A DNA stretch of 64,000 nt. Origin: Anaerolineales bacterium. GTDB lineage: Bacteria; Chloroflexota; Anaerolineae; Anaerolineales; RBG-16-64-43. The notes beneath the pieces are model-generated. The model did no database searches. It was not told the origin of the DNA and saw nothing but the letters and a program-made list of their open reading frames with translations. A program made the translations under genes and the position numbers. Below, piece by piece: positions 1 to 64,000 of this stretch; position 1 is the first letter of the stretch; every line of letters starts with the position of its first letter. The DNA lies in assembly GCA_035288225.1 (NCBI GenBank), contig DATEAT010000129.1:1010-65009 (forward strand). The letters run 5' to 3'.

Positions 1-1
1 C

Positions 2-832
2 CTGCATGGCAAGAGTTTCCTGCCACTTTTCCTTGGGTTCGGCTGTAATGTGCCGGCGGCGCTCGGCACGCGCATCCTCGAAGACCGGCGCTCGCGGGTG
101 TTGACCCTGTTGCTCACACCGCTCGTTCCGTGCACGGCCCGCCTGGGCGTGATCGCCTTTCTGGCGCCGGCCTTCTTTGGCTCGCGGGCAGCGCTTATCT
201 CGTTCCTGTCAGTCGTGCTCAATATCCTTGTTATCGCTATGCTGGGCCTCGTGCTGGGCCGCGTCGTGCCGCGCCAGGCACCGCCCGCCTTCATCATGGA
301 ACTCCCGCTGTACCATCTGCCGACGGCTCGCACGCTGGCACGCTTCGTTTGGCACAACACGCGCTCATTCGTCGAGAAGGCTGGCTCGATCATCCTGCTG
401 GCCTCGGCAGGCGTGTGGGCCCTTTCGCACCTGCCAACGGGAGACCCGGCCTCGAGCGTCCTGGCCTGGGTGGGGCGGGGTCTCGAGCCGCTGGGGTCGC
501 TCATGGGGCTGGGCGATTGGCGCATGCTGACGGCGCTTCTGACGAGTTTTGTCGCCAAGGAGAACACCATCGCCACGCTGGGCGTGCTCTTCGCCGGCCA
601 AGCTCAACACACCCCCTTGCCGGCGCTCGTGGCGGCCCAACTGGCGCCTGCCGCCGGGCTGGCATTCCTTGTGGTGCAACTGCTGTTCATCCCATGCGCG
701 GCGACGCTCAGCACCTTGCGTCAGGAGGCCGGCTGGCGCTGGGCCTCGGTGAGTGTGCTGCTGCAACTCGCGATTTCGATCGGCATGGGCATCGCCGTCT
801 TCCAAGTCGCGAGCCGGGTGGGATATGGCTGA
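2..832 (+). CDS. feoB: Ferrous iron transporter FeoB, C-terminal membrane part (5' end lies outside the window)
   Basis: Frame is open from base 2. The translation LHGKSFLPLFLGFGCNVPAALGTRILE... contains the conserved FeoB LGFGCNVPA motif, followed by several hydrophobic helices. Stop TGA at 830-832. Confidence 0.9.
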   Translation: MHGKSFLPLFLGFGCNVPAALGTRILEDRRSRVLTLLLTPLVPCTARLGVIAFLAPAFFGSRAALISFLSVVLNILVIAMLGLVLGRVVPRQAPPAFIMELPLYHLPTARTLARFVWHNTRSFVEKAGSIILLASAGVWALSHLPTGDPASSVLAWVGRGLEPLGSLMGLGDWRMLTALLTSFVAKENTIATLGVLFAGQAQHTPLPALVAAQLAPAAGLAFLVVQLLFIPCAATLSTLRQEAGWRWASVSVLLQLAISIGMGIAVFQVASRVGYG

Positions 833-1166
833 CCTGTCGGCGCACCCCGGCGCACCGTTCCCATCGCGCGAAGTGGGCCAGGTCGCACGCGCTCTGCTGG
901 CTGTCATCGCCAGCGGGGGTTCGCATACGATGTCGTCCTTGGCTGACCGCTTGCAGGCAAGCCCGGCCCTCGTGGATCTTGCCCTCCAGGTCCTGATCGT
1001 CGGTGGACGGATCGAAGAGGTCGGCTCGCCGGAGGCGTGCGTCCACCCAACGGACGAAGAAACCGAGGTTTGCCAAACGTGCGGGTTGGCCGCCTCGTGC
1101 GTCGGCAAGCTGGCTCCAAGGGTTTCCGGGCAGCGCTGCCTGCGCTTGGCGCCACGCGCCAGCTGA
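825..1166 (+). CDS. FeoC-like small winged-helix protein (tentative)
   Basis: ATG 825 overlaps the feoB stop (ATGGCTGA). 113 aa with an HTH-like part (MSSLADRLQASPALVDLALQVLIVGGRIEEV) and a Cys-rich tail (C..CQTCGLAASC), in the position usual for feoC. Confidence 0.5.
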   Translation: MADLSAHPGAPFPSREVGQVARALLAVIASGGSHTMSSLADRLQASPALVDLALQVLIVGGRIEEVGSPEACVHPTDEETEVCQTCGLAASCVGKLAPRVSGQRCLRLAPRAS

Positions 1167-1218
1167 TCTCCTCCTTGCCTGCGTTTGGGTAATGCCCTTT
1201 GTTGAGTCCAGCATCGCC

Positions 1219-2346
1219 ATGAGCGACCCCGAAATCATCATCGTTGGATCTGGTCCTGCGGGGTGTTCGACAGCCCTGCATCTGGTGGCGCAGCGGCCTG
1301 CCTGGCGCGATCGTATTCTGGTGCTGGAGGCTAAGCATCATCCCCGAGCCAAGTTGTGTGGCGGGGGCCTCACGGTTTTCGGATTGCAGGTTCTACGCGG
1401 GCTCGGGCTTACGCTCGACGTGCCGTATATCCGAGTGAATGAGGCGCTCTTCCGTTGGCAGCGCCGCACGCTCACCGTGCGCGGCCAACCGCTGCTGGAA
1501 GTTGTCGACCGATCGAGCCTTGACGCCTGGCTGGTAGACGAAGTGCGAGCCCGCGGAGTAACTGTGGAGGAGGTTTCGCCGGTACGGGTGGTGGAACCCT
1601 CGTCGAGCGAAGTCACCGTGCGCACCGCTGCCCGCGAATACCACCCAAAGGCGGTGGTTCTGGCGTGCGGCTCTCGTGGGCTTGACTTTGTGGCGTGGGG
1701 CGCGGGAGGGCCCGCCATCGGGCCGCGGCGCGTTGCGCGGGCTGTCGAGTCCTTTACCTCACAGGGCCCACTCGATGAATTCTCCCACTCGCTGTCGGTC
1801 GAGTTCGATTTCTCTCCACTGGCGCAAGGGCGCCACGGCTATTCGTGGCGGTTCCCCATGCCGGGCGGGGTGCAGCCCCTCCACAACCTGGGTCTGTTCG
1901 ATACGAGGCATTACGCTGCCCGCCGCGAGCCCGATCTCAAGACCGGGCTCGAAAGGTACGCCGGGCGCACGGGCGTGGGGAGTCTTGAACCTATCCAGGG
2001 GCATCCCGTGCGCCTGTACTCTCCCTGGGCGAGGCTTTCGGCGCCTCGCCTCCTTCTCGTCGGCGATGCGGCCGGTGTGGATCCATTGTTTGGGGAGGGG
2101 ATCGGCGCCAGTCTGGCTTACGGGCGGGAGGCCGCGCTGGAAATCGATAGTGCGCGCAGCTCGGGGGATTATCGCTTCGCGGGCTTCACTTCGCGTGTGT
2201 GGGCCGGCGACCTCGGAGACTACTTGGGTGTGCGCTGGACGTTCGCGCAATTGATCTACGGCCTGGCCCCGCTGCCAGGTTTCACCCTCATGGCGTGGGC
2301 CATCGCGCGACTTATTGCGCCCAGCTACCATCCTCGGTTGGTGTAA
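1219..2346 (+). CDS. FAD-dependent oxidoreductase, geranylgeranyl reductase family
   Basis: N-terminal dinucleotide fold IIIVGSGPAGCSTALHL, plus KLCGGGL and LLVGDAAGVDPLFGEGI motifs. ATG 1219 chosen as start (alternative ATG 1192; the track ORF begins at 1003). Confidence 0.8.
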   Translation: MSDPEIIIVGSGPAGCSTALHLVAQRPAWRDRILVLEAKHHPRAKLCGGGLTVFGLQVLRGLGLTLDVPYIRVNEALFRWQRRTLTVRGQPLLEVVDRSSLDAWLVDEVRARGVTVEEVSPVRVVEPSSSEVTVRTAAREYHPKAVVLACGSRGLDFVAWGAGGPAIGPRRVARAVESFTSQGPLDEFSHSLSVEFDFSPLAQGRHGYSWRFPMPGGVQPLHNLGLFDTRHYAARREPDLKTGLERYAGRTGVGSLEPIQGHPVRLYSPWARLSAPRLLLVGDAAGVDPLFGEGIGASLAYGREAALEIDSARSSGDYRFAGFTSRVWAGDLGDYLGVRWTFAQLIYGLAPLPGFTLMAWAIARLIAPSYHPRLV

Positions 2347-2349
2347 TCC

Positions 2350-3522
2350 TCAGGGCAGGAAGTCGAGTGGGTTGACCTTGCCGTAGTCCACACTCTGCAT
2401 TTCGAAATGCAGGTGCGGGCCGGTGGAATTGCCCGTCGAGCCGATGTAGCCGATGGCGTTGCCTTGATACACATTGAACCCGCAGCCCACCGCCAGAGCG
2501 CTCAGGTGCGCGTACACCGTCTGCCAGCCATTGCCATGGTCGACCACGATCAGGTTGCCGTACCCCCAATTGGACCAGCCGGCAAAGACCACCACGCCGC
2601 TCGCCGCAGCGTAGATATTATCGCCCGTGCGCCCGTGCAGGTCGATGGCGGGATGGAACGATGAATACTGGTTGCCGGTCACCGCATGGCTATCCGTCGG
2701 CCACACCCACCAATTCTCGCCTTTGACGTCGCTCAGGTATGGCCCCTGGCATGCGCCGTCGCCGCCGTACTGCCACTTGTCCTTGTCGGTCCGGCGCAAG
2801 ATGGGCACCCGCCACTGGACGAAATCGCGCCGCCCTTCGGGGATGACGATCCATGAGCCAGGCGCAAGGCCTGGCGCGGCGGGGTCGACATCCGGTTCGA
2901 GAGCGTTGCCCGGCCAATTGACAATGACGTCCGGCGTCACGCTGAAGAATTTGGCTACGCCGCTCAGGCCGTCGCCTTGCTGCCACTGGTAGTAGGTTCC
3001 ATCCACCGGAAGAATGTTGAGCACCTGGCCTGGGCGCAGCGTGTGCGGGTCATCTTTGAGGATGGAATAGTTGCCCCACAGGATGGTTTCCGGCTTGAGG
3101 TTGAAGCGCGCGGCGATAGCAAAGAGCGAGTCGCCTTGCTGCACGGTGTATTGAGTCACGTCGACCCGCGGGCGCGCGGGCACGTCGGTGTGCAGCTGTA
3201 TCTCTCGATCGATGATGGCGCCACCGGCGCCTGAGTCAAAGGACGGCAGCACGGCCGGCCCGGCAGCCAGCGGTGCGCTCAGGGTGGGTGTCGGCGCGCT
3301 GCTCAAATTGATGCGTGCCGGAAGCCACGACCACAAGTTTGGGCGCGCCATCCAACTGAACAGAATCACCAGCCCCAATACCAGGAAGTGGCTGGCGCTG
3401 CGCAAGATCGGCTCGCGCAGGCCGGTGCGCACCAAATCCTCCCACAGCCTGAACCAGGCTGGGCGCGATTCGCGGGAGGGTTCGTTACCTTCGGATGACG
3501 TGTGGCTCGGTTCGGGAGTCAT
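2350..3522 (-). CDS. LysM-domain M23 family metallopeptidase, membrane anchored
   Basis: One TM helix (FLVLGLVILFSWM). LysM-like segments (YTVQQGDSLFAIAARFNLKPETILWGN; YYQWQQGDGLSGVAKFF). M23 motifs HPAIDL...GSTGNSTGPHLHFEM. Confidence 0.85.
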   Translation of the reverse strand: MTPEPSHTSSEGNEPSRESRPAWFRLWEDLVRTGLREPILRSASHFLVLGLVILFSWMARPNLWSWLPARINLSSAPTPTLSAPLAAGPAVLPSFDSGAGGAIIDREIQLHTDVPARPRVDVTQYTVQQGDSLFAIAARFNLKPETILWGNYSILKDDPHTLRPGQVLNILPVDGTYYQWQQGDGLSGVAKFFSVTPDVIVNWPGNALEPDVDPAAPGLAPGSWIVIPEGRRDFVQWRVPILRRTDKDKWQYGGDGACQGPYLSDVKGENWWVWPTDSHAVTGNQYSSFHPAIDLHGRTGDNIYAAASGVVVFAGWSNWGYGNLIVVDHGNGWQTVYAHLSALAVGCGFNVYQGNAIGYIGSTGNSTGPHLHFEMQSVDYGKVNPLDFLP

Positions 3523-3620
3523 GCTTCACCAATGAAGAACGGGAGGATAACTTCTCGCCTCCCGTTCTGTCAAGCCAGCTCTCACCGCCAATTGCGTTTC
3601 TGCGGTTTGGTGCAGCGCGT

Positions 3621-4667
3621 TTAGTAGTAGAGATGCGGGTTCACGGGAACTCCCCCGTAGCGCATTTCGAAATGGATGTGATACCCAGTGGAATTGCCCG
3701 TATTGCCGGCTAGCCCCAGCGAGTACCCGCCATAGCTGATGGCTTGACCGCAGCCCACATTGATCTGGTCCATGTGAGCGTAGAAGGTCACCCAGCCGTT
3801 GCCGTGGTCGATGATCACCAGGTATCCGTAACCGCGGGTGCTCCAGCCGGCAAACACCACAACGCCGGCGTCAGCCGCATACACGCCCGTGCCGGGCGCC
3901 GCGGCGATGTCGATCCCTGGGTGGCCGTCCCAGTAGTCGTTGCCCGAAATGGTGGTGAAGTGCCCGGGCCACGACCACGCGCCTGAACCCACCGGGCCGT
4001 CATACCCGCCCGCGCATGCCCCTGGGCCAAGGCTGGGGAAGGAGTAGCGCGTCCCGATCATCACCGGTGCGGCCCAATCCTTGAACGGCCGGCTGCCGCC
4101 GGGCACGATGACCCAATCCCCGGTCAACACTCTTGGATCGAGCGGGTTGAGGTTGTTGCCCGGCCAGCTAAGGATTTCCTCGGGCGTGGTGTCGAATTCT
4201 TGCGCGACTCTCTCGATGGTGTCGCCCTCCTGCCACTTGTAGTACAGGCCATTCACGGGCAGGATGTTGAGCACTTGCCCCGGCCGCAGCAACTCCGGGT
4301 CATCCTCGAGCGTGTCGAAGTTCCCCCACAGGATAGTCTCGGGTTTGATCTGGAACTTGGTGGCGATGGAGAATACCGAATCACCGCGCTCCACAGTGTA
4401 AGGGGTAATGCCCTCGGTGGGCCGCTCAGGGCGTACGGTGTGCACGTCAATCGTGCGCCGGATGAGCGTGTCGTTAGCCCGGGCCGAATAGTCCGGTAGC
4501 TTGGCCAACCCGTTGCCACCCGAGGGGGAGGCCGCGGTGACTGGCGGCCCGCCGCTGGCTGCAGCGGTGCGCGCCGGGCCATAAACTCGCCACGCCCACA
4601 CGCCGCCGGCTGCCAGGGCCAGCACGAGAATTCCCAATCCGATCCACAAGATTCGTTTCTGCACCAC
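3621..4667 (-). CDS. LysM-domain M23 family metallopeptidase (paralog of 2350..3522)
   Basis: GTG start at 4667 preceded by GGGAGAG. TM helix ILWIGLGILVLALAAGGVWAW, LysM-like YTVERGDSVFSIATKFQIKPETILWGN, and M23 motifs HPGIDI...GNTGNSTGYHIHFEM. Confidence 0.85.
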   Translation of the reverse strand: MVQKRILWIGLGILVLALAAGGVWAWRVYGPARTAAASGGPPVTAASPSGGNGLAKLPDYSARANDTLIRRTIDVHTVRPERPTEGITPYTVERGDSVFSIATKFQIKPETILWGNFDTLEDDPELLRPGQVLNILPVNGLYYKWQEGDTIERVAQEFDTTPEEILSWPGNNLNPLDPRVLTGDWVIVPGGSRPFKDWAAPVMIGTRYSFPSLGPGACAGGYDGPVGSGAWSWPGHFTTISGNDYWDGHPGIDIAAAPGTGVYAADAGVVVFAGWSTRGYGYLVIIDHGNGWVTFYAHMDQINVGCGQAISYGGYSLGLAGNTGNSTGYHIHFEMRYGGVPVNPHLYY

Positions 4668-4710
4668 TCACTCTCCCGCGCAGGTGATCAACCGATAAGG
4701 GTGGACAATT

Positions 4711-5988
4711 CTAGTTGTCTTTGGTCAAAGTCTCAAGGAACTCGATATTGTTCTCGGTCTGGCTCAGCCGGGTCAGGATGGCCTCGGTGGCCGTCGTGAT
4801 ATCCATGCCCGCGCCGTTCGGCGGCGCCGTCATCATCTGCCCAAACATGCGCCGCATCAACCACACTCGTGGAGTGATATCGGGCCCGAGCAGCAATTCC
4901 TCGCGGCGGGTGGAGGAGCGCTCGATGTCGAAAGCGGGGAAGATGCGCCGCTCTTGCAGCTTGCGCGAGAGGTGCAGCTCCATGTTACCGGTGCCTTTGA
5001 ACTCCTCGTAGACCATGTCGTCCAGGCGCGAGCCGGTATCCACCAGGCAGGTGGCGATAATGGTCAGCGAGCCGCCTTCCTCGATGTTGCGCGCCGCGCC
5101 GAAGAACCGCTTGGGCGGATACAGTGCGGCCGGGTCGAGGCCGCCGGAAAGTGTGCGCCCGGAGGGCACCACGACCAGGTTGTAGGCGCGTGCCAGGCGG
5201 GTGATCGAATCGAGCAGGATGACTACGTCGCGGCCGATTTCTACCAGCCGCTTGGCTCGCTCGAGAGCGATCTCGGCCACGCGCACGTGTGAGGTGACAG
5301 GCTCATCAAAGGTGGACGAGATGACCTCGGCCTCCACCGAACGATCCATATCGGTGACTTCTTCGGGCCGCTCGCCGATGAGCGCCACCATCAAGTGCAC
5401 ATCCGGGTACTTGCGCGAGATGCCGTTGGCGATATGCTTGAGCACGGTCGTCTTGCCGGCCTTGGGCGGTGAGACAATCAGGCCGCGCTGGCCTCGTCCG
5501 ATGGGCGAGACTAAGTTGAGCAGGCGGGTGGCCAGCTCGTGGCGGTCGGTTTCCAGATCAAAGCGCTTCTCGGGGAAGATCGGCACGAGCGATTCAAACG
5601 TCGGGCGCTGTTTGGCCGCTTCCGGGTCGAGGCCGTTGATGGCTTCCACTCGCAGCAGGCCGAAGTACTTCTCGGATTCCTTGGGTGCCCGCACCTGTCC
5701 GATGACCATATCGCCGGTGCGCAAGCTGAAGCGACGAATCTGCGATTGCGAGACGTAGATATCGTTCGGCCCCGGCAGGTAGTGTTCGGCGCGCAAGAAG
5801 CCGATCCCCTCTTCGACGATCTCCAGAATGCCTCCGCGCAGTTCGAGCCCCTGACGCTCGGCATTGGCCTGCAATAAGCGCAGCACCAGATCGTCCTTCT
5901 TCATTCGAGTGAAGGCGGGGATCTCCAGTTCTTTGCCGGTGCGGCGCAGTTCGGCAAGCGTCATCTTTTCCAATTCGGCTATATGCAT
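4711..5988 (-). CDS. rho: Transcription termination factor Rho
   Basis: N-terminal [26 protein letters not shown]-binding domain, Walker [16 protein letters not shown] and a conserved C-terminal ATPase. ATG 5988 preferred over the track start at 6042. Confidence 0.95.
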
Positions 5989-6235
5989 TGTGGGCTCTCG
6001 CTTATCTCTCGAGGAGGGTGGAATGGCATCGGATGGCCGCATCGCCGGCGGCGCGTTGGGCGGAATTGAGATCGGTGGACCGTCTTAGCCTAAGGGTGTG
6101 CAGACGCTCTCGGGGCGAGTGAACACTGGAAGAGTACGGCGATCTCCCGAACCAGCCGGAGTGTAGGCCGTGTGCGAATAATAGACTGGCGAGCTTTCCG
6201 ATAGATGGGGTGCCACCAGGTCGCTTACGTACAGG

Positions 6236-6308
<73 letters not shown>

Positions 6309-6548
6309 AAGATGGGGTCGGTAAAGCGGGAGCCACCGGGCATATGATCGCGGGCAGATCCCTGGGGGCGCCGGTTGACAATTGGCTGGGGCTCACCGCC
6401 ATGCAGCGGCGAGGGGCGCCTCTCCCCGTACTGGCAGGATTATACCTGGAATCATGAGGCTGTCAATAGGAGCGTGTCAAGCTCTGATGACTCGACGCGT
6501 TCACGGGGCTCTGGTCGTACGAGCCGCGCACGGCGCCGCGTATTTCGC

Positions 6549-7457
6549 TCACTTGGGCGCCCCGGTCGGCTTCTTGGGAGTACGCGTTGGTTGCGAGCCG
6601 TGGCCCTTGTCCTTGGACGACGTGGGACTCTCCTCGCCGCGTGTCGTGTGCTTCGGTTTGTCCGGATGGGGAAGGTTGTTCCCATTGGAGAGCGGGAAGT
6701 CGAACTTGTGCTGCGGCCCGAGGTGCTTGCCCGCTTCGGAGGCGCGCATGCCAGAAGCGGTCAACATCTCAGCCGCGCCTTTCATTTGCGTCGAGGGTGC
6801 CCCGCGTGCGAGCGCCACGGCACCCTCAACCCGAGGCAACAATCCCGCCAGACGCCCGGTCAGTAGGTCCAGCGCACGAGCTTCCTGGACGCCTTCGAGA
6901 AGCTTCACGCTCCGATCGAGTGCGCCGGAGGCCGCCTCAAGAGCAAGACCCGCCTGCGCCCAACGGCCGTGAGAGGCCAATTGCTCCCCCTCGCTGAGCC
7001 GCCGCTCCGTAATCGCCAGGCTGAGGTCGGCGCGCGCGGACGGGCCCGGCGCGAGATCGAGGGCGACTTGCTCGACGGCGGCTTTGGCGGGGAACAGGAT
7101 ATCCCCGGGGAGCGCAGCGGCCGTGGCGTAGGTAACGCCTGCGGTCCCTGCCAATCCCACCACCAACATCGAGACCAGTGGAATGGCCCACAGCGGCCGC
7201 GGCCGCATGGGCAGCCCGCCGGGCCGAGGCCGGGCGGGCTGGGTCGCCTCGATCGCGTGCAATAGGCGCCCGCGCGCGCGGGTCATGAATGCCGCGGGTG
7301 GAGTTGCGCGGCCTGCCTGTCCCATTCGGCGCGCAAGCCTTTCGAGGGCTTCGGATTCACGCAACGCCTCGGTCGGCAGGCCGGGGTCTTCCGTCGGCGC
7401 TCCACTCAGGCGGCGCGCCAGGAGATCCGCGAGGAGCTTCTCGGTCCTATCGTCCAT
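6549..7457 (-). CDS. Anti-sigma factor, single-pass membrane protein with a DUF5667-like extracytoplasmic domain (tentative)
   Basis: ATG 7457 overlaps the stop of the upstream ECF sigma gene by 11 nt. One TM helix (PLWAIPLVSMLVVGLAGTAGV) followed by LPGDILFPAKAAVEQVALDLAP... and a low-complexity basic tail. Confidence 0.6.
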   Translation of the reverse strand: MDDRTEKLLADLLARRLSGAPTEDPGLPTEALRESEALERLARRMGQAGRATPPAAFMTRARGRLLHAIEATQPARPRPGGLPMRPRPLWAIPLVSMLVVGLAGTAGVTYATAAALPGDILFPAKAAVEQVALDLAPGPSARADLSLAITERRLSEGEQLASHGRWAQAGLALEAASGALDRSVKLLEGVQEARALDLLTGRLAGLLPRVEGAVALARGAPSTQMKGAAEMLTASGMRASEAGKHLGPQHKFDFPLSNGNNLPHPDKPKHTTRGEESPTSSKDKGHGSQPTRTPKKPTGAPK

Positions 7458-8007
7458 CGCCTTCTTGCAGCCTCGCGCGGAGCTTGCGCAACGCGCGGAA
7501 TTGAATGACTCGAATCGATTCCTGACTGCGGCCAAGGTGGGCGGCCACCTGCGCGTGGCTCATTTCCATTACGAAGCGCATGGTTAACACGTCACGACCG
7601 ACATCGTCCAGCTGCTCCAGCGCCGCGGCCAAGCGGCGGCGTTCTTCGTTCTCTTCGGCTTTGGCCTGCACGTCGACCTCGCGCGCCGGCATGCTGGAGT
7701 CCAGAGCCACGGTTTGGCGTGCAGTGCGGTAGTGATCGATCACTGCATTGCGCGCAATACGGTAAAGCCAACCCAGGATCGGCGTCGCGCCCGGACGAAA
7801 CCGACGGCGTGCCTCCCAGGCCCTCAGAAACGTGGTTTCCGCAAGATCTTGTGCCAGGGCTTGGTCCCCTACCCGAAAGCGGATGTAACGAAAAATGACC
7901 GGCAGGCAGGCCAGATACAGATCGCCGAACGCCTGCACGTCTCCGGCCAGGGCGCGCCGTAGCGCTGCATCATCAAGTGCGGTGGGTGGGGTATCCAATA
8001 CCTGCAT
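7447..8007 (-). CDS. ECF-type RNA polymerase sigma-70 family factor
   Basis: Region 2 (IFRYIRFRVGDQALAQDLAETTFLRAWE, GWLYRIARNAVIDHYR) and region 4 (LEQLDDVGRDVLTMRFVMEMSHAQVAAHLGRSQESIRVIQFRALRKLR). Confidence 0.9.
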   Translation of the reverse strand: MQVLDTPPTALDDAALRRALAGDVQAFGDLYLACLPVIFRYIRFRVGDQALAQDLAETTFLRAWEARRRFRPGATPILGWLYRIARNAVIDHYRTARQTVALDSSMPAREVDVQAKAEENEERRRLAAALEQLDDVGRDVLTMRFVMEMSHAQVAAHLGRSQESIRVIQFRALRKLRARLQEGDGR

Positions 8008-8193
8008 GGCTCAACGAATTGGAGCGTATGGCGTTACAAATCGCCTTGGCACGCTCCGCGCACTCCCTCTGGAAGAATATGAGCAGGTCCGCTCGCCGTC
8101 AAGTGCCCTGCAAGAATCCCGCAAGTAACGCCGTTCCGGCGGCATCGTTATTGGGGGTGGCACAAGCCACCGATTGCGTGCCCTGGATGGGTC

Positions 8194-8604
8194 ATGACTC
8201 GACGACGATTTCTCCTCATAATGGCCATGATGGGCTTTTTCGCCGCGACCACGGTTGGTTGCCAAACGGCTGGCACGGCCGGTCAGCCGCCAACCAGCTC
8301 GCCGCCTGCCGCGCCAGACTCGGCCTCGGCGATCATCCTGGCTTCGGGCGAACTCTCGGTCCGTCTCCTAACGCCCAGCGACGGGGCCATCTTCGACACG
8401 CCCGACATTGTGGTGGTTGGCGAAACCAGCCCGGGAGTCGTCGTGAGCGTGAACGATGCTGTGGCCATTGCAGATGCGCAAGGGGATTTCGCACTCGCGC
8501 TGCACCTCGAGGAGGGCACCAACCTGCTCGAGTTCGTGGCCAGCAATGAGTTGGGCGATCAGGTTTCTATCACCCTGGCGGTCTCGTACCTGCCGGCTTC
8601 GTGA
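8194..8604 (+). CDS. Lipoprotein, hypothetical (Ig-like beta-rich)
   Basis: Signal peptide plus lipobox MTRRRFLLIMAMMGFFAATTVGC, then Pro/Ser-rich linker and a beta-rich domain. No family recognised. Confidence 0.55.
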   Translation: MTRRRFLLIMAMMGFFAATTVGCQTAGTAGQPPTSSPPAAPDSASAIILASGELSVRLLTPSDGAIFDTPDIVVVGETSPGVVVSVNDAVAIADAQGDFALALHLEEGTNLLEFVASNELGDQVSITLAVSYLPAS

Positions 8605-8650
8605 TCCCTCCGAGCAGCCAGAGACCGGACGTCAGATCTGGAGGTGAGCG

Positions 8651-9451
8651 ATGTATCGCATACGTTACGTGACAACTATTGTCGTCCTGGTGATCGCCGC
8701 GCTGATGGTAACATCGGCCATCGCCGCTCCCTTGCCCATGGCTGATGGTGCGCCCCAGGCGAAACCGACCGAGCGCCCGCATGGCAAGCCGACGCAGGTC
8801 GGTCCGGGAGAAGACACGAGCAAGCAGGATGCGCGGGCCACTCAGCGAGCCGAACGCGAAGCCGAGCGGGAACTCCGTCGAAGCCGAGCCCACTATCGCG
8901 GGACGGTCAGTGCGGTCGACGGGAGCTCGATTTCCCTTGACACAGCCGAAGGGGCCTTTACCTTTGCGATCACCGACAAGACGCGCATCAATATCCCGTC
9001 GGGCAAGGGGGGCGGGGCCGGCGACATCAATGTCGGCAGCCAGGCCGTGGTGCTCGCCCAGCAAGAGCAGGGCGACAGATACACGGCCCTCAGCATTCAC
9101 ATTGTTCCAGGCAAGCCGATCCACATCCACCACGTGGGCACTGTGACGGGCTACACGCCGGGCGTAAGCATCACGATCGAAGGCAACGATGGCGACCTGG
9201 TCACCTTCGTGTTGACAGGCGACTGCAAAATCCTCCCCGAAGAGCGCGCCGAGGAACTGGCCGTCGGCCGGCGTGTGACGATCATCGCTCGCCGCGACCC
9301 CACCGGCGGCCCGCTCACGGCGCAGGGCATCGTCATTCATCCGGAGGTCGAGGCGACGGAGACGGCAGAAACCGAGACACCGACTCCCTCCGACACGCCC
9401 TCTGCTACCTTGGAAGTGACTGAGACCCCGACACCTGCGCCGGCGACCTGA
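8651..9451 (+). CDS. Exported protein with repeated DUF5666-like beta domains and a T/E/P-rich tail (tentative)
   Basis: RBS GGAGGTGAG before ATG 8651. N-terminal TM/signal VTTIVVLVIAALMVTSAIAAP. Two similar segments (GTVSAVDGSSISLDT...; GTVTGYTPGVSITIEG...). C-terminal ATETAETETPTPSDTPSATLEVTETPTPAPAT. Confidence 0.55.
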   Translation: MYRIRYVTTIVVLVIAALMVTSAIAAPLPMADGAPQAKPTERPHGKPTQVGPGEDTSKQDARATQRAEREAERELRRSRAHYRGTVSAVDGSSISLDTAEGAFTFAITDKTRINIPSGKGGGAGDINVGSQAVVLAQQEQGDRYTALSIHIVPGKPIHIHHVGTVTGYTPGVSITIEGNDGDLVTFVLTGDCKILPEERAEELAVGRRVTIIARRDPTGGPLTAQGIVIHPEVEATETAETETPTPSDTPSATLEVTETPTPAPAT

Positions 9452-9951
9452 CCACCCGACAGTGGCTGACCAGATCGTGGAACTCTCGACGAGAGACCCG
9501 TGGCTTCGGGTCTCTCATTCTGTGCCTCCCCGATGCATCCCTTCATCCATTCGGTCGCCCTAAGCGGCATGAGAGTCCCCTGCTAATTCGCGAGCGGACT
9601 TGCATATTGAATTCGAGCAAATCAGATATAATCTCGCCCATTCCTGGGAGGCGGACCTCGTGTGCGCTAGCTGTGGGGGAGCTTTTCAGGAAGGATTCGC
9701 GGCAAGGGACGGGTCGGCGACTGTAGGCAGCGATTATTGGGCTCCACTCATGAGCAAAAGGGGCTCGCCTCGGCCCCGGATCGCAGCCGCTCCTGTCCAA
9801 GTCAACGTGCACGGCCGGTCCCTGTGTCATCCGTCGCAAGCGCATGCCAATTGCGTTCACGGGATAGTGCCGTGCCGCCCACAGGACGCTCCGCGGGCGC
9901 GCGATGGCGCAAGTGCAGTGCATGAGTCTTATCCCTGTGAAGGAGGCGTCC

Positions 9952-10497
9952 ATGTTCTCCTCTTTGTGGTGGCGGGTCGGGCGGTTCGTGAGAACCTCAC
10001 CGGCACGTCTCTTCCTCCTGGCGGGTGTTGTCGTTGCAGGTGCGTTGGCTCTCTCGGGATCGGCCGCGCCGGCCGGCACCACCCAACCGATGGCCTTCAA
10101 CCATCAAGTCATGGTGCAAGCCGGCGTGCAGTGTCTGTTCTGCCACAATGATGCACTGCGCTCGCCCTCGCCCGGCATGCCCAGCGTGGGACTGTGCATG
10201 GGCTGCCATAAGACAATCGCCGCCGAGCGCCCGGCCATCAAGCAACTCGCCGATTACTATGCGCGCGGCGAGCCCATCCCCTGGGCGCGCGTCAACTACG
10301 TGCCTCGCTTTGTCTACTTCAGCCACAAAGTCCATCTCACGGCGGGCGGCCTCAACTGCGAGAATTGCCATGGCGATGTGGGCCACATGAAGGAGGTCGA
10401 GCCCGTGGCGAGGATGAGCATGGGCTGGTGCCTCGATTGTCATTCCAAACAAACCAATGCGCCGCAATTGCGCGACTGTGTCATCTGTCACCGCTAG
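9952..10497 (+). CDS. actA: Alternative complex III subunit ActA, pentaheme cytochrome c
   Basis: AGGAGG RBS before ATG 9952. N-terminal TM anchor. Five CXXCH motifs (CLFCH, CMGCH, CENCH, CLDCH, CVICH). First gene of an act-type operon. Confidence 0.85.
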   Translation: MFSSLWWRVGRFVRTSPARLFLLAGVVVAGALALSGSAAPAGTTQPMAFNHQVMVQAGVQCLFCHNDALRSPSPGMPSVGLCMGCHKTIAAERPAIKQLADYYARGEPIPWARVNYVPRFVYFSHKVHLTAGGLNCENCHGDVGHMKEVEPVARMSMGWCLDCHSKQTNAPQLRDCVICHR

Positions 10498-10506
10498 GAG
10501 AGCGAC

Positions 10507-12693
10507 ATGACCGAGAAGATCTCACGCCGTGATTTCCTCCGGCTGGGGGCGGCCGGCGCCGCGACCGGTGTGCTGGCAGGATGCACCTCGCCCCGGCGCT
10601 GGGTTGTGCTGGAACCGTTTGTCCGTCCTCCGGAACAGCAAGTCTCGGGCGTTGCCACGTGGTACGCCACGACGTGCCGCCAGTGCCCGGCCGGTTGCGG
10701 GGTGATCGTTCGTCTCATGAATGGACGCGCGGTGAAACTGGAGGGCAACCCCGAGCATCCACTCAACCGCGGCAAGCTGTGCGCACGCGGTCAGGCCGGG
10801 CTGCAGATGCTGTACCACCCGGATCGTCTGAGCGGACCACTGCTGCAGTCCACGCGCGGCTCACGCGAGTTCTCCGCCATCGATTGGAATGAAGGCATCA
10901 ACCGATTGTTCCAGGCGCTCGAAAAGGCCGGCCCGGCCGTGGCGGTTTTTGGCGGCGCAACCATGTCGGACCACTTGTTCGACTTGTTCTCGAGGCTGCT
11001 GGCAGCCGTCGACGCTCCGGCGCCGGTGATCTACGACCTTTACACGGAACTAGGCGGCTACCGCATGCTTGCGCAAGCCATGGGTCAAGTCTACGGGCGC
11101 GCGGCCTTACCGGCCTACCGGTTGGCGGAGGCCGATGTGGTCTTCTCCTTCGGCGCGGAGTTCCTGGGCACGTGGACCTCGGCCGTCCGCTACGGCGTCG
11201 AGTACGGCGCGTTCCGCAGTCAACCTTACGGCAAGCGGGGTCTGTTGGTCCACTTCGAGCCGCGCCAGTCCTCAACGGCCGTCACGGCCGATGATTACGT
11301 TGCCATTGCGCCGGGAAGCGAAGGGCTTGTGGCCGGGGCCTTGTTGCGGATCATCGCCGACGGCAACCTGGGTTTGCCTGGGCGCGCGGAGAGCGCACGC
11401 GGGCTTGCGCCATCGCTGGATGTCGATCAGGCCGCGCGCGAATCCGGGATTCCACTGGAGGCGCTTCAACGTTGGGCGCGGCGTTTTGCCGAGGCAGAAC
11501 GCGCCGTGGCGATCCCCGGCGGCGCGCTGGCCGGGTCTTCGAATGGGATGCATGCCGCGCGGGCCATCGAGGCGCTCAACGTAGTGTCCGGGAGTGCACC
11601 GGCTGGCGTGAATACAACGCCCCCCGACCTCGGGTTGGCGCGCAAGTCGCTCAATACATTTGCGGATGTTCAATCGCTTATCGCGCGCATGCGCGCCGGC
11701 GAGGTCCAAGTGCTTCTGATTCACAGCACCAATCCGGCCTATGAACTCCCCGCAGCGGCCGGGTTCCTCGAGGCGCTGGCCCAAGTGCCGCTGGTCGTCT
11801 CCTTCGGGCCGATCGTCGATGAGACGGCTGTCTGGTCCGATCTCATCCTGCCCGATCGCTCGTACCTCGAATCGTTCGGTTACGAGGTAGTGTCGCCCGA
11901 CTTCGGATCGCCGGTGGTATCGAGCCAGCAGCCGGTCGTAACGCCGGTCTTCGACGCGCGAGCCACGGGCGATGTCCTGTTGACCGTGGCTCGCGGCATC
12001 CCTGCGGCCGCGGCCGCCATGCCCTGGGGCGACGAGGTCGACTACTTGAACCAAATGGTCGCCGGGCTGCCCGAGGCGGCTTACCCGGCGTCGACGCCGG
12101 AAGAAAAGCGCGCGCGCTTCCAACAACACGGCGGCTGGTGGCCGGCGCCCGCGGCGGCGGCACCCGCACTTCGCCCACAGCCCTTCACCGTCACCGCGCA
12201 ACGCGCCGCCTTCGACGGCAACGAGACGGACTACCCGTACTTCCTGCACGTCTATCCTTCGGTATTGCTATCGGATGGGCGCGGTGCCTCCCTGCCGCTC
12301 TTGCAGGGCGTGCCAGACCCGATGACCACCATCGCCTGGCAATCGTGGGTGGAGCTGCACCCCGCAACGGCTGGGCGCCTGGAGATCCGTGACGGCGACC
12401 TGCTGCGCGTGACCTCGCCACATGGCGAGATCGTGGCGGCGGCCTACGTCACCCCGGGCATCCGGCCGGATACGGTCGCCATCCCCGCCGGGCAGGGGCA
12501 CCAGGATTTGGGACGTTACGCCCGCGATCGCGGTTCAAACGTGGTGCAGCTGCTGGGTGCAGCCCTGACCGATGAGGGCGGGGGCCTGCGCTGGAACGGC
12601 GTGCGAGTGGCGCTGGCCCGCACGGGCAAACGAATCGCCACGGCTTCACTGGAGAGCAAGGTGGGTGTCACGGAGGGGTTGGGCTATGAGTGA
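10507..12693 (+). CDS. actB1: Alternative complex III subunit ActB, molybdopterin-oxidoreductase-like half (B1)
   Basis: Tat-type signal SRRDFLRLGAAGAATGVLAGC. N-terminal Cys cluster CRQCPAGCG...GKLCARG. Large DMSO-reductase-family-like body. Confidence 0.85.
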   Translation: MTEKISRRDFLRLGAAGAATGVLAGCTSPRRWVVLEPFVRPPEQQVSGVATWYATTCRQCPAGCGVIVRLMNGRAVKLEGNPEHPLNRGKLCARGQAGLQMLYHPDRLSGPLLQSTRGSREFSAIDWNEGINRLFQALEKAGPAVAVFGGATMSDHLFDLFSRLLAAVDAPAPVIYDLYTELGGYRMLAQAMGQVYGRAALPAYRLAEADVVFSFGAEFLGTWTSAVRYGVEYGAFRSQPYGKRGLLVHFEPRQSSTAVTADDYVAIAPGSEGLVAGALLRIIADGNLGLPGRAESARGLAPSLDVDQAARESGIPLEALQRWARRFAEAERAVAIPGGALAGSSNGMHAARAIEALNVVSGSAPAGVNTTPPDLGLARKSLNTFADVQSLIARMRAGEVQVLLIHSTNPAYELPAAAGFLEALAQVPLVVSFGPIVDETAVWSDLILPDRSYLESFGYEVVSPDFGSPVVSSQQPVVTPVFDARATGDVLLTVARGIPAAAAAMPWGDEVDYLNQMVAGLPEAAYPASTPEEKRARFQQHGGWWPAPAAAAPALRPQPFTVTAQRAAFDGNETDYPYFLHVYPSVLLSDGRGASLPLLQGVPDPMTTIAWQSWVELHPATAGRLEIRDGDLLRVTSPHGEIVAAAYVTPGIRPDTVAIPAGQGHQDLGRYARDRGSNVVQLLGAALTDEGGGLRWNGVRVALARTGKRIATASLESKVGVTEGLGYE

Positions 12694-13462
12694 GTTGGAG
12701 ACACGCCTCTTGGATCGAGGTCCGAGCGCCGCGGCGGCGCCCAAGACCGAGCTGCCGTCGCACAAATGGACGATGCTGATCGATCTCGATAAGTGCACCG
12801 GTTGCAACGCCTGCGTCGTGGCGTGCCATGTCGAGAACAACGTGCCCATTCGCAGCGAGCGGGAAGTGATCCGCGGCCACGGCCAGCACTGGATCCGCAT
12901 CGAGCGCTACTGGGAGGGGGAGGGCGACGCGCAGCGCGCCACGTTCCTGCCCATGTTGTGCCAGCAGTGCTCGAATGCGCCGTGCGAGCCGGTCTGCCCG
13001 GTGTACGCTTCGGTGCATAGTGAGCGCGAAAACCTCAACCTGCAGGTCTACAACCGCTGCGTGGGCACGCGCTTCTGCGGCAACAACTGCCCCTACCGCG
13101 CGCGGCAGTTCAACTGGTTTGCGCCCCAGTTCGAAGGACCGATCACCGAGATGCTTAACCCGGACGTGACGGTGCGCAGCGGCGGCGTGATGGAGAAGTG
13201 CACCTTCTGCGTGCAGCGTATTCGCCGGGTGGAAGAAGACGCGCTGGTCGAGGGACGCCCACTGCGCGACGGCGAAATGGTGCCGGCCTGCGCGCAGACC
13301 TGCCCCACGAGCGCCATCGTGTTCGGCGACCGCAGCGACCCCCAGAGCCAGGTGGCGCAGCGGTTGGGCGGGCAGCGTGAGTTCCAGGTGCTCGAACATC
13401 TGGGCACCGCACCCAACGTCTACTACCTCAAGGCGGGAGGGTCCGATGGCGGAGCAGGCTAG
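12686..13462 (+). CDS. actB2: Alternative complex III subunit ActB, 4Fe-4S ferredoxin half (B2)
   Basis: ATG 12686 overlaps the actB1 stop by 8 nt. Multiple Cys clusters (CTGCNACVVAC, CQQCSNAPCEPVCP, CVGTRFCGNNCP, CTFCVQR, CAQTCP), as in NrfC/PsrB-type subunits. Confidence 0.85.
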   Translation: MSELETRLLDRGPSAAAAPKTELPSHKWTMLIDLDKCTGCNACVVACHVENNVPIRSEREVIRGHGQHWIRIERYWEGEGDAQRATFLPMLCQQCSNAPCEPVCPVYASVHSERENLNLQVYNRCVGTRFCGNNCPYRARQFNWFAPQFEGPITEMLNPDVTVRSGGVMEKCTFCVQRIRRVEEDALVEGRPLRDGEMVPACAQTCPTSAIVFGDRSDPQSQVAQRLGGQREFQVLEHLGTAPNVYYLKAGGSDGGAG

Positions 13463-14906
13463 CCTCGAATCACCGGTCTGGAACCGGCCGTTGCCCGACG
13501 ACCCGGAACTCGCCGCACAGGTGCGCGAGATCCGCGAGAAGCATCTGCTGCAGGATGCCCGCCCGCCGGGTGAGGTAGCCGAGAAGGTGCTCGGCCCGAT
13601 GGCGAGATTAGGGCGTGTCTTCTGGCTGGCCTTCGTGGTGCTTGGCGGCCTCACGGCCACCTGGCTGGTGACGTGGGCATACCAGGCCTATCAGGGCATG
13701 GGCGTCACAGGTCTCAACCGCACCATCATGTGGGCGCCCTACATCGTCAACTTCGTGTACTTCATCGGCATCGGCCATGCCGGAACTTTCATTTCCGCGG
13801 CACTGCGCGTGCTCAAGTTCGACTGGCGCGCACCGATCAGCCGCGCCGCTGAGAGCCTGACGGTTTTCGCACTGCTCGTGGCGTTCACCATGCCCCTCAT
13901 CCATATGGGCCGCGTGTGGAAGTTCTACTGGATGCTTCCCTTCCCCAACCAGCGCCAGTTGTGGCCGAACCCGCGCTCGCCGATCTTTTGGGACATGACC
14001 GCCATCTTCACCTACCTCACCTGCAGCATGCTCTTCATGTATCTGGGCATCCTGCCGGATATTGCCACCGCCCGTGAGAAGTCCAGCGGCTGGCGCAAGC
14101 GACTGTACACCGTGCTGGCACTCGGATGGCGGGGGACCGACCGTGAGTGGAAGCACCTCGACACCACGCTCAACATCTTCAGCTACGGCATCATCCCGGT
14201 GATGTTCTCCGTGCACACCGTCGTCTCGTGGGATTTCGCCATGACCCTCCAGCCGGGATGGAACAGCACCATCTTCGGCCCGTATTTCGTGGTGGGCGCG
14301 CTGTACTCCGGGGTAGGTGCGGTCATCATCATCATGGCCATCTTGCGCAAAGCGCTGCACTTGGAGTACTTCTTGCGCGACGAGCACTTCAACGCGATGG
14401 GCAAGTTCCTGCTCATCCTCTCCTTCACCTGGGTTTACTTCTACTTCAACGACTACCTGCTGCCGTGGTATCACAAGGAACCGATCCTGACAGTCATCTT
14501 CCGCCTGTTCACATCCGGCTGGGCCGCGCCCCTGTGGTTCACGATGCTCATCGCCAACATCCTCGTTCCCTGGGCCACGCTCTGGTCGCGCAAGGTGCGA
14601 TCGTCGATCCCGGCGCTCGTGGGCGTGGCGCTGCTCGTTCAGGTCGGCATGTATATCGAACGCTACCTGATCGTGGCGGTGATGCTGGGTTACCCGGAAT
14701 TGCCGTTCAACTGGTCGGTGTACATCCCGCGCCTGCCGGAGATCCTCATCACCCTGGGCGTGTTCGCTTTCGTGGTGCTGGGCATCACCGTGCTCAGCCG
14801 CCTGGTGCCGATCATCCCCATCTGGGAAGTGGTGGAAGGCCAGTTGCTGCAAGGCACGCGGCGCATCGGTCGGGCCATCTTCCCCGCCAAGACCGAAGCC
14901 GACTAG
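13446..14906 (+). CDS. actC: Alternative complex III subunit ActC, NrfD/PsrC-like polytopic membrane quinol-interacting subunit
   Basis: RBS GGGAGG before ATG 13446, which overlaps the actB2 stop. About 10 hydrophobic helices. NrfD-like sequence (WAPYIVNFVYFIGIGHAGTFISA...). Confidence 0.85.
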   Translation: MAEQASLESPVWNRPLPDDPELAAQVREIREKHLLQDARPPGEVAEKVLGPMARLGRVFWLAFVVLGGLTATWLVTWAYQAYQGMGVTGLNRTIMWAPYIVNFVYFIGIGHAGTFISAALRVLKFDWRAPISRAAESLTVFALLVAFTMPLIHMGRVWKFYWMLPFPNQRQLWPNPRSPIFWDMTAIFTYLTCSMLFMYLGILPDIATAREKSSGWRKRLYTVLALGWRGTDREWKHLDTTLNIFSYGIIPVMFSVHTVVSWDFAMTLQPGWNSTIFGPYFVVGALYSGVGAVIIIMAILRKALHLEYFLRDEHFNAMGKFLLILSFTWVYFYFNDYLLPWYHKEPILTVIFRLFTSGWAAPLWFTMLIANILVPWATLWSRKVRSSIPALVGVALLVQVGMYIERYLIVAVMLGYPELPFNWSVYIPRLPEILITLGVFAFVVLGITVLSRLVPIIPIWEVVEGQLLQGTRRIGRAIFPAKTEAD

Positions 14907-14915
14907 GAGGCAGGC

Positions 14916-15944
14916 ATGGCCGACACTCAACTTCTGGGTCTGTTCAACGAAGCCGCTTCCACAGCCGAGGTGATCGAGCGCCTGCGTCGCGCGGGTGTGC
15001 GCGATGAACAGGTGTCGGTCATCAGCAGTGTGCCCTATCGGTCGCGCATGCTGCGCCGGCCCGAAATCACCAGCCGCATTTCGGCGGTCGCAGGCATCGG
15101 CGCCCTGGCCGGCGTCGTGATCGGGCTGGCGATCACTTTCGGCACGTATCTGCTCAATCCGCTTCCCGTGGGAGGCCAGCCGCAATTCCCGATTCCGCCC
15201 ACCCTGATCGTCGTCTTCGAAGTGATGATGCTGGGCATGATGTGGTCCGCCTTCGGCGCGTTCATGTTCATCAACCGTATGCCGGTGTTCGGCCGGCTGC
15301 CGTTCAGTGAGCATGTGGCCGACGGTTTGATCGGCGTGCTGGTGCAGGCTGAAGAAGGCCGTGCGGCCGGCATCGAACGGCTGCTTCGTGAGGCGGGCGC
15401 CTCCGAAGTGCAGCGCTTCGACAATTCGGCGCGTGCCGACAATGCCACCTGGATGAAGGTGGTGGGCGGCGCGGGATTGGCGGCCACGCTCGCTCTGGTG
15501 GTGGTGGTCATGCTCGCCTACGAGGTCATCAAGATCCCCTTCCCGACCAACATGGCCGACACGGTTGCGATCGCCCACTTGCAAGGTCCGCGGCTGGCCG
15601 CGCCGGCCGAGGCCGTGCCGGTCCAGGGTCCCGTTTTCATTGCCGGTATGCCGGCCATCCCCCAGGTCGCCTCATCTCCCGCCTCCATTCAGCGCGGGCA
15701 GGTGCTATTTGGCATCAACTGCATCATGTGCCACGGCGAAACGGGGCAGGGCAATGGGCGGCTGGCCACCTACTTCAACCCCAAACCGGCTGATCTCACG
15801 GGCGAGAAGGTGCGCGCCTTCGCCGACAGCGACATCTTTCTGGTCATCTCGCTGGGCCGCGGGCAAATGCCCAGCCTGGCCGAGAATCTTTCTCCGGCCT
15901 CACGCTGGGATGTGATCAACTATGTGCGCAGCTTGCAGAAGTAG
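14916..15944 (+). CDS. actDE: ActD (DUF3341-like membrane subunit) fused to an ActE-like monoheme cytochrome c
   Basis: RBS AGGAGG. N-terminal soluble part MADTQLLGLFNEAASTAEVIERLRRAGV, then two TM helices, a linker, a third TM helix (VVGGAGLAATLALVVVVMLAY) and a C-terminal class I cytochrome c domain with CIMCH. Confidence 0.75.
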   Translation: MADTQLLGLFNEAASTAEVIERLRRAGVRDEQVSVISSVPYRSRMLRRPEITSRISAVAGIGALAGVVIGLAITFGTYLLNPLPVGGQPQFPIPPTLIVVFEVMMLGMMWSAFGAFMFINRMPVFGRLPFSEHVADGLIGVLVQAEEGRAAGIERLLREAGASEVQRFDNSARADNATWMKVVGGAGLAATLALVVVVMLAYEVIKIPFPTNMADTVAIAHLQGPRLAAPAEAVPVQGPVFIAGMPAIPQVASSPASIQRGQVLFGINCIMCHGETGQGNGRLATYFNPKPADLTGEKVRAFADSDIFLVISLGRGQMPSLAENLSPASRWDVINYVRSLQK

Positions 15945-15992
15945 TGCGCGCTGCGGCCAGGCGCGCGTGGCGCCCGGCGACTGGAGGGCCTT

Positions 15993-16427
15993 ATGCCACA
16001 TCGAACTCTCATGACTCTGGCTGCTCTCGCTGGGCTGCTGGCTTTGGTGGGCTGCGTTGCCAACCCGCCGCTACCCGGTCCCACTCCCATCGCCCCAGTG
16101 GCCGGTCCCCTAGCCACACTCGATCCGCGGCTTGGCGCGGCCGCCAGACCGATCGCTTCCGGCACAGCAGGCGACGCTCAGGCCGGCGGCGAACTCTTCC
16201 AGAAGACGTGCAGTGCTTGCCATGGTCCAGAAGGCGTTGGGCTGACCGCCCCCTCGCTTAAGACGAGCACATTCGTTGCAGGCGCCAGCGACCAGGAGCT
16301 CTTTGACACGATTGCCAAAGGCCGCATCGAGAAGGGCATGCCCCCATGGTCCAGCGCCTCTGGCGGTGTGCTCTCCGACGAGCAGATCCTCGCTCTGGTG
16401 GCTTACGTGCGGGAGCTTCAAGATTAG
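15993..16427 (+). CDS. Monoheme c-type cytochrome lipoprotein
   Basis: RBS GGAGGG. Signal plus lipobox LAGLLALVGC, one CSACH heme motif and a distal Met region (KGMPPW). Last gene of the act cluster. Confidence 0.8.
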   Translation: MPHRTLMTLAALAGLLALVGCVANPPLPGPTPIAPVAGPLATLDPRLGAAARPIASGTAGDAQAGGELFQKTCSACHGPEGVGLTAPSLKTSTFVAGASDQELFDTIAKGRIEKGMPPWSSASGGVLSDEQILALVAYVRELQD

Positions 16428-16546
16428 CCGGATTCGGGGAGGCGGTCGCGAGAAGAGGAAAGGGTTCCGCTCGGGCAGCCTCAAGCCGAGTCGCCGCGCC
16501 GGATCGAGCCCATGAGAGGCGTCGTGTACTGTCGAACAAGATTCAC

Positions 16547-16581
16547 AAGGCCCCCTCGGCTTGAGGGGGCCTTTGTATTTT
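16547..16581 (+). terminator. Rho-independent terminator after the act/cytochrome c operon
   Basis: Perfect 11-bp stem AAGGCCCCCTC / GAGGGGGCCTT with loop GGCTT, followed by TGTATTTT. Confidence 0.7.
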
Positions 16582-16629
16582 CACACCCTGGAGCCTGCGA
16601 CTGCGCGAGGCACAGGGCTCACACCCGGC

Positions 16630-17034
16630 TCAAGATGAACCAGCCTCGCTAGGCGCCTCGGCGTCTTCCGCATCTTGCATCTGTACCCGACCTTTGAGAA
16701 ACCCTCCCTCTTCAGTGCTCAGGCTGCCCGTCGTGACATCGCCCCAGACCCGGCCGGTGCGGGTGATGTGAACGCGAGAGGCAACAATATTGGCCTGCAC
16801 GGTGCCGGCGACGGATATCGATTGGGCGCGGATTTCCTCCGAGATGACTTTGGCCGTCTCGCCGACCACCAGTAGCCCGTCGAGCTGGATCTTGCCCTCG
16901 AAGCTGCCCTCCAGCCGAACCCCGCCCTTGCCGGTAAGGGTCCCCTGCAGAGCGATGCCTGGCCCGAGAACACTCTCGACCTTGGCCGCCGGGCGAATCG
17001 TGTCGGGTACCTTGGGATTCTCTTTGCGCAGCAT
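16630..17034 (-). CDS. Bactofilin family cytoskeletal protein
   Basis: Beta-helical bactofilin repeats (GPGIALQGTLTGKGGVRLEGSFEGKIQLDGLLVVGETAKV...ISVAGTVQANIVASRVHITRTGRVWGDV) and an acidic tail. ATG 17034 preceded by GGAGG (alternative ATG 17079; the track starts at 17133). Confidence 0.8.
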   Translation of the reverse strand: MLRKENPKVPDTIRPAAKVESVLGPGIALQGTLTGKGGVRLEGSFEGKIQLDGLLVVGETAKVISEEIRAQSISVAGTVQANIVASRVHITRTGRVWGDVTTGSLSTEEGGFLKGRVQMQDAEDAEAPSEAGSS

Positions 17035-17095
17035 CCAGCCTCCGCCGGCCCGCTCATACGGGTCGTCGACGAATCGCATGATCACCGAAGCTATC

Positions 17096-17371
17096 TCAGC
17101 CGCCGCCGATAGCCAAGAACAGATCGAGCACATCCGCGTCGTGAACCAGTGGCAGCGCGCCTCTCTCCCCCCGCCACTGGGTGCCGTTGATCACCACGAC
17201 CAGGTGTTCGGCGGGCCCTCCCCCCTCGCCCAACAGTGAAGGGCCAAGCTTGGGGTGCAGGCGGACGATCTGTGCCAGGACCTCAGCCAGCGGCGTCGGC
17301 TGGCGGAGGTCGAGGGTCAACGAGCGCGACCCCGCTTGCAGGCGAAGGAAGGAATTCAGACGGACTTCCAT
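17096..17371 (-). CDS. MoaD/ThiS-family ubiquitin-like small protein with C-terminal Gly-Gly
   Basis: 91 aa ending ...LFLAIGGG. The beta-grasp-like pattern (MEVRLNSFLR...VVVINGTQW...VHDADVLDLFLAIGGG) is typical of sulfur-carrier proteins. Confidence 0.65.
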   Translation of the reverse strand: MEVRLNSFLRLQAGSRSLTLDLRQPTPLAEVLAQIVRLHPKLGPSLLGEGGGPAEHLVVVINGTQWRGERGALPLVHDADVLDLFLAIGGG

Positions 17372-17404
17372 GACAAGAGAAGGTTCAAGACCGAGGTCGG
17401 CGAC

Positions 17405-18262
17405 TCAAATTGCGAAAAAGCTGACGCCCACGGTGCCCGGGCCGGAGTGCACGGCGAGCGCCGGCGAGAGGCTGCCGGTGATCACTTCCACGCACTCGAT
17501 AACGCTCTCGAACTTGCGGCGCAGCTCGCCGGCTTCTTCGGGCACCCCGACGTGAGTGAAGGCGGCGCGAACTTTGGCACCCTCGCCGACGAACTTGCGA
17601 GCGATTTCCACCATGCGCGCATACGCCGTCGGCCGGGTGCGCGCCGCGCCCAGGGCCACGATCGAACCCTGTTCGATGCCGATCAGCGGCTTGATGTTGA
17701 GCAGCGACCCCACCAGGTGCTGGGCTCGCCCGATGCGCCCGCCCATGTAGAGGTAGCGCAGCGTGTCGGCGGTCTGAATCATCATCGCGCGGCGCGAGAC
17801 TTCGATCGCGCGCGCCGTCACTTCGCGCAGGTCCGCGCCTTGCAGCGCAGTCCGTGCGGCCTCGATCGCCGCCCAACCGTGCGACATGGCCACCCGCAAA
17901 GTGTCGATCACCTCCACCTGGATTTCGGGCATTTTCTCGCGAAGCAATACGACCGCCGCTTTGCAGGATTGGTAAGCGCCGCTCCCCTTGGAGGTCATCG
18001 TGAGAGCGACGATCTGCTTCGTCGTTCGGGCCAGGTCCTGCAAACCTGCCAGGTAGTCTCCGGGGCTGGGGTTGGCGGTCGTAGGCAGGCTGACGGCCCG
18101 GCGCAAGTAAGCGACGAATTCATCCGGACGGATATCCACCATGTCCCGCAGGGTCTCGAGGCCCCGATGCACGTAGTAGGGCACGAGGCGGATGCCGAGA
18201 TCCTTCGCCAGAAATTCGGGGATGGCGGCCGTAGTATCTGTGAGAATGCCAACGCTGGACAT
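17405..18262 (-). CDS. DegV family fatty-acid-binding protein
   Basis: From ATG 18262: MSSVGILTDTTAAIPEFLAKDLGIRLVPYYV...TTANPSPGDY...TMTSKGSGAYQS...GGRIG, the DegV pattern. The track ORF runs upstream to 18865, but those 201 residues are Arg/Pro-rich and look non-coding. Confidence 0.9.
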   Translation of the reverse strand: MSSVGILTDTTAAIPEFLAKDLGIRLVPYYVHRGLETLRDMVDIRPDEFVAYLRRAVSLPTTANPSPGDYLAGLQDLARTTKQIVALTMTSKGSGAYQSCKAAVVLLREKMPEIQVEVIDTLRVAMSHGWAAIEAARTALQGADLREVTARAIEVSRRAMMIQTADTLRYLYMGGRIGRAQHLVGSLLNIKPLIGIEQGSIVALGAARTRPTAYARMVEIARKFVGEGAKVRAAFTHVGVPEEAGELRRKFESVIECVEVITGSLSPALAVHSGPGTVGVSFFAI

Positions 18263-18921
18263 GCCAGATCTCCCGTGGCACCGGCGAGCATTACCCCGTG
18301 CTGTTCGGTCGTGCGGGCGAATTCGCGGCGGGGGCGAGAATGCCGTCGGTCCGAATAGAAGTATAGCGCAAGAACCGCGGTTGCTCGGTGTTCGGCCCGG
18401 GCGTATCGAACGAAAGCCCTCAAGGATCTGTTCTGCGGCCGCCGCTGCATGCGGCGCGCTGCCGGCTTTGGAGTGGACCGCCCCCGCCGCGTCCGGAATT
18501 TGCCACCGGGCCTCGGCAAGCAAATCGGGCAAGGCATCTATCCTCCAAATTCGGAATGAGCCAGGCCAGGTGCCCTGGCCTCCGTGTCCCTCCCGGGAAC
18601 CCTTTCGGAAAAGGTCACACAACTTGCGTTTTCGGTTCTTTCGGATGATAGTACCGAGGGGTCTCCCGTCGGCGAGTTTTGGCCCAACGTCCGTCTTAGA
18701 ATTGCTGGTCGGTCTCAGGCTGCACTGGAACCTCAGAGCAGAGGTCGTCTGACCGGGACAAGGCGTCTGTCCGTTCGAGGCAACGCCTGTCATGTGCGCC
18801 GCAGATGCGGCCGGTCGCGGGCGGTCTCTCACGGTCTGGGGAATACCACATGCGACCGGCCTCAAACCGGTGAGCGACTCTCGCAGCGAGTTCCGTTTGT
18901 TTGGCCCAACATGAGGACATC

Positions 18922-19323
18922 ATGAAGCTGAGCGATATCGAAGGAATTGGCCCGGCCTTTGCAAGGAAATTGAAGAAGGTAGGGATCCGCTCCGTGGAAG
19001 GGCTCCTGAAAGCGGGCGCCACTCCGAAGGCGCGGAAGCGAATCGCCAAGGATGCTGGCTTTCAGGCGCGGACGATTCTTGAATGGGTTAACCGGGCGGA
19101 CCTTTATCGCATCAAGGGCGTCGGCCGGCAGTATTCCGACCTGCTCGAGAAGTCCGGAGTCGACACGGTCGTCGAACTCGCGAAGCGCGATCCCGCCAAG
19201 CTCTTCGTGGCGATGGGCGCAGTCAATCTCAGGAAGAACCTGGTCAATCAGATGTCGACCAAGAAGCAGGTCGGCGCCTGGATCCGGCACGCAAAGCGGC
19301 TGCCGAGAATCGTCCGATACTAG
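18922..19323 (+). CDS. DUF4332-like helix-hairpin-helix protein
   Basis: GAGGA RBS before ATG 18922. MKLSDIEGIGPAFARKLKKVGIRSVEGLL...LYRIKGVGRQYSDLLEKSGVDTVVELA gives two HhH-type motifs. Confidence 0.7.
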   Translation: MKLSDIEGIGPAFARKLKKVGIRSVEGLLKAGATPKARKRIAKDAGFQARTILEWVNRADLYRIKGVGRQYSDLLEKSGVDTVVELAKRDPAKLFVAMGAVNLRKNLVNQMSTKKQVGAWIRHAKRLPRIVRY

Positions 19324-19407
19324 AGGCCGACGCGTGACCCCGCTCGACTCCTGAGGCGCACGAACCGGCCCGAGATGAGGGTGGGTGATGCGGCAAGGAA
19401 CGGCAAC

Positions 19408-19438
19408 AAGAGCCGGGGCCACGTTGGCCCCGGCTCTT
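19408..19438. terminator. Hairpin terminator between convergent genes
   Basis: Perfect 13-bp stem AAGAGCCGGGGCC / GGCCCCGGCTCTT with loop ACGTT, followed on the + strand by AGATATTT. Confidence 0.6.
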
Positions 19439-19635
19439 AGATATTTCGGCTCATGCGATTCGATTTCCTCGCGGGGGGGGCACACCGTGACTTATGCGCC
19501 AGTCCGCCTCCGATTGCTGACCGCACCTGTGCTGGCACAGCTGTGAATTCGGCGTAGCAGCGTGAGCGCCTCAAGCTGACCGCAGGAAGTGGGCCACGAC
19601 TCGGTTGTGCCGCTTGTGAACACCATACGCGCATG

Positions 19636-20382
19636 CTAGTTGCGTAGCACGAGCGGCAGCATCACAAGCCACGGCACGGGTATGTACGAGAAGCTGGATA
19701 TGGAATTGCGCGTTCCTTCGCCGCCTTCGTCATACAGTTGAACGGAGTCCAGGCTCTGATAGGCCTCGCCGGGCAGCGGTGGAGTATGGTGAAAGATGCC
19801 CGCAAGATTCATGGGAAGCTCATTGTGGTAGACGGTGCCGGCGATTTCAATCTCAAGGTAGGCGGCGTAAGTCCCCCGCGCTGTTCCGGTCGAGGTGAAA
19901 GGCGGCAAGTCAAGAGTCCCAGGTGAGGCGTTTGCCTGCTCCTCGATGTCCCCCAAGGTTGCCTGATTTGGCGGTAGAGATGCGCTGCGTAGGCACACCA
20001 GGACGCTGCCAACGGAACTCGAGCCGTGCAGATTGAGCGCGACGAACGTGGCGGCAACCTGCTCGAGTCCGTCAACATCCGTGTCTGAGGCTTCCCCCGC
20101 GCCCGATGTGGCAAGGACGTCGGAGGAGGTTCCACTGAGCTCAACTTCCACCGGTACGCTATCCATCGACAAGAGCAGCGTTCCCCGGGCGTGAAGGAAC
20201 GCCCGGGGAAGAGTCGCCGGAGCCGCTGGGGGACTGGATTCCCATTGCGGGCTTCGTTCTCCGGTTGGTGCGGCGGCGCCGAGAAGAGGGGGGAGGCTAC
20301 CGGACGGGGCCTGGAGTGGAGCGGAGGAAGATATGACAAACGCCACGATGAGCGCGGCCGTGGTGCGGTACCCTGCATTCAT
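19636..20382 (-). CDS. Exported hypothetical protein
   Basis: RBS GGGGAGAG before ATG 20382. Signal-like N-terminus TTAALIVAFVISSSAPLQA, then a Ser/Thr/Gly-rich body and a short hydrophobic C-terminus (IPVPWLVMLPLVLRN). No family recognised. Confidence 0.5.
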   Translation of the reverse strand: MNAGYRTTAALIVAFVISSSAPLQAPSGSLPPLLGAAAPTGERSPQWESSPPAAPATLPRAFLHARGTLLLSMDSVPVEVELSGTSSDVLATSGAGEASDTDVDGLEQVAATFVALNLHGSSSVGSVLVCLRSASLPPNQATLGDIEEQANASPGTLDLPPFTSTGTARGTYAAYLEIEIAGTVYHNELPMNLAGIFHHTPPLPGEAYQSLDSVQLYDEGGEGTRNSISSFSYIPVPWLVMLPLVLRN

Positions 20383-20740
20383 GTCTGCTCTCCCCGTTGG
20401 TATGTGCGCTGCGAAGATGCGACCGAGACGTCCGATGGGTGGGCGGGAGTATCGACGTCACCACGGTCTGGGGGCTGCGGCGTTCACTCACTCCAGGCAA
20501 AGGGAAACAACCTCGAGGGTCGGGCGGCGTTGATTGTGGCAGTTGGAAACCAACCCGGCAAACGATCTTCCGGTGAAGCCGGCCTGCGGGCTTCGCCGAT
20601 AGGACGGTGATGTTCAGGGGCAAATGGGGTCTCGATCCAGCCGACCGCTGGAGGCTCTCGAACTTCAACGGCCAGACGGCCGGTGGAGTGGGTGAAGTAT
20701 ACACTAGCTGAGCGGTGTGGGCTTGCCGCCCACGCCTGCC

Positions 20741-21928
20741 TCACCTGGAGCCCCGCGCCTCGATCCGGGCGGCCACGCGATTCACGCCCTCACCGAATTC
20801 GGCGGGCGGTGTCAGCAGGCTGAGCACGAGATGCTCACCCTGAGGGAAGTCGAAGAAGAAACCTGGTTGCACGATGACACTGTCATCCACAAGCAAGTGG
20901 TAGGTCAAGTCCTCATCGTCCTCGCCTTCCGGCAGACGCACTACCAGGTACCAGCCACCCTCGCGTGAAAGCAGGTGCGCCGGCGATCCGCCGCCGAAGG
21001 CTTGCCCCGCTGTGCGATGGTTTTCGCCCAGGCGTTCGCGAATCCTGGCCTGCAGCGGGCCGCGCGCGGGCAGCAGCGATTCCGCGGCGAGTTGCGCGGG
21101 CGTCGAGGCCGAGAGATACGCGTCCGCAATGAACTCCAGCCGCGCGCCGGCCTCACGCACTGCGGCCTCGGCTCCGCTCATGCGGACCCAGCCCAATTTG
21201 ATTTGCGGCGCCCCGATAACCTTGGAGAGACCGCTCAGACGCAGCGTCAGGCCGCGCGCCTCATCTTCGGCGGCGGCGGCCGGCGCTGCAAAGCCTTCGG
21301 CCGGGTAGTCGTAAAACACCTCGTCCAGGATGATCGGGCATCCCTTGCTTGCACACAAGCGCTGGATTCTCGAGAACTGGTCCGGGGCCAGGTAGGCGCC
21401 AGTCGGGTTATTCGGATTCACCAGGATGACGGCGCGTGTGCGGGAGGTAAACGCCCGCTCGAGGGCCTGCTCGTCGATACGCCAGCCACCCTCAGCCGAG
21501 CCGTATGAAGGGAAGCGCCTCAGGCGGCAGCCCTCGAGGGTGATCAGCATTTCGAACAAGGGATACGAGGGCTGCGGGACGAGAATGTCATCGCCGGGAT
21601 TGGCGAACAACTTCATGAGCTCCGCGTAGGTCTGGCTGGTACTCGCGCTCAAGAACACGGCCTCGGGCTTCGTAGGAAGTCCGCGATCGGCGTAATAGCG
21701 AGCCACGGCCTGCCGGGCGCTCAGCATGCCGCACGGATCGGGGCTGTACTCTGCGATGCGAGGCACGCCCAGGGCGCGGGTGAGAGCCTCGGGCAGCGGC
21801 CCCAGCCCGCATTGCGGCGGGTTGGAGCGCGTGAGATCCACGAGGGGTGCGCCGGACGCGCGCAGCCGGTCGAGCGCACGCTGGAGGCGCCCCGGGCTTA
21901 GATCGGCGTCAAGACGCGAAGAGAACAT
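20741..21928 (-). CDS. Class I/II PLP-dependent aminotransferase (AlaA-like)
   Basis: From ATG 21928 (overlaps the gntK stop, TGATG): MFSSRLDADLSP...LTRSNPPQCGL...YSPDPCGM...NPNNPTGAYL...LSGLSKVIGAPQIKLGW (the SK-containing PLP-lysine region). Confidence 0.85.
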   Translation of the reverse strand: MFSSRLDADLSPGRLQRALDRLRASGAPLVDLTRSNPPQCGLGPLPEALTRALGVPRIAEYSPDPCGMLSARQAVARYYADRGLPTKPEAVFLSASTSQTYAELMKLFANPGDDILVPQPSYPLFEMLITLEGCRLRRFPSYGSAEGGWRIDEQALERAFTSRTRAVILVNPNNPTGAYLAPDQFSRIQRLCASKGCPIILDEVFYDYPAEGFAAPAAAAEDEARGLTLRLSGLSKVIGAPQIKLGWVRMSGAEAAVREAGARLEFIADAYLSASTPAQLAAESLLPARGPLQARIRERLGENHRTAGQAFGGGSPAHLLSREGGWYLVVRLPEGEDDEDLTYHLLVDDSVIVQPGFFFDFPQGEHLVLSLLTPPAEFGEGVNRVAARIEARGSR

Positions 21929-22500
21929 CACGTGGAGCGAGTCCTCAATGGGTCGGCGCGAGCCGCCCTGCTCTTGCCCTCGAGCGACCGAATTTCTGCC
22001 AGGACCAGTGCAACGATGGCCTCGGGCGGCTGGGCGGCGTCGAGAGCCAGGCCGCGGCGCGGCTCTTCCAGCGTGGCGAACTGGCTGTCGATGAGCGATG
22101 TGCCCGCGAAGTGGCCGCGGCGTGCGGCGAGCCGCGTTCGAATCGTTGCCAGCTCGGCGCGCAAGTACACCCATAGGATGCGCGGCGAGTTTTCACTCAG
22201 CATCGCGCGATACACCTCCCGCAGCGCCGAGCACGCGAACACGGCGTCTTTTCTTTCTCGCTCCATCCCGGCCATGAGCCTGGCGAGCGATTCCAGCCAT
22301 GGCATGCGGTCTTTATCGTCGAGCGGCTCGCCGCGCCTCATCTTATCGACATTTGCGGTCGGGTGCATATCGTCGCCGTCGATGAAGGCCCAGCCCAACG
22401 CACGGGCGAGTGCGCTGCCCACGGTGGTCTTGCCCGCGCCGGCGACACCCATCACGACGACGATCACCCGCGGCCCTTCCCGCCAGCGGCGAAAGCCCAA
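21928..22500 (-). CDS. gntK: Gluconokinase
   Basis: Close by eye to E. coli GntK: VMGVAGAGKTTVGSALARALGWAFIDGDDMHPTANVDKMRRGEPLDDKDRMPWL...ACSALREVYR...RRGHFAGTSLIDSQFATLEEP. The start is uncertain (TTG 22500 or GTG 22467). Confidence 0.85.
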   Translation of the reverse strand: MGFRRWREGPRVIVVVMGVAGAGKTTVGSALARALGWAFIDGDDMHPTANVDKMRRGEPLDDKDRMPWLESLARLMAGMERERKDAVFACSALREVYRAMLSENSPRILWVYLRAELATIRTRLAARRGHFAGTSLIDSQFATLEEPRRGLALDAAQPPEAIVALVLAEIRSLEGKSRAARADPLRTRST

Positions 22501-22557
22501 TGTGCTGCACAGAGGGAATGCGCGCCCGCGCGGCCGCGCAATTGGCGGAATGTCATC

Positions 22558-22989
22558 CTAGCTCTCCTGACCGCGGGTGCCACGCCCGCCGCTGCGGGAG
22601 CCCTTAAGCTGTGAGCGGAGCTTCTTGGCACGCAGGCGTTTCTCCCGCGCTGCGCGCGAAGGTTTGGTGGCCACGCGCAGTCGGGGCGGGCGCGCGGCAC
22701 GCTGAATGGCAACCGCCAGCTTACGCAGCACTTCGCGGCGGTTGGCCTCCTGCGTACGATGCGTATGCGCGACCAGGGTGAGCACGCCCAGGCGGTTTAC
22801 GCGCTTGCGCTCCAGTTGGGCCAGCCTCTCGCGCACGGACGAGGGCAAGGACGACCCGGCCAGGCGGAAGCGCAACTGGGCGGCGGTGGCCACCTTGTTC
22901 ACGTTTTGCCCGCCCGGGCCGGGCGAGCGCACGTACTCGATGGTCACTTCATCGTCGCGCAAACGCAGGGTCGGACTGATCTCGATCAT
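22558..22989 (-). CDS. arfB: Alternative ribosome-rescue factor ArfB (peptidyl-tRNA hydrolase, class I RF domain)
   Basis: From ATG 22989: ...VRSPGPGGQNVNKVATAAQLRF... (GGQ motif) followed by a long Arg/Lys-rich C-terminal tail. Confidence 0.85.
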   Translation of the reverse strand: MIEISPTLRLRDDEVTIEYVRSPGPGGQNVNKVATAAQLRFRLAGSSLPSSVRERLAQLERKRVNRLGVLTLVAHTHRTQEANRREVLRKLAVAIQRAARPPRLRVATKPSRAAREKRLRAKKLRSQLKGSRSGGRGTRGQES

Positions 22990-23268
22990 CCGTGTAATCG
23001 CCGCGTTCAACTTGGCTGGGATGATTCTACTCGCACCGGGCGGGGCGCAGGCGGCCATCTCCCGGCGCTGCGGCCATGTGGAGGCGCGCGGCGGACCGGG
23101 CCAAGGCATGTCCCTCAGGCCGCCTGGCACGCGGCAACGCGGCGCACCTCTCCCAAAGGCACTGGACCGAGGGGGCTCACGCCGGGCAGTCGGGGAGCAA
23201 TGCGGTGGCTGTCATCCAGGATCGACCAGCGACCCGGGAGGGGGAGGCCGGTTACGTGAAAGTATGTA

Positions 23269-23297
23269 TTGACATGACCCGCCTCGAGGCCTAGTAT
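23269..23297 (+). promoter_or_regulatory. Sigma70-like promoter for corA (TTGACA-17 nt-TAGTAT)
   Basis: TTGACA at 23269-23274, a 17-nt spacer, TAGTAT at 23292-23297. This implies a leader of about 230 nt before the corA ATG at 23535. Confidence 0.5.
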
Positions 23298-23534
23298 CCT
23301 GTTGATCTTCGCAGCCGGATTGCGGCAGACACTCCGGTCGGTACGCCCGAGGCCAGGGGAAGGAGGTGGCAGGGGACAACTGAAGCGAGAGCAACATTCC
23401 CCAACGGGGCCCGTTCGTCCAGGCAGGTACGCGCGTGGGGAGCACCCCGCCGGTGATGGCGTCGGTGCGGTCGATGCGCGTGGCGCCTGGGCGACATTCG
23501 CGGAAGGAGCGTGGTTTTATCGGGAGGCACGTCA

Positions 23535-24467
23535 ATGATCACTTACTACCTGAGCACCGATCACGGATTGGAAATCCTGGCGCAACCGGCGGCCGGCTGC
23601 TGGATCAACGTCGTGGCCCCCTCGGCCGAGGAGGCCGCCGAATTGCAGGCGATGTTGCGCGTCCCCCAAGACTTCATCACCTATCCCCTGGACGTGGGCG
23701 AGATGGCACGCACCGAGCGTGAGAACGGCGCCACCTTGATGGTCCTGCGCGTGCCTTACTATCAGGGGCAGACCGCCGATATTCCATACACGACGGTCCC
23801 GGTTGGAATCATCCTGACTGAGTCTTACATCACCACGGTGTGCAAGACCGAAACCGACGTGATCCAAGCGCTGGTCGCGGGGCGGGCGCGCGGGCTGCTG
23901 ACCGGCAAGCCCAACCGCCTTACCTTGCAGCTCCTCTTATTGACGGCCTCGCAATTCCTGGCCTACCTGCGCGAGATCAACAAATCGGTCGATCGGCTGG
24001 AGGATCAATTGCAGCGTTCGCTGCGCAACCGCGAGGTGCTGGAGCTCTTGAAGTTCCAGAAGAGCCTGACCTTTTTTGCGACCGGGTTGACCTCCAACGA
24101 GCTGATGTTGCAGCACTTGCAGAAGAGCCGCCTGTTCGAACCTTTTGCCGAAGAGCAGGACTTGCTGGATGACGTGTTGACCGAGGTGCAGCAGGCGATC
24201 GGCATGACCAACATCTCGTCCAACATTCTGAGCCAGATGATGGATGCCTTTGCCTCGATCATCTCGAACAACCTGAACGTGGTGATGAAATTCCTGGCAT
24301 CGGTCACGATCATCCTCAGCCTGCCGACCATGATCGCCTCCTTCTACGGCATGAACGTCAAGCTGCCGCTGGGTGGGCACGAGATGGCGTTCCTGTTCAT
24401 CGGCATTGCCTCAGTGACAATCATGATGGCAACCCTGCTCGTATTCTGGCGCAAAGACTGGCTGTAG
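23535..24467 (+). CDS. corA: CorA family magnesium/cobalt transporter
   Basis: RBS GGGAGG. Soluble N-domain, two C-terminal TM helices and the signature FYGMNV (GMN motif). Confidence 0.9.
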   Translation: MITYYLSTDHGLEILAQPAAGCWINVVAPSAEEAAELQAMLRVPQDFITYPLDVGEMARTERENGATLMVLRVPYYQGQTADIPYTTVPVGIILTESYITTVCKTETDVIQALVAGRARGLLTGKPNRLTLQLLLLTASQFLAYLREINKSVDRLEDQLQRSLRNREVLELLKFQKSLTFFATGLTSNELMLQHLQKSRLFEPFAEEQDLLDDVLTEVQQAIGMTNISSNILSQMMDAFASIISNNLNVVMKFLASVTIILSLPTMIASFYGMNVKLPLGGHEMAFLFIGIASVTIMMATLLVFWRKDWL

Positions 24468-24635
24468 CAGCGAGGGGGGAGCAGCCGGCAGCGGCCTTCC
24501 CGGGCGGGCAGGGTCAAAGGCAGGATGCCTGTCGGCTCGGCAGCAAGCTTCGTCGTGAAACGCGGGGTGCCGGGGAGATCGCCAGTCGTGACCGTGCGCG
24601 GCGAGGGCCGGGTCACGCGGCGTGTATCATGCGCC

Positions 24636-25313
24636 TCAGCCCTTGCGGGCTTTGGGTGGAAAATAGATGCCCGCGCGGACGGCGCCCAGCATGCCGGCGC
24701 GGAAAGCCCGGCGATCGATAGGCGCCAGGCGTGCAACCATGTGCCGATCCACCACGCGCGTCCTTGCGCGGTGCTCGAGCTTCTCGGCGATAACATCCAT
24801 GGCGGCGTCGCGCCGCATCCAGTCGAGATGATCGAGCGTGACCAAATCGAGCGGGCGGGTATACGCGCGCAACGACTTGTAGCCTTCCATATTGTAGAAA
24901 CCCTCGAAATAGGAGATCACCAATTCGCGCAGGCTGCGGTAGATCGGATCGCGATAGCGCAGACCGACGAAATTCGATTTGGCCACCGCTCCATAGTGGC
25001 CGTCTTCGCGGTAGACCGCCAACATATGGTCGTCATCGCGCCAGGCCAGCATGTCGACCAGCATGGGCCTGCGCCCGAGACGACGCAGCGCTACGATGGC
25101 CAGCAAGGCGCCATCGTAGCAGTGAGCCTTGCGGTCGCGCAGCACGTTCAACGGGCAGCGGTAGCGCGGATCGGCGCTGTAGGGAATCGAATCCAGAAAC
25201 GCCTGGATGCAGGCGGGGCTGTCGAACGAGCGAAACAGCCGGCGCTCCTTTGCGCTGAGCGCCTGTTCGAAGGTGAGCAGTCTGGAGTCGGAGACGGGGT
25301 GGCGTGGCGGCAT
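24636..25313 (-). CDS. Transglutaminase-like cysteine-protease-fold protein (tentative)
   Basis: RKAHCYDGALLAIVALRRLG (candidate nucleophile Cys), DDDHMLAVYRE.GHYG (candidate His) and AVAKSN give spacing reminiscent of a transglutaminase core. Otherwise unassigned. Confidence 0.5.
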   Translation of the reverse strand: MPPRHPVSDSRLLTFEQALSAKERRLFRSFDSPACIQAFLDSIPYSADPRYRCPLNVLRDRKAHCYDGALLAIVALRRLGRRPMLVDMLAWRDDDHMLAVYREDGHYGAVAKSNFVGLRYRDPIYRSLRELVISYFEGFYNMEGYKSLRAYTRPLDLVTLDHLDWMRRDAAMDVIAEKLEHRARTRVVDRHMVARLAPIDRRAFRAGMLGAVRAGIYFPPKARKG

Positions 25314-25322
25314 CGCGCTCCT

Positions 25323-26084
25323 TTACGGTGCGGGATTTTTGGGCGCGCGGTCGGCCTGTGCGGCGTGCCAACACGCGTGGAGGGTGCTCAGCCGCTCGCG
25401 CAAGCGGCGGTCCAGGGCTTCGGGTTTCCCGGTGGTGACATCGTCCTGATTCTCAAAGACGACATACGGAATGCGCCGACCGCCCAGCGACAGGAATCGG
25501 CGATCGTTGCGGCTGAGATCCGGCCAATCGTCTTCACGGTACAGACGGGTCATCTTCTCGTCCGTAAGTGAATGCTCCAGGATACTTCCCGGTCGTGCGG
25601 GGTTGAACCGACGGCGGTTCTTGCGCAACGACTCCTCGAAGGTGACATCGACGTACATCAAGGCGGCGCGCGCGAGGGTGGCCGCGTCCAGGCGGCCGAG
25701 AGCCCGCTGGTAGCCGCCGTGTTCCGAGCCGCGTGAGAATTCTAGGATGAAAGAATGCGCCGCGGCTCCAGGCCCAAGCTCCGCTGATGCGGCGAGATAG
25801 TCATGCGCCAGGCGCTCAATCAGCAGGTCCCACAGGTGCGCGTAAAGGAAGAAACCTCGCGCGTCGGTGTGCAGCCGCGGCTGGCCGAGACGGTTCTCCA
25901 GCAGGTGGTCTTCCTCCATCCACGACCACAAGGTGGGGAAATCGTCGAGCACGCTCAGCTCGCCCAAGCCGAAATCGGCGAGGCGCCGACCGGCTTGCAG
26001 ACCGCGCAGGTGCTCGATGATCTCGCTCTTGCCCGACGCCGGGCGTCCGATCAGGATGAGAAGCGGCAGAGGGTCGGTGGTCAA
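25323..26084 (-). CDS. P-loop NTPase / kinase-like protein (family uncertain)
   Basis: Walker A LILIGRPASGKSEI lies 10 aa from the only possible start, TTG 26084 (an in-frame stop sits two codons upstream). The stop is 10 nt before the start of the next gene. Confidence 0.55.
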   Translation of the reverse strand: MTTDPLPLLILIGRPASGKSEIIEHLRGLQAGRRLADFGLGELSVLDDFPTLWSWMEEDHLLENRLGQPRLHTDARGFFLYAHLWDLLIERLAHDYLAASAELGPGAAAHSFILEFSRGSEHGGYQRALGRLDAATLARAALMYVDVTFEESLRKNRRRFNPARPGSILEHSLTDEKMTRLYREDDWPDLSRNDRRFLSLGGRRIPYVVFENQDDVTTGKPEALDRRLRERLSTLHACWHAAQADRAPKNPAP

Positions 26085-26227
26085 GGTCTATCCACGAATG
26101 CAGGACGTCACTCCCGCGGGAGAATGGCGCGTCGTGCCGTGGCCCCGATTCTAACCTGAAGCTGGAAGGGGCCGGCCAGTCTGCGCGTCATCGAATGAGG
26201 AGGTGGACTAAGCGAGCGCGTGGCATG

Positions 26228-26548
26228 TCATCCGGGCAACAGCAGGCCGGCCAGCCAGAGGACCGACATCCCCACGACGAGTGTGAGCAAGATGCTGCTC
26301 GTCTTCCATGCGACGAGGACAGCGGCCACCCCCGCGAGCGCGCGCGGGCTGAGCGGCCAGAGCTGCAGCATGCCTTGAGGCGCGAGGACGGCCGGCAGGA
26401 TGAGCGCACTCAAGACGGCTGCGGGCACGAGCCGCAACGGACGGGTGATCCACGCCGGAGCCGTGCCGCGGTGGGCCAGCGCGATGAATGAAAGGCGGGT
26501 GAGGTAGGTCGCGATCCCGGCCGCCAGCAGCGTCAGCCCCATGCTCAT
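26228..26548 (-). CDS. azlD: Branched-chain amino acid exporter small subunit AzlD
   Basis: ATG 26548 overlaps the azlC stop (ATGA). 106 aa with 3-4 hydrophobic helices: MSMGLTLLAAGIATYLTRLSFIAL... Confidence 0.75.
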   Translation of the reverse strand: MSMGLTLLAAGIATYLTRLSFIALAHRGTAPAWITRPLRLVPAAVLSALILPAVLAPQGMLQLWPLSPRALAGVAAVLVAWKTSSILLTLVVGMSVLWLAGLLLPG

Positions 26549-27348
26549 GCCTCGCCTCTCTCCAGCGGGGTAGCGGCCAGAATGCCGGCGACCGCGGCCA
26601 GGAGCACACCTAGGCCAAGGGGCAATCCGCGCAATGCCACGGCCAGCCCGCCGGCCACGAGTGCCGCCGCAACACCGGCGCGATCCTTCAACTGCGGAAT
26701 CACCATGGCGATGAACAAGAGCGGCAGAGTAAAGTCGAGGGACCATGATTGGGGGAGGCGAGCACCCGCGAAGAGCCCAAGGGCCGTCGAGGCTTGCCAG
26801 GAGGCCCACAGGGTAAGGCCCGCGCCCAACAAGAAGAAGTGTCGGTGAACGCGCGGGCCATCGGCCTCCAGGTGGCCAATGGACACGGCGTAGGCCTCAT
26901 CCGTCAAGAGGTAGGCCAGCAGGGCCTTCCAGCCGGCGGAGAGATGCGCCAGGTGCGGGGCGAGCGAGGCGCTGTACAGCGCGTGGCGCAGGTTGATGGC
27001 GGTGATCGAAACCACGATCACCACGCCGGAGGCCCCGCCCGCGACCAATTGGGACATCACGAATTGCGACGAGCCGGCGAAGACGACGGCCGAGGCCGCC
27101 TGGGCCGTCGCTGGGGTCAATCCAGACTGGATGGCGATCACGCCGTAGATCAGCCCGAATGGGACGACGCCCAGCAGGAGAGGGATCTCGGCCAGGATGC
27201 CGCGCAGAAACTCCTCCCGCGCACCTGCAGCCGGTCGACCTGATGGGTGCGCGCGTGGTAAGGGAGAGTCGGAAGGGGAGCCGGAGGTTGTGGGCTGGCT
27301 GCCGCTCACCATCGGCTCCGACGGCGATATGTGCGCGGACCTCGTCAC
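26545..27348 (-). CDS. azlC: Branched-chain amino acid exporter AzlC
   Basis: GILAEIPLLLGVVPFGLIYGV...VFAGSSQF...INLRHALYSASL matches the AzlC pattern. GTG 27348 overlaps the upstream stop (GTGA). Confidence 0.85.
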   Translation of the reverse strand: MTRSAHISPSEPMVSGSQPTTSGSPSDSPLPRAHPSGRPAAGAREEFLRGILAEIPLLLGVVPFGLIYGVIAIQSGLTPATAQAASAVVFAGSSQFVMSQLVAGGASGVVIVVSITAINLRHALYSASLAPHLAHLSAGWKALLAYLLTDEAYAVSIGHLEADGPRVHRHFFLLGAGLTLWASWQASTALGLFAGARLPQSWSLDFTLPLLFIAMVIPQLKDRAGVAAALVAGGLAVALRGLPLGLGVLLAAVAGILAATPLERGEA

Positions 27349-28343
27349 TTGGCGGCCTCGGCCGCGGGCAACCCGGCCACCGGCTTGGCACTGCGCACGG
27401 CGTTGAGAACGGCCTCGGCCACAACTTCGGCCGCGAACGCGCCGACGATGTTGACGTCGGCTTCTTTTTCGCCGAGGGCCAGAGCAAATATCGTGTCGCC
27501 GTCGAGCATGGTATGCGCTGGGCGGATGGTGCGGGCAACGCCGTTTTGACCCATCTGGGCCAGCTTGGTGGCGTGTTCCTTGTTCAGCCGCGCGTTGGTT
27601 GCCACGACGCCGATAACCGTGTTCCCGCGCGAGGCGAACCCCAGGATAGTACGGCCGGCCAACGTGCGCATGACCTCCAACGTGTCGGCAAAGTAACCCG
27701 GCGCGCCCAGTCGCAGCGGGCCGAGCTGTTTGGAACGAGCGCCCGCGACGATTGCGCCGTTGCGCGGGTCGATGACGTCACCGAAGGCATTAACCGCCAC
27801 GATGGCACCCACCCGAATGCCTCCGCCGATCTCCATCGAGGCGGTGCCGATGCCGGACTTCATGGCCTGGCCCATGCCGAAGACCTTGCCCACCGTTGCG
27901 CCCATCCCGGCGCCGGCATTGCCCTCGTCCGGCCTCCGGTCGGAGGCCGCCTCACACGCGCGGTAACCCATTGCAGCATCCGGCCGGACGTCGGCCCGGC
28001 CGAGGCCGAGGTCGAACAAGATGGCCGCCGGGACGATCGGCACGCGGGCAACACGCACGTCGAATCCGACACCGCGTTCTTCGAGGTAGCGCACCGCACC
28101 GGAGGCGGCATCCAGCCCGAAGGCCGAGCCGCCGGCGAGCATCACCCCGTGCACGCGTTCGACCAGGTGAACCGGGTGCAGCGCGTCGGTTTCGCGCGTG
28201 CCGGGTGCGCCGCCGCGCTGGTCCACGCCGCCCACGGCGCCGCCTTCGCACAAGATGGCCGTGCACCCGGTCAGTGCCACATCGTCATGCGCGTGTCCGA
28301 CCCGCACGCCCTCAATATCGGTGATGGCGTTGCTCAGTGACAT
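27345..28343 (-). CDS. DmpA/S58 (P1) family aminopeptidase
   Basis: RBS GGAGG. MSLSNAITDIEGVRVGHAHDDVALTGCTAIL...RGGAPGTRETDAL...AGGSAFGLDAASG... is typical of L-aminopeptidase/D-esterase DmpA-like Ntn hydrolases. Confidence 0.85.
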   Translation of the reverse strand: MSLSNAITDIEGVRVGHAHDDVALTGCTAILCEGGAVGGVDQRGGAPGTRETDALHPVHLVERVHGVMLAGGSAFGLDAASGAVRYLEERGVGFDVRVARVPIVPAAILFDLGLGRADVRPDAAMGYRACEAASDRRPDEGNAGAGMGATVGKVFGMGQAMKSGIGTASMEIGGGIRVGAIVAVNAFGDVIDPRNGAIVAGARSKQLGPLRLGAPGYFADTLEVMRTLAGRTILGFASRGNTVIGVVATNARLNKEHATKLAQMGQNGVARTIRPAHTMLDGDTIFALALGEKEADVNIVGAFAAEVVAEAVLNAVRSAKPVAGLPAAEAAK

Positions 28344-28459
28344 GCTTATCCTCCAGACGGGCGAACTCTGATGCGACGCGCGGCGGGCATGCCGCCGCGG
28401 TGTTAACCGAATTCAAATACCGACCTGTTAGGCTGAGTCATCAAAACGTTGAAGGTGAG

Positions 28460-29182
28460 ATGATGACCAGGGTTTTCGACGCTCCCATTCATTCGAGCGA
28501 TCAAAGCTTCGAGCGCGTGCTTGCAGCCGGGCTGCCCGTGGCGGCTGTCTTCTCGGGGCGTGAGCTGGCCGAGGACCTCGACCAGGCCATGCGCCGCTTG
28601 GCGCGCGAACATGCGGGCAAGGCCTTGCTCGTCCGTGTACGCGCAGACGAGAATCCGCGCCTGACGGCCGAATATCGGGTGGAGCGAGTGCCGTGGCTTG
28701 TCAGCTTGCGCGGCGGCGAAACGATGGGCAGCCAGCCGCTTGCAGATGCAGGCGCCCTCGAGGCACATCTTGCCCACCTCCTGGGCGAGGGACCATTGCC
28801 CACGGTGACGGACCACAGCGCGGGAGGCGCCGAACCCCGGTCGTCCTCGGCCGGGATGCATCGCGAACCGTTCCCTGTCTCGGACGCATCCTTTGCCCAT
28901 GACGTGCTGCACAGCGACTTGCCGGTGCTGGTCGATTTCTGGGCGCCGTGGTGCGCACCCTGCCGTATGGTGGCTCCGACTGTGGAGAAGTTGGCGCGTG
29001 AAGAGGCGGCCCGCTTGCGCGTGGCCAAGCTCAACGTGGACGAGAATCCGGTTGTCGCCGGGCAGTTCGGTGTCACCGGCATTCCCACGATGATCCTCTT
29101 CCAGGGCGGGCAGGTCGTTGACCGATGGACAGGTGCATTGCCCGAAAGCTCGATCCGCGCCCGGCTTACACGCTGGATCTAG
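28460..29182 (+). CDS. Thioredoxin with an N-terminal degenerate thioredoxin-like domain
   Basis: The C-terminal domain carries VLVDFWAPWCAPCRMVAP...VTGIPTMILFQGG (WCAPC). The N-terminal domain of about 110 aa has Trx-like spacing but no CXXC. RBS GAAGGTGAG. Confidence 0.85.
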   Translation: MMTRVFDAPIHSSDQSFERVLAAGLPVAAVFSGRELAEDLDQAMRRLAREHAGKALLVRVRADENPRLTAEYRVERVPWLVSLRGGETMGSQPLADAGALEAHLAHLLGEGPLPTVTDHSAGGAEPRSSSAGMHREPFPVSDASFAHDVLHSDLPVLVDFWAPWCAPCRMVAPTVEKLAREEAARLRVAKLNVDENPVVAGQFGVTGIPTMILFQGGQVVDRWTGALPESSIRARLTRWI

Positions 29183-29356
29183 ACCTCCACTCAGCGCGTG
29201 CCTTTGTCCGCGCCGACGCGTACACTGGCCGGCTCACGTCCGGCACGACGACCCAACCCCACAACGCCCGAATGCTCCGGGAACAACGTCTCGCGTTGCC
29301 CAACATGGCCTTTTCGGGCCGCGGCGGCCCCACGTACTGTGCGTACTCCCGATTCG

Positions 29357-30574
29357 CTACGCAAGCAATGCGATGACCCTGGCAACGATGTGCTGTGCAA
29401 CCTCGCCCTTTGAAAGCAACGGCAACTCTTCCACGCGGCCGCTGGCATCGATCAATGTGACGCGATTGGTGTCGCTGCCGAAGCCGGTATCGGCCTGCGA
29501 GATGTCGTTGGCGGCGATGATATCCAATGCCTTCTCGCGCATCTTGGCCTGTGCGTTGGCCAATAGATTCTCCGTCTCGGCCGCGAAACCAACCATAACC
29601 CGCGGCCGGCCGCGGCTGCGACGCCGCTCCGCGACAGCAGCCAGGATGTCGGGCGCAGGCTCCAGGCTGAGCACCGGCACGCCCTTCTCTCTCTTCATCT
29701 TCTGGGCTGCGGTCTGACGCGGGCGGAAGTCCGCGACCGCTGCGGCCATCAACAACGCCTCCGCCTCGTCCGTTGTGCGCAGCACCGCCTCGAGCATCTC
29801 CTGCGCAGTGCGCACCTGAATGAGTACCGCCCCCGCCGGTGGCGTGAGCGCAGCCGGGGCGGCAATGAGTATGACCTCTGCGCCTGCGTCCAAAGCGGCC
29901 TGGGCCAAGGCGTAGCCCTGCTTGCCCGACGAAAGATTGGTGAGCACGCGCACCGGGTCGAGCGGCTCCTGCGTCCCGCCGGCGGTGACCACCACCTTGC
30001 GCCCCGCCAATGGCCCGCCGCGCGAGAGCAGGTATCGAACGTGCGCCAGAATGTCGCCCGGCTCGGTCATGCGCCCGATGCCCGAGAGCCCGGAGGCCAA
30101 ATGGCCGAGTTCGGGCCCAAGAATCGTCGCGCCGCGTTCGGCAAGCAGGCGCAAGTTCTCCTGCGTGGCCGGATGCTCGAGCATGCCGGCATCCATTGCC
30201 GGAGCGATGAGCAAAGGGCAGCGCGTGGCCAGGGCGGTCAAACTGAGCAGGTCGCCGGCTGAGCCGGTGGCCAACTTTGCGAGGGTGTGAGCCGTCGCCG
30301 GAGCGACGATGAACAACTCCGCGCTGTGGGCCAGCCCGACGTGCAAGACGTGAGCCTGCGGCCCCCACAAGTCGGCATCGGTGAAGGCCGGCCGTCCGGT
30401 CACCGACTGAAACGTGAGCGGCGCGACAAACCGGGTTGCGGACTCGGTCAGGACAACGTCCACGAGCGCTCCGGCCTGCGCGAGTTTGGAGGCCAGGTCG
30501 GCGGCCTTGTAGGCCGCGATGCTTCCTGTGACTCCTAAGACGATTCGTTTGGACGACAAGGGTGTTTGAATCAT
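29357..30574 (-). CDS. coaBC: Bifunctional phosphopantothenoylcysteine decarboxylase / phosphopantothenate-cysteine ligase
   Basis: KRIVLGVTGSIAAYKAADLASKL (flavoprotein N-domain) and a C-terminal CoaB domain (VVVTAGGTQEPLDPVRVLTNLSSGKQG). Confidence 0.95.
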   Translation of the reverse strand: MIQTPLSSKRIVLGVTGSIAAYKAADLASKLAQAGALVDVVLTESATRFVAPLTFQSVTGRPAFTDADLWGPQAHVLHVGLAHSAELFIVAPATAHTLAKLATGSAGDLLSLTALATRCPLLIAPAMDAGMLEHPATQENLRLLAERGATILGPELGHLASGLSGIGRMTEPGDILAHVRYLLSRGGPLAGRKVVVTAGGTQEPLDPVRVLTNLSSGKQGYALAQAALDAGAEVILIAAPAALTPPAGAVLIQVRTAQEMLEAVLRTTDEAEALLMAAAVADFRPRQTAAQKMKREKGVPVLSLEPAPDILAAVAERRRSRGRPRVMVGFAAETENLLANAQAKMREKALDIIAANDISQADTGFGSDTNRVTLIDASGRVEELPLLSKGEVAQHIVARVIALLA

Positions 30575-30960
30575 GGGTTGGTGTATGGCGTCGGGGTCTC
30601 AAGCCCCAGTCGAAAACTCTCATCCAGCGACCACGTCCCGTGCAGGACTCCTGTGGATGAGGGGGTGGGTTGTGCACGCCCTTGGGTTCCACTTCGAAAC
30701 CAGCGCACCTCGATCGTATCTCCGCGACGCTCGCGAGTGCCGGTGACGGTCGCTCCCGAGATTATCGAGGTGATCGAGCATGTGCCGACCCGCTCTGGGC
30801 GGATGTCAACCGACCCCGCAAAGCTGCTCTCTTCGAGAGCTCGGCCCACCACGGAGTCGACCCCGCCCGAATCCGAAGGCCGAAGGTCGTGGACGACGAG
30901 CGAATCCGGCGCGGCCAGGAGCGCAATCCCGTGAAGCGGGTTGGCTCGCCGCGTGGTCAT
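30571..30960 (-). CDS. Hypothetical protein, translationally coupled inside the pan/coa operon
   Basis: ATGA overlaps at both ends (30957-30960 and 30571-30574). 129 aa, beta-rich. A weak resemblance to MOSC/PK-beta-barrel-type domains is only a guess. Confidence 0.5.
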   Translation of the reverse strand: MTTRRANPLHGIALLAAPDSLVVHDLRPSDSGGVDSVVGRALEESSFAGSVDIRPERVGTCSITSIISGATVTGTRERRGDTIEVRWFRSGTQGRAQPTPSSTGVLHGTWSLDESFRLGLETPTPYTNP

Positions 30961-31586
30961 TGCGTTCGCTCTGCTAGCGTGAGCCGCGCGAACCCCGGAC
31001 CCATCCGTGTCCCCGTTTCAATGATCTGGCAACCCGCGAATTCGATCATGCGCCGCGTTTGGCTTTCAGAGAAGCGTTCTCTCTCTTCGGCGGCGTGTGC
31101 CCATCCCAGGAGCGAAGTTCGCTCGATGCCAGTAAGACCGCGCTCGTCGGCGAGCGCGGTGGCCGCGCCGGTCGATAGGTGCTCGCTCGGGTTGAGCATG
31201 GCCAGACGCCCGCCTGGCCTCACCACACGAGCCAATTCCGCCAAACCGTCCTGCGGACGGTCCAACAGAAAAACCACATTGGTTGCCGTCACCAGGTCGA
31301 ACCGCTCGGCGGCGAAGGGCAGGCGATGGGCATCGGCCTGCAGACACGCGTACTTCGCCAGGTTCGATCGGGCTGCGAGGAGGGCCATTTGCATATCGCG
31401 GTCCAATCCGATGGGCACGCACCCCTGGGCGGCCAGATGGCGCGCCAAGCCGCCGGGCCCGCAGCCGACATCCAACACGCGCCAACCGGATTGCACGCGG
31501 CAGAATCCGGCAAAGGATTCAAGCACGCGGTCCCAGCCGGCGGTTGCCTGAACTGCGGAGAAGTATTTCGCAGGCGAACCATTCAC
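30957..31586 (-). CDS. Class I SAM-dependent methyltransferase
   Basis: Motif I VLDVGCGPGGLARHLA, motif post-I GLDRD, and later ATNVVFLLD and VVRPGGRL. GTG 31586 overlaps the coaX stop. Confidence 0.8.
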   Translation of the reverse strand: MNGSPAKYFSAVQATAGWDRVLESFAGFCRVQSGWRVLDVGCGPGGLARHLAAQGCVPIGLDRDMQMALLAARSNLAKYACLQADAHRLPFAAERFDLVTATNVVFLLDRPQDGLAELARVVRPGGRLAMLNPSEHLSTGAATALADERGLTGIERTSLLGWAHAAEERERFSESQTRRMIEFAGCQIIETGTRMGPGFARLTLAERTQ

Positions 31587-32347
31587 CGATTCATCTCATA
31601 GATCATGCGCAGCCCGTCCAGCGTCAGCCAAGGGGCAAGGATTTCGATGACGGGGGTTTCGCGCGCAATGAGCTCGGCCAACCCGCCGGTGCCGATCACC
31701 TTGGCCTGCCCGCCCAGTTCGCGGCGGAAGCGGTCTACCATGCCCTCGACCAAACCGACGTTGCCGAACAGCAGCCCCGACTGGATGGAATGGGTCGTGT
31801 TGCGGCCGATGGCCGCTGGCGGGCGGGTGATTTCGACTCGGGTGAGCTTGGCCGCGCGCGAAAAGAGCGCCTCGGCCGCAATGCCGATCCCTGGCGCGAT
31901 CGCCCCGCCCAGGTAGTCACCGTCGGCGGAGATGGCATCGAAGGTCGTCGCCGTGCCGAAGTCGACGACAATCGCCGGACCGCCGTACAAGCGGAATGCG
32001 GCCACTGCATCCACAACACGGTCGGCGCCGACCGCCTTGGGGTCGTCATACCGTACGCGCACGCCGGTGCGCACTCCGGCATCCACCACCAGCGGTTCAC
32101 AGCGCAGGTTAGTGCGGCATACATCCAGCCACTTGCCGGTCAGCGGCGGAACGACCGAGGCGACCGCGGCTCCGTCCACGTCCGTGGGACTCAGGCCGGC
32201 CATCTGCAAAAGCCCCAGTACCTGCAGCGCAAACTCATCCGGCATGCGATCGTGGTCGGTCGCCAGCCGCCAGCGCGGTCCAAGCGTCTCGCCCTGGTAC
32301 AGACCGAGGGTGATGTTGGTGTTCCCGATGTCGATGCACAGCAGCAT
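31583..32347 (-). CDS. coaX: Type III pantothenate kinase
   Basis: From ATG 32347: MLLCIDIGNTNITLGLY...VVDFGTATTFD...GIGIAAEAL...GTGGLAE. Confidence 0.9.
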   Translation of the reverse strand: MLLCIDIGNTNITLGLYQGETLGPRWRLATDHDRMPDEFALQVLGLLQMAGLSPTDVDGAAVASVVPPLTGKWLDVCRTNLRCEPLVVDAGVRTGVRVRYDDPKAVGADRVVDAVAAFRLYGGPAIVVDFGTATTFDAISADGDYLGGAIAPGIGIAAEALFSRAAKLTRVEITRPPAAIGRNTTHSIQSGLLFGNVGLVEGMVDRFRRELGGQAKVIGTGGLAELIARETPVIEILAPWLTLDGLRMIYEMNR

Positions 32348-32349
32348 GG

Positions 32350-33252
32350 CTATGCTCCTGCGGCGTCCGCCGCGCCCCGCCCGCGAATGTCCGTGAAGAT
32401 GCCCGTGCTCCACTCGTCTTCGTGCAACAGGAAATTGTCGATGAGGCGCGTGCGGCCCAAGCGGACCGCCAGCGAGAAGAGCGCCTCCCCTTCGATCGTC
32501 TCCAATTCGTCCAAGGTTGCAGGGTGTGCAATCGATACGTACTCTTCGGTTGCCATGAGCTCGCCCGCCAGAGTGCGCGACATGACCGAGCGCAGAATGT
32601 CCGCGTCGTGTTCGCCGCCATCCAGGGCTTCCTTGGCCGCGCCCAGCGCGCGGTAGAGCACGCTGGCCACCGGGCGCTCGGCGGGCGTAAGGTAGGCGTT
32701 GCGCGAGGACATGGCCAGTCCGTCGGCTTCGCGCACTGTTGGGCAGACGACAACCTCCACTACAAAATCTAGGTCACGCGCCATCCGCCGCACGACGATG
32801 GTCTGCTGCGCGTCCTTCTGCCCGAAGTAGGCGCGCTGAGGTTGGAAGAGGTTGAACAACTTGGCCACCACCGTCGCGACGCCGCGGAAGTGGGTTGGGC
32901 GGGCCTTGCCTTCCAGCGGCCGGCTCACATGCTCGACTGTCGCGAAGGTCTGATACCCGGCCGGGTAGACTACCTCCGGCGGTGGCGTCCACACCAGGTC
33001 CACCCCGATCGGCCGCAGCAGGTTCAGGTCGCGCTCCAGGTCGCGCGGATAGCGTTCAAGGTCCTCGCCCGGACCGAACTGGGTGGGGTTGACGAAAATG
33101 CTGACTGCCACCGAGGCGCAATCGGCCCGCGCGCGCTGAACGAGCGAGAGATGCCCCTCGTGCAGGAAGCCCATCGTGGGCACAAGTCCCAACGGGCTCG
33201 GCATTTCGGCGCGCGCTCGGCGCAGATCGGCGACGGATTCGACGATGACCAT
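32350..33252 (-). CDS. panC: Pantoate--beta-alanine ligase
   Basis: RBS GGGAGGA. LVPTMGFLHEGHLSLV, FVNPTQF and YFGQKDAQQ motifs. Confidence 0.95.
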   Translation of the reverse strand: MVIVESVADLRRARAEMPSPLGLVPTMGFLHEGHLSLVQRARADCASVAVSIFVNPTQFGPGEDLERYPRDLERDLNLLRPIGVDLVWTPPPEVVYPAGYQTFATVEHVSRPLEGKARPTHFRGVATVVAKLFNLFQPQRAYFGQKDAQQTIVVRRMARDLDFVVEVVVCPTVREADGLAMSSRNAYLTPAERPVASVLYRALGAAKEALDGGEHDADILRSVMSRTLAGELMATEEYVSIAHPATLDELETIEGEALFSLAVRLGRTRLIDNFLLHEDEWSTGIFTDIRGRGAADAAGA

Positions 33253-33347
33253 GCGCTATCCTCCCGAGCAAACCTCAATCTGAGCTCGCATGTGAGCAGG
33301 CAGGTGCACGCCGTGGAACCGGTTCTGTGCGCCGCGCGGTGCGGAGA

Positions 33348-34250
33348 TCAGGCCGCCGCACGCTCCTCGAGCGCCTGCACCAAGTGCCAGGCGGCACGGT
33401 TAAGCGGCACGTCAAGCCCCAGCCGCTGCGCTTGGTTCACAATGGCGCCGTTGATCGCATCGATCTCGGTTCGCCGTCCACGCTCGACATCCTGGAGCAT
33501 GGAGGAGCGGTTGTGAGCTGTGGCTTGCGCCACTTCGAGCGCACTGGCGGCTGCATCGGCATATGGCAGAGCGATCGACGAGCGATCGGCCACCCGTGCC
33601 CCTTCGCGAGCCAGTTCCTCAATCAGGGCGCGGGCGCTCGGTCGGCGCGCCAATTCCCCATTGGGCACGCGCAGCAAAGCCGCCAGCGGGTTGATGGCCG
33701 CATTGATCAGAAGCTTGCCCCACAGTATCGAATCGCGGTCCGCGCCGACGGTCACTTGCAGACCGGCGCGTTCGAAGAGCGCGAGGGTCTTAGCCAGCTG
33801 CGGATGATTTCCGATTTGCAGCGCGCCGTCGCCTCCCAGGCGAATGTGACCGGGGCCCACCAGCGTGGCGCCGGAGGTGGTCGCCCCGGCGGCAGCCCGT
33901 TCAGCACCGAACAGCGCGCTCAGCACCTCATAGTTGCCGATGCCGTTCTGCAGCGTCAACGCCAGACCCTCGTCGGCCAGGGCTGCGCCTGCACGGCGAA
34001 CAGCATCTGCGGTCTGCCAGGCCTTGACCAGGACGAGCAGCAGGTCGCTCGCAGTACATTCGCCGGAATTAGTTGTGGCGCGCAAGCGAATGGTCTGCTC
34101 GCCTCGGCCGTCGTCCACCAGCAGGCCACGGGTCGATATGGCCTTCACCGCCTCCTGCCACGTCCCGAGCAAGGTCACGTCCGCCCACGGCGCGAGGCGA
34201 TAGCCCATCAGGCAGGCCATGGCCCCCGTACCCAGGAGAGTGACCTTCAT
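33348..34250 (-). CDS. panE: 2-dehydropantoate 2-reductase
   Basis: From ATG 34250: MKVTLLGTGAMACLMGYRLA (Rossmann fold), KAWQT, and a C-terminal SSMLQDVERGRRTEIDAINGAIV motif. Confidence 0.85.
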   Translation of the reverse strand: MKVTLLGTGAMACLMGYRLAPWADVTLLGTWQEAVKAISTRGLLVDDGRGEQTIRLRATTNSGECTASDLLLVLVKAWQTADAVRRAGAALADEGLALTLQNGIGNYEVLSALFGAERAAAGATTSGATLVGPGHIRLGGDGALQIGNHPQLAKTLALFERAGLQVTVGADRDSILWGKLLINAAINPLAALLRVPNGELARRPSARALIEELAREGARVADRSSIALPYADAAASALEVAQATAHNRSSMLQDVERGRRTEIDAINGAIVNQAQRLGLDVPLNRAAWHLVQALEERAAA

Positions 34251-34334
34251 CTCAGAGAGTCCTTTCCGTGATTGACCGCATCGTGTTAAATCCAGATCGA
34301 AACCGACGGCGAGAGATCGCCACAAACCGCCGCT

Positions 34335-35213
34335 CTACGCTCGGCCCGATTCGCCCAGGTCATCCACAAGAGCCTGCCACTCTGCATCGGGCATTTCGGC
34401 GGTGTGTTCCGCCGCGGGGAAGGAGCGCCGCTCGACGTCTTCGCGATACTGGGAGAATGCGCGTCCCATCTCCCCATGCAGGTCGGCGTACTTCTTGGCG
34501 AACTTTGGCGTGAAGCGGTCGAACAACCCGAGCAGGTCGTGGGTCACCAGCACCTGGCCGTCGCAGCCTGCCCCCGCGCCGATGCCGATGGTGGGGATGG
34601 TCAGGCGGCGCGAGACGTAATCCGCCAGGCGTGCGGGTATGGACTCAAGGACGATCGAGAAGCACCCGCTGCGTTCCAGCAGCAGCGCGTCATCAATCAG
34701 GCGGCGGGCCGCGGCGGCCGTCTTGCCCTGCACGCGATAACCGCCGAGCTGGTGGATCGACTGCGGCGTGAGCCCCAAGTGCCCCATGACCGGGATGCCA
34801 GCGGCGAGTATGGCCTGAAGGGCCGTCAGTACGCTTTCGCCGCCCTCCAACTTGACCGCGTCCATGCCGCCCTCCTGCAGGAAGCGCCCGGCGTTGCGCA
34901 CCGCCTCGGCCGGGCTGACCTGATAGGAAAGGAACGGCATGTCGCCAACCAGGAGCGCGCGGTGTGCGCCGCGTGCAACGGCCTTGCAGTGATGGATCAT
35001 CTCGTCCATGGTGACGGGAAGGGTGGTGGCATAGCCTAGCACGACCATGCCGAGCGAGTCGCCGACCAGGATCCCATCCAGGCCGGCCCGGTCGATGGCC
35101 AGGGCAGTGGGGTAGTCGTAGGCTGTGAGCCAGGTTATGGGGAGACCACGCGCCTTCTTCTGGCGCAGGTCGAGCGTGGTCGTGCGTCGTTCCGGGCTGG
35201 TGGTCGCTGACAC
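34335..35213 (-). CDS. panB: 3-methyl-2-oxobutanoate hydroxymethyltransferase
   Basis: GTG 35213 preceded by GGGAGG. LTAYDYPTALAIDRAGLDGILVGDSLGMVVLGY...VGDMPFLSY...VKLEGG...MGHLGLTPQS. Confidence 0.95.
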   Translation of the reverse strand: MSATTSPERRTTTLDLRQKKARGLPITWLTAYDYPTALAIDRAGLDGILVGDSLGMVVLGYATTLPVTMDEMIHHCKAVARGAHRALLVGDMPFLSYQVSPAEAVRNAGRFLQEGGMDAVKLEGGESVLTALQAILAAGIPVMGHLGLTPQSIHQLGGYRVQGKTAAAARRLIDDALLLERSGCFSIVLESIPARLADYVSRRLTIPTIGIGAGAGCDGQVLVTHDLLGLFDRFTPKFAKKYADLHGEMGRAFSQYREDVERRSFPAAEHTAEMPDAEWQALVDDLGESGRA

Positions 35214-35802
35214 GGTCGCCTCCCTTGGTACGGTAGACGCTGATCAGGTGCCTAATGCCGAAGCGCGATCGCCGCCGGGGACAAGAGAACCCTCCAGGGC
35301 AACCGGGAGGGCGGGACAAACGTGATGGAGCTAGATTGTCCTGCCGTCTCGGTCGTGGCCCGATCCAAGCGGCAATCTGATTATAAGCGGATGCGCCCGG
35401 CCGTCAACCGAGGCACGATAGGTGAGGGAGTCCCGTCGCCCGTGCATCGGCGGGGACCCACGGCGGGCATTCGCCATGTCGAGGGGCCGCGACGAGGAGG
35501 GAGGAGTGCCCTGGCGTTTCACGCAGCCAGCCCATCCCAACCGCGTGAGCGCCAGGATCCCCACCTTCGCGGCAATGACAATCAATCACACGATCCTGGT
35601 CCTCCTAGAACGGGAGCTGAGGCCGATCCGCCGCCGGCGGGCGGCGCGCACACGAGGCAGGATTGTGTGACAGATGGCCGTCACCGGCTTTGGCGGACGG
35701 GAAAAGCCCATGGAAAGAGCACCACTGGCGTGCCTGCCCGCAGCCCATATAATTGTCCATCCGCGTCGATCGACAGCCCGAGCTCGGGGCGAGGGGTGAG
35801 CC

Positions 35803-38325
35803 ATGCAGGTGGATATCGAGTTGTATCGGCACGAGCTCGTGCTTTCGGAACACCCACCCGTTCACATCGCCGTCATCGACATCGCCCCCGAGCGCCCCGA
35901 ACGGACGTTGGTCTTCTTGCACGGTTTCGGCGGCGACGTTGCACAGTGGAAACGACAATTGACCCACTTCTCGGACGAGAACCGGGTCATCGCCATAGGC
36001 CTGCGCGGCCACCTCGCCCATGCGCATGCGAGCGGGCCGTTCACCACGCCCCAGTTGCGGGCGGACCTGGAGCGGGCGCTCGAGCTTCTGGGAGCTCCGG
36101 ACCGCATCGTCCTGGTTGGACACTCCTTCGGCAATGCGTTGGCGGCGGAGTTCGCCCAGACCTATCCGTCGCGCATCGAGGGATTGGTCCTCGTGGCACC
36201 TTCAGGCGAGTTCCGCCTGGCGTGGAATTACCGAACAGCGCTGAAGCTGCCGACCACCGTGCTCGACCTGGTCTACCCGCTGTTCCGCAAAACGCTGCAT
36301 GCGCCGCCGTCCGTGCTCAAGATGATGCATGAAAAGAGCGTGGCGCGCTGGAACGGATGGAGCCTGTTCCGCAGCTTGCGTGTGCCGACTTTGGTTGTCC
36401 GCGGCCATGGCGACAGGGTCTTTCGTCGCGACTCCTTGGAGGGTGTGGCGCGAGCCATCCCCGGAGCGCAAGATGTGGATGTTGGCGCCTCCGGGCACAT
36501 GGTGATGATCGAACGATCGGAGGCAGTCAACCGCGCGATCCGCCGCTTCCTCGGCCAAGCTTCCTCCTGGCGGGGCGAAAGCCCCTCCGATCGCGGGGCC
36601 GGCCCGCGATCGCTCCTCGGGGAGCGCCCCTGGCTGGCTCACTACGACAACGGCGTGCCGCATACCATCGCCGTGCCGGATGTGCCACTGCAGCGCTTTC
36701 TGCAGTCCTCCGCACGCAGGTTCCCTCGCCGGAGAGCCATAGTCTTTGAGGGCGGCGGCATGTCTTATCGCCGCCTCGATCAGGAGAGCGACCGATTGGC
36801 GCAGGCACTGGCTCGATTGGGGATTGGCCCGGGTCGCCGCGTGATGATCCTGCTGCCCAATCTGCCTCAGACGGTGGTGACCTTCTTTGGGGTGCTCAAG
36901 GCCGGCGCCACAGTGGTCCTGGCCAGCCCGGTCTCCGAGCCGGACGAAGTGATGCGCCAGGTGCGCGATGCTCAGGTCGACGGGCTGATCACGTTGACGA
37001 AGCTGGCGGAGGTTGGCCGCGAGGTTCTGCGCTGCACTGCAGTTCGCCATGTCATCTTCACCTCGGTGGCCGATTATCTGCCCCCAGGGAAGAAGGTCCT
37101 GTTCCGCTTGCTGCGCGAGGGACCCGAGGGGCATCGCCTGCCGAAACCCCTCGAGCAGGGGATGCACACGCTGAAGGTTTTGCTGAGCGGCCAGTATGCT
37201 CCTCAGCCGATGAGCGAGCCGCGGGTCGGCGACCTGGCGGTGATTGCCTACACGGGCGGCACGACGGTCGCCCCGCGAGGGGTCATGCTCAGCCACCGCA
37301 ACCTGGCCGCCAATGCCCTGCAAGTCCGGCACTGGGTGCCGGACTTGCGCGAGGGCCGCGAAGTCTTCCTGAGCGTGCTGCCGTTTACCCACAGCTATGG
37401 TCAGACGACGGCTCTTATCGTCCCGGTGATGATGGGGGCAACTATGGTGATCTTGCCCACGTTCATTACCGGTCAGGTTTTGCGTGCCATCCGCCGCCAC
37501 CGGCCGACCCTCTTCCCTGGGGTGCCCACCATGTACACGGCCATCAACAACTTCGCCGGGGCGCGGCGTTACGGCATCCGATCGATCCGCGCGTGCATTT
37601 CGGGAGCCGCCCCGTTGCCGGTGGAAGTGCAAGAAGCCTTTGAGAAACTGACCCGCGGACGGCTTGTGGAAGGTTACGGCCTGACCGAAGCCGGCCCGGT
37701 GACCCACGCCAACCCGCTCTACGGGAGGCGCAAGATCGGTTGCATCGGGTTGCCGGTGCCGAGCACGGAGGCGATGGTCGTCGATCTCCTCAGCGGCGAG
37801 CGATTGCCGCCAGGGGCGATCGGCGAACTGGCCGTGCGCGGTCCGCAGGTGATGCGCGGCTACTGGGGGGCGCCCGCTGAGACGAGCGAAGTTTTGCGCC
37901 CTGACGGGTGGCTGCTCACGGGCGACGTGGCGCGCGCCGACGAGGAGGGCTACTTCCAAATCATTGCGCGCAAGCGCGAGATGATCCTGGCCGGCGCCTA
38001 TCAGGTTTACCCGCGCGACGTGGAAGAGGTGCTGTACGAACATCCGAAAGTCAAAGAGGTGGCGGTGGTCGGAATCCAGCGCAGCGACTCACCCTCCCAG
38101 GTGATCAAGGCCTACGTGGTGCTGCGTGCAGGAGAGACGGCCAGCCCGGAGGAACTGATGGAGCTCTGCCGCCGGCGCCTGGCGGAATATGCCGTGCCGT
38201 GGGAAATCGAATTCCGCGATGACCTGCCGAAGAGCTTCGTGGGCAAAGTGCTGCGCAGGCTGTTGGTCGAGGAAGACATGCGCGCTGTTGCCTCCGCACA
38301 CAACCTCTCCGGCGCGCGCGAGTGA
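35803..38325 (+). CDS. Fusion protein: N-terminal alpha/beta hydrolase plus C-terminal AMP-dependent (long-chain) acyl-CoA synthetase
   Basis: N-part: LVFLHGFGGD and nucleophile elbow LVGHSFGNALA. C-part: AMP-binding signature IAYTGGTTVAPRGVMLSH, GYGLTEAG, TGDVARADEEGYFQIIARKRE and a C-terminal GKVLRR. Confidence 0.8.
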   Translation: MQVDIELYRHELVLSEHPPVHIAVIDIAPERPERTLVFLHGFGGDVAQWKRQLTHFSDENRVIAIGLRGHLAHAHASGPFTTPQLRADLERALELLGAPDRIVLVGHSFGNALAAEFAQTYPSRIEGLVLVAPSGEFRLAWNYRTALKLPTTVLDLVYPLFRKTLHAPPSVLKMMHEKSVARWNGWSLFRSLRVPTLVVRGHGDRVFRRDSLEGVARAIPGAQDVDVGASGHMVMIERSEAVNRAIRRFLGQASSWRGESPSDRGAGPRSLLGERPWLAHYDNGVPHTIAVPDVPLQRFLQSSARRFPRRRAIVFEGGGMSYRRLDQESDRLAQALARLGIGPGRRVMILLPNLPQTVVTFFGVLKAGATVVLASPVSEPDEVMRQVRDAQVDGLITLTKLAEVGREVLRCTAVRHVIFTSVADYLPPGKKVLFRLLREGPEGHRLPKPLEQGMHTLKVLLSGQYAPQPMSEPRVGDLAVIAYTGGTTVAPRGVMLSHRNLAANALQVRHWVPDLREGREVFLSVLPFTHSYGQTTALIVPVMMGATMVILPTFITGQVLRAIRRHRPTLFPGVPTMYTAINNFAGARRYGIRSIRACISGAAPLPVEVQEAFEKLTRGRLVEGYGLTEAGPVTHANPLYGRRKIGCIGLPVPSTEAMVVDLLSGERLPPGAIGELAVRGPQVMRGYWGAPAETSEVLRPDGWLLTGDVARADEEGYFQIIARKREMILAGAYQVYPRDVEEVLYEHPKVKEVAVVGIQRSDSPSQVIKAYVVLRAGETASPEELMELCRRRLAEYAVPWEIEFRDDLPKSFVGKVLRRLLVEEDMRAVASAHNLSGARE

Positions 38326-38367
38326 AGCACCGCCAGAGGAGGAAAATACGAAAGCGTATCTGCCGAC

Positions 38368-39192
38368 ATGATCCGAGAAGATGCACTGCAAGCCGCCGGA
38401 CTCCAAATCCACTTCTACGAATGCGGCTCCTCGCATAAGGACTCGCTTCTGTTTGTGCACGGCTGGGCCAGTTCCGGACGCATGTGGCACGAAACGATGA
38501 GCGCGATGAGCGATGAATGGCGCTGCCTGGCCCCGGACCTGCCCGGTCACGGCCAATCCGACAAGCCGCCCTTCTCGTGGTATTCAGTGTCGAATTTCGC
38601 GGAGGCGATCGGCGCCTGGGCCGATCAGCTTGGCGGCTTGCCGCGTGTAGCAGTGGGTCACTCGCTGGGGGGGGCGGTGGTCGTGGAGCTCGCGATGCGG
38701 CATCCGCAACGTCTTGGCCGAATCGTCCTGGTGAATCCTGTGGTGAGCGGACGCGTCAGCTATAACCTTCACGCCCTCTCGGGTAGGGTACCGCGTCAGA
38801 CGATCCTCGACCTTGGCCGGCGAGTGTGGCCCCGCGCCCGTGCGCACTTGCTGCGGCGGGCGGCGCGGGGCGGGGCGGGTGCGCGGATGAAGGAATACCT
38901 GCAGCGCAACCTGCAGGATCTGGCGCAAACCACGGCCGATTCGGTGCTGGGCAGTGCGCGTGCGGCAATCCACCACGATTTGACCGACCACATGGCCGGG
39001 CTCACATTGCCCGTGCTGGTGGTGGTCGGGACGCACGACACGACTGTCCCCCCCGAAGAGGGCCGCCGCCTGGTGCGGTGCGCTCAGCAAGCCCAGCTGG
39101 TGGAGCTGGACGCGGGACATCTGCCGACGGATGAGCAGCCGCAAGCCTTCGTCAGCGCGCTTCGCACGTTCCTCCGCAGCGGCACGGTCTAG
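38368..39192 (+). CDS. Alpha/beta hydrolase
   Basis: LLFVHGWASSGRMW, elbow AVGHSLGGAVV, and a C-terminal GHLPTDEQP (His of the triad). Confidence 0.85.
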   Translation: MIREDALQAAGLQIHFYECGSSHKDSLLFVHGWASSGRMWHETMSAMSDEWRCLAPDLPGHGQSDKPPFSWYSVSNFAEAIGAWADQLGGLPRVAVGHSLGGAVVVELAMRHPQRLGRIVLVNPVVSGRVSYNLHALSGRVPRQTILDLGRRVWPRARAHLLRRAARGGAGARMKEYLQRNLQDLAQTTADSVLGSARAAIHHDLTDHMAGLTLPVLVVVGTHDTTVPPEEGRRLVRCAQQAQLVELDAGHLPTDEQPQAFVSALRTFLRSGTV

Positions 39193-39200
39193 GCGACACT

Positions 39201-39525
39201 CGTCTGCCCCCAGGCGGGGACCCAGGTGGAGGCGCGCCTGCGATTCTCGTGCTGCGGGCGGTCGGGGTTCCTGGATTCCCGCTGGAACCACGCGGGAATG
39301 ACGATCGAGAGCTCAGAGCCCGCTTCGCCCACGCGGGAATGGCGACCGATAGCACTAAGCTCGTCGTCCCCGCGTGCTCGAGGCGGGGACCCAGGTGGAG
39401 GCGCGCATGCGATTCACGCGCTGCGGGCAGTCGACCTTGCTGGATTCCCGCTGGAACAACGCGGGAATGACGATCAAGAGCTCAGAGCCCACTGCGCCCA
39501 CGCGGGGATGACGACCGAGAGCAGG
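39201..39525 (+). repeat. Two tandem copies (about 160 nt each) of a composite palindromic element
   Basis: Unit 2 (39361-39525): hairpin B GTCCCCGC-gtgctcgag-GCGGGGAC, a 49-nt linker, hairpin A ATTCCCGC-tggaacaac-GCGGGAAT, then hairpin C CCC(A/G)C...GCGGGG and GATGACGA. Unit 1 (39201-39360) is about 90% identical by eye, with a degenerate left arm of hairpin B. Confidence 0.85.
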
Positions 39526-39552
39526 TATTGCGTGGTTCGCCCCCGGGCCGCC

Positions 39553-40296
39553 CTACTCCCACTTGAACAACTTCGCGGATAGCCCACCCGCGACGGCCAC
39601 GATGCCCGCCAGCACGGCCACCTCGAGCAAGTGATCGCGCCACGGTTCACCAAACCACGTGCCCCGCAGCAGACGCGCGACGTAGGTCAACGGCAACGCC
39701 AGCGACACCCTGCGCAGCGACTCCGGCAAGAGTTCGATCGGCATACCGGCGCCTGAGAGAAACATCATCGGGTAGAACACTGCCATGGCAATAACCTGTG
39801 CCATGCGCGCCGTATTGGTAACGCTCGCGATGAGATAACCGACCGAGAACATGGCCAGGCAGCTCAGCAGCAGCGCCGCCGCGTAGCTCACAATACTTCC
39901 TTCGAAGTGGACGCGGTAGATGAGCCATCCCACCAGCACCAGGCAGCCCATGCCCAGCACGGTCATGACCAGGTTGGTGATCACATCGGCCAGGATGTAG
40001 GCCAGCGGCGACATGGGGGTTGCCCGATAGCGGCGCAGCACGCCCTGCTCGCGTTGAGCGGAGGTGGCAATCGGGATGGTCATCAGCCCGACCGCGCCCA
40101 CCACGAGCGCGGTGTAGGCCGGCATCGAAACGTCCATACTGCCTCGCCCGCCGAACAACGGGCTGGGTTCGTTGCCGTACATCGCGCCAAAAAGAAGCAC
40201 CAGCAGCGGCGGGAAGGCAAGCGTGAAGAAGGCCGTGATCGGATCGCGCACGTACAACTGGATCGAGGTGAGGATGAGCTGTCCGAGGCCGCGCAT
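39553..40296 (-). CDS. ABC-2 type transporter permease
   Basis: Six hydrophobic helices in the ABC-2 pattern (LAFPPLLVLLFGAMYG...FLSGAGMP...). Located directly downstream of the ATPase gene. Confidence 0.85.
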   Translation of the reverse strand: MRGLGQLILTSIQLYVRDPITAFFTLAFPPLLVLLFGAMYGNEPSPLFGGRGSMDVSMPAYTALVVGAVGLMTIPIATSAQREQGVLRRYRATPMSPLAYILADVITNLVMTVLGMGCLVLVGWLIYRVHFEGSIVSYAAALLLSCLAMFSVGYLIASVTNTARMAQVIAMAVFYPMMFLSGAGMPIELLPESLRRVSLALPLTYVARLLRGTWFGEPWRDHLLEVAVLAGIVAVAGGLSAKLFKWE

Positions 40297-40299
40297 CGC

Positions 40300-41214
40300 T
40301 TATTCCCTCATCTGGCGCCCGGTCAGGGCGAGGAAAACGTCCTCGAGCGTTGGCTGCTCGGTCCATAGATCGAGGAAGGGGATTCCAGATTTCTCCAGGG
40401 CGCCGACAACTGAGCTTGCGAAGCGCTCGCCCCGGCCCTGGACGCTCACGCGGTTGCCTTCGCTTTCCACCTTCTCTACCCCCGCGGCCTCCAACTGCGT
40501 TGGAGGCGTGGTGCCGGGCGGCAGGGTGAAGACCAGGCGCCGCCCGAGGCCGAGCGAATGGATGAGAGCCTGAGGCGTATCCAATGCGACAACCTTGCCA
40601 CCGTCGAGGATCAGCACTCGATCGCACAGACGCTCGGCCTCTTCCATGAAGTGCGTGGTCAAGAAGACGGTGCAGCCGCGGTCGCGAATCTCGCGTACCA
40701 AGTCCCACATCGAGCGCCGCGCCTGGGGGTCGAGGCCGGTCGTCAACTCATCGAAGAAGACAAGCCGCGGCTGGTTGACCAGTGCCAAAGCAATAAACAG
40801 ACGCTGGCGTTGGCCGCCGGAAAGGGTTCCGATCGAGGCGTTCTTCTTTTCCGACAGGCCCAGCCGTTCGAGAAGTTCGGCCGGGTCGGCTCGGCGAGCG
40901 TATTGCGCCCGGAACAGGCGCATGGCCTCCCCCACCCGCAAGCGGGGCGGCAGGTTCGATTGCTGCAATTGAATGCCGATCAATTCGGCCAAATCCGTTC
41001 GTGCGGTGGCCGGGTTGCAGCCCAGAACCTCGAGAGACCCGCTGTCGGCCTCGCGCAGGCCCTCCAGGCACTCGATTGTCGTGGTCTTGCCGGCGCCGTT
41101 CGGGCCGACCATGCCAAAGATCTCCCCAGCCTGAACATCGAGGGTGACCCGATCGATGGCGCTGACGGTTCCGTAGCGTTTGGAGATCTCAACAGCGCGG
41201 ATGATAGGTGGCAT
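40300..41214 (-). CDS. ABC transporter ATP-binding protein (DrrA/CcmA-like)
   Basis: Walker A GPNGAGKTT, Q-loop, signature LSGGQRQRL, Walker B LVFFDELTTGLD. Confidence 0.9.
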   Translation of the reverse strand: MPPIIRAVEISKRYGTVSAIDRVTLDVQAGEIFGMVGPNGAGKTTTIECLEGLREADSGSLEVLGCNPATARTDLAELIGIQLQQSNLPPRLRVGEAMRLFRAQYARRADPAELLERLGLSEKKNASIGTLSGGQRQRLFIALALVNQPRLVFFDELTTGLDPQARRSMWDLVREIRDRGCTVFLTTHFMEEAERLCDRVLILDGGKVVALDTPQALIHSLGLGRRLVFTLPPGTTPPTQLEAAGVEKVESEGNRVSVQGRGERFASSVVGALEKSGIPFLDLWTEQPTLEDVFLALTGRQMRE

Positions 41215-41388
41215 TGGCGGGACCTTCCCCAGAAGGCAGGGCGCCTTGGGCTTTCGGCTATCGACCTAACCATACAACCGGCCCTTGGGCTCGTCATGCA
41301 TCAAATGGCGGATTAGTGGGGGGGGGCCGAATGGGCCATAGGCCCGCGCAGGGCCTACCGCGACCGGGTATCAGGCGATCCGGCATGT

Positions 41389-41548
41389 TCGTTGTCCCCG
41401 CTAGATCAAGTCGAGGACCCAAGAGGAGATGCACCTGCGGTTCTCGGGCTCAGGGCGATCGGGCTTCCTGGATTCCCGCTGGAACCACGCGGGAATGACG
41501 ATCAAGAGCACAGAGCCCGCTTCAACCACGCGGGATTGACGGCCAAGA
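41389..41548 (+). repeat. Third copy of the composite palindromic element (same orientation as 39201..39525)
   Basis: GTCCCCGC-tagatcaagtc-GAGGAC (degenerate hairpin B), a 49-nt linker, ATTCCCGC-tggaaccac-GCGGGAAT at 41472-41496, then GACGATCAAGAGCACAGAGCCCGCTTCAACCACGCGGGATTGACGG. About 75% identity to the 39-kb units by eye. Confidence 0.8.
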
Positions 41549-41678
41549 AGTTGTGGGGGTTGGCACTGCCGCCGCAGGGGAAGCGCGTCTCGCGGGCGAG
41601 GGATTGCCTGGGATTCCCGGCCAACAGCATGCATAAATGACGACCCTCTCGGCGCCCCGGCCCAGCGCATACAGAATC

Positions 41679-41704
41679 AAAAACCCGGATCGCGCATCCG
41701 GGTT
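41679..41704 (-). terminator. Rho-independent terminator downstream of tRNA-Asn
   Basis: On the minus strand: ACCCGGAT-gcgcg-ATCCGGGT followed by TTTTT. Confidence 0.7.
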
Positions 41705-41728
41705 CGAACTCGCCATGGGAGGCCCAGG

Positions 41729-41801
41729 CTCCTCGGCCAGGATTCGAACCTGGAACCTAGCGGTTAACAGCCGCCCGCTCTGCCGGTTGAGCTACCGAGG
41801 A
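41729..41801 (-). tRNA. tRNA-Asn (anticodon GTT)
   Basis: Hand-folded 73-nt cloverleaf: acceptor TCCTCGG/CCGAGGA, anticodon stem GGCGG/CCGCT with loop CTGTTAA, T arm CCAGG-TTCGAAT-CCTGG. CCA is not fully encoded. Confidence 0.9.
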
Positions 41802-41811
41802 AGGTGGAACG

Positions 41812-41841
41812 ATTATAATCATCGCGCAAAAGGGTTGTCAA
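41812..41841 (-). promoter_or_regulatory. Consensus sigma70 promoter for tRNA-Asn (TTGACA-18 nt-TATAAT)
   Basis: On the minus strand: TTGACA (41841-41836), an 18-nt spacer, TATAAT (41817-41812). The tRNA 5' end lies 10 nt downstream. Confidence 0.65.
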
Positions 41842-41869
41842 GCAACCCAGCCCACAATTGCGACAAACA

Positions 41870-43579
41870 ATGACTACACCTACCCAGATCCACTCAGCCC
41901 TGCGCCGCACGACGGTCCAGGTCCACCTGCCGGATGGACGCACGCTGGAGGGCCCGCAGGGCACAACCCTCGAAGAGTTCGTCCGGGCGGCGCAGCTCCA
42001 GACCCCGGCGCCGGTCGTGGCGGCGATGTTCAACGGCGACCTGCGCGAGCTGACCTTCCCGGTGCGCGAGGATGGCGAGCTCCAGCCGGTGACTATTGCC
42101 ACTGCCGACGGCGCGCGCATCTACCGGCGCTCAATTGTCTTCCTGCTCATCGTTGCCACGCGCGAGCTCTTCCCACAGGCCGACGTGGCGGTGGACCACT
42201 CGATCTCCGACGGCGGCTACTACTGCAGCGTGCACGGGCGCGCGCCGTTCAGCGCTAAGGAGGTGGCCCAGATCCAGGCGCGCATGCAGAAGATCGCCGA
42301 AGGCGACGAGCCGATCCTCAAGCATCAGGTGCCCGTCGCCGCCGCCATGGACATCTTCCGCCGCGAAGGCTTTGACGACAAGGTGCGCCTGCTGCAGGCG
42401 CGCGAGAAGGACTTCGTCATCCTGTATTCGCTGCGCGGCCGGGAAGACTACTTCCACGGCTACATGGTGCCCTCCACCGGGTACTTGCGCCTCTTCCGCC
42501 TGGAGGCGGCCCCGCCTGGGTTTGCCCTGCGTTACCCTCGACGCCACGCGCCCGAGGACATTCAAGCCGGCGGTGACTTCCCTAAACTGCGCGCCACATT
42601 CCGCGAATACGGCGAATGGCTGGGCCGCCTGGGGATCGAAGATATCGGCACGCTCAACGACGCCATCGAGCGCGGGCGGATCCGCGAAATCGTCCTCGTC
42701 GCGGAAGCGTTGCACGACCAGAAGATCGCCGAGATTGCCCGCACCATTGCCTCGGAGCGCGAGCGCCTGCGGCTGGTGCTGGTGGCTGGCCCCTCCTCGG
42801 CCGGCAAGACCACCTTCGCGAGGCGCCTGGCCATCCAACTGCTTTCGCTCGGGCTGCGGCCTTACCCGCTCGAGATGGACAACTACTTTGTTGAGCGCGA
42901 GGCCACGCCGCGCGATGAAAACGGGGTCTTCGACTTTGAAACGATCGAGGCCCTCGATCGCGATCTGCTGGGCGACCACCTCGAGCGGCTGATGCGCGGT
43001 GAAACGGTGACTCTGCCGCGCTACGACTTCACCCGCGGCACGCGCGGGTGGGGGGAAGCCATCCGCCTGGGGCCGGAGGCGCTGATCATCATGGAGGGCA
43101 TCCATGGGCTCAACCCGGACCTGCTCCCGCGCTTTCCGGCGCAGCACATCTTCCGCGTCTATGTCTCGGCCCTGACCCATCTCAACCTCGACCGCCATAA
43201 CCGCGTGTCCACCACCGACTCGCGCTTGCTGCGCCGCCTGGTGCGCGACGCAACCACCCGCGGGCACTCGGCGTTGGCGACACTCAGGCGTTGGGAATCG
43301 GTGCGGCGCGGTGAGAAGCGCTACATCTTCCCCTACCAAGAAAACGCCGACGTGATCTTCAACTCGACGCTGGTGTACGAACTTGCCGCGCTGCGGCCGC
43401 TTGCGGAGCCGCTGCTTTTTCAGGTGCCGGCCGACGCGCCCGAACGCGTGGAGGTCAAGCGGCTGCTGGCCTTCCTCTCATGGATCCGCCCATGCTCGAC
43501 CGAGTACATCCCCGACGACTCGATCCTGCGCGAATTCATCGGCGGGTCGATCCTCGATCACTTCCGCGTGTGGGGGTAG
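41870..43579 (+). CDS. TGS-domain / uridine-kinase-family nucleoside kinase-like protein
   Basis: N-terminal TGS-like beta-grasp (VQVHLPDGRTLEGPQGTTLEEFV...). Central P-loop LVLVAGPSSAGKTTFARRLAIQL and a uridine kinase/PRK-type body (LEMDNYF...IMEGIHGLNP). ATG 41870 preferred to TTG 41858. Confidence 0.8.
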   Translation: MTTPTQIHSALRRTTVQVHLPDGRTLEGPQGTTLEEFVRAAQLQTPAPVVAAMFNGDLRELTFPVREDGELQPVTIATADGARIYRRSIVFLLIVATRELFPQADVAVDHSISDGGYYCSVHGRAPFSAKEVAQIQARMQKIAEGDEPILKHQVPVAAAMDIFRREGFDDKVRLLQAREKDFVILYSLRGREDYFHGYMVPSTGYLRLFRLEAAPPGFALRYPRRHAPEDIQAGGDFPKLRATFREYGEWLGRLGIEDIGTLNDAIERGRIREIVLVAEALHDQKIAEIARTIASERERLRLVLVAGPSSAGKTTFARRLAIQLLSLGLRPYPLEMDNYFVEREATPRDENGVFDFETIEALDRDLLGDHLERLMRGETVTLPRYDFTRGTRGWGEAIRLGPEALIIMEGIHGLNPDLLPRFPAQHIFRVYVSALTHLNLDRHNRVSTTDSRLLRRLVRDATTRGHSALATLRRWESVRRGEKRYIFPYQENADVIFNSTLVYELAALRPLAEPLLFQVPADAPERVEVKRLLAFLSWIRPCSTEYIPDDSILREFIGGSILDHFRVWG

Positions 43580-43588
43580 AACAAGAGC

Positions 43589-43652
43589 TTTCACCGCGGA
43601 GAGCGCCGAGATCGCAGAGCCATTCACCACGGAGACCACAGAGATCACAGAG
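43589..43652 (+). repeat. Two tandem copies of a 30-33-nt motif TTCACC(G/A)CGGAGA(G/C)C(G/A)C(C/A)GAGATC(G/A)CAGAG
   Basis: 43589-43619 is tttcaccgcggagagcgccgagatcgcagag. 43623-43652 is ttcaccacggagaccacagagatcacagag. The motif begins 10 nt after a stop codon. Confidence 0.7.
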
Positions 43653-44099
43653 AATTCCTAGGGTTCTCGGTGTCGGACTCTGAGGGTCTACTTCCGAACA
43701 TGCGGAGAAGCGTACCTGTAATCGGCTGCGTGTACGGGCCCTCCCCAGAGCCCGCTCCGTGATCTCAGTGGTGAAAGGTCCGCGCTACTGCCGCCAGAGC
43801 CGTGAGCGGTTGCCCAGGGTTGCGCGTGAGCGACACGCGTTGCTTCATCATCACGGCCTGAAGCTGGCCTGCGGCCGGGGGCTATCACGGTGACGCGCCA
43901 AGGTGTAACGCGTTAAGAGTCTATCCACGCGCCTCGGGCTGACCACGCCCCCCTCCCAAGAATCGCCGGACAATGCCTGCAATTGAGAAGCCCGGATTCG
44001 TGCATTTTGCCATTCTTGTTGCATCGCGATGGGGGCTGTGGTAACATCGATTGGCATGTGTGCTGCGCCGGCGCGCTCGCGCAAGCGCAGGAGGGAGCC

Positions 44100-44951
44100 A
44101 TGAAGTACGCCTACGAAGATCGCATCCGCGAGACGATGGCCCAGCTCTCGCCGGGGTTCAAGCGCCTGGCCGATTTCCTTCTCGACTCGTATACCGAGTC
44201 GGCCTTCCTCACCGCGACCGAATTGGCCGACCGCCTGGATATCGACCCGGCGACCGTGGTGCGCTTCTCGCAGCGTATTGGTTACCCGGGCTACCCGGAA
44301 CTTCTACGCGAGATTCGCCAACGGGTGCGCGAGGATTTGCACCTGCAAGGCGAGCCCAAGGCGGCCGCTGGCTTGCGCGAAAAGACGGAAGAGGCGCTCA
44401 GCGAAGTGACGACCTTCGTCGAGCGAACGCGCATGATGCTGCGCGACTCCACGGTCGAGAAACTGGTGGGGCTCATCCAGAACGCACGCCACATCCTGGT
44501 GGTGGCGGAACGCGCGTCGCTCGCGGCAGGCGAGATTGTGGCCTCGGTTCTTGAAGAAGGCGGCTACTCGGTGCGCGTATCGCGCGGCAGCCGCGCCGAA
44601 CTGGCGCGTTCGATCAGCCTGCTCGGCAAGGGCGACCTGGCGATCGGGCTTGACGCCAGCGGCGAGAGCGACACCGTGGCGCGCGCGCTGCGCCTGGCGC
44701 AATCGCAGGGAGCACAGACCGCGGCGGTGGTGGCCTCGGCCTCGCTGGATGCTGCAAACTATGCCGACGTGGTGCTCAACGGCCAGGCCACGGGCGACCC
44801 GGTGCGGGCGATGGTCTCGCTCATGATCCTGGCACACATCCTGCTCTCCGCGCTGCGCTGGAAAGAGGAAGCTCGCTTCCAAGCGCAAGCGCGGCGGGTG
44901 GAGGCCTCGCTCGAAGCGCTGGGTGCGCGCATGTTCGAACGGCACGAGTAG
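44100..44951 (+). CDS. MurR/RpiR family transcriptional regulator (HTH_6 plus SIS domain)
   Basis: RBS GGAGGGAG. LSPGFKRLADFLLDSY...LTATELADRLDIDPATVVRFSQRIGYPGYPELL, then a SIS-like domain (ILVVAERASLAAG...). Confidence 0.85.
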   Translation: MKYAYEDRIRETMAQLSPGFKRLADFLLDSYTESAFLTATELADRLDIDPATVVRFSQRIGYPGYPELLREIRQRVREDLHLQGEPKAAAGLREKTEEALSEVTTFVERTRMMLRDSTVEKLVGLIQNARHILVVAERASLAAGEIVASVLEEGGYSVRVSRGSRAELARSISLLGKGDLAIGLDASGESDTVARALRLAQSQGAQTAAVVASASLDAANYADVVLNGQATGDPVRAMVSLMILAHILLSALRWKEEARFQAQARRVEASLEALGARMFERHE

Positions 44952-45022
44952 ATGCATTCTGAGACGGCTCGAATTATCCCTTTGCGTGATTGCCAAGAGG
45001 TCCTCTAGCACGCCACCCCTAA

Positions 45023-45047
45023 CCCCTCCCCACAGCGTGGGGAGGGG
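45023..45047. repeat. GC-rich hairpin CCCCTCCCCAC-agc-GTGGGGAGGGG (short interspersed palindrome / possible terminator)
   Basis: Perfect 11-bp stem 72 nt after the MurR-like stop, flanked by CACCCCTAA. Related in composition to the element at 47033..47087. Confidence 0.5.
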
Positions 45048-45309
45048 AAATGATTCCTACGGGCATGTTTGGCCGCGCATCGGCTGCGCTCTCTCTGACG
45101 GGAAAGGCCTCGCTTTCCCCGGGTGTGGAGAGGGCGCTGCGGAATGAGGTGGAAGCCACACCACTTTGCTTTGGGCGGAGTGCAGCACATACGTCGAGCC
45201 TGCGCTCGGCAGGCGTCGGTGTCTCCGACGCCTTGCGTTATCCGGCCAGGGGAGCGGCTGGGCGTTGGCTCCCGGCGCGACATATGAGGCGAGTGACAAG
45301 AGGGCACAC

Positions 45310-46119
45310 ATGAGAATCATGCGCTTCTCGCCGGCGGAGGGTGGCTCGCCCCAGTACGGCTGGGCCGAGGGCGATCGCGCCGGGCTCATCACGGGCGACC
45401 CGTTCGGTGCGTATCGCCGTGAGGACCTGCGATTGGCCCTCGGCGATCTTCAGCTTCTGGCGCCGCTCGTGCCTGGCAAGATCGTGTGCGTGGCGCGCAA
45501 CTACCTGGCTCACGCGCACGAACGCGGCGTGGAAGTGCCCGAGGTGCCGCTGCTGTTCCTCAAGCCGCCCTCGGCGGTGATCGGCCCCGGGCAGGCGATC
45601 GAGCTGCCGCCGCAATCGGACCGCATCGAGCACGAGGCCGAACTGGCGGTGGTCATCGGCCGTCGTGCGCGCGATGTGACGCCGGAGGAAGCAGCCGCGC
45701 ACATCCTGGGTTACACCGTGGCCAACGACGTCACCGCGCGCGATCTGCAACAGCGCGACGGCCAATGGACTCGGGCCAAAGGCTTCGACACGTTTTGCCC
45801 GCTCGGGCCGTGGATCGAAACGGCGGTCGATCCGGCGGGGCTGCGCATCGTCTGCCGAGTCAACGGCGTCATCCGCCAGATGGCTTCCACCCAGGATATG
45901 GTCTTCTCGGTGCCGCAATTAGTGGCCTACATTTCGGGGGTGATGACCCTCGAGGCGGGGGACGTAGTGCTAAGCGGCACGCCGGAAGGCGTGGGCCCAT
46001 TGGTCGACGGAGATGCCATCGAAATCGAGATTCAGGGCATTGGCATGTTGCGCAACATGGTGCGCTTGGCGGCTCCCGGGCGCGTTGCCCCACCGGCGGC
46101 CCGGAGACCGATCAGTTGA
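45310..46119 (+). CDS. Fumarylacetoacetate hydrolase (FAH) family protein
   Basis: [16 protein letters not shown]...[13 protein letters not shown]...[15 protein letters not shown]...[10 protein letters not shown]...[12 protein letters not shown]...[17 protein letters not shown]. Confidence 0.9.
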
Positions 46120-46129
46120 GGAGAGAGGC

Positions 46130-46684
46130 ATGGGACTGAAACCCGATCACTGGATCAAGCGCATGGCCCGCGAGCAGCGCATGATCGAACCGTTCGAGGA
46201 CGCGCAGGTGCGCGACGGGGTGATTTCGTACGGAGTCTCGAGCTACGGCTACGATATCCGCGTGGCCGATGAATTCAAGATCTTCACCAACGTCCACTCA
46301 ACCATCGTCGACCCGAAGAACTTCGACCCACGGTCGATGGTGGATTTCAGGGGCGCCATCTGCACTATTCCTCCCAATTCCTTCGCCCTGGCGCGCACGG
46401 TCGAGTATTTCCGCATTCCGCGGGGGGTGCTGACCGTGTGCGTGGGCAAGAGTTCTTACGCGCGCTGCGGGATCATCGTCAACGTCACGCCCTTCGAGCC
46501 CGAGTGGGAGGGCTATGTGACGCTGGAAATCTCCAACACCACGCCGCTGCCTGCGCGCATCTACGCCAATGAAGGAATCGCCCAGGTGCTGTTCTTCGAG
46601 GGCGACGAGCCCTGCGAGGTTTCGTACGCCGACAAGCGCGGCAAATACCAGCGCCAGACAACGATCGTTCTGCCCAAGGTTTGA
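46130..46684 (+). CDS. dcd: dCTP deaminase
   Basis: [23 protein letters not shown]...[14 protein letters not shown]...[36 protein letters not shown]. Confidence 0.95.
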
Positions 46685-46988
46685 CAGCTTAATTCGCGGG
46701 AGATTTCCCAAAGCATCTTCCGCAAGAGGGCACACCACGCCTTACGTATGTTCGCGTGGGGTCGGTGCGCGCCCTCTTCCCGCGTTCGTGTGAGCGCTCA
46801 AGCGGCTCTCGCGCTCGTTGTGAGAGGCTAGCCGTGAAGCCGTGCCCGCTCGGGTGGCAGCGCAGCGGATTCGCCTTGGCGCTACCAGAGAGCGGGGGAA
46901 AGATCCTCACTCCGATCCCTTGCTCTTCCTCCCGGCAAGTAAGAATTGCGGCGTGCGGGACCGATCTGCGGGAGGAGGGAAGTTCTTA

Positions 46989-47023
46989 CAAGGAGACGGG
47001 GGCCGAAGGCCCCCGTCTCCTTG
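46989..47023. terminator. Strong hairpin between convergent dcd and comEA
   Basis: Perfect 15-bp stem CAAGGAGACGGGGGC / GCCCCCGTCTCCTTG with loop CGAAG. There is no clear U-tract on either side, so terminator function is inferred from position only. Confidence 0.5.
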
Positions 47024-47032
47024 GTTACTTCG

Positions 47033-47087
47033 CCCCCTCTCCGCCACACCCCGCTCTGGCGAATGCCGCCTCTCGGCGGAGAGGGGG
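47033..47087. repeat. Inverted repeat CCCCCTCTCCGCC ... GGCGGAGAGGGGG with a 29-nt loop, followed by GGGGGGTGAGGTGG
   Basis: 13-bp arms at 47033-47045 and 47075-47087. Compositionally related (GGGGAG.GGG...GGGGTG) to the reverse complement of 45012-45047. Confidence 0.5.
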
Positions 47088-47119
47088 CGGGGGGTGAGGT
47101 GGAGCGGCTGTTCCGCAAC

Positions 47120-47689
47120 CTAATCCACCGACACCAGATCGCGTATCTTCTCGAGCAGCGAAGGCCCAATTCCCGAGACGCGCAGCAGATCCTCCACCCG
47201 GACAAATGGTCCGTGACGTTCGCGTTCATCGATGATGCGCTGAGCGAGGGTCGGGCCGATGCCGGGGAGGGTGTCCAATTCGGCCAAGCTGGCGGCGTTA
47301 ACGTTGACCCGGTGATTGGGGGCTGGCGCTGTGGCGGCGGGCAGGGCCCCGGGCATGGGGGTAGGCACGGCGGTAGGGCGAAAGCGGACGCTCACCTCAT
47401 CGCCCGCGCTGAGCGGCGCGGCCAGGTTGAGGTCCTCCAGGTCGGCCTGCGGCAACACGCCGCCGGCGGCCTGCAGTGCATGCTCGACCAAGCTTCCGGC
47501 GGGAAGGTGAAACACACCCGTGGCGCGCACCGCGCCGCGCACGAACACTTGTATGCCGGGAGGATCCGGCGGCGGGAGGAGTTCGACCGGGCGCCCAGGG
47601 CTGCCGCGGGCCAGAATGAGGATGACAGCCGAAGCGATCAGCCCTGTGATCAGGCCGAAGAGGAACAAACGCCAGCCGGCCATGTCCAC
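47120..47689 (-). CDS. comEA: ComEA family DNA-binding protein (SLBB plus tandem helix-hairpin-helix)
   Basis: N-terminal TM helix. GIQVFVRGAVRATGVFHLPAGS (SLBB-like). VNVNAASLAELDTLPGIGPTLAQRII...LLRVSGIGPSLLEKI. Confidence 0.85.
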   Translation of the reverse strand: MDMAGWRLFLFGLITGLIASAVILILARGSPGRPVELLPPPDPPGIQVFVRGAVRATGVFHLPAGSLVEHALQAAGGVLPQADLEDLNLAAPLSAGDEVSVRFRPTAVPTPMPGALPAATAPAPNHRVNVNAASLAELDTLPGIGPTLAQRIIDERERHGPFVRVEDLLRVSGIGPSLLEKIRDLVSVD

Positions 47690-47787
47690 CCCCTGGGGCC
47701 GCGCGCGACGAACGCCGCGTGCAGGCCCGCTGGTATAATGGCGCGTCGTCCCTACTATTCTACATCCATCATAGGGCGGAGCGGCAA

Positions 47788-48501
47788 GTGACCGGCACCC
47801 TCATCAACGTGGCATTGATTGTCGTGGGGAGTGTCTTGGGGCTGCTCATCGGTACGCGTTTGCCCGAGCGGCTGCGCTCCACGCTGATGGCAGGCATGGG
47901 CCTCTTCACCCTCGGCCTCGGCCTGCAGCAGTTCCTCAAGACTGCCAACCCGATCCTGGTCCTGGTGAGCATCGTCCTCGGCAGCTTGCTCGGCGAGGCC
48001 GCGCGGCTGGAAGACAGGCTGCAAGGCCTCGGCGCGTGGCTGGAGGTGCGCCTCGCGCGCGACTCGGTGGGCGCCTCTTCTCGCTTCGTGCAGGGGTTTC
48101 TGACGGCCAGCCTGCTTTATTGCGTCGGACCGTTGGCCATCCTCGGATCCATCCAGGACGGCCTGACCGGGGACTTCCGCCTGCTGGCAACCAAAGGCGT
48201 GATGGACGGCATCGCCTCGCTGACGCTGGCCTCGACGCTCGGGGTGGGAGTGATGCTTTCCTCGCTGCCGCTCTTCATCTACCAGGGTGCGCTGACGCTG
48301 CTGGCCGGCTGGGCGCAGGCGGCGCTGACGCCGGCGATGATCGCCGAACTTACCGCCACCGGCGGGGTAATGATGATGGGCATTGCCCTCAATTTGCTCG
48401 AAGTGCGCCGCGTGCGCGTGGGCAACATGCTTCCGGCATTGGTCATTGCGCCGCTCCTCGTTTGGCTGATCGCGTGTCTCGGTTTCCCGATCGCGTTCTG
48501 A
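47788..48501 (+). CDS. DUF554 family membrane protein (YdfK/YqgA-like)
   Basis: GTG 47788. (M)TGTLINVALIVVGSVLGLLIG.RLPERL...LYCVGPLAILGSIQDGLTGDF.LLATKGVMDG...GGVMMMGIALNLL matches the DUF554 pattern closely. Confidence 0.85.
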   Translation: MTGTLINVALIVVGSVLGLLIGTRLPERLRSTLMAGMGLFTLGLGLQQFLKTANPILVLVSIVLGSLLGEAARLEDRLQGLGAWLEVRLARDSVGASSRFVQGFLTASLLYCVGPLAILGSIQDGLTGDFRLLATKGVMDGIASLTLASTLGVGVMLSSLPLFIYQGALTLLAGWAQAALTPAMIAELTATGGVMMMGIALNLLEVRRVRVGNMLPALVIAPLLVWLIACLGFPIAF

Positions 48502-48522
48502 GACACCGTCCCCATAGAATGA

Positions 48523-48553
48523 CACAAGCGGGCTGCAGAGCAGCCCGCTTGTG
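48523..48553. terminator. Hairpin terminator between convergent DUF554 and DsbA-like genes
   Basis: Perfect 13-bp stem CACAAGCGGGCTG / CAGCCCGCTTGTG with loop CAGAG. Confidence 0.6.
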
Positions 48554-48577
48554 ATTCGTGACCCGGCCAGCGGTGCA

Positions 48578-49279
48578 CTAACTGCCGATTTTCGCCAGTT
48601 CGGCCTCGATGACCTTCTGGAACTCCGAGAAGGGCAGGGCGCCCTGGACGAGCTGCCCATTGATGATGAAGGAGGGCGTGGAGGCGACACCCACCGATTG
48701 CCCGCGCGCCTTGTCCTGGTTGATCTGGTCGTCGTAACGCCCTGAACTCAGGCACGAGCGGAACTTACCCTCATCCAGCCCGAGCATCTCGGCGAAGGCC
48801 AGCAACCGCCTGTCGATGTAGTCGCCCACGTTCTCGCCGGTGTGATTGGCGAACAGCATGTCGTGATAATCCCAGAAGCGTTCCTGTTCGGCGGCGCACA
48901 TCGAAGCCCGTGCCGCGCCCATCGATTCGGGCCCAATGATCACGAAGTTGCGGTAGATGAAGCGGACTTTCCCGGTGGCCACGTACTGTTCGGTGATCTG
49001 ACGCCCCGCGTCAGCGGCGAAATCGCCACAGTACGGTCATTGAAAGTCGGAGAATTCTTCCATCACTACGGGTGCATTGGGGTCCCCCATTTCGCGGCCG
49101 CTGGCCATGGGGACGGCTTCGGGAGTGATCGCGACGATAGCGCCCACCGGGCGCGTGTTTTGCCAGATGATAAATGCTGCCACCAGCACTGCCAGGCCGC
49201 CGACAATGGCCAAGAATGAAAGCTGCCGCCGGCGCGCCGAACGGCGGCGTCGATCGCGCATTTCTTCGCGCTTTGACAT
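48578..49279 (-). CDS. Membrane-anchored DsbA/BdbD-like thiol:disulfide oxidoreductase with an in-frame TGA (49037-49039) at the first Cys of CXXC: candidate selenoprotein, alternatively a nonsense pseudogene
   Basis: Track ORFs 49037..49279 and 48578..48982 share one frame and are separated by a single TGA. Read-through gives ...GDPNAPVVMEEFSDFQ-U-PYCGDFAADAGRQITEQYVATGKVRFIYRNF... plus a DsbA-type helical insert and the C-terminal GVASTPSFIING. RBS GGAGG before ATG 49279. N-terminal TM helix. Confidence 0.65.
48992..49036 (-). promoter_or_regulatory. SECIS-like stem-loop immediately downstream of the in-frame UGA
   Basis: mRNA: UGA-CCGUACUGUGGCGAUUUCGCCG-CUGACGC-GGG-GCGUCAG-AUCACC. The 7-bp stem is perfect (plus strand 48998-49014) and the G-rich apical loop lies about 29 nt after UGA. 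A possible lower stem GGCGAU/AUCACC has one mismatch. Confidence 0.45.
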
Positions 49280-49413
49280 GAGACCTCCAGGAACCGGATT
49301 GGGCCGAGTCTGCCATAAACGACGCGGTCTGTCCAGGTCCGAGCCTGAGGTCCTGACCGCATTCAGTTGTGAATTGGCTGGGGAGGGTACGTACGGCAGC
49401 CGCAGCCGCGGCC

Positions 49414-50301
49414 TCAGACGCGTGCCAGCGGCGTAGAAGGCTCCAGGTTCAAGGAGTAAACCGCCACCGGACGGCCTCTGCCCCCGAAGCCGAGCGCCTC
49501 ATACAGCTTGAGCGAGGCGTAATTCTCGATTTGGGTGTTGACCGTGAGGTGACCCGCGGCCTGCCGGTCCGCCTGATGCAGCAAGTGAAGGGTCATCGCG
49601 CGCCCTATGCCCTTGCGCTGCCAGCCCGGGGCGGTTGCGAGACGCGCCAAGTGCAGCCGCCCCTGAGACTGCGTGGCGAGCAGGTAACCGGCGGCCTCTG
49701 CCTGGTGGAGGGCAAGGGCGGTCACAGCCGATGCATGGAATGTCGTTTCGAGCGCCTCACGGTCCATCTGCCATGGTGGCGTGAAGGCAAGGTTATCGAG
49801 CGCGAGCACGGCGGGGAGATCCGCGGCCCGCATCTCGCGCAGCACTACAGCCGGCGGTGTATCCGGCGGGGTATCCGGCGGGTCAGCCCGCTCGCCGAGG
49901 TAAGTCAGCGTGACGACCTCGCTCGATTGCTGGAAACCCGCAGCAAGCAAGATGGCGGCGAACGAGGCCTCGCTTGTCATGGCCCATACGCGGCGCACGC
50001 CGAGGTCGATCAGAGCCTGGCGCGCAGCCTCCCACAACGCCTGCCAAGAGGCCTGCGGTGCATGTCCCTTGCCGCAGGCAAATGCCTGCACCCATGCCAC
50101 CCCCAGGCCATCCGGCGCCGTCACGAGCGCGGCGTGCGTGCGCCCGTGGCGGTCGGCTAGCTGCAGCGACACCGGCCGGCCGACCCAGCGCGCAGGGTTG
50201 AGCCAACCGACGTGGATGTGAGCTAACGGGGCGTGATCGATCCACCAGGCGAGCGAGTCGCGCTCCGCCGCAAGAATTGGCTGAAGATGCAGGCCGGGCA
50301 T
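49414..50301 (-). CDS. GNAT family N-acetyltransferase (two GNAT-like halves)
   Basis: The C-terminal half carries RLATAPGWQRKGIGRAMTLHLL...NYASLKLYEALGF (acetyl-CoA motif A). The N-terminal half is a more degenerate GNAT fold. Confidence 0.8.
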   Translation of the reverse strand: MPGLHLQPILAAERDSLAWWIDHAPLAHIHVGWLNPARWVGRPVSLQLADRHGRTHAALVTAPDGLGVAWVQAFACGKGHAPQASWQALWEAARQALIDLGVRRVWAMTSEASFAAILLAAGFQQSSEVVTLTYLGERADPPDTPPDTPPAVVLREMRAADLPAVLALDNLAFTPPWQMDREALETTFHASAVTALALHQAEAAGYLLATQSQGRLHLARLATAPGWQRKGIGRAMTLHLLHQADRQAAGHLTVNTQIENYASLKLYEALGFGGRGRPVAVYSLNLEPSTPLARV

Positions 50302-50305
50302 GGGG

Positions 50306-50980
50306 CTAAAGGGTAATCTCGAGCAGGCCCTCGGCGATACTGCGCAGCCGTTCAGCCGAGAGCTGGCTCATACGCATCGCCAGGCGCAGGTACGGCTCGT
50401 TGACCGGTTGGGTGACGAAATCGCGCACGTCCGGCGCCATGCGGCCGAATTGGTCGAACGCATCGAGCAACGACACGCGCTCGCCCACCGGCCCGCTGGC
50501 AATGAAGAAGGATTGCAGGGTCGCACCGAGGGCGGCGGCCAAATCCTCGAGCAACGGGATGGGGACGGGCTGCCGGCCGGTTTCGAAGGCAGCCAGGCGT
50601 GAGGTGCCCAGGCCGGCTGCGGTCGCGAGGTCGTCGCGGGTCTTGCCCAGCTTCTTCCGCATGTCCACCAGGCGAGTGCCCACCATGCGCTGGCGCAGCG
50701 CGATCAACTGAACGAAATCATCGCGCGCCGGACGAGAGGCAGCCTCGGACGAGCGGGTGCCGAGCAGTGTGCTCAGCGGCTGGTCGATCAGATAGGCCAG
50801 CACCTCGAGTTCGGGGAGAGATATCGGTCGGGCGCCTGTTTCGTACGTCCTCAGACGGGCCGGAGAGACGCCCATAGCCTGGGCGCATTGGCGCCTGGTC
50901 TTGCCGCAGGCTTCGCGCGCCTCCTGCAGCCTAATGCCCAGCATCTTGCCTCGTAGCTCGAGGGATTTTTGGGTTGGCAT
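50306..50980 (-). CDS. Protein with two tandem XRE-type helix-turn-helix domains
   Basis: HTH 1: LGIRLQEAREACGKTRRQCAQAMGVSPARLRTYETGARPISLPELEVLA. HTH 2: VGTRLVDMRKKLGKTRDDLATAAGLGTSRLAAFETGRQPVPIPLLEDLA. ATG 50980 preferred to TTG 50986. Confidence 0.8.
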   Translation of the reverse strand: MPTQKSLELRGKMLGIRLQEAREACGKTRRQCAQAMGVSPARLRTYETGARPISLPELEVLAYLIDQPLSTLLGTRSSEAASRPARDDFVQLIALRQRMVGTRLVDMRKKLGKTRDDLATAAGLGTSRLAAFETGRQPVPIPLLEDLAAALGATLQSFFIASGPVGERVSLLDAFDQFGRMAPDVRDFVTQPVNEPYLRLAMRMSQLSAERLRSIAEGLLEITL

Positions 50981-51213
50981 GTGCAATTCTCGGGTGCCGA
51001 TGATTATAGCCCAGCCATCGCGGCCCGTGCCACCTGCGAAGGCCCAGGCTCTGCCGTGCCGATGCCCGGCGGCGAATCGATGCTCACCTGCCTGACGCTA
51101 CTCCTCATGCCGAGTGCCCAGGGAACGGAGGCCGCGCCATCGAACGCGGCTCGCCAACAGGTTATGGTCACCAATCGACCTGGGCCCCGCAACCACCTGC
51201 GGGGCGCCACCCG

Positions 51214-52530
51214 CTACCGCATTCGGGTTGAGATGGTATCGCCCTGGCTGCCGAGGACGACCGGCAGCCGGTAGCCAACGGATTCAAGGCGAGCCGCAAA
51301 GAACGGCCGCTGCCCGGTGGGCCGCAGTTGGCCGGTCACCTTACCTTGCGGGTTCAGGCCCTCTTCAATGAAGCGGAAGACATCCGCATGGACGATTGCC
51401 TCGCCCTCCATGCCGGCGATTTCGGTGATGCCCGAGAGCTTTCGCGTTCCATCGCGCAAGCGAGCGATCTGCACGACCATATCCACCGCCGTGGTGATCT
51501 GCTCGCGGATAACGCGCGCGGGGATCGTTCCGCCGGCCATCTGGCACAAGGTCTCTAAGCGCGCGGTGGCCTCGCGCGGGGTGTTGGCTTGCAGAGCGAA
51601 CAGGCAGCCCTCGTGGCCGGTGTTCATCGCCTCCAGCAGGTCGATCGCTCCGGGGCCGCGCAATTCGCCGACCACGATCCGGTCCGGGTGCATGCGCAGC
51701 GCATTGCGGATCAAGTCACTCAAAGTGATTGCGCCGCGGCCTTCCGCGTTGGGCAGCCGCCCCTCCAAACGCAACAGGTGCGGGTGGTTGATTTGCAGCT
51801 CGCTGGTTTCTTCGATCGCGAGAATTCGGTCGGAACCGGGTGCGCAGGCGGCGAGCGCGCTGAGCAGAGTTGTCTTGCCGGAACCGGGACCGCCGGCCAC
51901 CAGGATACTGAGGCGTGCCATGACGCACGCACGCAAAAACTCCGCCATGTTTTGGGTGAGCGTGCCGAGCGCCACCAGATTGTCGAGGGTCAGCCGTTCG
52001 CGCGGCAACTTGCGGATGACCAGGGAAGGTCCATCCACGGCGGCCGGCGGCACGGCCACGTTGATATGGGAGCCATCTGCCAGGCGAGCTTCGACCAACG
52101 GGTTGGACGCGTCGGCGTGCAGGCCGATCGAGTAGAGAAGGCGGTCAATCAGAACCTGAATGTAGTCGGCGCGTTCGAACGAAATCGGCTGCATCTCCAG
52201 CCGTCCCTTGCGCTCGACAAAGACGGTGCCCGGGCTGTTGACCAGGATTTCGTTGACGCCCGGGTCCTCCATGAGCGGCTGCAACGGCCCCAGGCCGAAC
52301 AGCCTCATCATCACCCGCCCAAAGAGTTCCTCACGCCGGGTTTCGCTCAGGTTCAGGCGAGTTTGGGTGTAAGCCTGGGCCAGAATATCGCGCGCGCCCA
52401 GTTCGCGCGCGTAACCGGGGCCGGTTTTCGGATCCTGATTGGCCTGCACCTGCTCATGCAGCCAGGTTTCGAGGCGCGCGATTTCCTCGAGGCTGAGAGA
52501 GGCGCTGGCCGGGGTGGGTCGCGAGGTCAT
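51214..52530 (-). CDS. cpaF: CpaF/TadA-type type II/IV secretion system ATPase
   Basis: GVNEILVNSPGTVFVERKGRLE, Walker A ILVAGGPGSGKTTLLSAL, Asp box AIEETSEL, Walker B/His box DRIVVGELRG...AMNTGHEG. ATG overlaps the stop of the upstream small gene (ATGA). Confidence 0.9.
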   Translation of the reverse strand: MTSRPTPASASLSLEEIARLETWLHEQVQANQDPKTGPGYARELGARDILAQAYTQTRLNLSETRREELFGRVMMRLFGLGPLQPLMEDPGVNEILVNSPGTVFVERKGRLEMQPISFERADYIQVLIDRLLYSIGLHADASNPLVEARLADGSHINVAVPPAAVDGPSLVIRKLPRERLTLDNLVALGTLTQNMAEFLRACVMARLSILVAGGPGSGKTTLLSALAACAPGSDRILAIEETSELQINHPHLLRLEGRLPNAEGRGAITLSDLIRNALRMHPDRIVVGELRGPGAIDLLEAMNTGHEGCLFALQANTPREATARLETLCQMAGGTIPARVIREQITTAVDMVVQIARLRDGTRKLSGITEIAGMEGEAIVHADVFRFIEEGLNPQGKVTGQLRPTGQRPFFAARLESVGYRLPVVLGSQGDTISTRMR

Positions 52531-52826
52531 GGCCTGGTAGCCTCCTCGGAGCTGCTCTCGGAGGGGGCCAACCAGATGATGTGCTTCTTGTTGATGGAGA
52601 TGAAGGGGGTGCGGTCCACCTCGCGCCCGTCGTTGCCGAGCAAGCGCGCATCCGTCACGGCCAGGAAGGGTTCATCGCGGTTGAGTTCATCGCTCACCCG
52701 ATCGTCCGGGTGGACGTGCAGGTTGCCCTCGATGAGATGCGTGGGCGTCTGGATCTTGGCCGCCACGGCTCGCTTTTGGACGACGGCGGTGAAGAACTTG
52801 CCTTTCGGGTCGGTGTAGCTGGGCAT
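52527..52826 (-). CDS. Small hypothetical protein (99 aa) coupled to cpaF
   Basis: RBS GGGAGG before ATG 52826. Its stop overlaps the cpaF start. Beta-rich (KFFTAVVQKRAVAAKIQTPTHLIEGNLHVHPDDRVSDELN...FLAVTDARLL...FISINKKHIIWLAP). No family recognised. Confidence 0.6.
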   Translation of the reverse strand: MPSYTDPKGKFFTAVVQKRAVAAKIQTPTHLIEGNLHVHPDDRVSDELNRDEPFLAVTDARLLGNDGREVDRTPFISINKKHIIWLAPSESSSEEATRP

Positions 52827-52853
52827 TCTTGCCTCCCTGGCATGCGCCGTGCG

Positions 52854-54095
52854 TCACGGGCTCGGGCCGCGCGAAGCCGCGGACTGCGCGGCCTGTTCCG
52901 CGCTCGTGGCCGCACCCTCGCCCGGCACATCCGCCGGCAACTTGAACCCGAAGACCGATCCCACGCCCTCTTGGCTGCGCACATCGAACTGCGCACCGTG
53001 GGCTTCGATGATCTGCCGGGCCAGCGCCAGGCCGAGCCCGGTGCCGGCGTAGCGGCGGTTGGCCGATCCGTCGAGCTGGTGGAACGGCTCGAAGATTTCG
53101 CCCAGGCGCGCCTGAGGGATGCCGATGCCGGTATCGGTCACTTCGAAGCGGACGAATGAGGTATCACGCGCGGCGCGGATTGTGACGCGCCCAGGCGGAC
53201 GGGTGAACTTGACCGCGTTGTCGAGCAACTGGGTGAGCACCCACACGATCTTCGGGTGGTCGACGTGCACCTGGGGCAGGTCTTCGGTGATTTCCCGTTC
53301 CACCGCGGCCGCGCCGGGCCCGGCGTGCGCCGATATCTTCTCATAGGCTTCTTGCACCAGATCCGCAGGCGGGACGGGCGACAATTGGAGTGAGATGGCT
53401 CCTTGCGACGCGCCGGCGAACTGAATCAGATCCTCGATGAGCACCTGCAGCCGTTGGGAGGCGCGCTGCATCACCTCCATGGCCTTGGCCTGGTCCGGCG
53501 TCAGCGGCCCGAGGGCCTGGTCGCCGACCAATTCCACGTAACCCACGATGTGCGCCAGCGGGGTGCGCAGCTCGTGCGAGATGTTGGCCACGAAGTTGGC
53601 TTTGAGTTGGTTGAGTTCCGAAAGGCGCTCGAGGGCGCGGGTCAATTCGGCGGTGCGGTCGCGGACGCGTCCTTCGAGGGTCAGGTTGGCGGCTTGCAGC
53701 GCACGTTGCAGCTGAGCGATCTGACGGGCCACGACTCGATCCAGATCGCCGGGGCTCAGCAGCCCTTGCTCGAGCAGCACCTCCCCCAGGCGGCGCGACG
53801 CCCCGCGCGCTGCCGCATCGCTTTGCGCGGCAAGAGCATGCTCAAGTTGCTCGGGGCTGAGCAGACCTTCTTGAATGAGCGCATCGCCCAGGCGGGGAAC
53901 AAGCTCCTCGGCGCTGGAGGGCGAGGCAGGCGGCGGCGTCACCACCTCGCTGAGCCGCCGGCGGAAAATCAGGTCGGCTGCCAGCAACAGGTCAACGCCG
54001 CATTCGGGGCAGTTGCGCTGCCCGAACGGGACGGACGACCCGCAGTGCGGACAGCGCAGGTCGGAGTCGGGCGGAGGGAGGTCGGGAGGTGTCAT
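52854..54095 (-). CDS. Soluble sensor histidine kinase with an N-terminal zinc ribbon and tandem T2SSE_N/MshEN-type motifs
   Basis: CPHCGSSVPFGQRNCPECG. RLGDALIQEGLLSPEQLEHALAAQ and RLGEVLLEQGLLSPGDLDRVVARQ. Coiled coil. HisKA H-box ISHELRTPL. HATPase N, G1 (DTGIGI) and G2 (GTGLGLA) boxes. ATG 54095 chosen as start; the track ORF extends to 54425. Confidence 0.85.
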   Translation of the reverse strand: MTPPDLPPPDSDLRCPHCGSSVPFGQRNCPECGVDLLLAADLIFRRRLSEVVTPPPASPSSAEELVPRLGDALIQEGLLSPEQLEHALAAQSDAAARGASRRLGEVLLEQGLLSPGDLDRVVARQIAQLQRALQAANLTLEGRVRDRTAELTRALERLSELNQLKANFVANISHELRTPLAHIVGYVELVGDQALGPLTPDQAKAMEVMQRASQRLQVLIEDLIQFAGASQGAISLQLSPVPPADLVQEAYEKISAHAGPGAAAVEREITEDLPQVHVDHPKIVWVLTQLLDNAVKFTRPPGRVTIRAARDTSFVRFEVTDTGIGIPQARLGEIFEPFHQLDGSANRRYAGTGLGLALARQIIEAHGAQFDVRSQEGVGSVFGFKLPADVPGEGAATSAEQAAQSAASRGPSP

Positions 54096-54161
54096 GCGAG
54101 TAATCGGACGCACGGATGATATTCCGGATGCATCGATTGTGCAAGCTTGGCTGGCCACGGC

Positions 54162-54189
54162 TTGCGCCGGAGTTCTCACGCGGTATAAT
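54162..54189 (+). promoter_or_regulatory. Sigma70-like promoter (TTGCGC-16 nt-TATAAT) for the divergent unknown gene pair
   Basis: TTGCGC at 54162-54167, a 16-nt spacer, TATAAT at 54184-54189. It lies about 57 nt upstream of the GTG 54247 start, which is preceded by GAGGA. Confidence 0.5.
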
Positions 54190-54246
54190 GAGCCCCTCAT
54201 TGATAGGCCAAATGAGCCAACGCCGGACCATTGCCTCGAGGATCTT

Positions 54247-55836
54247 GTGACCGATCGCCATCTCGGCGCCCCCGAAGGGTGGGGCGAGAGCTTCTCCGTC
54301 AGCGACAGCGACACCGAACTGATCAACAACCTGCTCCTCGAAGCGGGCGTGCCGCTGACCTCGGAGGCCATGGCGGAAGCGGTGGTGCGCGACCGCTTGC
54401 AGCGCGAGGCGCGCCGCCGCGCCAACCTGAGCGCCAGCCAAAAGATATATCAACCCAAGTTGAGCTTCCAGGTGGGCGACGAGCTGGCCTTTCCGGCGTT
54501 GGGCTTCACGCGCGGGCGGGTCAGCGCTGTGCGCTCCGGGCACAACCCGGAGCTGGGAGCGTTCGAGGTCATTCAGGTGCAGATGGACGGCGCCCTGCGG
54601 GAGTTTGCCGCCGGCCTGCCGGCCCACAAGTTGAACGAGATCTCCCTCGAATCGCTGGCCAACCCGCAAAGCCTGTCCGCTGAGGACGTACTTCGCGACC
54701 ACGGGGCGGGCATTGCCGAGGCCCTCGAGGCTCGGCTGGGAGGCCTGGGCGAGATCGTGCGCATTGCCGGGCGCTGGTTCCCGCGGGCTCTGCTGGCGGA
54801 CATCAGCCCGGGACATCTCAACCTGGCCGAGGCCGTGCTCGACGTGGCCGGCGGCGGGCCGCTGCCCACGCCCGCGCTGCTCGAGCACATCGAGCTGCCT
54901 AAAAACATCGATCCGAGTCTGGGCGCCTTCTCGCTCGAGTATGCGCTGCAAGAAGACGATCGGTTTGACGAGGTAGGCCCAGCGGGCCAGACACTGTGGT
55001 TCCTGCGCCGGTTGGAGCCGACCGAGGTGGTCTTCCCCCCGCGACGCCTGGCTTACGAGCCGGTGGAATACGACGCCTCACGTCTCATCGAACCGCTGCG
55101 TCGCCTCGAGCGCCAACTCGAAGATGAATGGGGCCCGGCCGTTGAACCGGCCCCAGGCGAAACCGAAGTCAGCCTGACCCTGAGCTATCCCCATTGGCGG
55201 GTGGGGGCGTTACCCCTCACCACGCGCCTGGCGCGCCTCTTTCCCACCGCCTACGAGGCGCCGCGCATCCGCTTCGAGTTCGTGGATGCGGAGAACGGCA
55301 GCCGTGTGCCGGGCTGGGTGGTCCGCCCGCAGCGCTATGTCTTTGGACTGGGCGAATGGTACGCCGCCAAAGGATTGATGGCCGGCGCGTACGTGCGCGT
55401 GCGCCAGGGGGAGAAGTCCGGCGAGGTCTTGATCGAAGCCGGCTCGCGCCGACCGGTGCGCGAATGGGTACGCACGGCGGCGGTCGCCTCCGGCGGGCGG
55501 CTGACCTTCTCAATGCAAAAGCAACTCATCGGTGTGGAGTACGATGAGTTGATGGTCATCTCGGCCGCGGATGTGAACGCCGTGGACGAAGTGTGGTTGC
55601 GCAGCGGCGAGGCGCGCACCTCGCTGGCGCGGCTGGTCTCGGAGATCTTCCGCGAGGTGGCCAAGCTTAACCCACAGAGCACGGTTCACGCCCAAACCCT
55701 GTACAGTGCGGTCAACGTGGCGCGGCGCCTGCCGCCCGGCCCGATCCTGGCCGAGCTGGCTATGCGCCCGTATTTCGTGCACGTCGGGGATCTGTACTTC
55801 CGCTTCGACGAATCGCGTTGGGTGGATGTGAAATGA
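54247..55836 (+). CDS. Hypothetical protein (about 529 aa), family not recognised
   Basis: Long ORF with coding-like, Arg/Pro-poor composition and high third-position GC by eye. GTG 54247 with GAGGA RBS and an upstream promoter is preferred over ATG 54094, which would abut the kinase start codon. The stop overlaps the next start. Confidence 0.6.
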   Translation: MTDRHLGAPEGWGESFSVSDSDTELINNLLLEAGVPLTSEAMAEAVVRDRLQREARRRANLSASQKIYQPKLSFQVGDELAFPALGFTRGRVSAVRSGHNPELGAFEVIQVQMDGALREFAAGLPAHKLNEISLESLANPQSLSAEDVLRDHGAGIAEALEARLGGLGEIVRIAGRWFPRALLADISPGHLNLAEAVLDVAGGGPLPTPALLEHIELPKNIDPSLGAFSLEYALQEDDRFDEVGPAGQTLWFLRRLEPTEVVFPPRRLAYEPVEYDASRLIEPLRRLERQLEDEWGPAVEPAPGETEVSLTLSYPHWRVGALPLTTRLARLFPTAYEAPRIRFEFVDAENGSRVPGWVVRPQRYVFGLGEWYAAKGLMAGAYVRVRQGEKSGEVLIEAGSRRPVREWVRTAAVASGGRLTFSMQKQLIGVEYDELMVISAADVNAVDEVWLRSGEARTSLARLVSEIFREVAKLNPQSTVHAQTLYSAVNVARRLPPGPILAELAMRPYFVHVGDLYFRFDESRWVDVK

Positions 55837-56270
55837 GCGATCTGCCTCAGCTGGCGCGCCTCCTGAAACCCAGCCTATCGACCCCGTACCACATCGACTA
55901 CGAGTGGTGGGGCCGCGTGGACCGCGAGTGGCGGGTCTACTTGCTCTCGCATCTGTGCAGCGACCATCGTACGGCCTTGGAAGCGGTGGAAGCCGGTGAG
56001 ATGATCGACTGGGTGGAAGAAGACACGGGTGAGGTACGTCAGGTGGACGGCGTGCAGCACGCATTGATCACGCACTGTGCGAAGCAACCCGAATACCTGA
56101 CCCCGCATACCTCACTGGTGGACGCCGTATTCCGCATATTCCTGGCCAACGGCAATTCTCCGCTCAGCTTGAACGAACTCGCCGAGCGCACCGGCCGCCC
56201 GGCCTCGACCATCCTCCGAACGCTCGGCGGCGCTCGCGTGTACAAAGGGTTGCGCCCAGTCAGCGGGTGA
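55833..56270 (+). CDS. Hypothetical protein (145 aa) with a possible C-terminal winged-helix, coupled to the upstream gene
   Basis: ATGA overlap at 55833-55836. The C-terminus SLNELAERTGRPASTILRTLGGARVYKGL looks HTH-like. No family recognised. Confidence 0.6.
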   Translation: MSDLPQLARLLKPSLSTPYHIDYEWWGRVDREWRVYLLSHLCSDHRTALEAVEAGEMIDWVEEDTGEVRQVDGVQHALITHCAKQPEYLTPHTSLVDAVFRIFLANGNSPLSLNELAERTGRPASTILRTLGGARVYKGLRPVSG

Positions 56271-56347
56271 GCCGCGTTCGACCCATCGCTCCAGCCCCCC
56301 GTTCAATCTCACGCGTCCTTCGGCGGCAGGCGTCAGGCGCCGTGCAA

Positions 56348-56376
56348 TTGCAGGGCGCGTGGCTTGGATGTAGAAT
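56348..56376 (+). promoter_or_regulatory. Sigma70-like promoter for tRNA-Arg (TTGCAG-17 nt-TAGAAT)
   Basis: TTGCAG at 56348-56353, a 17-nt spacer, TAGAAT at 56371-56376. The tRNA 5' end lies 8 nt downstream. Confidence 0.5.
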
Positions 56377-56384
56377 GCCCCTAC

Positions 56385-56458
56385 GCCCCTGTAGCTCAAG
56401 TGGATAGAGCGGCGGACTTCTAATCCGCAGGTTGTGGGTTCAAGTCCCGCCAGGGGCG
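56385..56458 (+). tRNA. tRNA-Arg (anticodon TCT)
   Basis: Hand-folded 74-nt cloverleaf: acceptor GCCCCTG/CAGGGGC, anticodon stem GCGGA/TCCGC with loop CTTCTAA, T arm GTGGG-TTCAAGT-CCCGC. Confidence 0.9.
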
Positions 56459-56522
56459 CCTTGTTTGCCTCTCTCCGCCCGTCCGCGCCGCATGCCGCGT
56501 CAGGTCCACACGGAGCCCACTT

Positions 56523-58154
56523 ATGGCGAAGATCCTCACCGTCGACGAGATGCGCGCTGTCGAGAAGCAAGCCGATGCCGCCGGCCACTCCTACGCGCAG
56601 ATGATGGAACACGCCGGGCACAGCGTGTCGCGCTGGGTGGAGCACGTGTGTGGCGGGCTTCAAGGGCAGCGCGTGGTGGTGCTGTGCGGCGTGGGCAACA
56701 ACGGCGGCGACGGGCTGGTGGCCGCCCATTGGCTGCATCACGGCGGGGCTGAGGTCGAGGTCTTCCTCGCGAAAGCACGCCCGGCGAGCGATGAGAACGC
56801 TGCCCGCCTCGTGGCCGAGGGCCTGGCGCTCCACGTTCCGCGTGATGAGAACGCCTACGAGGAATTGGCCAACGCATTGGCCGCGGCCGACGTCTTCCTC
56901 GATGCGCTGCTCGGAACGGGAACCCGCCTGCCGCTGAAGGATCCGGTGCCCAGGCTGCTGGCTGCGGTGGCCACGGGTCTCGCCGCGGCGCCGCGCCGGC
57001 CGCTCGTCGTCGCACTGGATTGCCCCTCGGGTGTCGATTGCGATTCTGGCGCGGCCGCGGCCGAAACGGTGCGCGCCGATCTGACCGTTACCCTGGCTGC
57101 GGCCAAGGCGGGTCTCTTGCGATTCCCTGGGGCCGAGCTAGTCGGACGGCTGGTCATTGGCGACATCGGCCTGCCCCTCGGGTTCGCGCCACTCGAGAAG
57201 GTGAGTCTGTGGCTGGCAGAGCCTGGGCTGTTGCGGGCGTGGATCCCCGCCCGCCCACGCAGCGCACACAAGGGCACCTTCGGCCGGGTGGTGGTTGTGG
57301 CCGGCTCGATCAACTATCCCGGGGCCGCGCTGCTGAGCGGTGAAGCGGCGTACCGCGTAGGCGCGGGCCTGGTGACCCTGGCCACGCCTGCACCCGTCTA
57401 CAAGGTGATTGTCCCACGCCTGCCCGAAGCCACCTGGATGATCTTGCCGGACGAGATGGGGGTGGTGGCCGAATCGGCGGTGGAGGTACTTGAACGCGAG
57501 ATGGGCCAAGCGCAAGCTATGGTCTTTGGACCGGGGTTCGGCGTGGAGAAGGCGACGGCCGGTTTCGTTCGGCGGTTGATGGGCGTGGAGGAGGCGCCCC
57601 ATCCGACGAGAATGGGATTCGGCTCCAATCATTCTGCATCGAGTGCGGCGCATGGGTGGCCGCCGATGGTGATCGATGCGGATGGGCTCAAGCTCCTCGC
57701 CCAGGTCGACCAGTGGTGGACGCATGTGCCTGCGGGAAGTATTGTCACGCCTCACCCAGGCGAAATGGCCATGTTGGCCGGCCTCTCCAAAGAGGAAGTT
57801 CAAGCCGATCGCATTGGCCTCGCGCAGCGCTGCGCGCGCGACTGGGGCGTGGTGGTCGTACTCAAAGGCGCGTTCACAGTAGTCGCAGCGCCGACGGGCG
57901 AGACGGCCGTCGAGCCGTTCGCGACTGCGGCGCTGGCGCGGGCCGGCACGGGCGATGTGCTCACCGGCGCGATCGCGGGTCTTGTGGCGCAAGGGCTGAC
58001 CGCTTGGCACGCGGCGGTCCTAGGTGCCTATGTCCACGGACGCGCGGGCGAATTGGCCGAAGAGGAGTTGCAGACATCGGCCGCGGTGCTTGCGGGCGAT
58101 GTAGCCCAGTCGCTGGGTTCGGCGTTGGCCGAGCTCAACGAGAAGGCGCCGTGA
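56523..58154 (+). CDS. nnr: Bifunctional NAD(P)H-hydrate repair enzyme (epimerase / ADP-dependent dehydratase)
   Basis: YjeF_N part (VVVLCGVGNNGGDGLVAA) and a C-terminal carbohydrate-kinase part (KGTFGRVVVVAGS..YPGAALL...VIDADGL...GTGDVLTGAIAG). Confidence 0.9.
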   Translation: MAKILTVDEMRAVEKQADAAGHSYAQMMEHAGHSVSRWVEHVCGGLQGQRVVVLCGVGNNGGDGLVAAHWLHHGGAEVEVFLAKARPASDENAARLVAEGLALHVPRDENAYEELANALAAADVFLDALLGTGTRLPLKDPVPRLLAAVATGLAAAPRRPLVVALDCPSGVDCDSGAAAAETVRADLTVTLAAAKAGLLRFPGAELVGRLVIGDIGLPLGFAPLEKVSLWLAEPGLLRAWIPARPRSAHKGTFGRVVVVAGSINYPGAALLSGEAAYRVGAGLVTLATPAPVYKVIVPRLPEATWMILPDEMGVVAESAVEVLEREMGQAQAMVFGPGFGVEKATAGFVRRLMGVEEAPHPTRMGFGSNHSASSAAHGWPPMVIDADGLKLLAQVDQWWTHVPAGSIVTPHPGEMAMLAGLSKEEVQADRIGLAQRCARDWGVVVVLKGAFTVVAAPTGETAVEPFATAALARAGTGDVLTGAIAGLVAQGLTAWHAAVLGAYVHGRAGELAEEELQTSAAVLAGDVAQSLGSALAELNEKAP

Positions 58155-58189
58155 GGCGGGCGGTGCCTCACGGCTGCGTGTTGCGAAGC

Positions 58190-59221
58190 CTAAGGGCCGA
58201 TTGGCGTCGCGGGAGGCGGTGTGGGGTTGACCTGCAGCGGATGCCCGGAGTGGATGAGCAAGAAGGTGGTCTGGCCGGGTAGCACCTGGAACACCTCGTC
58301 GTACTTCTTCCACCACACCCACACCGTAATGCGGTAGTAGCCGGCCGGCAAATCACTCACCACGAAGTTCTCGTTGTATTCGTCATCGGGGTGGGCCACG
58401 TCGTCGATGTAAGTCCAGCTGCGCCACACGCGACCCGTGTCGAGTGAGGTGATGGTGAAGCTCTTCTTGGGGATCGGCCAGTCATCCACCGATTCGATGC
58501 GCCCGGCCACCACGCCCCAGCCCTGAGGCGGTACCAGCCACAGCTCGGGGTTGCGTGTCGCGAAGAAGGAATCCTCGCCGACTCGCACCTCGAAATGCAG
58601 GTGCGCGCCGGTTACCTTGCCGGTGGCGCCCACCTCTCCGATTTGCTCCCCCGCATGGACATATTGCCCGACCTTGACGTTGACCGCGCGCATGTGGGCA
58701 TAGGCGGTGTAGACCGGCTTGCCCTCAAAACCAAAGTCGTGCTGGATAGACACGGCCAGCCCGTAAGGGTCATCGCGATTGGGGTAGTGGCCGAAAAGCC
58801 CGTAGCCGGCCCACATGACGACTCCATCGGCCGCCGCCAGCACCGGGTGCCCGCTGGGGGTGGACATGTCGATACCGGAGTGGGTGTGCATGTCATCGAA
58901 GTAGTTGCCGCCATAACGGTACTCGGGGTTCGGCCAATTGACCTCGCCCGAGGCGATTGGGCGGGCGAACCAGAAATGGTCTTCCGGGCGGAGTTGGAGC
59001 GGAATGCGATAAGGTGGAGGGCGCAATCCCTCCGGGCGCGTGTCGACCGTGAGCGGCATGGGGGCAAGGATCGGTGGTTCGGCCGGGATGGGCGTGGGAG
59101 TCTGAAACACCGCGGTGACCTGCGCCGCGGCCGCCGGGGCGGGCGATGCATCCGTCGCAAGCAATGCTTCGCCGCTCATCAAACCCACCACCAGAACAAT
59201 CAGGCTCAACACATACTTCAT
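58190..59221 (-). CDS. M23 family metallopeptidase with an extra C-terminal beta domain
   Basis: RBS GGAG before ATG 59221. Signal peptide MKYVLSLIVLVVGLMSGEALLA. HSGIDMSTP...AYAHM...GATGKVTGAHLHFEV. Confidence 0.85.
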   Translation of the reverse strand: MKYVLSLIVLVVGLMSGEALLATDASPAPAAAAQVTAVFQTPTPIPAEPPILAPMPLTVDTRPEGLRPPPYRIPLQLRPEDHFWFARPIASGEVNWPNPEYRYGGNYFDDMHTHSGIDMSTPSGHPVLAAADGVVMWAGYGLFGHYPNRDDPYGLAVSIQHDFGFEGKPVYTAYAHMRAVNVKVGQYVHAGEQIGEVGATGKVTGAHLHFEVRVGEDSFFATRNPELWLVPPQGWGVVAGRIESVDDWPIPKKSFTITSLDTGRVWRSWTYIDDVAHPDDEYNENFVVSDLPAGYYRITVWVWWKKYDEVFQVLPGQTTFLLIHSGHPLQVNPTPPPATPIGP

Positions 59222-59232
59222 CGAGGCCGCTC

Positions 59233-61083
59233 CTAATAGGTCGGCGTCGGCCAGCGCGTGTCGCTTGGGCGCGGACCAAACCAGTACTGATAGATGCGCG
59301 GCGTCGGCGTGATGGAGGGCGTCGGCGTGAGGAAAGCCTCCAACGGGAAGAGCTCGCCCATCGCCGCAGCCCAGTCGAGTCCGTCGGCGGCACGGAATTC
59401 CCAATAACGAATCCCGGAATAGAAGGAGCGCCAGTTGGCGTCGGCGGCTACCCGCAGCCAGCCATGTTCAGCGGCGAGCAGGGTGAAATCCTCGTAGTAG
59501 CCGGGCGGAAGCGTGCTGCGATAGGCGCCGCCCCGGTCATAATCGGAAGGTGAGCCGGAGGCGCGCGCTTCGAAATCCCACGGCGCATCGCGCAGCGGTT
59601 CGCCCATCGATCCATCCTGGGCACGAGTGCGCAAGTAGAGATGCCAGTAGGTGTATTGTCCGAGCGGCTCGGGGACGACTTCCAGCCAACCCTGCACAGC
59701 CGCGGCACGGGCGATCGCAATCGTGCGCCCAGTGCGGAACCACGAAAGTTCATCCTGCGGCGGGCGCGGGGCGCCGGGCCCAATCACGGCGCTGTCGAGG
59801 GTCCCCAGGAAATCCCACCCGGCGTCCGATTGGATCCTTTGGCGCAGAACTCCAAACCGGTCGACCACGGAGCTGCTCAGGCGTGCATCCGGCGCCTGAA
59901 CATTGATGGCGGTCAGAGTCGCACCGAGCGGACCGGCATGCACGGTGGCCGCGGCTGTGGCGGCCGAGGCGGCCAGTTGGGAGGCGTTGGCCTGCAACCA
60001 GTCCGGCAGCGGATCGGACAGAGGTTTGGCTGTCCAACTGATGCCGCCAAGATAGCCTTCCAGAGGAAGTACCGACGGCGCCAGGACCGAGGTGGGCGGT
60101 GCCACCTGCAAGAACGAGGTCAGCGCGCTCGGATAGAAGGAAGAAGCCAATCGGTCGCCGGTGGGGCTCCAGACCGGGCGCACGCCCTGAGCGGCGGTCT
60201 GGGGCGGCGCCTGCAAATCATCCAGGGATTGGACGAACACCCAGCGGTAGCCGTTCTCTACCGCGGTAAAGGCGAGGCGCTGCGCGTCCGGGCTGAAAAC
60301 CGGGTCGCCCTCGTCCACCTCGGCTGTATGGGTCAGCTCGCGTGATTGGAGCGTGTCCAAATCGAGAAGATAGAGGTCGGTTCCCTTTTCGCGTCGCGAG
60401 GCGAAGGCGATCGAACGGCCTTGCGGCGACCACGAGGGAGCGAATGACGAGAAGGGACCTTCATCGCACCAGGCAGGTGAGCCGCCCGCGGTTGCGAGAA
60501 TGCAGATGCTCATGCGCGTGGCGGCGAAGTGCTCGTAGACAATCCACTGGCCATCGGGCGACCAGGCGGGACGGCCGTCGTAGTCGAGCGAATCGGTGAG
60601 CCGGCGGGTCTCTCCGCTCGCCAGATCGGTCAGGTAGATATCCCAGTTGCCGTCGCGGCGCGAGGCATAAGCCAGCGCGGTGCCCTGAGGATTGAATGCC
60701 GGGTCGCGGTCATCGCTGCCCAGCGCGAGCGGCAATGCATCGGGGCTGCCGAGCGGCAGGAGAAAAACGGTCGACCGACCATCGCGGCGCAAGGCGTAAG
60801 CGATCGTCCCGGACTCGAGCAGGAGGTTGACAGGCGTGGGAACTGAGAGCGACGGTGTGGGCGGTGGAGGGGTCTGGCTCGCTGTGGGCGAGGGGGACGA
60901 GATCGGCTCGGGGGTTGCCGCCGCGGTGAGCGTCAGGTGTTGCGAGTCGACGGTAGGCGAACTCGAGGGCGCCTGGCCCCCAAGGAGCCCCGCCAGCGAA
61001 GAACCGCACGCGCTGAGCAACAGCCCCAGGCAGCAAATTGCCATCACGTGCGTCGCCAGCGCGGCGGCCCTTGACGCGGACAT
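59233..61083 (-). CDS. TolB-like (PD40/WD40 beta-propeller) lipoprotein with an uncharacterised C-terminal domain
   Basis: From ATG 61083: signal/lipobox AICCLGLLLSAC, Pro/Ser/Thr linker, repeated PD40-type units (DPAFNPQGTALAYASRRDGNWDIYL; GRPAWSPDGQWIVYE; APSWSPQGRSIAFAS; DPVFSPDAQRLAF; PVWSPTGDRLA). Confidence 0.75.
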   Translation of the reverse strand: MSASRAAALATHVMAICCLGLLLSACGSSLAGLLGGQAPSSSPTVDSQHLTLTAAATPEPISSPSPTASQTPPPPTPSLSVPTPVNLLLESGTIAYALRRDGRSTVFLLPLGSPDALPLALGSDDRDPAFNPQGTALAYASRRDGNWDIYLTDLASGETRRLTDSLDYDGRPAWSPDGQWIVYEHFAATRMSICILATAGGSPAWCDEGPFSSFAPSWSPQGRSIAFASRREKGTDLYLLDLDTLQSRELTHTAEVDEGDPVFSPDAQRLAFTAVENGYRWVFVQSLDDLQAPPQTAAQGVRPVWSPTGDRLASSFYPSALTSFLQVAPPTSVLAPSVLPLEGYLGGISWTAKPLSDPLPDWLQANASQLAASAATAAATVHAGPLGATLTAINVQAPDARLSSSVVDRFGVLRQRIQSDAGWDFLGTLDSAVIGPGAPRPPQDELSWFRTGRTIAIARAAAVQGWLEVVPEPLGQYTYWHLYLRTRAQDGSMGEPLRDAPWDFEARASGSPSDYDRGGAYRSTLPPGYYEDFTLLAAEHGWLRVAADANWRSFYSGIRYWEFRAADGLDWAAAMGELFPLEAFLTPTPSITPTPRIYQYWFGPRPSDTRWPTPTY

Positions 61084-61238
61084 GCGCGGATTATACCGTT
61101 GGGATTCCAGCCGGCTCTTCGCCGCGAAGGATACTGATGCGCGAGGAAATCGGAGCATCCGGGTAGCATCCATGGACGGAGGCGACCGTATGTCACAACC
61201 GTCGGTTCTTTGGGTGCAACAGCCGTGCCAGGAAGAAT

Positions 61239-61545
61239 CTGTGCTCTGGATCGTCATTCCCGCGTGGTCCTAGCGGGAATCCAGGAGGTCATCCTTGTCG
61301 GCTGACCTGCTGCGAAATTGGGGAAGAAGCGACTTGCAGATCAAGGTCACCGATCACTGGGTCCCCGCCTCTTGCACGCGGGGACGACGCACAAGATGCT
61401 CGTCATTCCCGCGTGGTCCTAGCGGGAATCCAGAAGATCATTCCGGAACCTGACCCTCTCCGCAATCGGGGTAGGTAGGGCGTGCAGATTACGATCGCCG
61501 AACACTGCGTCCCCGCTTGGAACACGCGGGGACGACGCGGGCAGA
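61239..61545 (-). repeat. Two further copies of the hairpin A / hairpin B composite element, inverted relative to the 39-41 kb copies
   Basis: Plus strand: hairpin A ATTCCCGC-gtggtccta-GCGGGAAT at 61256-61280 and 61405-61429. Hairpin B GTCCCCGC-ctcttgcac-GCGGGGAC at 61361-61385 and GTCCCCGC-ttggaacac-GCGGGGAC at 61509-61533. The A-B linkers are about 75 nt. Confidence 0.85.
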
Positions 61546-61579
61546 AACGTCCCCAAGTCCGTTGTGAAACACGTGAGAG

Positions 61580-61951
61580 TCAATAGTACGAAGAAGGAGG
61601 AGCGATCTTGAGGGTGGTCTCTGCTGTATCCTGTGGCGGATCTTCGCCGAACTGCAGCACCGCCTGCACACGGTGAAGACCAGGCTCGATCTCGCCTCGC
61701 ACGTGGACCGTAAGCTCTATGTCGTGCGCATCGCTCTCGATTACCGAGAGCGAGCCGGCGACGCGGCCGGAAGGGCTAATCACCTCAACATGGAGCGTGG
61801 GACGTTCCTGGAAGGGGGTTAGGACGACGCGCAAGTGAATGCGCCGCCCATCGCCGTAAGGCAGCGCGCTGATCGATGTGATCCGGACTTCATTGCGTGG
61901 CCGGCCGTTCGGATTGACAGGCGTGAGATTGAATTCCATCGTCGGCGGCAT
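61580..61951 (-). CDS. Hypothetical small protein (123 aa)
   Basis: Beta-rich ORF (EVRITSISALPYGDGRRIHLRVVLTPF...LHVEVISPSGRVAGSLSV...HRVQAVLQFG). No family recognised. Divergent from fdhD. Confidence 0.45.
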   Translation of the reverse strand: MPPTMEFNLTPVNPNGRPRNEVRITSISALPYGDGRRIHLRVVLTPFQERPTLHVEVISPSGRVAGSLSVIESDAHDIELTVHVRGEIEPGLHRVQAVLQFGEDPPQDTAETTLKIAPPSSYY

Positions 61952-62095
61952 TATAATTCACGCCTTCCCACTCCCGATGTGAACGCGCGCTGTGCACGCC
62001 GTGTGCCTCATCGCCCATCACATCTCAGCAATTCACCTGATCTCATTGGCGCCGCCGTATCGCGCGCTGCGCCCGGCGCGGCTTCAGGCCAGGAC

Positions 62096-62983
62096 ATGTC
62101 GCCTCGAAAAGACCGAGATGCTCCGCGCCCTGGGATGCGCGGTGCCGCACCAGCCGAGACACCGGGCCGTCGCGAGCCTGCGCCGCGTCCGGATAGCTCG
62201 TTCCCCGGCGCGGTGGCAGCAGGCTACCAGCTTTATGAAGAAGGATCCTGGCGCGAGGCGCCGGGCGGCCTGGTTGTAGAGGAATTCGAGTTGTGCCTAT
62301 ATGTCAACGGCCAGGAATTAGCGACCATGGCGGCCACGCCGGTCGACCAGGAAGTACTCGGGCTGGGGTTCCTGGCCAACCAGGGGCTGATCCAAAGCCT
62401 GGCCGAAGTGCGCGAGTTGCACTTGAGCCACGAAGGCTCATGCGTCGACATCTGGCTCGACCACGACATCGACCCACCGACGCGCAAGGTGCTGACCTCC
62501 GGTTGCAGTGGAGGCATCACCTTCGGCACTCTGGTTCAGCGGCTGGTTCCACTGCAGGCCAGCCCGGGCATGTCGGTGGATGACATCGTGGCCGGCATGG
62601 CGGCGCTGCAGAGGGCGGGAGTGCTTTACCCCCATACGCGCGGCGTTCACACCTCCATTCTGTGGCGAGGCGGCCAGGTGCTGGCCTCGGCCGAGGATGT
62701 CGGCCGCCACAACACGCTCGACAAACTGCGCGGGCACTGTCTGCGTGGCGGCATCGACCCGCAAGGCGCGTGCCTGATATCCACCGGGCGCATCAGCAGC
62801 GAGATGATCACCAAAGCGGCGCGCATGGGTTGCCCGGTTGTCGTCTCGCGCACCTCCGCCACCAGCCTGTCGGTCGCCCTGGCCCGCGAGTGGAACATCA
62901 CTCTGGTCGGGTATCTGCGCTCGCACCCTGGGCGACAGGGGCGCATGCTGGTCTACAGCCACCCGCAACGCATTCTGGCCTGA
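62096..62983 (+). CDS. fdhD: Formate dehydrogenase accessory sulfurtransferase FdhD
   Basis: LVVEEFELCLYVNGQELATMAATPVDQEVLGLGFL, TSGCSGGITFG, DVGRHNTLDKL and SGRISSEMITKAARMGCPVVVSRTSATSL. ATG 62096 chosen as start (alternative ATG 62135). Confidence 0.85.
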   Translation: MSPRKDRDAPRPGMRGAAPAETPGRREPAPRPDSSFPGAVAAGYQLYEEGSWREAPGGLVVEEFELCLYVNGQELATMAATPVDQEVLGLGFLANQGLIQSLAEVRELHLSHEGSCVDIWLDHDIDPPTRKVLTSGCSGGITFGTLVQRLVPLQASPGMSVDDIVAGMAALQRAGVLYPHTRGVHTSILWRGGQVLASAEDVGRHNTLDKLRGHCLRGGIDPQGACLISTGRISSEMITKAARMGCPVVVSRTSATSLSVALAREWNITLVGYLRSHPGRQGRMLVYSHPQRILA

Positions 62984-63103
62984 GGCCCGGCGCCGCTCGC
63001 CCTAAGCGAGGCTGCGCCCGAGAAAAATGCCTGTGCTACAATCTCTGGACACGCCATGCGCGCACTCCCCGCGCACATTTGGGGAGTGAAGCTGGAGGCG
63101 GAG

Positions 63104-63634
63104 ATGATTGAAGTATCGATCGACAGCATTCGCGTGCACCTCGTGTCGCAGAGCCGCGTGGTCGTCCTCAAAGAGCTCACGGCCGAGCGCTTCCTGCCGA
63201 TATGGATCGGACCCTTCGAGGCGGATGCCATTGCCATGAGCCTGCAAGATGTGGAAGCGGCCCGCCCCATGACCCACGACTTGCTCAAGAGTGTGTTGCA
63301 GCAACTGGGCGCCGAGACCGTGCGCATAGAAATCCATGACCTGCGCGAGGATGTGTTTTACGCACGCATTATCGTGCGTGTCGATGGGCGCGAGGCGGAA
63401 ATCGACTCGCGCCCATCGGATGCGCTGGCATTGGCGGTGCGCGTGCGGGCGCCGGTGTTTGTGGAGGAAAGCGTAATGGATCGGGCGGGGGTCGTACCCG
63501 AGGCCGACGCGCGCGAGGGTGCACCCGAGGCCGAAGGCGAAGGCGCCGGGAGCGACGACCGGCTTTCGGTCTTCAAGGACTTCGTCGAGAAGCTTGACCT
63601 CGACGACATTCCCCCCGACGAAACGAAAAGCTAG
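63104..63634 (+). CDS. Bifunctional nuclease family protein (DUF151/BFN)
   Basis: RBS GGAGGCGGAG. VVVLKELTAERFLPIWIGPFEADAIAMSL...RPMTHDLL...FYARIIV...IDSRPSDALALAVRVRAPVFV, then an acidic tail. Confidence 0.85.
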   Translation: MIEVSIDSIRVHLVSQSRVVVLKELTAERFLPIWIGPFEADAIAMSLQDVEAARPMTHDLLKSVLQQLGAETVRIEIHDLREDVFYARIIVRVDGREAEIDSRPSDALALAVRVRAPVFVEESVMDRAGVVPEADAREGAPEAEGEGAGSDDRLSVFKDFVEKLDLDDIPPDETKS

Positions 63635-63729
63635 CTCAGCCAGGCGCAGCCCGCCCGGCGGGCGCGCGACCCTTGGCGGCCGCACAGCGGGGACCCGCGG
63701 ATGCGGCCGCGTTGCTCACCCTGCAGACC

Positions 63730-64000
63730 ATGACAGAGCGAGAGACTTTCATTCCCTCCGAATCCACACCCCAGCCGGCGGGCGGCCCGATCGTCGCCCC
63801 GCACAGCCGCGAGGCCGAAGAGGCCCTGCTCGGGTCGGTGCTCATCAACCCTGAGGCCTACTATGAGGTGGCTTCTTTCCTTGGGCCGGGCGATTTCTAC
63901 CTGCACCGCAACGGCTGGGTGTGGGAGGCCTTCCATCAACTCGTGGAAAAACGGGTGCCCATCGATGTGATGACCGTGGCCCAGGAGTTGGAACGCGCAG
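63730..64000 (+). CDS. dnaB: Replicative DNA helicase DnaB, N-terminal part (3' end outside the window; not in the ORF track because no stop is reached)
   Basis: Hand translation from ATG 63730: MTERETFIPSESTPQPAGGPIVAPHSREAEEALLGSVLINPEAYYEVASFLGPGDFYLHRNGWVWEAFHQLVEKRVPIDVMTVAQELERA, the canonical DnaB N-terminal domain. Confidence 0.85.
   Translation, partial: MTERETFIPSESTPQPAGGPIVAPHSREAEEALLGSVLINPEAYYEVASFLGPGDFYLHRNGWVWEAFHQLVEKRVPIDVMTVAQELERA

Follow-up and report, generated by a model that had tools for sequence, protein, structure and literature searches.

Introduction

DsbA-like and DsbG-like selenoproteins with a UxxC motif have been documented in several surveys (Zhang & Gladyshev 2005–2008; Peng et al. 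2016; a 2026 review), and the conversion of Cys to selenocysteine (Sec) is the usual route in thiol oxidoreductases (PMC1088965, PMC1794560, PMC5029168, PMC13188914). Selenoproteins are classically recognized by a TGA that pairs with Cys at a catalytic redox site (PMC1794560), and one criterion applied to selenoproteins is that the TGA is kept in at least 2 different sequences and is not a sequencing error (PMC1976440). Chloroflexi carry tRNA-Sec (PMC5389517), and both tRNA-Sec and selenoproteins have been reported for these bacteria at the phylum level (PMC5389517, PMC1794560, PMC13326102).

Here, we analyze a DsbA-like gene located in a stretch of 64 kb of DNA from an uncultured Anaerolineales bacterium (hereafter the window), which an initial annotation had proposed to be a candidate selenocysteine oxidoreductase, stating correctly that Sec-containing DsbA-like proteins have been reported in selenoproteome surveys (PMC1088965, PMC1794560, PMC5029168, PMC13188914). 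Because a conserved and selected in-frame TGA occupies the position of the catalytic Cys, this gene is very probably a selenoprotein of a known kind.

Results

The gene lies on the minus strand (48578..49279) and comprises 233 codons, one of them the in-frame TGA, followed by a terminal TAG. Two ORFs of 80 amino acids (49037..49279) and 134 amino acids (48578..48982) share this frame, which is interrupted only once, by the TGA of codon 81 (49037..49039, minus strand). This proposed Sec codon coincides with the first, nucleophilic Cys of CxxC, and the translation around it is VVMEEFSDFQ*PYCGDF, so that the predicted read-through peptide reads EEFSDFQ-U-PYCGDFAADAGR. All public sources that we examined, including the NCBI record, give this gene as an 80-amino acid stub and a 134-amino acid fragment. 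Re-translation reproduced exactly the coordinates of the initial annotation and its 2 same-frame ORFs split by a single TGA, and the good ribosome-binding site described there was confirmed as a Shine-Dalgarno-like GGAGG (49284..49288, minus strand) that, as read from the sequence, is located 4 nt 5' of the ATG at 49277..49279.

The N-terminus of the protein (residues 1–19) is rich in Arg and Lys (10 R/K versus 3 D/E) and precedes a single transmembrane (TM) helix, LSFLAIVGGLAVLVAAFII (residues 20–38; 49166..49222, minus strand), with a mean Kyte-Doolittle value of 2.76 over 19 amino acids. By the positive-inside rule, this helix would act as a signal anchor, with the catalytic domain on the extracytoplasmic side of the membrane. 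The first 60 amino acids contain no Cys, and the protein thus lacks a lipobox. Past the stop codon, at a distance of 25 nt, a perfect 14-bp inverted repeat, CACAAGCGGGCUGC-UCU-GCAGCCCGCUUGUG (48523..48553, minus strand), separates the DsbA gene from a convergent DUF554 gene. Its predicted folding energy is −37.7 kcal/mol (z = −3.67), a value that 0 of 200 shuffled sequences equalled. This repeat, which was not called in the terminator scan because its T-tail is weak, is probably a transcript-end hairpin. The window itself ends in dnaB.

Searches against Pfam assigned the read-through product to Thioredoxin_4 (PF13462, E = 1.3e-35, 123.5 bits with a cut-off of 23.2) and to DSBA (PF01323, E = 1.3e-16, 61.4 bits with a cut-off of 25.6), with matches that run across the TGA (residues 63–226). 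The closest solved structure is the 'DsbA' protein of PDB 4pwp (E = 1.5e-23), and Bacillus subtilis BdbD (PDB 3eu3) was matched with an E-value of 9.5e-17. In the alignment with 4pwp, the sequence EFSDFECPFC is paired with EFSDFQ(TGA)PYC, and the redox motif U-P-Y-C (49028..49039, minus strand), which is U-P-F-C in haplotypes L177 and L178–L180, is aligned with CPFC. The claim of the initial annotation that the TGA falls exactly on the nucleophilic Cys of the CXXC motif thus agrees with both the Pfam alignments and the 4pwp alignment. Further downstream, the HMMER alignment pairs gvastpsf with GVSGTPAF of 4pwp, and hence STP with GTP. The Thr-Pro of the GVASTPSF segment (residues 201–202; 48674..48679, minus strand) is aligned at what we take to be the cis-Pro loop, a conserved feature of DsbA-type proteins. 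From these similarities, the gene product is predicted to be a membrane-anchored thiol:disulfide oxidoreductase of the DsbA/BdbD type. The best match in NCBIfam was NF041057, 'Rcas_1661 family thioredoxin-like (seleno)lipoprotein' (E = 5.4e-43), in which residues 64–226 were aligned with positions 84–246 of the 247 profile positions, and the N-terminal part of the profile was unmatched. The score of 147.3 bits is lower than the curated equivalog cut-off of 190 bits, and the Cys orthologues likewise remained under this cut-off (128–164 bits). Because of the sub-cut-off score, the unmatched N-terminal profile, the TM anchor and the lack of a lipobox, we consider the protein to belong to a sister subfamily of NF041057 and not to be a member of this family.

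The same TGA codon was found in 19 syntenic copies. Because these come from JGI, ENA, Logan and NCBI assemblies, an assembly or sequencing error, which had been named as a possible objection, is excluded. The copies correspond to 8 distinct full-length haplotypes with 90% to 100% nucleotide identity, in which we found no indels, extra stops or frameshifts; the further lesions in close relatives that the initial annotation associated with pseudogenization are thus absent from all 8. The additional TGA haplotypes were drawn from members of the protein clusters formed by the 134-amino acid fragment, which number 3 and contain 27 member sequences from dozens of contigs. By the criterion of PMC1976440, the count is of 19 sequences and 8 full-length haplotypes from independent assemblies. 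When the coding potential on both sides was evaluated with a codon-usage model, this TGA ranked 1st of the 227 TGAs in the window, and no second convincing read-through candidate was obtained among them. A scan for other read-through genes based on GC3 only discriminated poorly and missed even this gene. The TGA is real, and its recurrence and coding potential are far beyond chance.

In an alignment of 184 homologues, the column of the TGA codon contains Cys in 176 sequences, Ser in 1, and TGA in 7, and all TGA cases are confined to one clade. The nearest Cys orthologues, which have TGT or TGC, are syntenic and approximately 80% identical at the nucleotide level, and only distant Cys-type relatives were present among the matches listed in a metagenome scan. 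Because homologues elsewhere have Cys, we conclude that the codon changed recently from Cys to TGA in one narrow clade, a confinement that also limits the evolutionary depth of the TGA form. The tabulation of orthologues proposed in the initial annotation yielded TGA in the 19-sequence clade, Cys in the 176 homologues, and the hairpin described below only in TGA-bearing orthologues; hence, it is not the case that all orthologues carry TGC or TGT and lack a conserved hairpin.

Downstream of the TGA, dN/dS was 0.13–0.25 and neutrality was rejected with P values from 1e-5 to 1e-9. Upstream values were 0.06–0.27, and those of the Cys-type orthologues (0.15–0.28) are in the same range as the values of the TGA form. 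The dS among the 8 TGA haplotypes reached approximately 0.3–0.45, and up to 0.34 in the part downstream of the TGA. Purifying selection acts on the entire frame, before and after the TGA. This bears out the view that the intact frame argues against decay, because dN/dS past the TGA is 0.13–0.25 and the frame has no indels or stops. Purifying selection on the downstream part indicates that the frame is translated past the TGA, whichever residue is inserted there.

The 7-bp stem reported in the initial annotation is present as described: 22 nt past the UGA begins the hairpin CUGACGC-GGG-GCGUCAG (48998..49014, minus strand), a putative SECIS core with the stem CUG(A/G)CGC / GCGUCAG and an apical GGG loop (49005..49007). 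The loop starts 29 nt past the UGA. In the bSECISearch consensus of Zhang & Gladyshev (Bioinformatics, 2005), the loop reportedly lies 16–37 nt from the UGA, and the loop position, cited in the initial annotation as fitting the bacterial SECIS model, is within this range. Within the TGA haplotypes the core is 100% paired and identical except for one A-U to G-U change. In the Cys-type sequences L007–L009 the hairpin is missing, with a local dG of −3.9 to −6.2 kcal/mol versus −11.6 to −12.2 kcal/mol in the TGA form, and the changes that build it, relative to L008, are AAG to GGG, CCT to CGT, and GGA to GCT. By itself, the hairpin is not above chance at the GC content of this genome (65%), and its support is comparative. 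Contiguous stems of 7 bp or more in the same arrangement occur at approximately 15% of the in-frame coding positions of the window's own coding sequences, and the fold energy of the hairpin is near the 40th percentile of these sequences. The shuffle z-score of −2.15 should not be over-read because neither the fold energy nor the stem length of the hairpin is significant against this same background. Thus, the SECIS-like hairpin retains its value as evidence through its lineage-specific conservation, but the weight initially given to it alone was too high.

Other parts of the proposed structure fared differently. The lower stem GGCGAU/AUCACC, which the initial annotation had considered possible, retains only 3 of its 6 pairs in the relatives L005 and L010 and was rejected as a conserved element, as was a long-range stem of the minimum free energy (MFE) fold, CGUACUGU/ACAGUACG, which breaks in divergent haplotypes. 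The MFE fold also predicts a small hairpin, GGCG-AUUU-CGCC (49016..49027, minus strand), that starts 9 nt after the UGA and is 100% paired across 6 distinct sequences, with changes that either convert one G-C pair to G-U or are restricted to the loop (AU to UA, A to U). This small hairpin may contribute to recoding as an accessory element. A covariation check of the TGA haplotypes revealed no compensatory double substitutions in the hairpin, and the Rfam SECIS models produced no match with Infernal (E ≤ 10), an outcome that is uninformative given the lack of a general SECIS model for bacteria. Synonymous variation is suppressed in codons 82–114 of the TGA-type lineage (48938..49036, minus strand). 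Among 5 haplotypes, 0 synonymous variable sites were observed versus 7.6 expected (P = 5e-4; run-length permutation, P = 0.009), and among 8 haplotypes 5 were observed versus 11.9 expected (P = 0.02). In Cys-type orthologues, variation in these codons exceeds that in the remainder of the gene. This suggests an RNA-level constraint on codons 82–114 in the TGA lineage.

The DNA of this species surveyed for Sec machinery was the region of approximately 64 kb. Within the window, ARAGORN and Rfam detected no tRNA-Sec but only tRNA-Lys, tRNA-Asn, and tRNA-Arg, and Pfam annotation of approximately 50 ORFs of the window identified FdhD/NarQ as the only loosely related gene and no SelA, SelB, or SelD. 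A tblastn search of approximately 2 Mb of collected DNA with approximate Escherichia coli SelA, SelB, and SelD queries returned no match. A bona fide tRNA-Sec was found on a 65% GC metagenome contig, the DsbA gene of which is most similar to those of Anaerolineales MAG loci; no selA or selB seeds adjoin the tRNA-Sec of L118 in the neighborhood of this locus. TGA is the stop codon of approximately 23 of the 50 confident gene calls in the window, indicating that UGA is not reassigned genome-wide.

Discussion

The analyses described above make it highly likely that the locus encodes a single 233-residue membrane-anchored DsbA/BdbD-type oxidoreductase in which UGA codon 81 is recoded as Sec, producing a U-P-Y-C active site. 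Conservation of the TGA, purifying selection, and a lineage-specific hairpin support the candidate selenocysteine oxidoreductase put forward in the initial annotation, although they fall short of proving it. We infer Sec as the inserted residue and binding of the hairpin by SelB from the established bacterial pathway, according to which the SelB-GTP-Sec-tRNA(Sec) complex would bind CUGACGC-GGG-GCGUCAG while the ribosome is at the UGA. The apical loop, 29–31 nt downstream of the UGA, would be the SelB target, and Sec would be delivered in competition with RF2. After translation of the rest of the thioredoxin fold, export of the catalytic domain would follow, and a selenolate would serve as the nucleophile of disulfide exchange instead of a thiolate. 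The Sec form would have arisen recently from a Cys ancestor in one Anaerolineales clade of species or genus level, with the SECIS hairpin built in place by few amino acid-changing substitutions in a variable stretch just past the CxxC motif. The evidence fits well with an unusually young Cys-to-Sec conversion in which the birth of the SECIS element can be traced substitution by substitution.

Purifying selection shows translation and not residue identity. The UGA could instead be read through by a near-cognate tRNA or by a dedicated suppressor such as a tRNA-Cys of the selC* type (anticodon UCA), either of which would insert Cys and yield a normal CPYC enzyme. We consider this unlikely, and likewise regard it as improbable that the stop codon and the downstream structure keep expression low or regulate it under such a scheme. 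The corresponding scenario of a lineage without Sec machinery, in which UGA is decoded otherwise with the aid of the downstream structure and constitutes a selection-maintained read-through switch on an exported oxidoreductase, is to our mind no more probable. That the Sec machinery was not found in approximately 64 kb of this species and approximately 2 Mb of collected DNA counts in favor of Cys insertion, and so does the C that follows the UGA, a weak termination context in E. coli. Sec recoding, in turn, predicts what is observed here, a hairpin at SECIS distance that was gained and then frozen in one lineage. The replacement of a working TGY codon by a leaky stop has no obvious benefit. 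A tRNA-Cys(UCA) with a tRNA-Sec-like shape does decode UGA as Cys in other anaerobes, but selC* tRNAs have been reported from Firmicutes, Thermodesulfobacteria, Nitrospirae, and Proteobacteria, the Chloroflexi not being among these groups, and were always accompanied by a complete Sec system (PMC5389517). Moreover, the exact pairing of Cys and TGA at the catalytic redox Cys is the signature of selenoproteins (PMC1794560).

Readings in which the TGA terminates translation are harder to reconcile with the data. A recently inactivated pseudogene that became fixed in the clade, with a decaying or irrelevant downstream part, would account for the limitation of the TGA form to one narrow clade and for the split into 80- and 134-amino acid ORFs by all public gene callers, and the hairpin alone could be due to chance. 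However, 8 haplotypes with dS up to about 0.3–0.45 carry no frameshifts, indels, or further stops, the constraint past the TGA (dN/dS 0.13–0.25, P down to 1e-9) is as in intact Cys orthologues, and no compensating DsbA paralogue was found in the window; we therefore strongly disfavor this very unlikely explanation. That 2 functional genes are present, one encoding an 80-residue membrane peptide and the other a 134-residue protein starting at the GTG at 48982, each under selection, is extremely unlikely. Gene finders call both ORFs and purifying selection acts in each part, but the 134-amino acid piece would be missing strand beta1 of the thioredoxin fold, its CxxC motif, and the beginning of helix alpha1. 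The alignments with Pfam and PDB entries cross the junction from residue 63–64 onwards, and the 17-codon stretch that separates the TGA from the GTG is in frame, stop-free, and homologous to the Cys orthologues. In addition, the other homologues are single proteins in 176 of 176 cases. A sequencing or assembly error, or a genome-wide reassignment of UGA, has a negligible probability and nothing in its favor beyond general possibility. Both are refuted, the former by the identical TGA in 19 copies that stem from independent samples and independent assemblers, and the latter by the approximately 23 of the 50 gene calls in the window that end in TGA. We also rejected +1 frameshifting at the UGA because homology continues past it in the zero frame (PYCG...).

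If recoding of codon 81 as Sec is confirmed, an extracytoplasmic, membrane-anchored BdbD/MdbA-like oxidoreductase of the Anaerolineales joins the UxxC selenoproteins. UxxC DsbA-like selenoproteins are already known, and Sec biology as currently understood stays unchanged. The locus exposes a systematic annotation error, in which one gene is stored as 2 fragments in public sources. Its evolutionary aspect is more interesting, since the members of the Sec clade are 90% to 100% identical and the syntenic Cys orthologues are approximately 20% diverged. If the Sec reading is true, this offers a rare close view of a Cys codon becoming a Sec codon, with a SECIS hairpin carved from a variable protein segment that then froze the synonymous sites and amino acids of this segment.

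With the described DsbA-like (COG2761/PF01323) and DsbG-like (COG1651) selenoproteins, the protein shares the thioredoxin fold and the proposed Sec in place of the first Cys, a stem-loop with an apical G just 3' of the UGA, and the combination of widespread Cys homologues with a derived Sec form. Likened by description and not by sequence, it differs from the published UxxC proteins in belonging to the Thioredoxin_4 or BdbD/MdbA-like branch, in its N-terminal anchor, and in a conversion that would be very recent and restricted to one Anaerolineales clade. The putative SECIS element resembles the canonical bacterial one (E. coli fdhF; bSECISearch consensus) in being a hairpin within the coding sequence, directly 3' of the UGA and with a small G-containing apical loop, but it lacks sequence similarity to that of fdhF as well as a bulged U and a GU loop, its loop consisting only of GGG. 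NF041057 shares the DsbA-like domain, and its name implies that some members are selenoproteins; the prefix Rcas is, we presume, the locus tag of Roseiflexus castenholzii, a member of the Chloroflexota, and the family may hence come from the same phylum. In contrast to this lipoprotein family, the protein described here has a TM signal anchor and no lipobox Cys. The closest structures are those of the Gram-positive extracytoplasmic oxidoreductases 4pwp/4pwo ('DsbA'), 7unn, and BdbD 3eu3 (E = 1.5e-23 to 1e-16), enzymes that form disulfides and that align with the protein both at the active site (EFSDFECPFC) and at the T-P loop. All of these are Cys-x-x-Cys proteins and none is a selenoprotein, whereas the Anaerolineales protein very probably has Sec in the position of their first Cys.

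Reading frame and catalytic motif

The DsbA/BdbD-type oxidoreductase gene at 48578-49279 (minus strand) is a 233-codon frame whose sole internal stop is the TGA at 49037-49039 (codon 81, in the context ...GDPNAPVVMEEFSDFQ-TGA-PYCGDFAADAGRQ...), as the initial annotation had described. The good ribosome-binding site claimed there corresponds to a Shine-Dalgarno-like GGAGG, read from the sequence, 4 nt 5' of the ATG. With Cys placed at the TGA, Pfam matches to Thioredoxin_4 (E 1.3e-35) and DSBA (E 1.3e-16) spanned the junction. The closest solved structures are Gram-positive-type extracytoplasmic DsbA/BdbD proteins, and in PDB chain 4pwp EFSDFECPFC aligned to EFSDFQ(TGA)PYC and the GTP loop to STP. 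Therefore, the TGA lies exactly at the nucleophilic Cys, the first of the CXXC motif, where it had initially been placed. Because the N-terminus contains 10 Arg/Lys in residues 1-19, a single strongly hydrophobic helix (residues 20-38) and no Cys, it is predicted to be a signal anchor and not that of a lipoprotein. Beyond the stop codon, the space between DsbA and the convergent DUF554 gene holds a perfect inverted repeat of 14 bp (48523-48553; -37.7 kcal/mol over a 76-nt region, z = -3.67), which probably forms a bidirectional transcript-end hairpin, although it escaped a simple terminator scan.

The TGA is conserved in one clade

Two kinds of match came from a protein search: full-length relatives of the Cys type (76-82% identity) and several clusters of 134-aa C-terminal fragments (93-98% identity). 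The DNA behind these fragments consists of TGA-bearing orthologues in a conserved neighbourhood (GNAT acetyltransferase, DsbA, then convergent DUF554). These fragment loci, the GTDB species representative (a MAG of an uncultured Anaerolineales bacterium) and further cluster members gave 19 TGA-type sequences, drawn from assemblies of JGI, ENA, Logan and NCBI. Among them are eight distinct full-length haplotypes, whose nucleotide identity goes down to 90%; none contains an indel or a second internal stop, and two divergent ones carry U-P-F-C instead of U-P-Y-C. Since the TGA recurs in these 19 sequences, and three fragment clusters comprise 27 sequences on dozens of contigs, sequencing error, a concern raised initially, is excluded as its origin. 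Every public source examined annotates an 80-aa stub and a 134-aa fragment from an internal GTG (locus L010, CAYGXJ010000064.1; protein clusters P0004, P0008 and P0012; NCBI record P0125, on a 63,598-bp contig); a probable selenoprotein is thereby mis-annotated systematically. Clearly different haplotypes of the U-P-Y-C and U-P-F-C forms (loci L006 and L180) share one metagenome assembly (ENA ERZ27247916), which suggests that strains of the clade coexist.

Among the matches listed in genome and metagenome scans, codon 81 aligned in 184 homologues: 176 have Cys, 1 has Ser and 7 have TGA, all 7 in one clade. The nearest syntenic orthologues (~80% nucleotide identity) have TGT or TGC. The orthologue comparison suggested initially thus found TGA conserved in a single clade (the 19 sequences) and Cys in 176 other homologues; by the logic of the field (PMC1794560), the TGA form would be a recent Cys-to-Sec-codon conversion.

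Selection on both sides of the TGA

TGA terminates about 23 of the 50 confident gene calls in the window, and UGA is therefore an ordinary stop codon there. In a codon-usage scan for coding potential on both sides, the codon-81 TGA ranked first among the 227 window TGAs. Within the TGA clade, dN/dS was 0.13-0.25 on the 3' side (dS up to 0.34) and 0.06-0.27 on the 5' side, and neutrality was rejected (P = 1e-5 to 1e-9); intact Cys orthologues gave 0.15-0.28. The low downstream values show that this segment is translated and functional and, with the undisrupted frame of the 8 haplotypes, agree with the earlier claim of an intact gene without decay. We regard a pseudogene and an artefact each as highly improbable, as we do two separate genes: a stand-alone 134-aa product would be without the CxxC motif and the first fold elements, and every other homologue among the matches listed is one protein.

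A hairpin of the TGA lineage

The SECIS-like hairpin proposed initially, CUGACGC-GGG-GCGUCAG, is present at 48998-49014 (minus strand; 7-bp stem, GGG loop) but is not unusual by itself: 15% of in-frame positions in the window's own coding sequences have a stem of 7 bp or more whose geometry would suit a SECIS. The local fold energy lies at about the 40th percentile of those sequences. Taken alone, this hairpin is weak evidence. The 15% background is consistent with the excess of SECIS-like structures reported in GC-rich genomes (PMC12013277). Rfam SECIS models, an Infernal check recommended initially, did not match the region, and the proposed lower stem GGCGAU/AUCACC is not kept in relatives. 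A long-range stem of the MFE fold was rejected as a conserved element on the same ground.

Comparison of haplotypes appears to support the hairpin better than these statistics alone. Its sequence is the same in all TGA haplotypes except for one A-to-G change (A-U to G-U), and a small hairpin just upstream (49016-49027) changes only in its loop or from G-C to G-U; compensatory double substitutions were absent from the stems among TGA haplotypes. Cys orthologues are unable to form the hairpin (local dG -4 to -6 versus about -12 kcal/mol for the TGA type). Just 3' of the TGA, synonymous variation is suppressed: for codons 78-114, 7.6 synonymous variable sites would be expected among five TGA haplotypes and 0 were seen (P = 5e-4); for codons 82-114, eight haplotypes showed 5 where 11.9 would be expected (P = 0.02). 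These codons vary more than the remaining gene in Cys orthologues, at both synonymous and non-synonymous sites. The stem-making substitutions relative to L008, a Cys-type orthologue, change amino acids (K to G, P to R, G to A).

Selenocysteine machinery and other genes

No selA, selB, selD or tRNA-Sec was found within the 64-kb window, nor did tblastn with approximate E. coli SelA/B/D queries find sel genes in the other collected DNA (~2 Mb). The only tRNA-Sec in that DNA, a bona fide one (Rfam RF01852, 73.7 bits), is at 4265-4357 (plus strand) of L118 (JADMIO011204730.1), a metagenome contig of a different organism (65% GC). Directly downstream lies a Cys-type DsbA homologue (4394-5239, plus strand), most similar to Anaerolineales MAG loci. 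This contig carries no selA or selB; in a 425-aa ORF on it (1816-3093, minus strand), a DsbA-like Thioredoxin_4 domain is joined to a cyclophilin PPIase. The tRNA-Sec beside a Cys-type DsbA is context for Sec use, not proof. Reports at the level of the phylum attribute both tRNA-Sec and selenoproteins to Chloroflexi (PMC5389517, PMC1794560, PMC13326102).

Elsewhere in the window, an operon resembling Alternative Complex III (9904-15944, plus strand) encodes a multihaem cytochrome c7-like protein, a 728-aa molybdopterin-oxidoreductase-like subunit, a 4Fe-4S subunit, an NrfD-type membrane subunit and ActD fused to a cytochrome c domain. The FdhD/NarQ-family sulfurtransferase gene (61835-62983, plus strand) probably starts internally, because its long N-terminal extension has no family match; no formate dehydrogenase gene is adjacent, and a dnaB-like N-terminus follows at the window end (63730-64000, plus strand). 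A 190-aa protein with an RF-1 domain only (22558-23130, minus strand) resembles an ArfB-type peptidyl-tRNA hydrolase or ribosome-rescue factor. In an 840-aa fusion protein (35803-38325, plus strand), an N-terminal alpha/beta-hydrolase domain is joined to an AMP-binding (acyl/aryl-CoA ligase-type) enzyme; a second, stand-alone alpha/beta-hydrolase follows (38368-39192). Three LysM and/or M23 peptidase genes lie at 2350-4667 and 58190-59404 (both minus strand), two of them in tandem adjoining rho (4711-6042).

Relation to known selenoproteins

Altogether, the conserved TGA at the catalytic Cys, the selection and the TGA-lineage hairpin support the candidate selenocysteine oxidoreductase of the initial annotation. 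We consider it most likely that the gene encodes a true selenoprotein, a recently arisen Sec form of a DsbA/BdbD-like oxidoreductase with a membrane anchor; read-through of the UGA without Sec, the main residual alternative, seems unlikely. Of chief interest would be the youth of the Cys-to-Sec conversion and the birth of a SECIS element visible inside coding sequence. UxxC selenoproteins of the DsbA-like (COG2761) and DsbG-like (COG1651) types have been on record since 2005 and appear in current reviews (PMC1088965, PMC1794560, PMC5029168, PMC13188914), in agreement with what the initial annotation said of such proteins in surveys; what is new here is a further one. Among NCBIfam models, NF041057 ('Rcas_1661 family thioredoxin-like (seleno)lipoprotein') matches best, at 147 bits where the cut-off is 190; Cys orthologues score similarly. 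The protein described here also has no lipobox. Because of this and the score below the cut-off, it belongs to a sister subfamily of NF041057 and does not count as a member.
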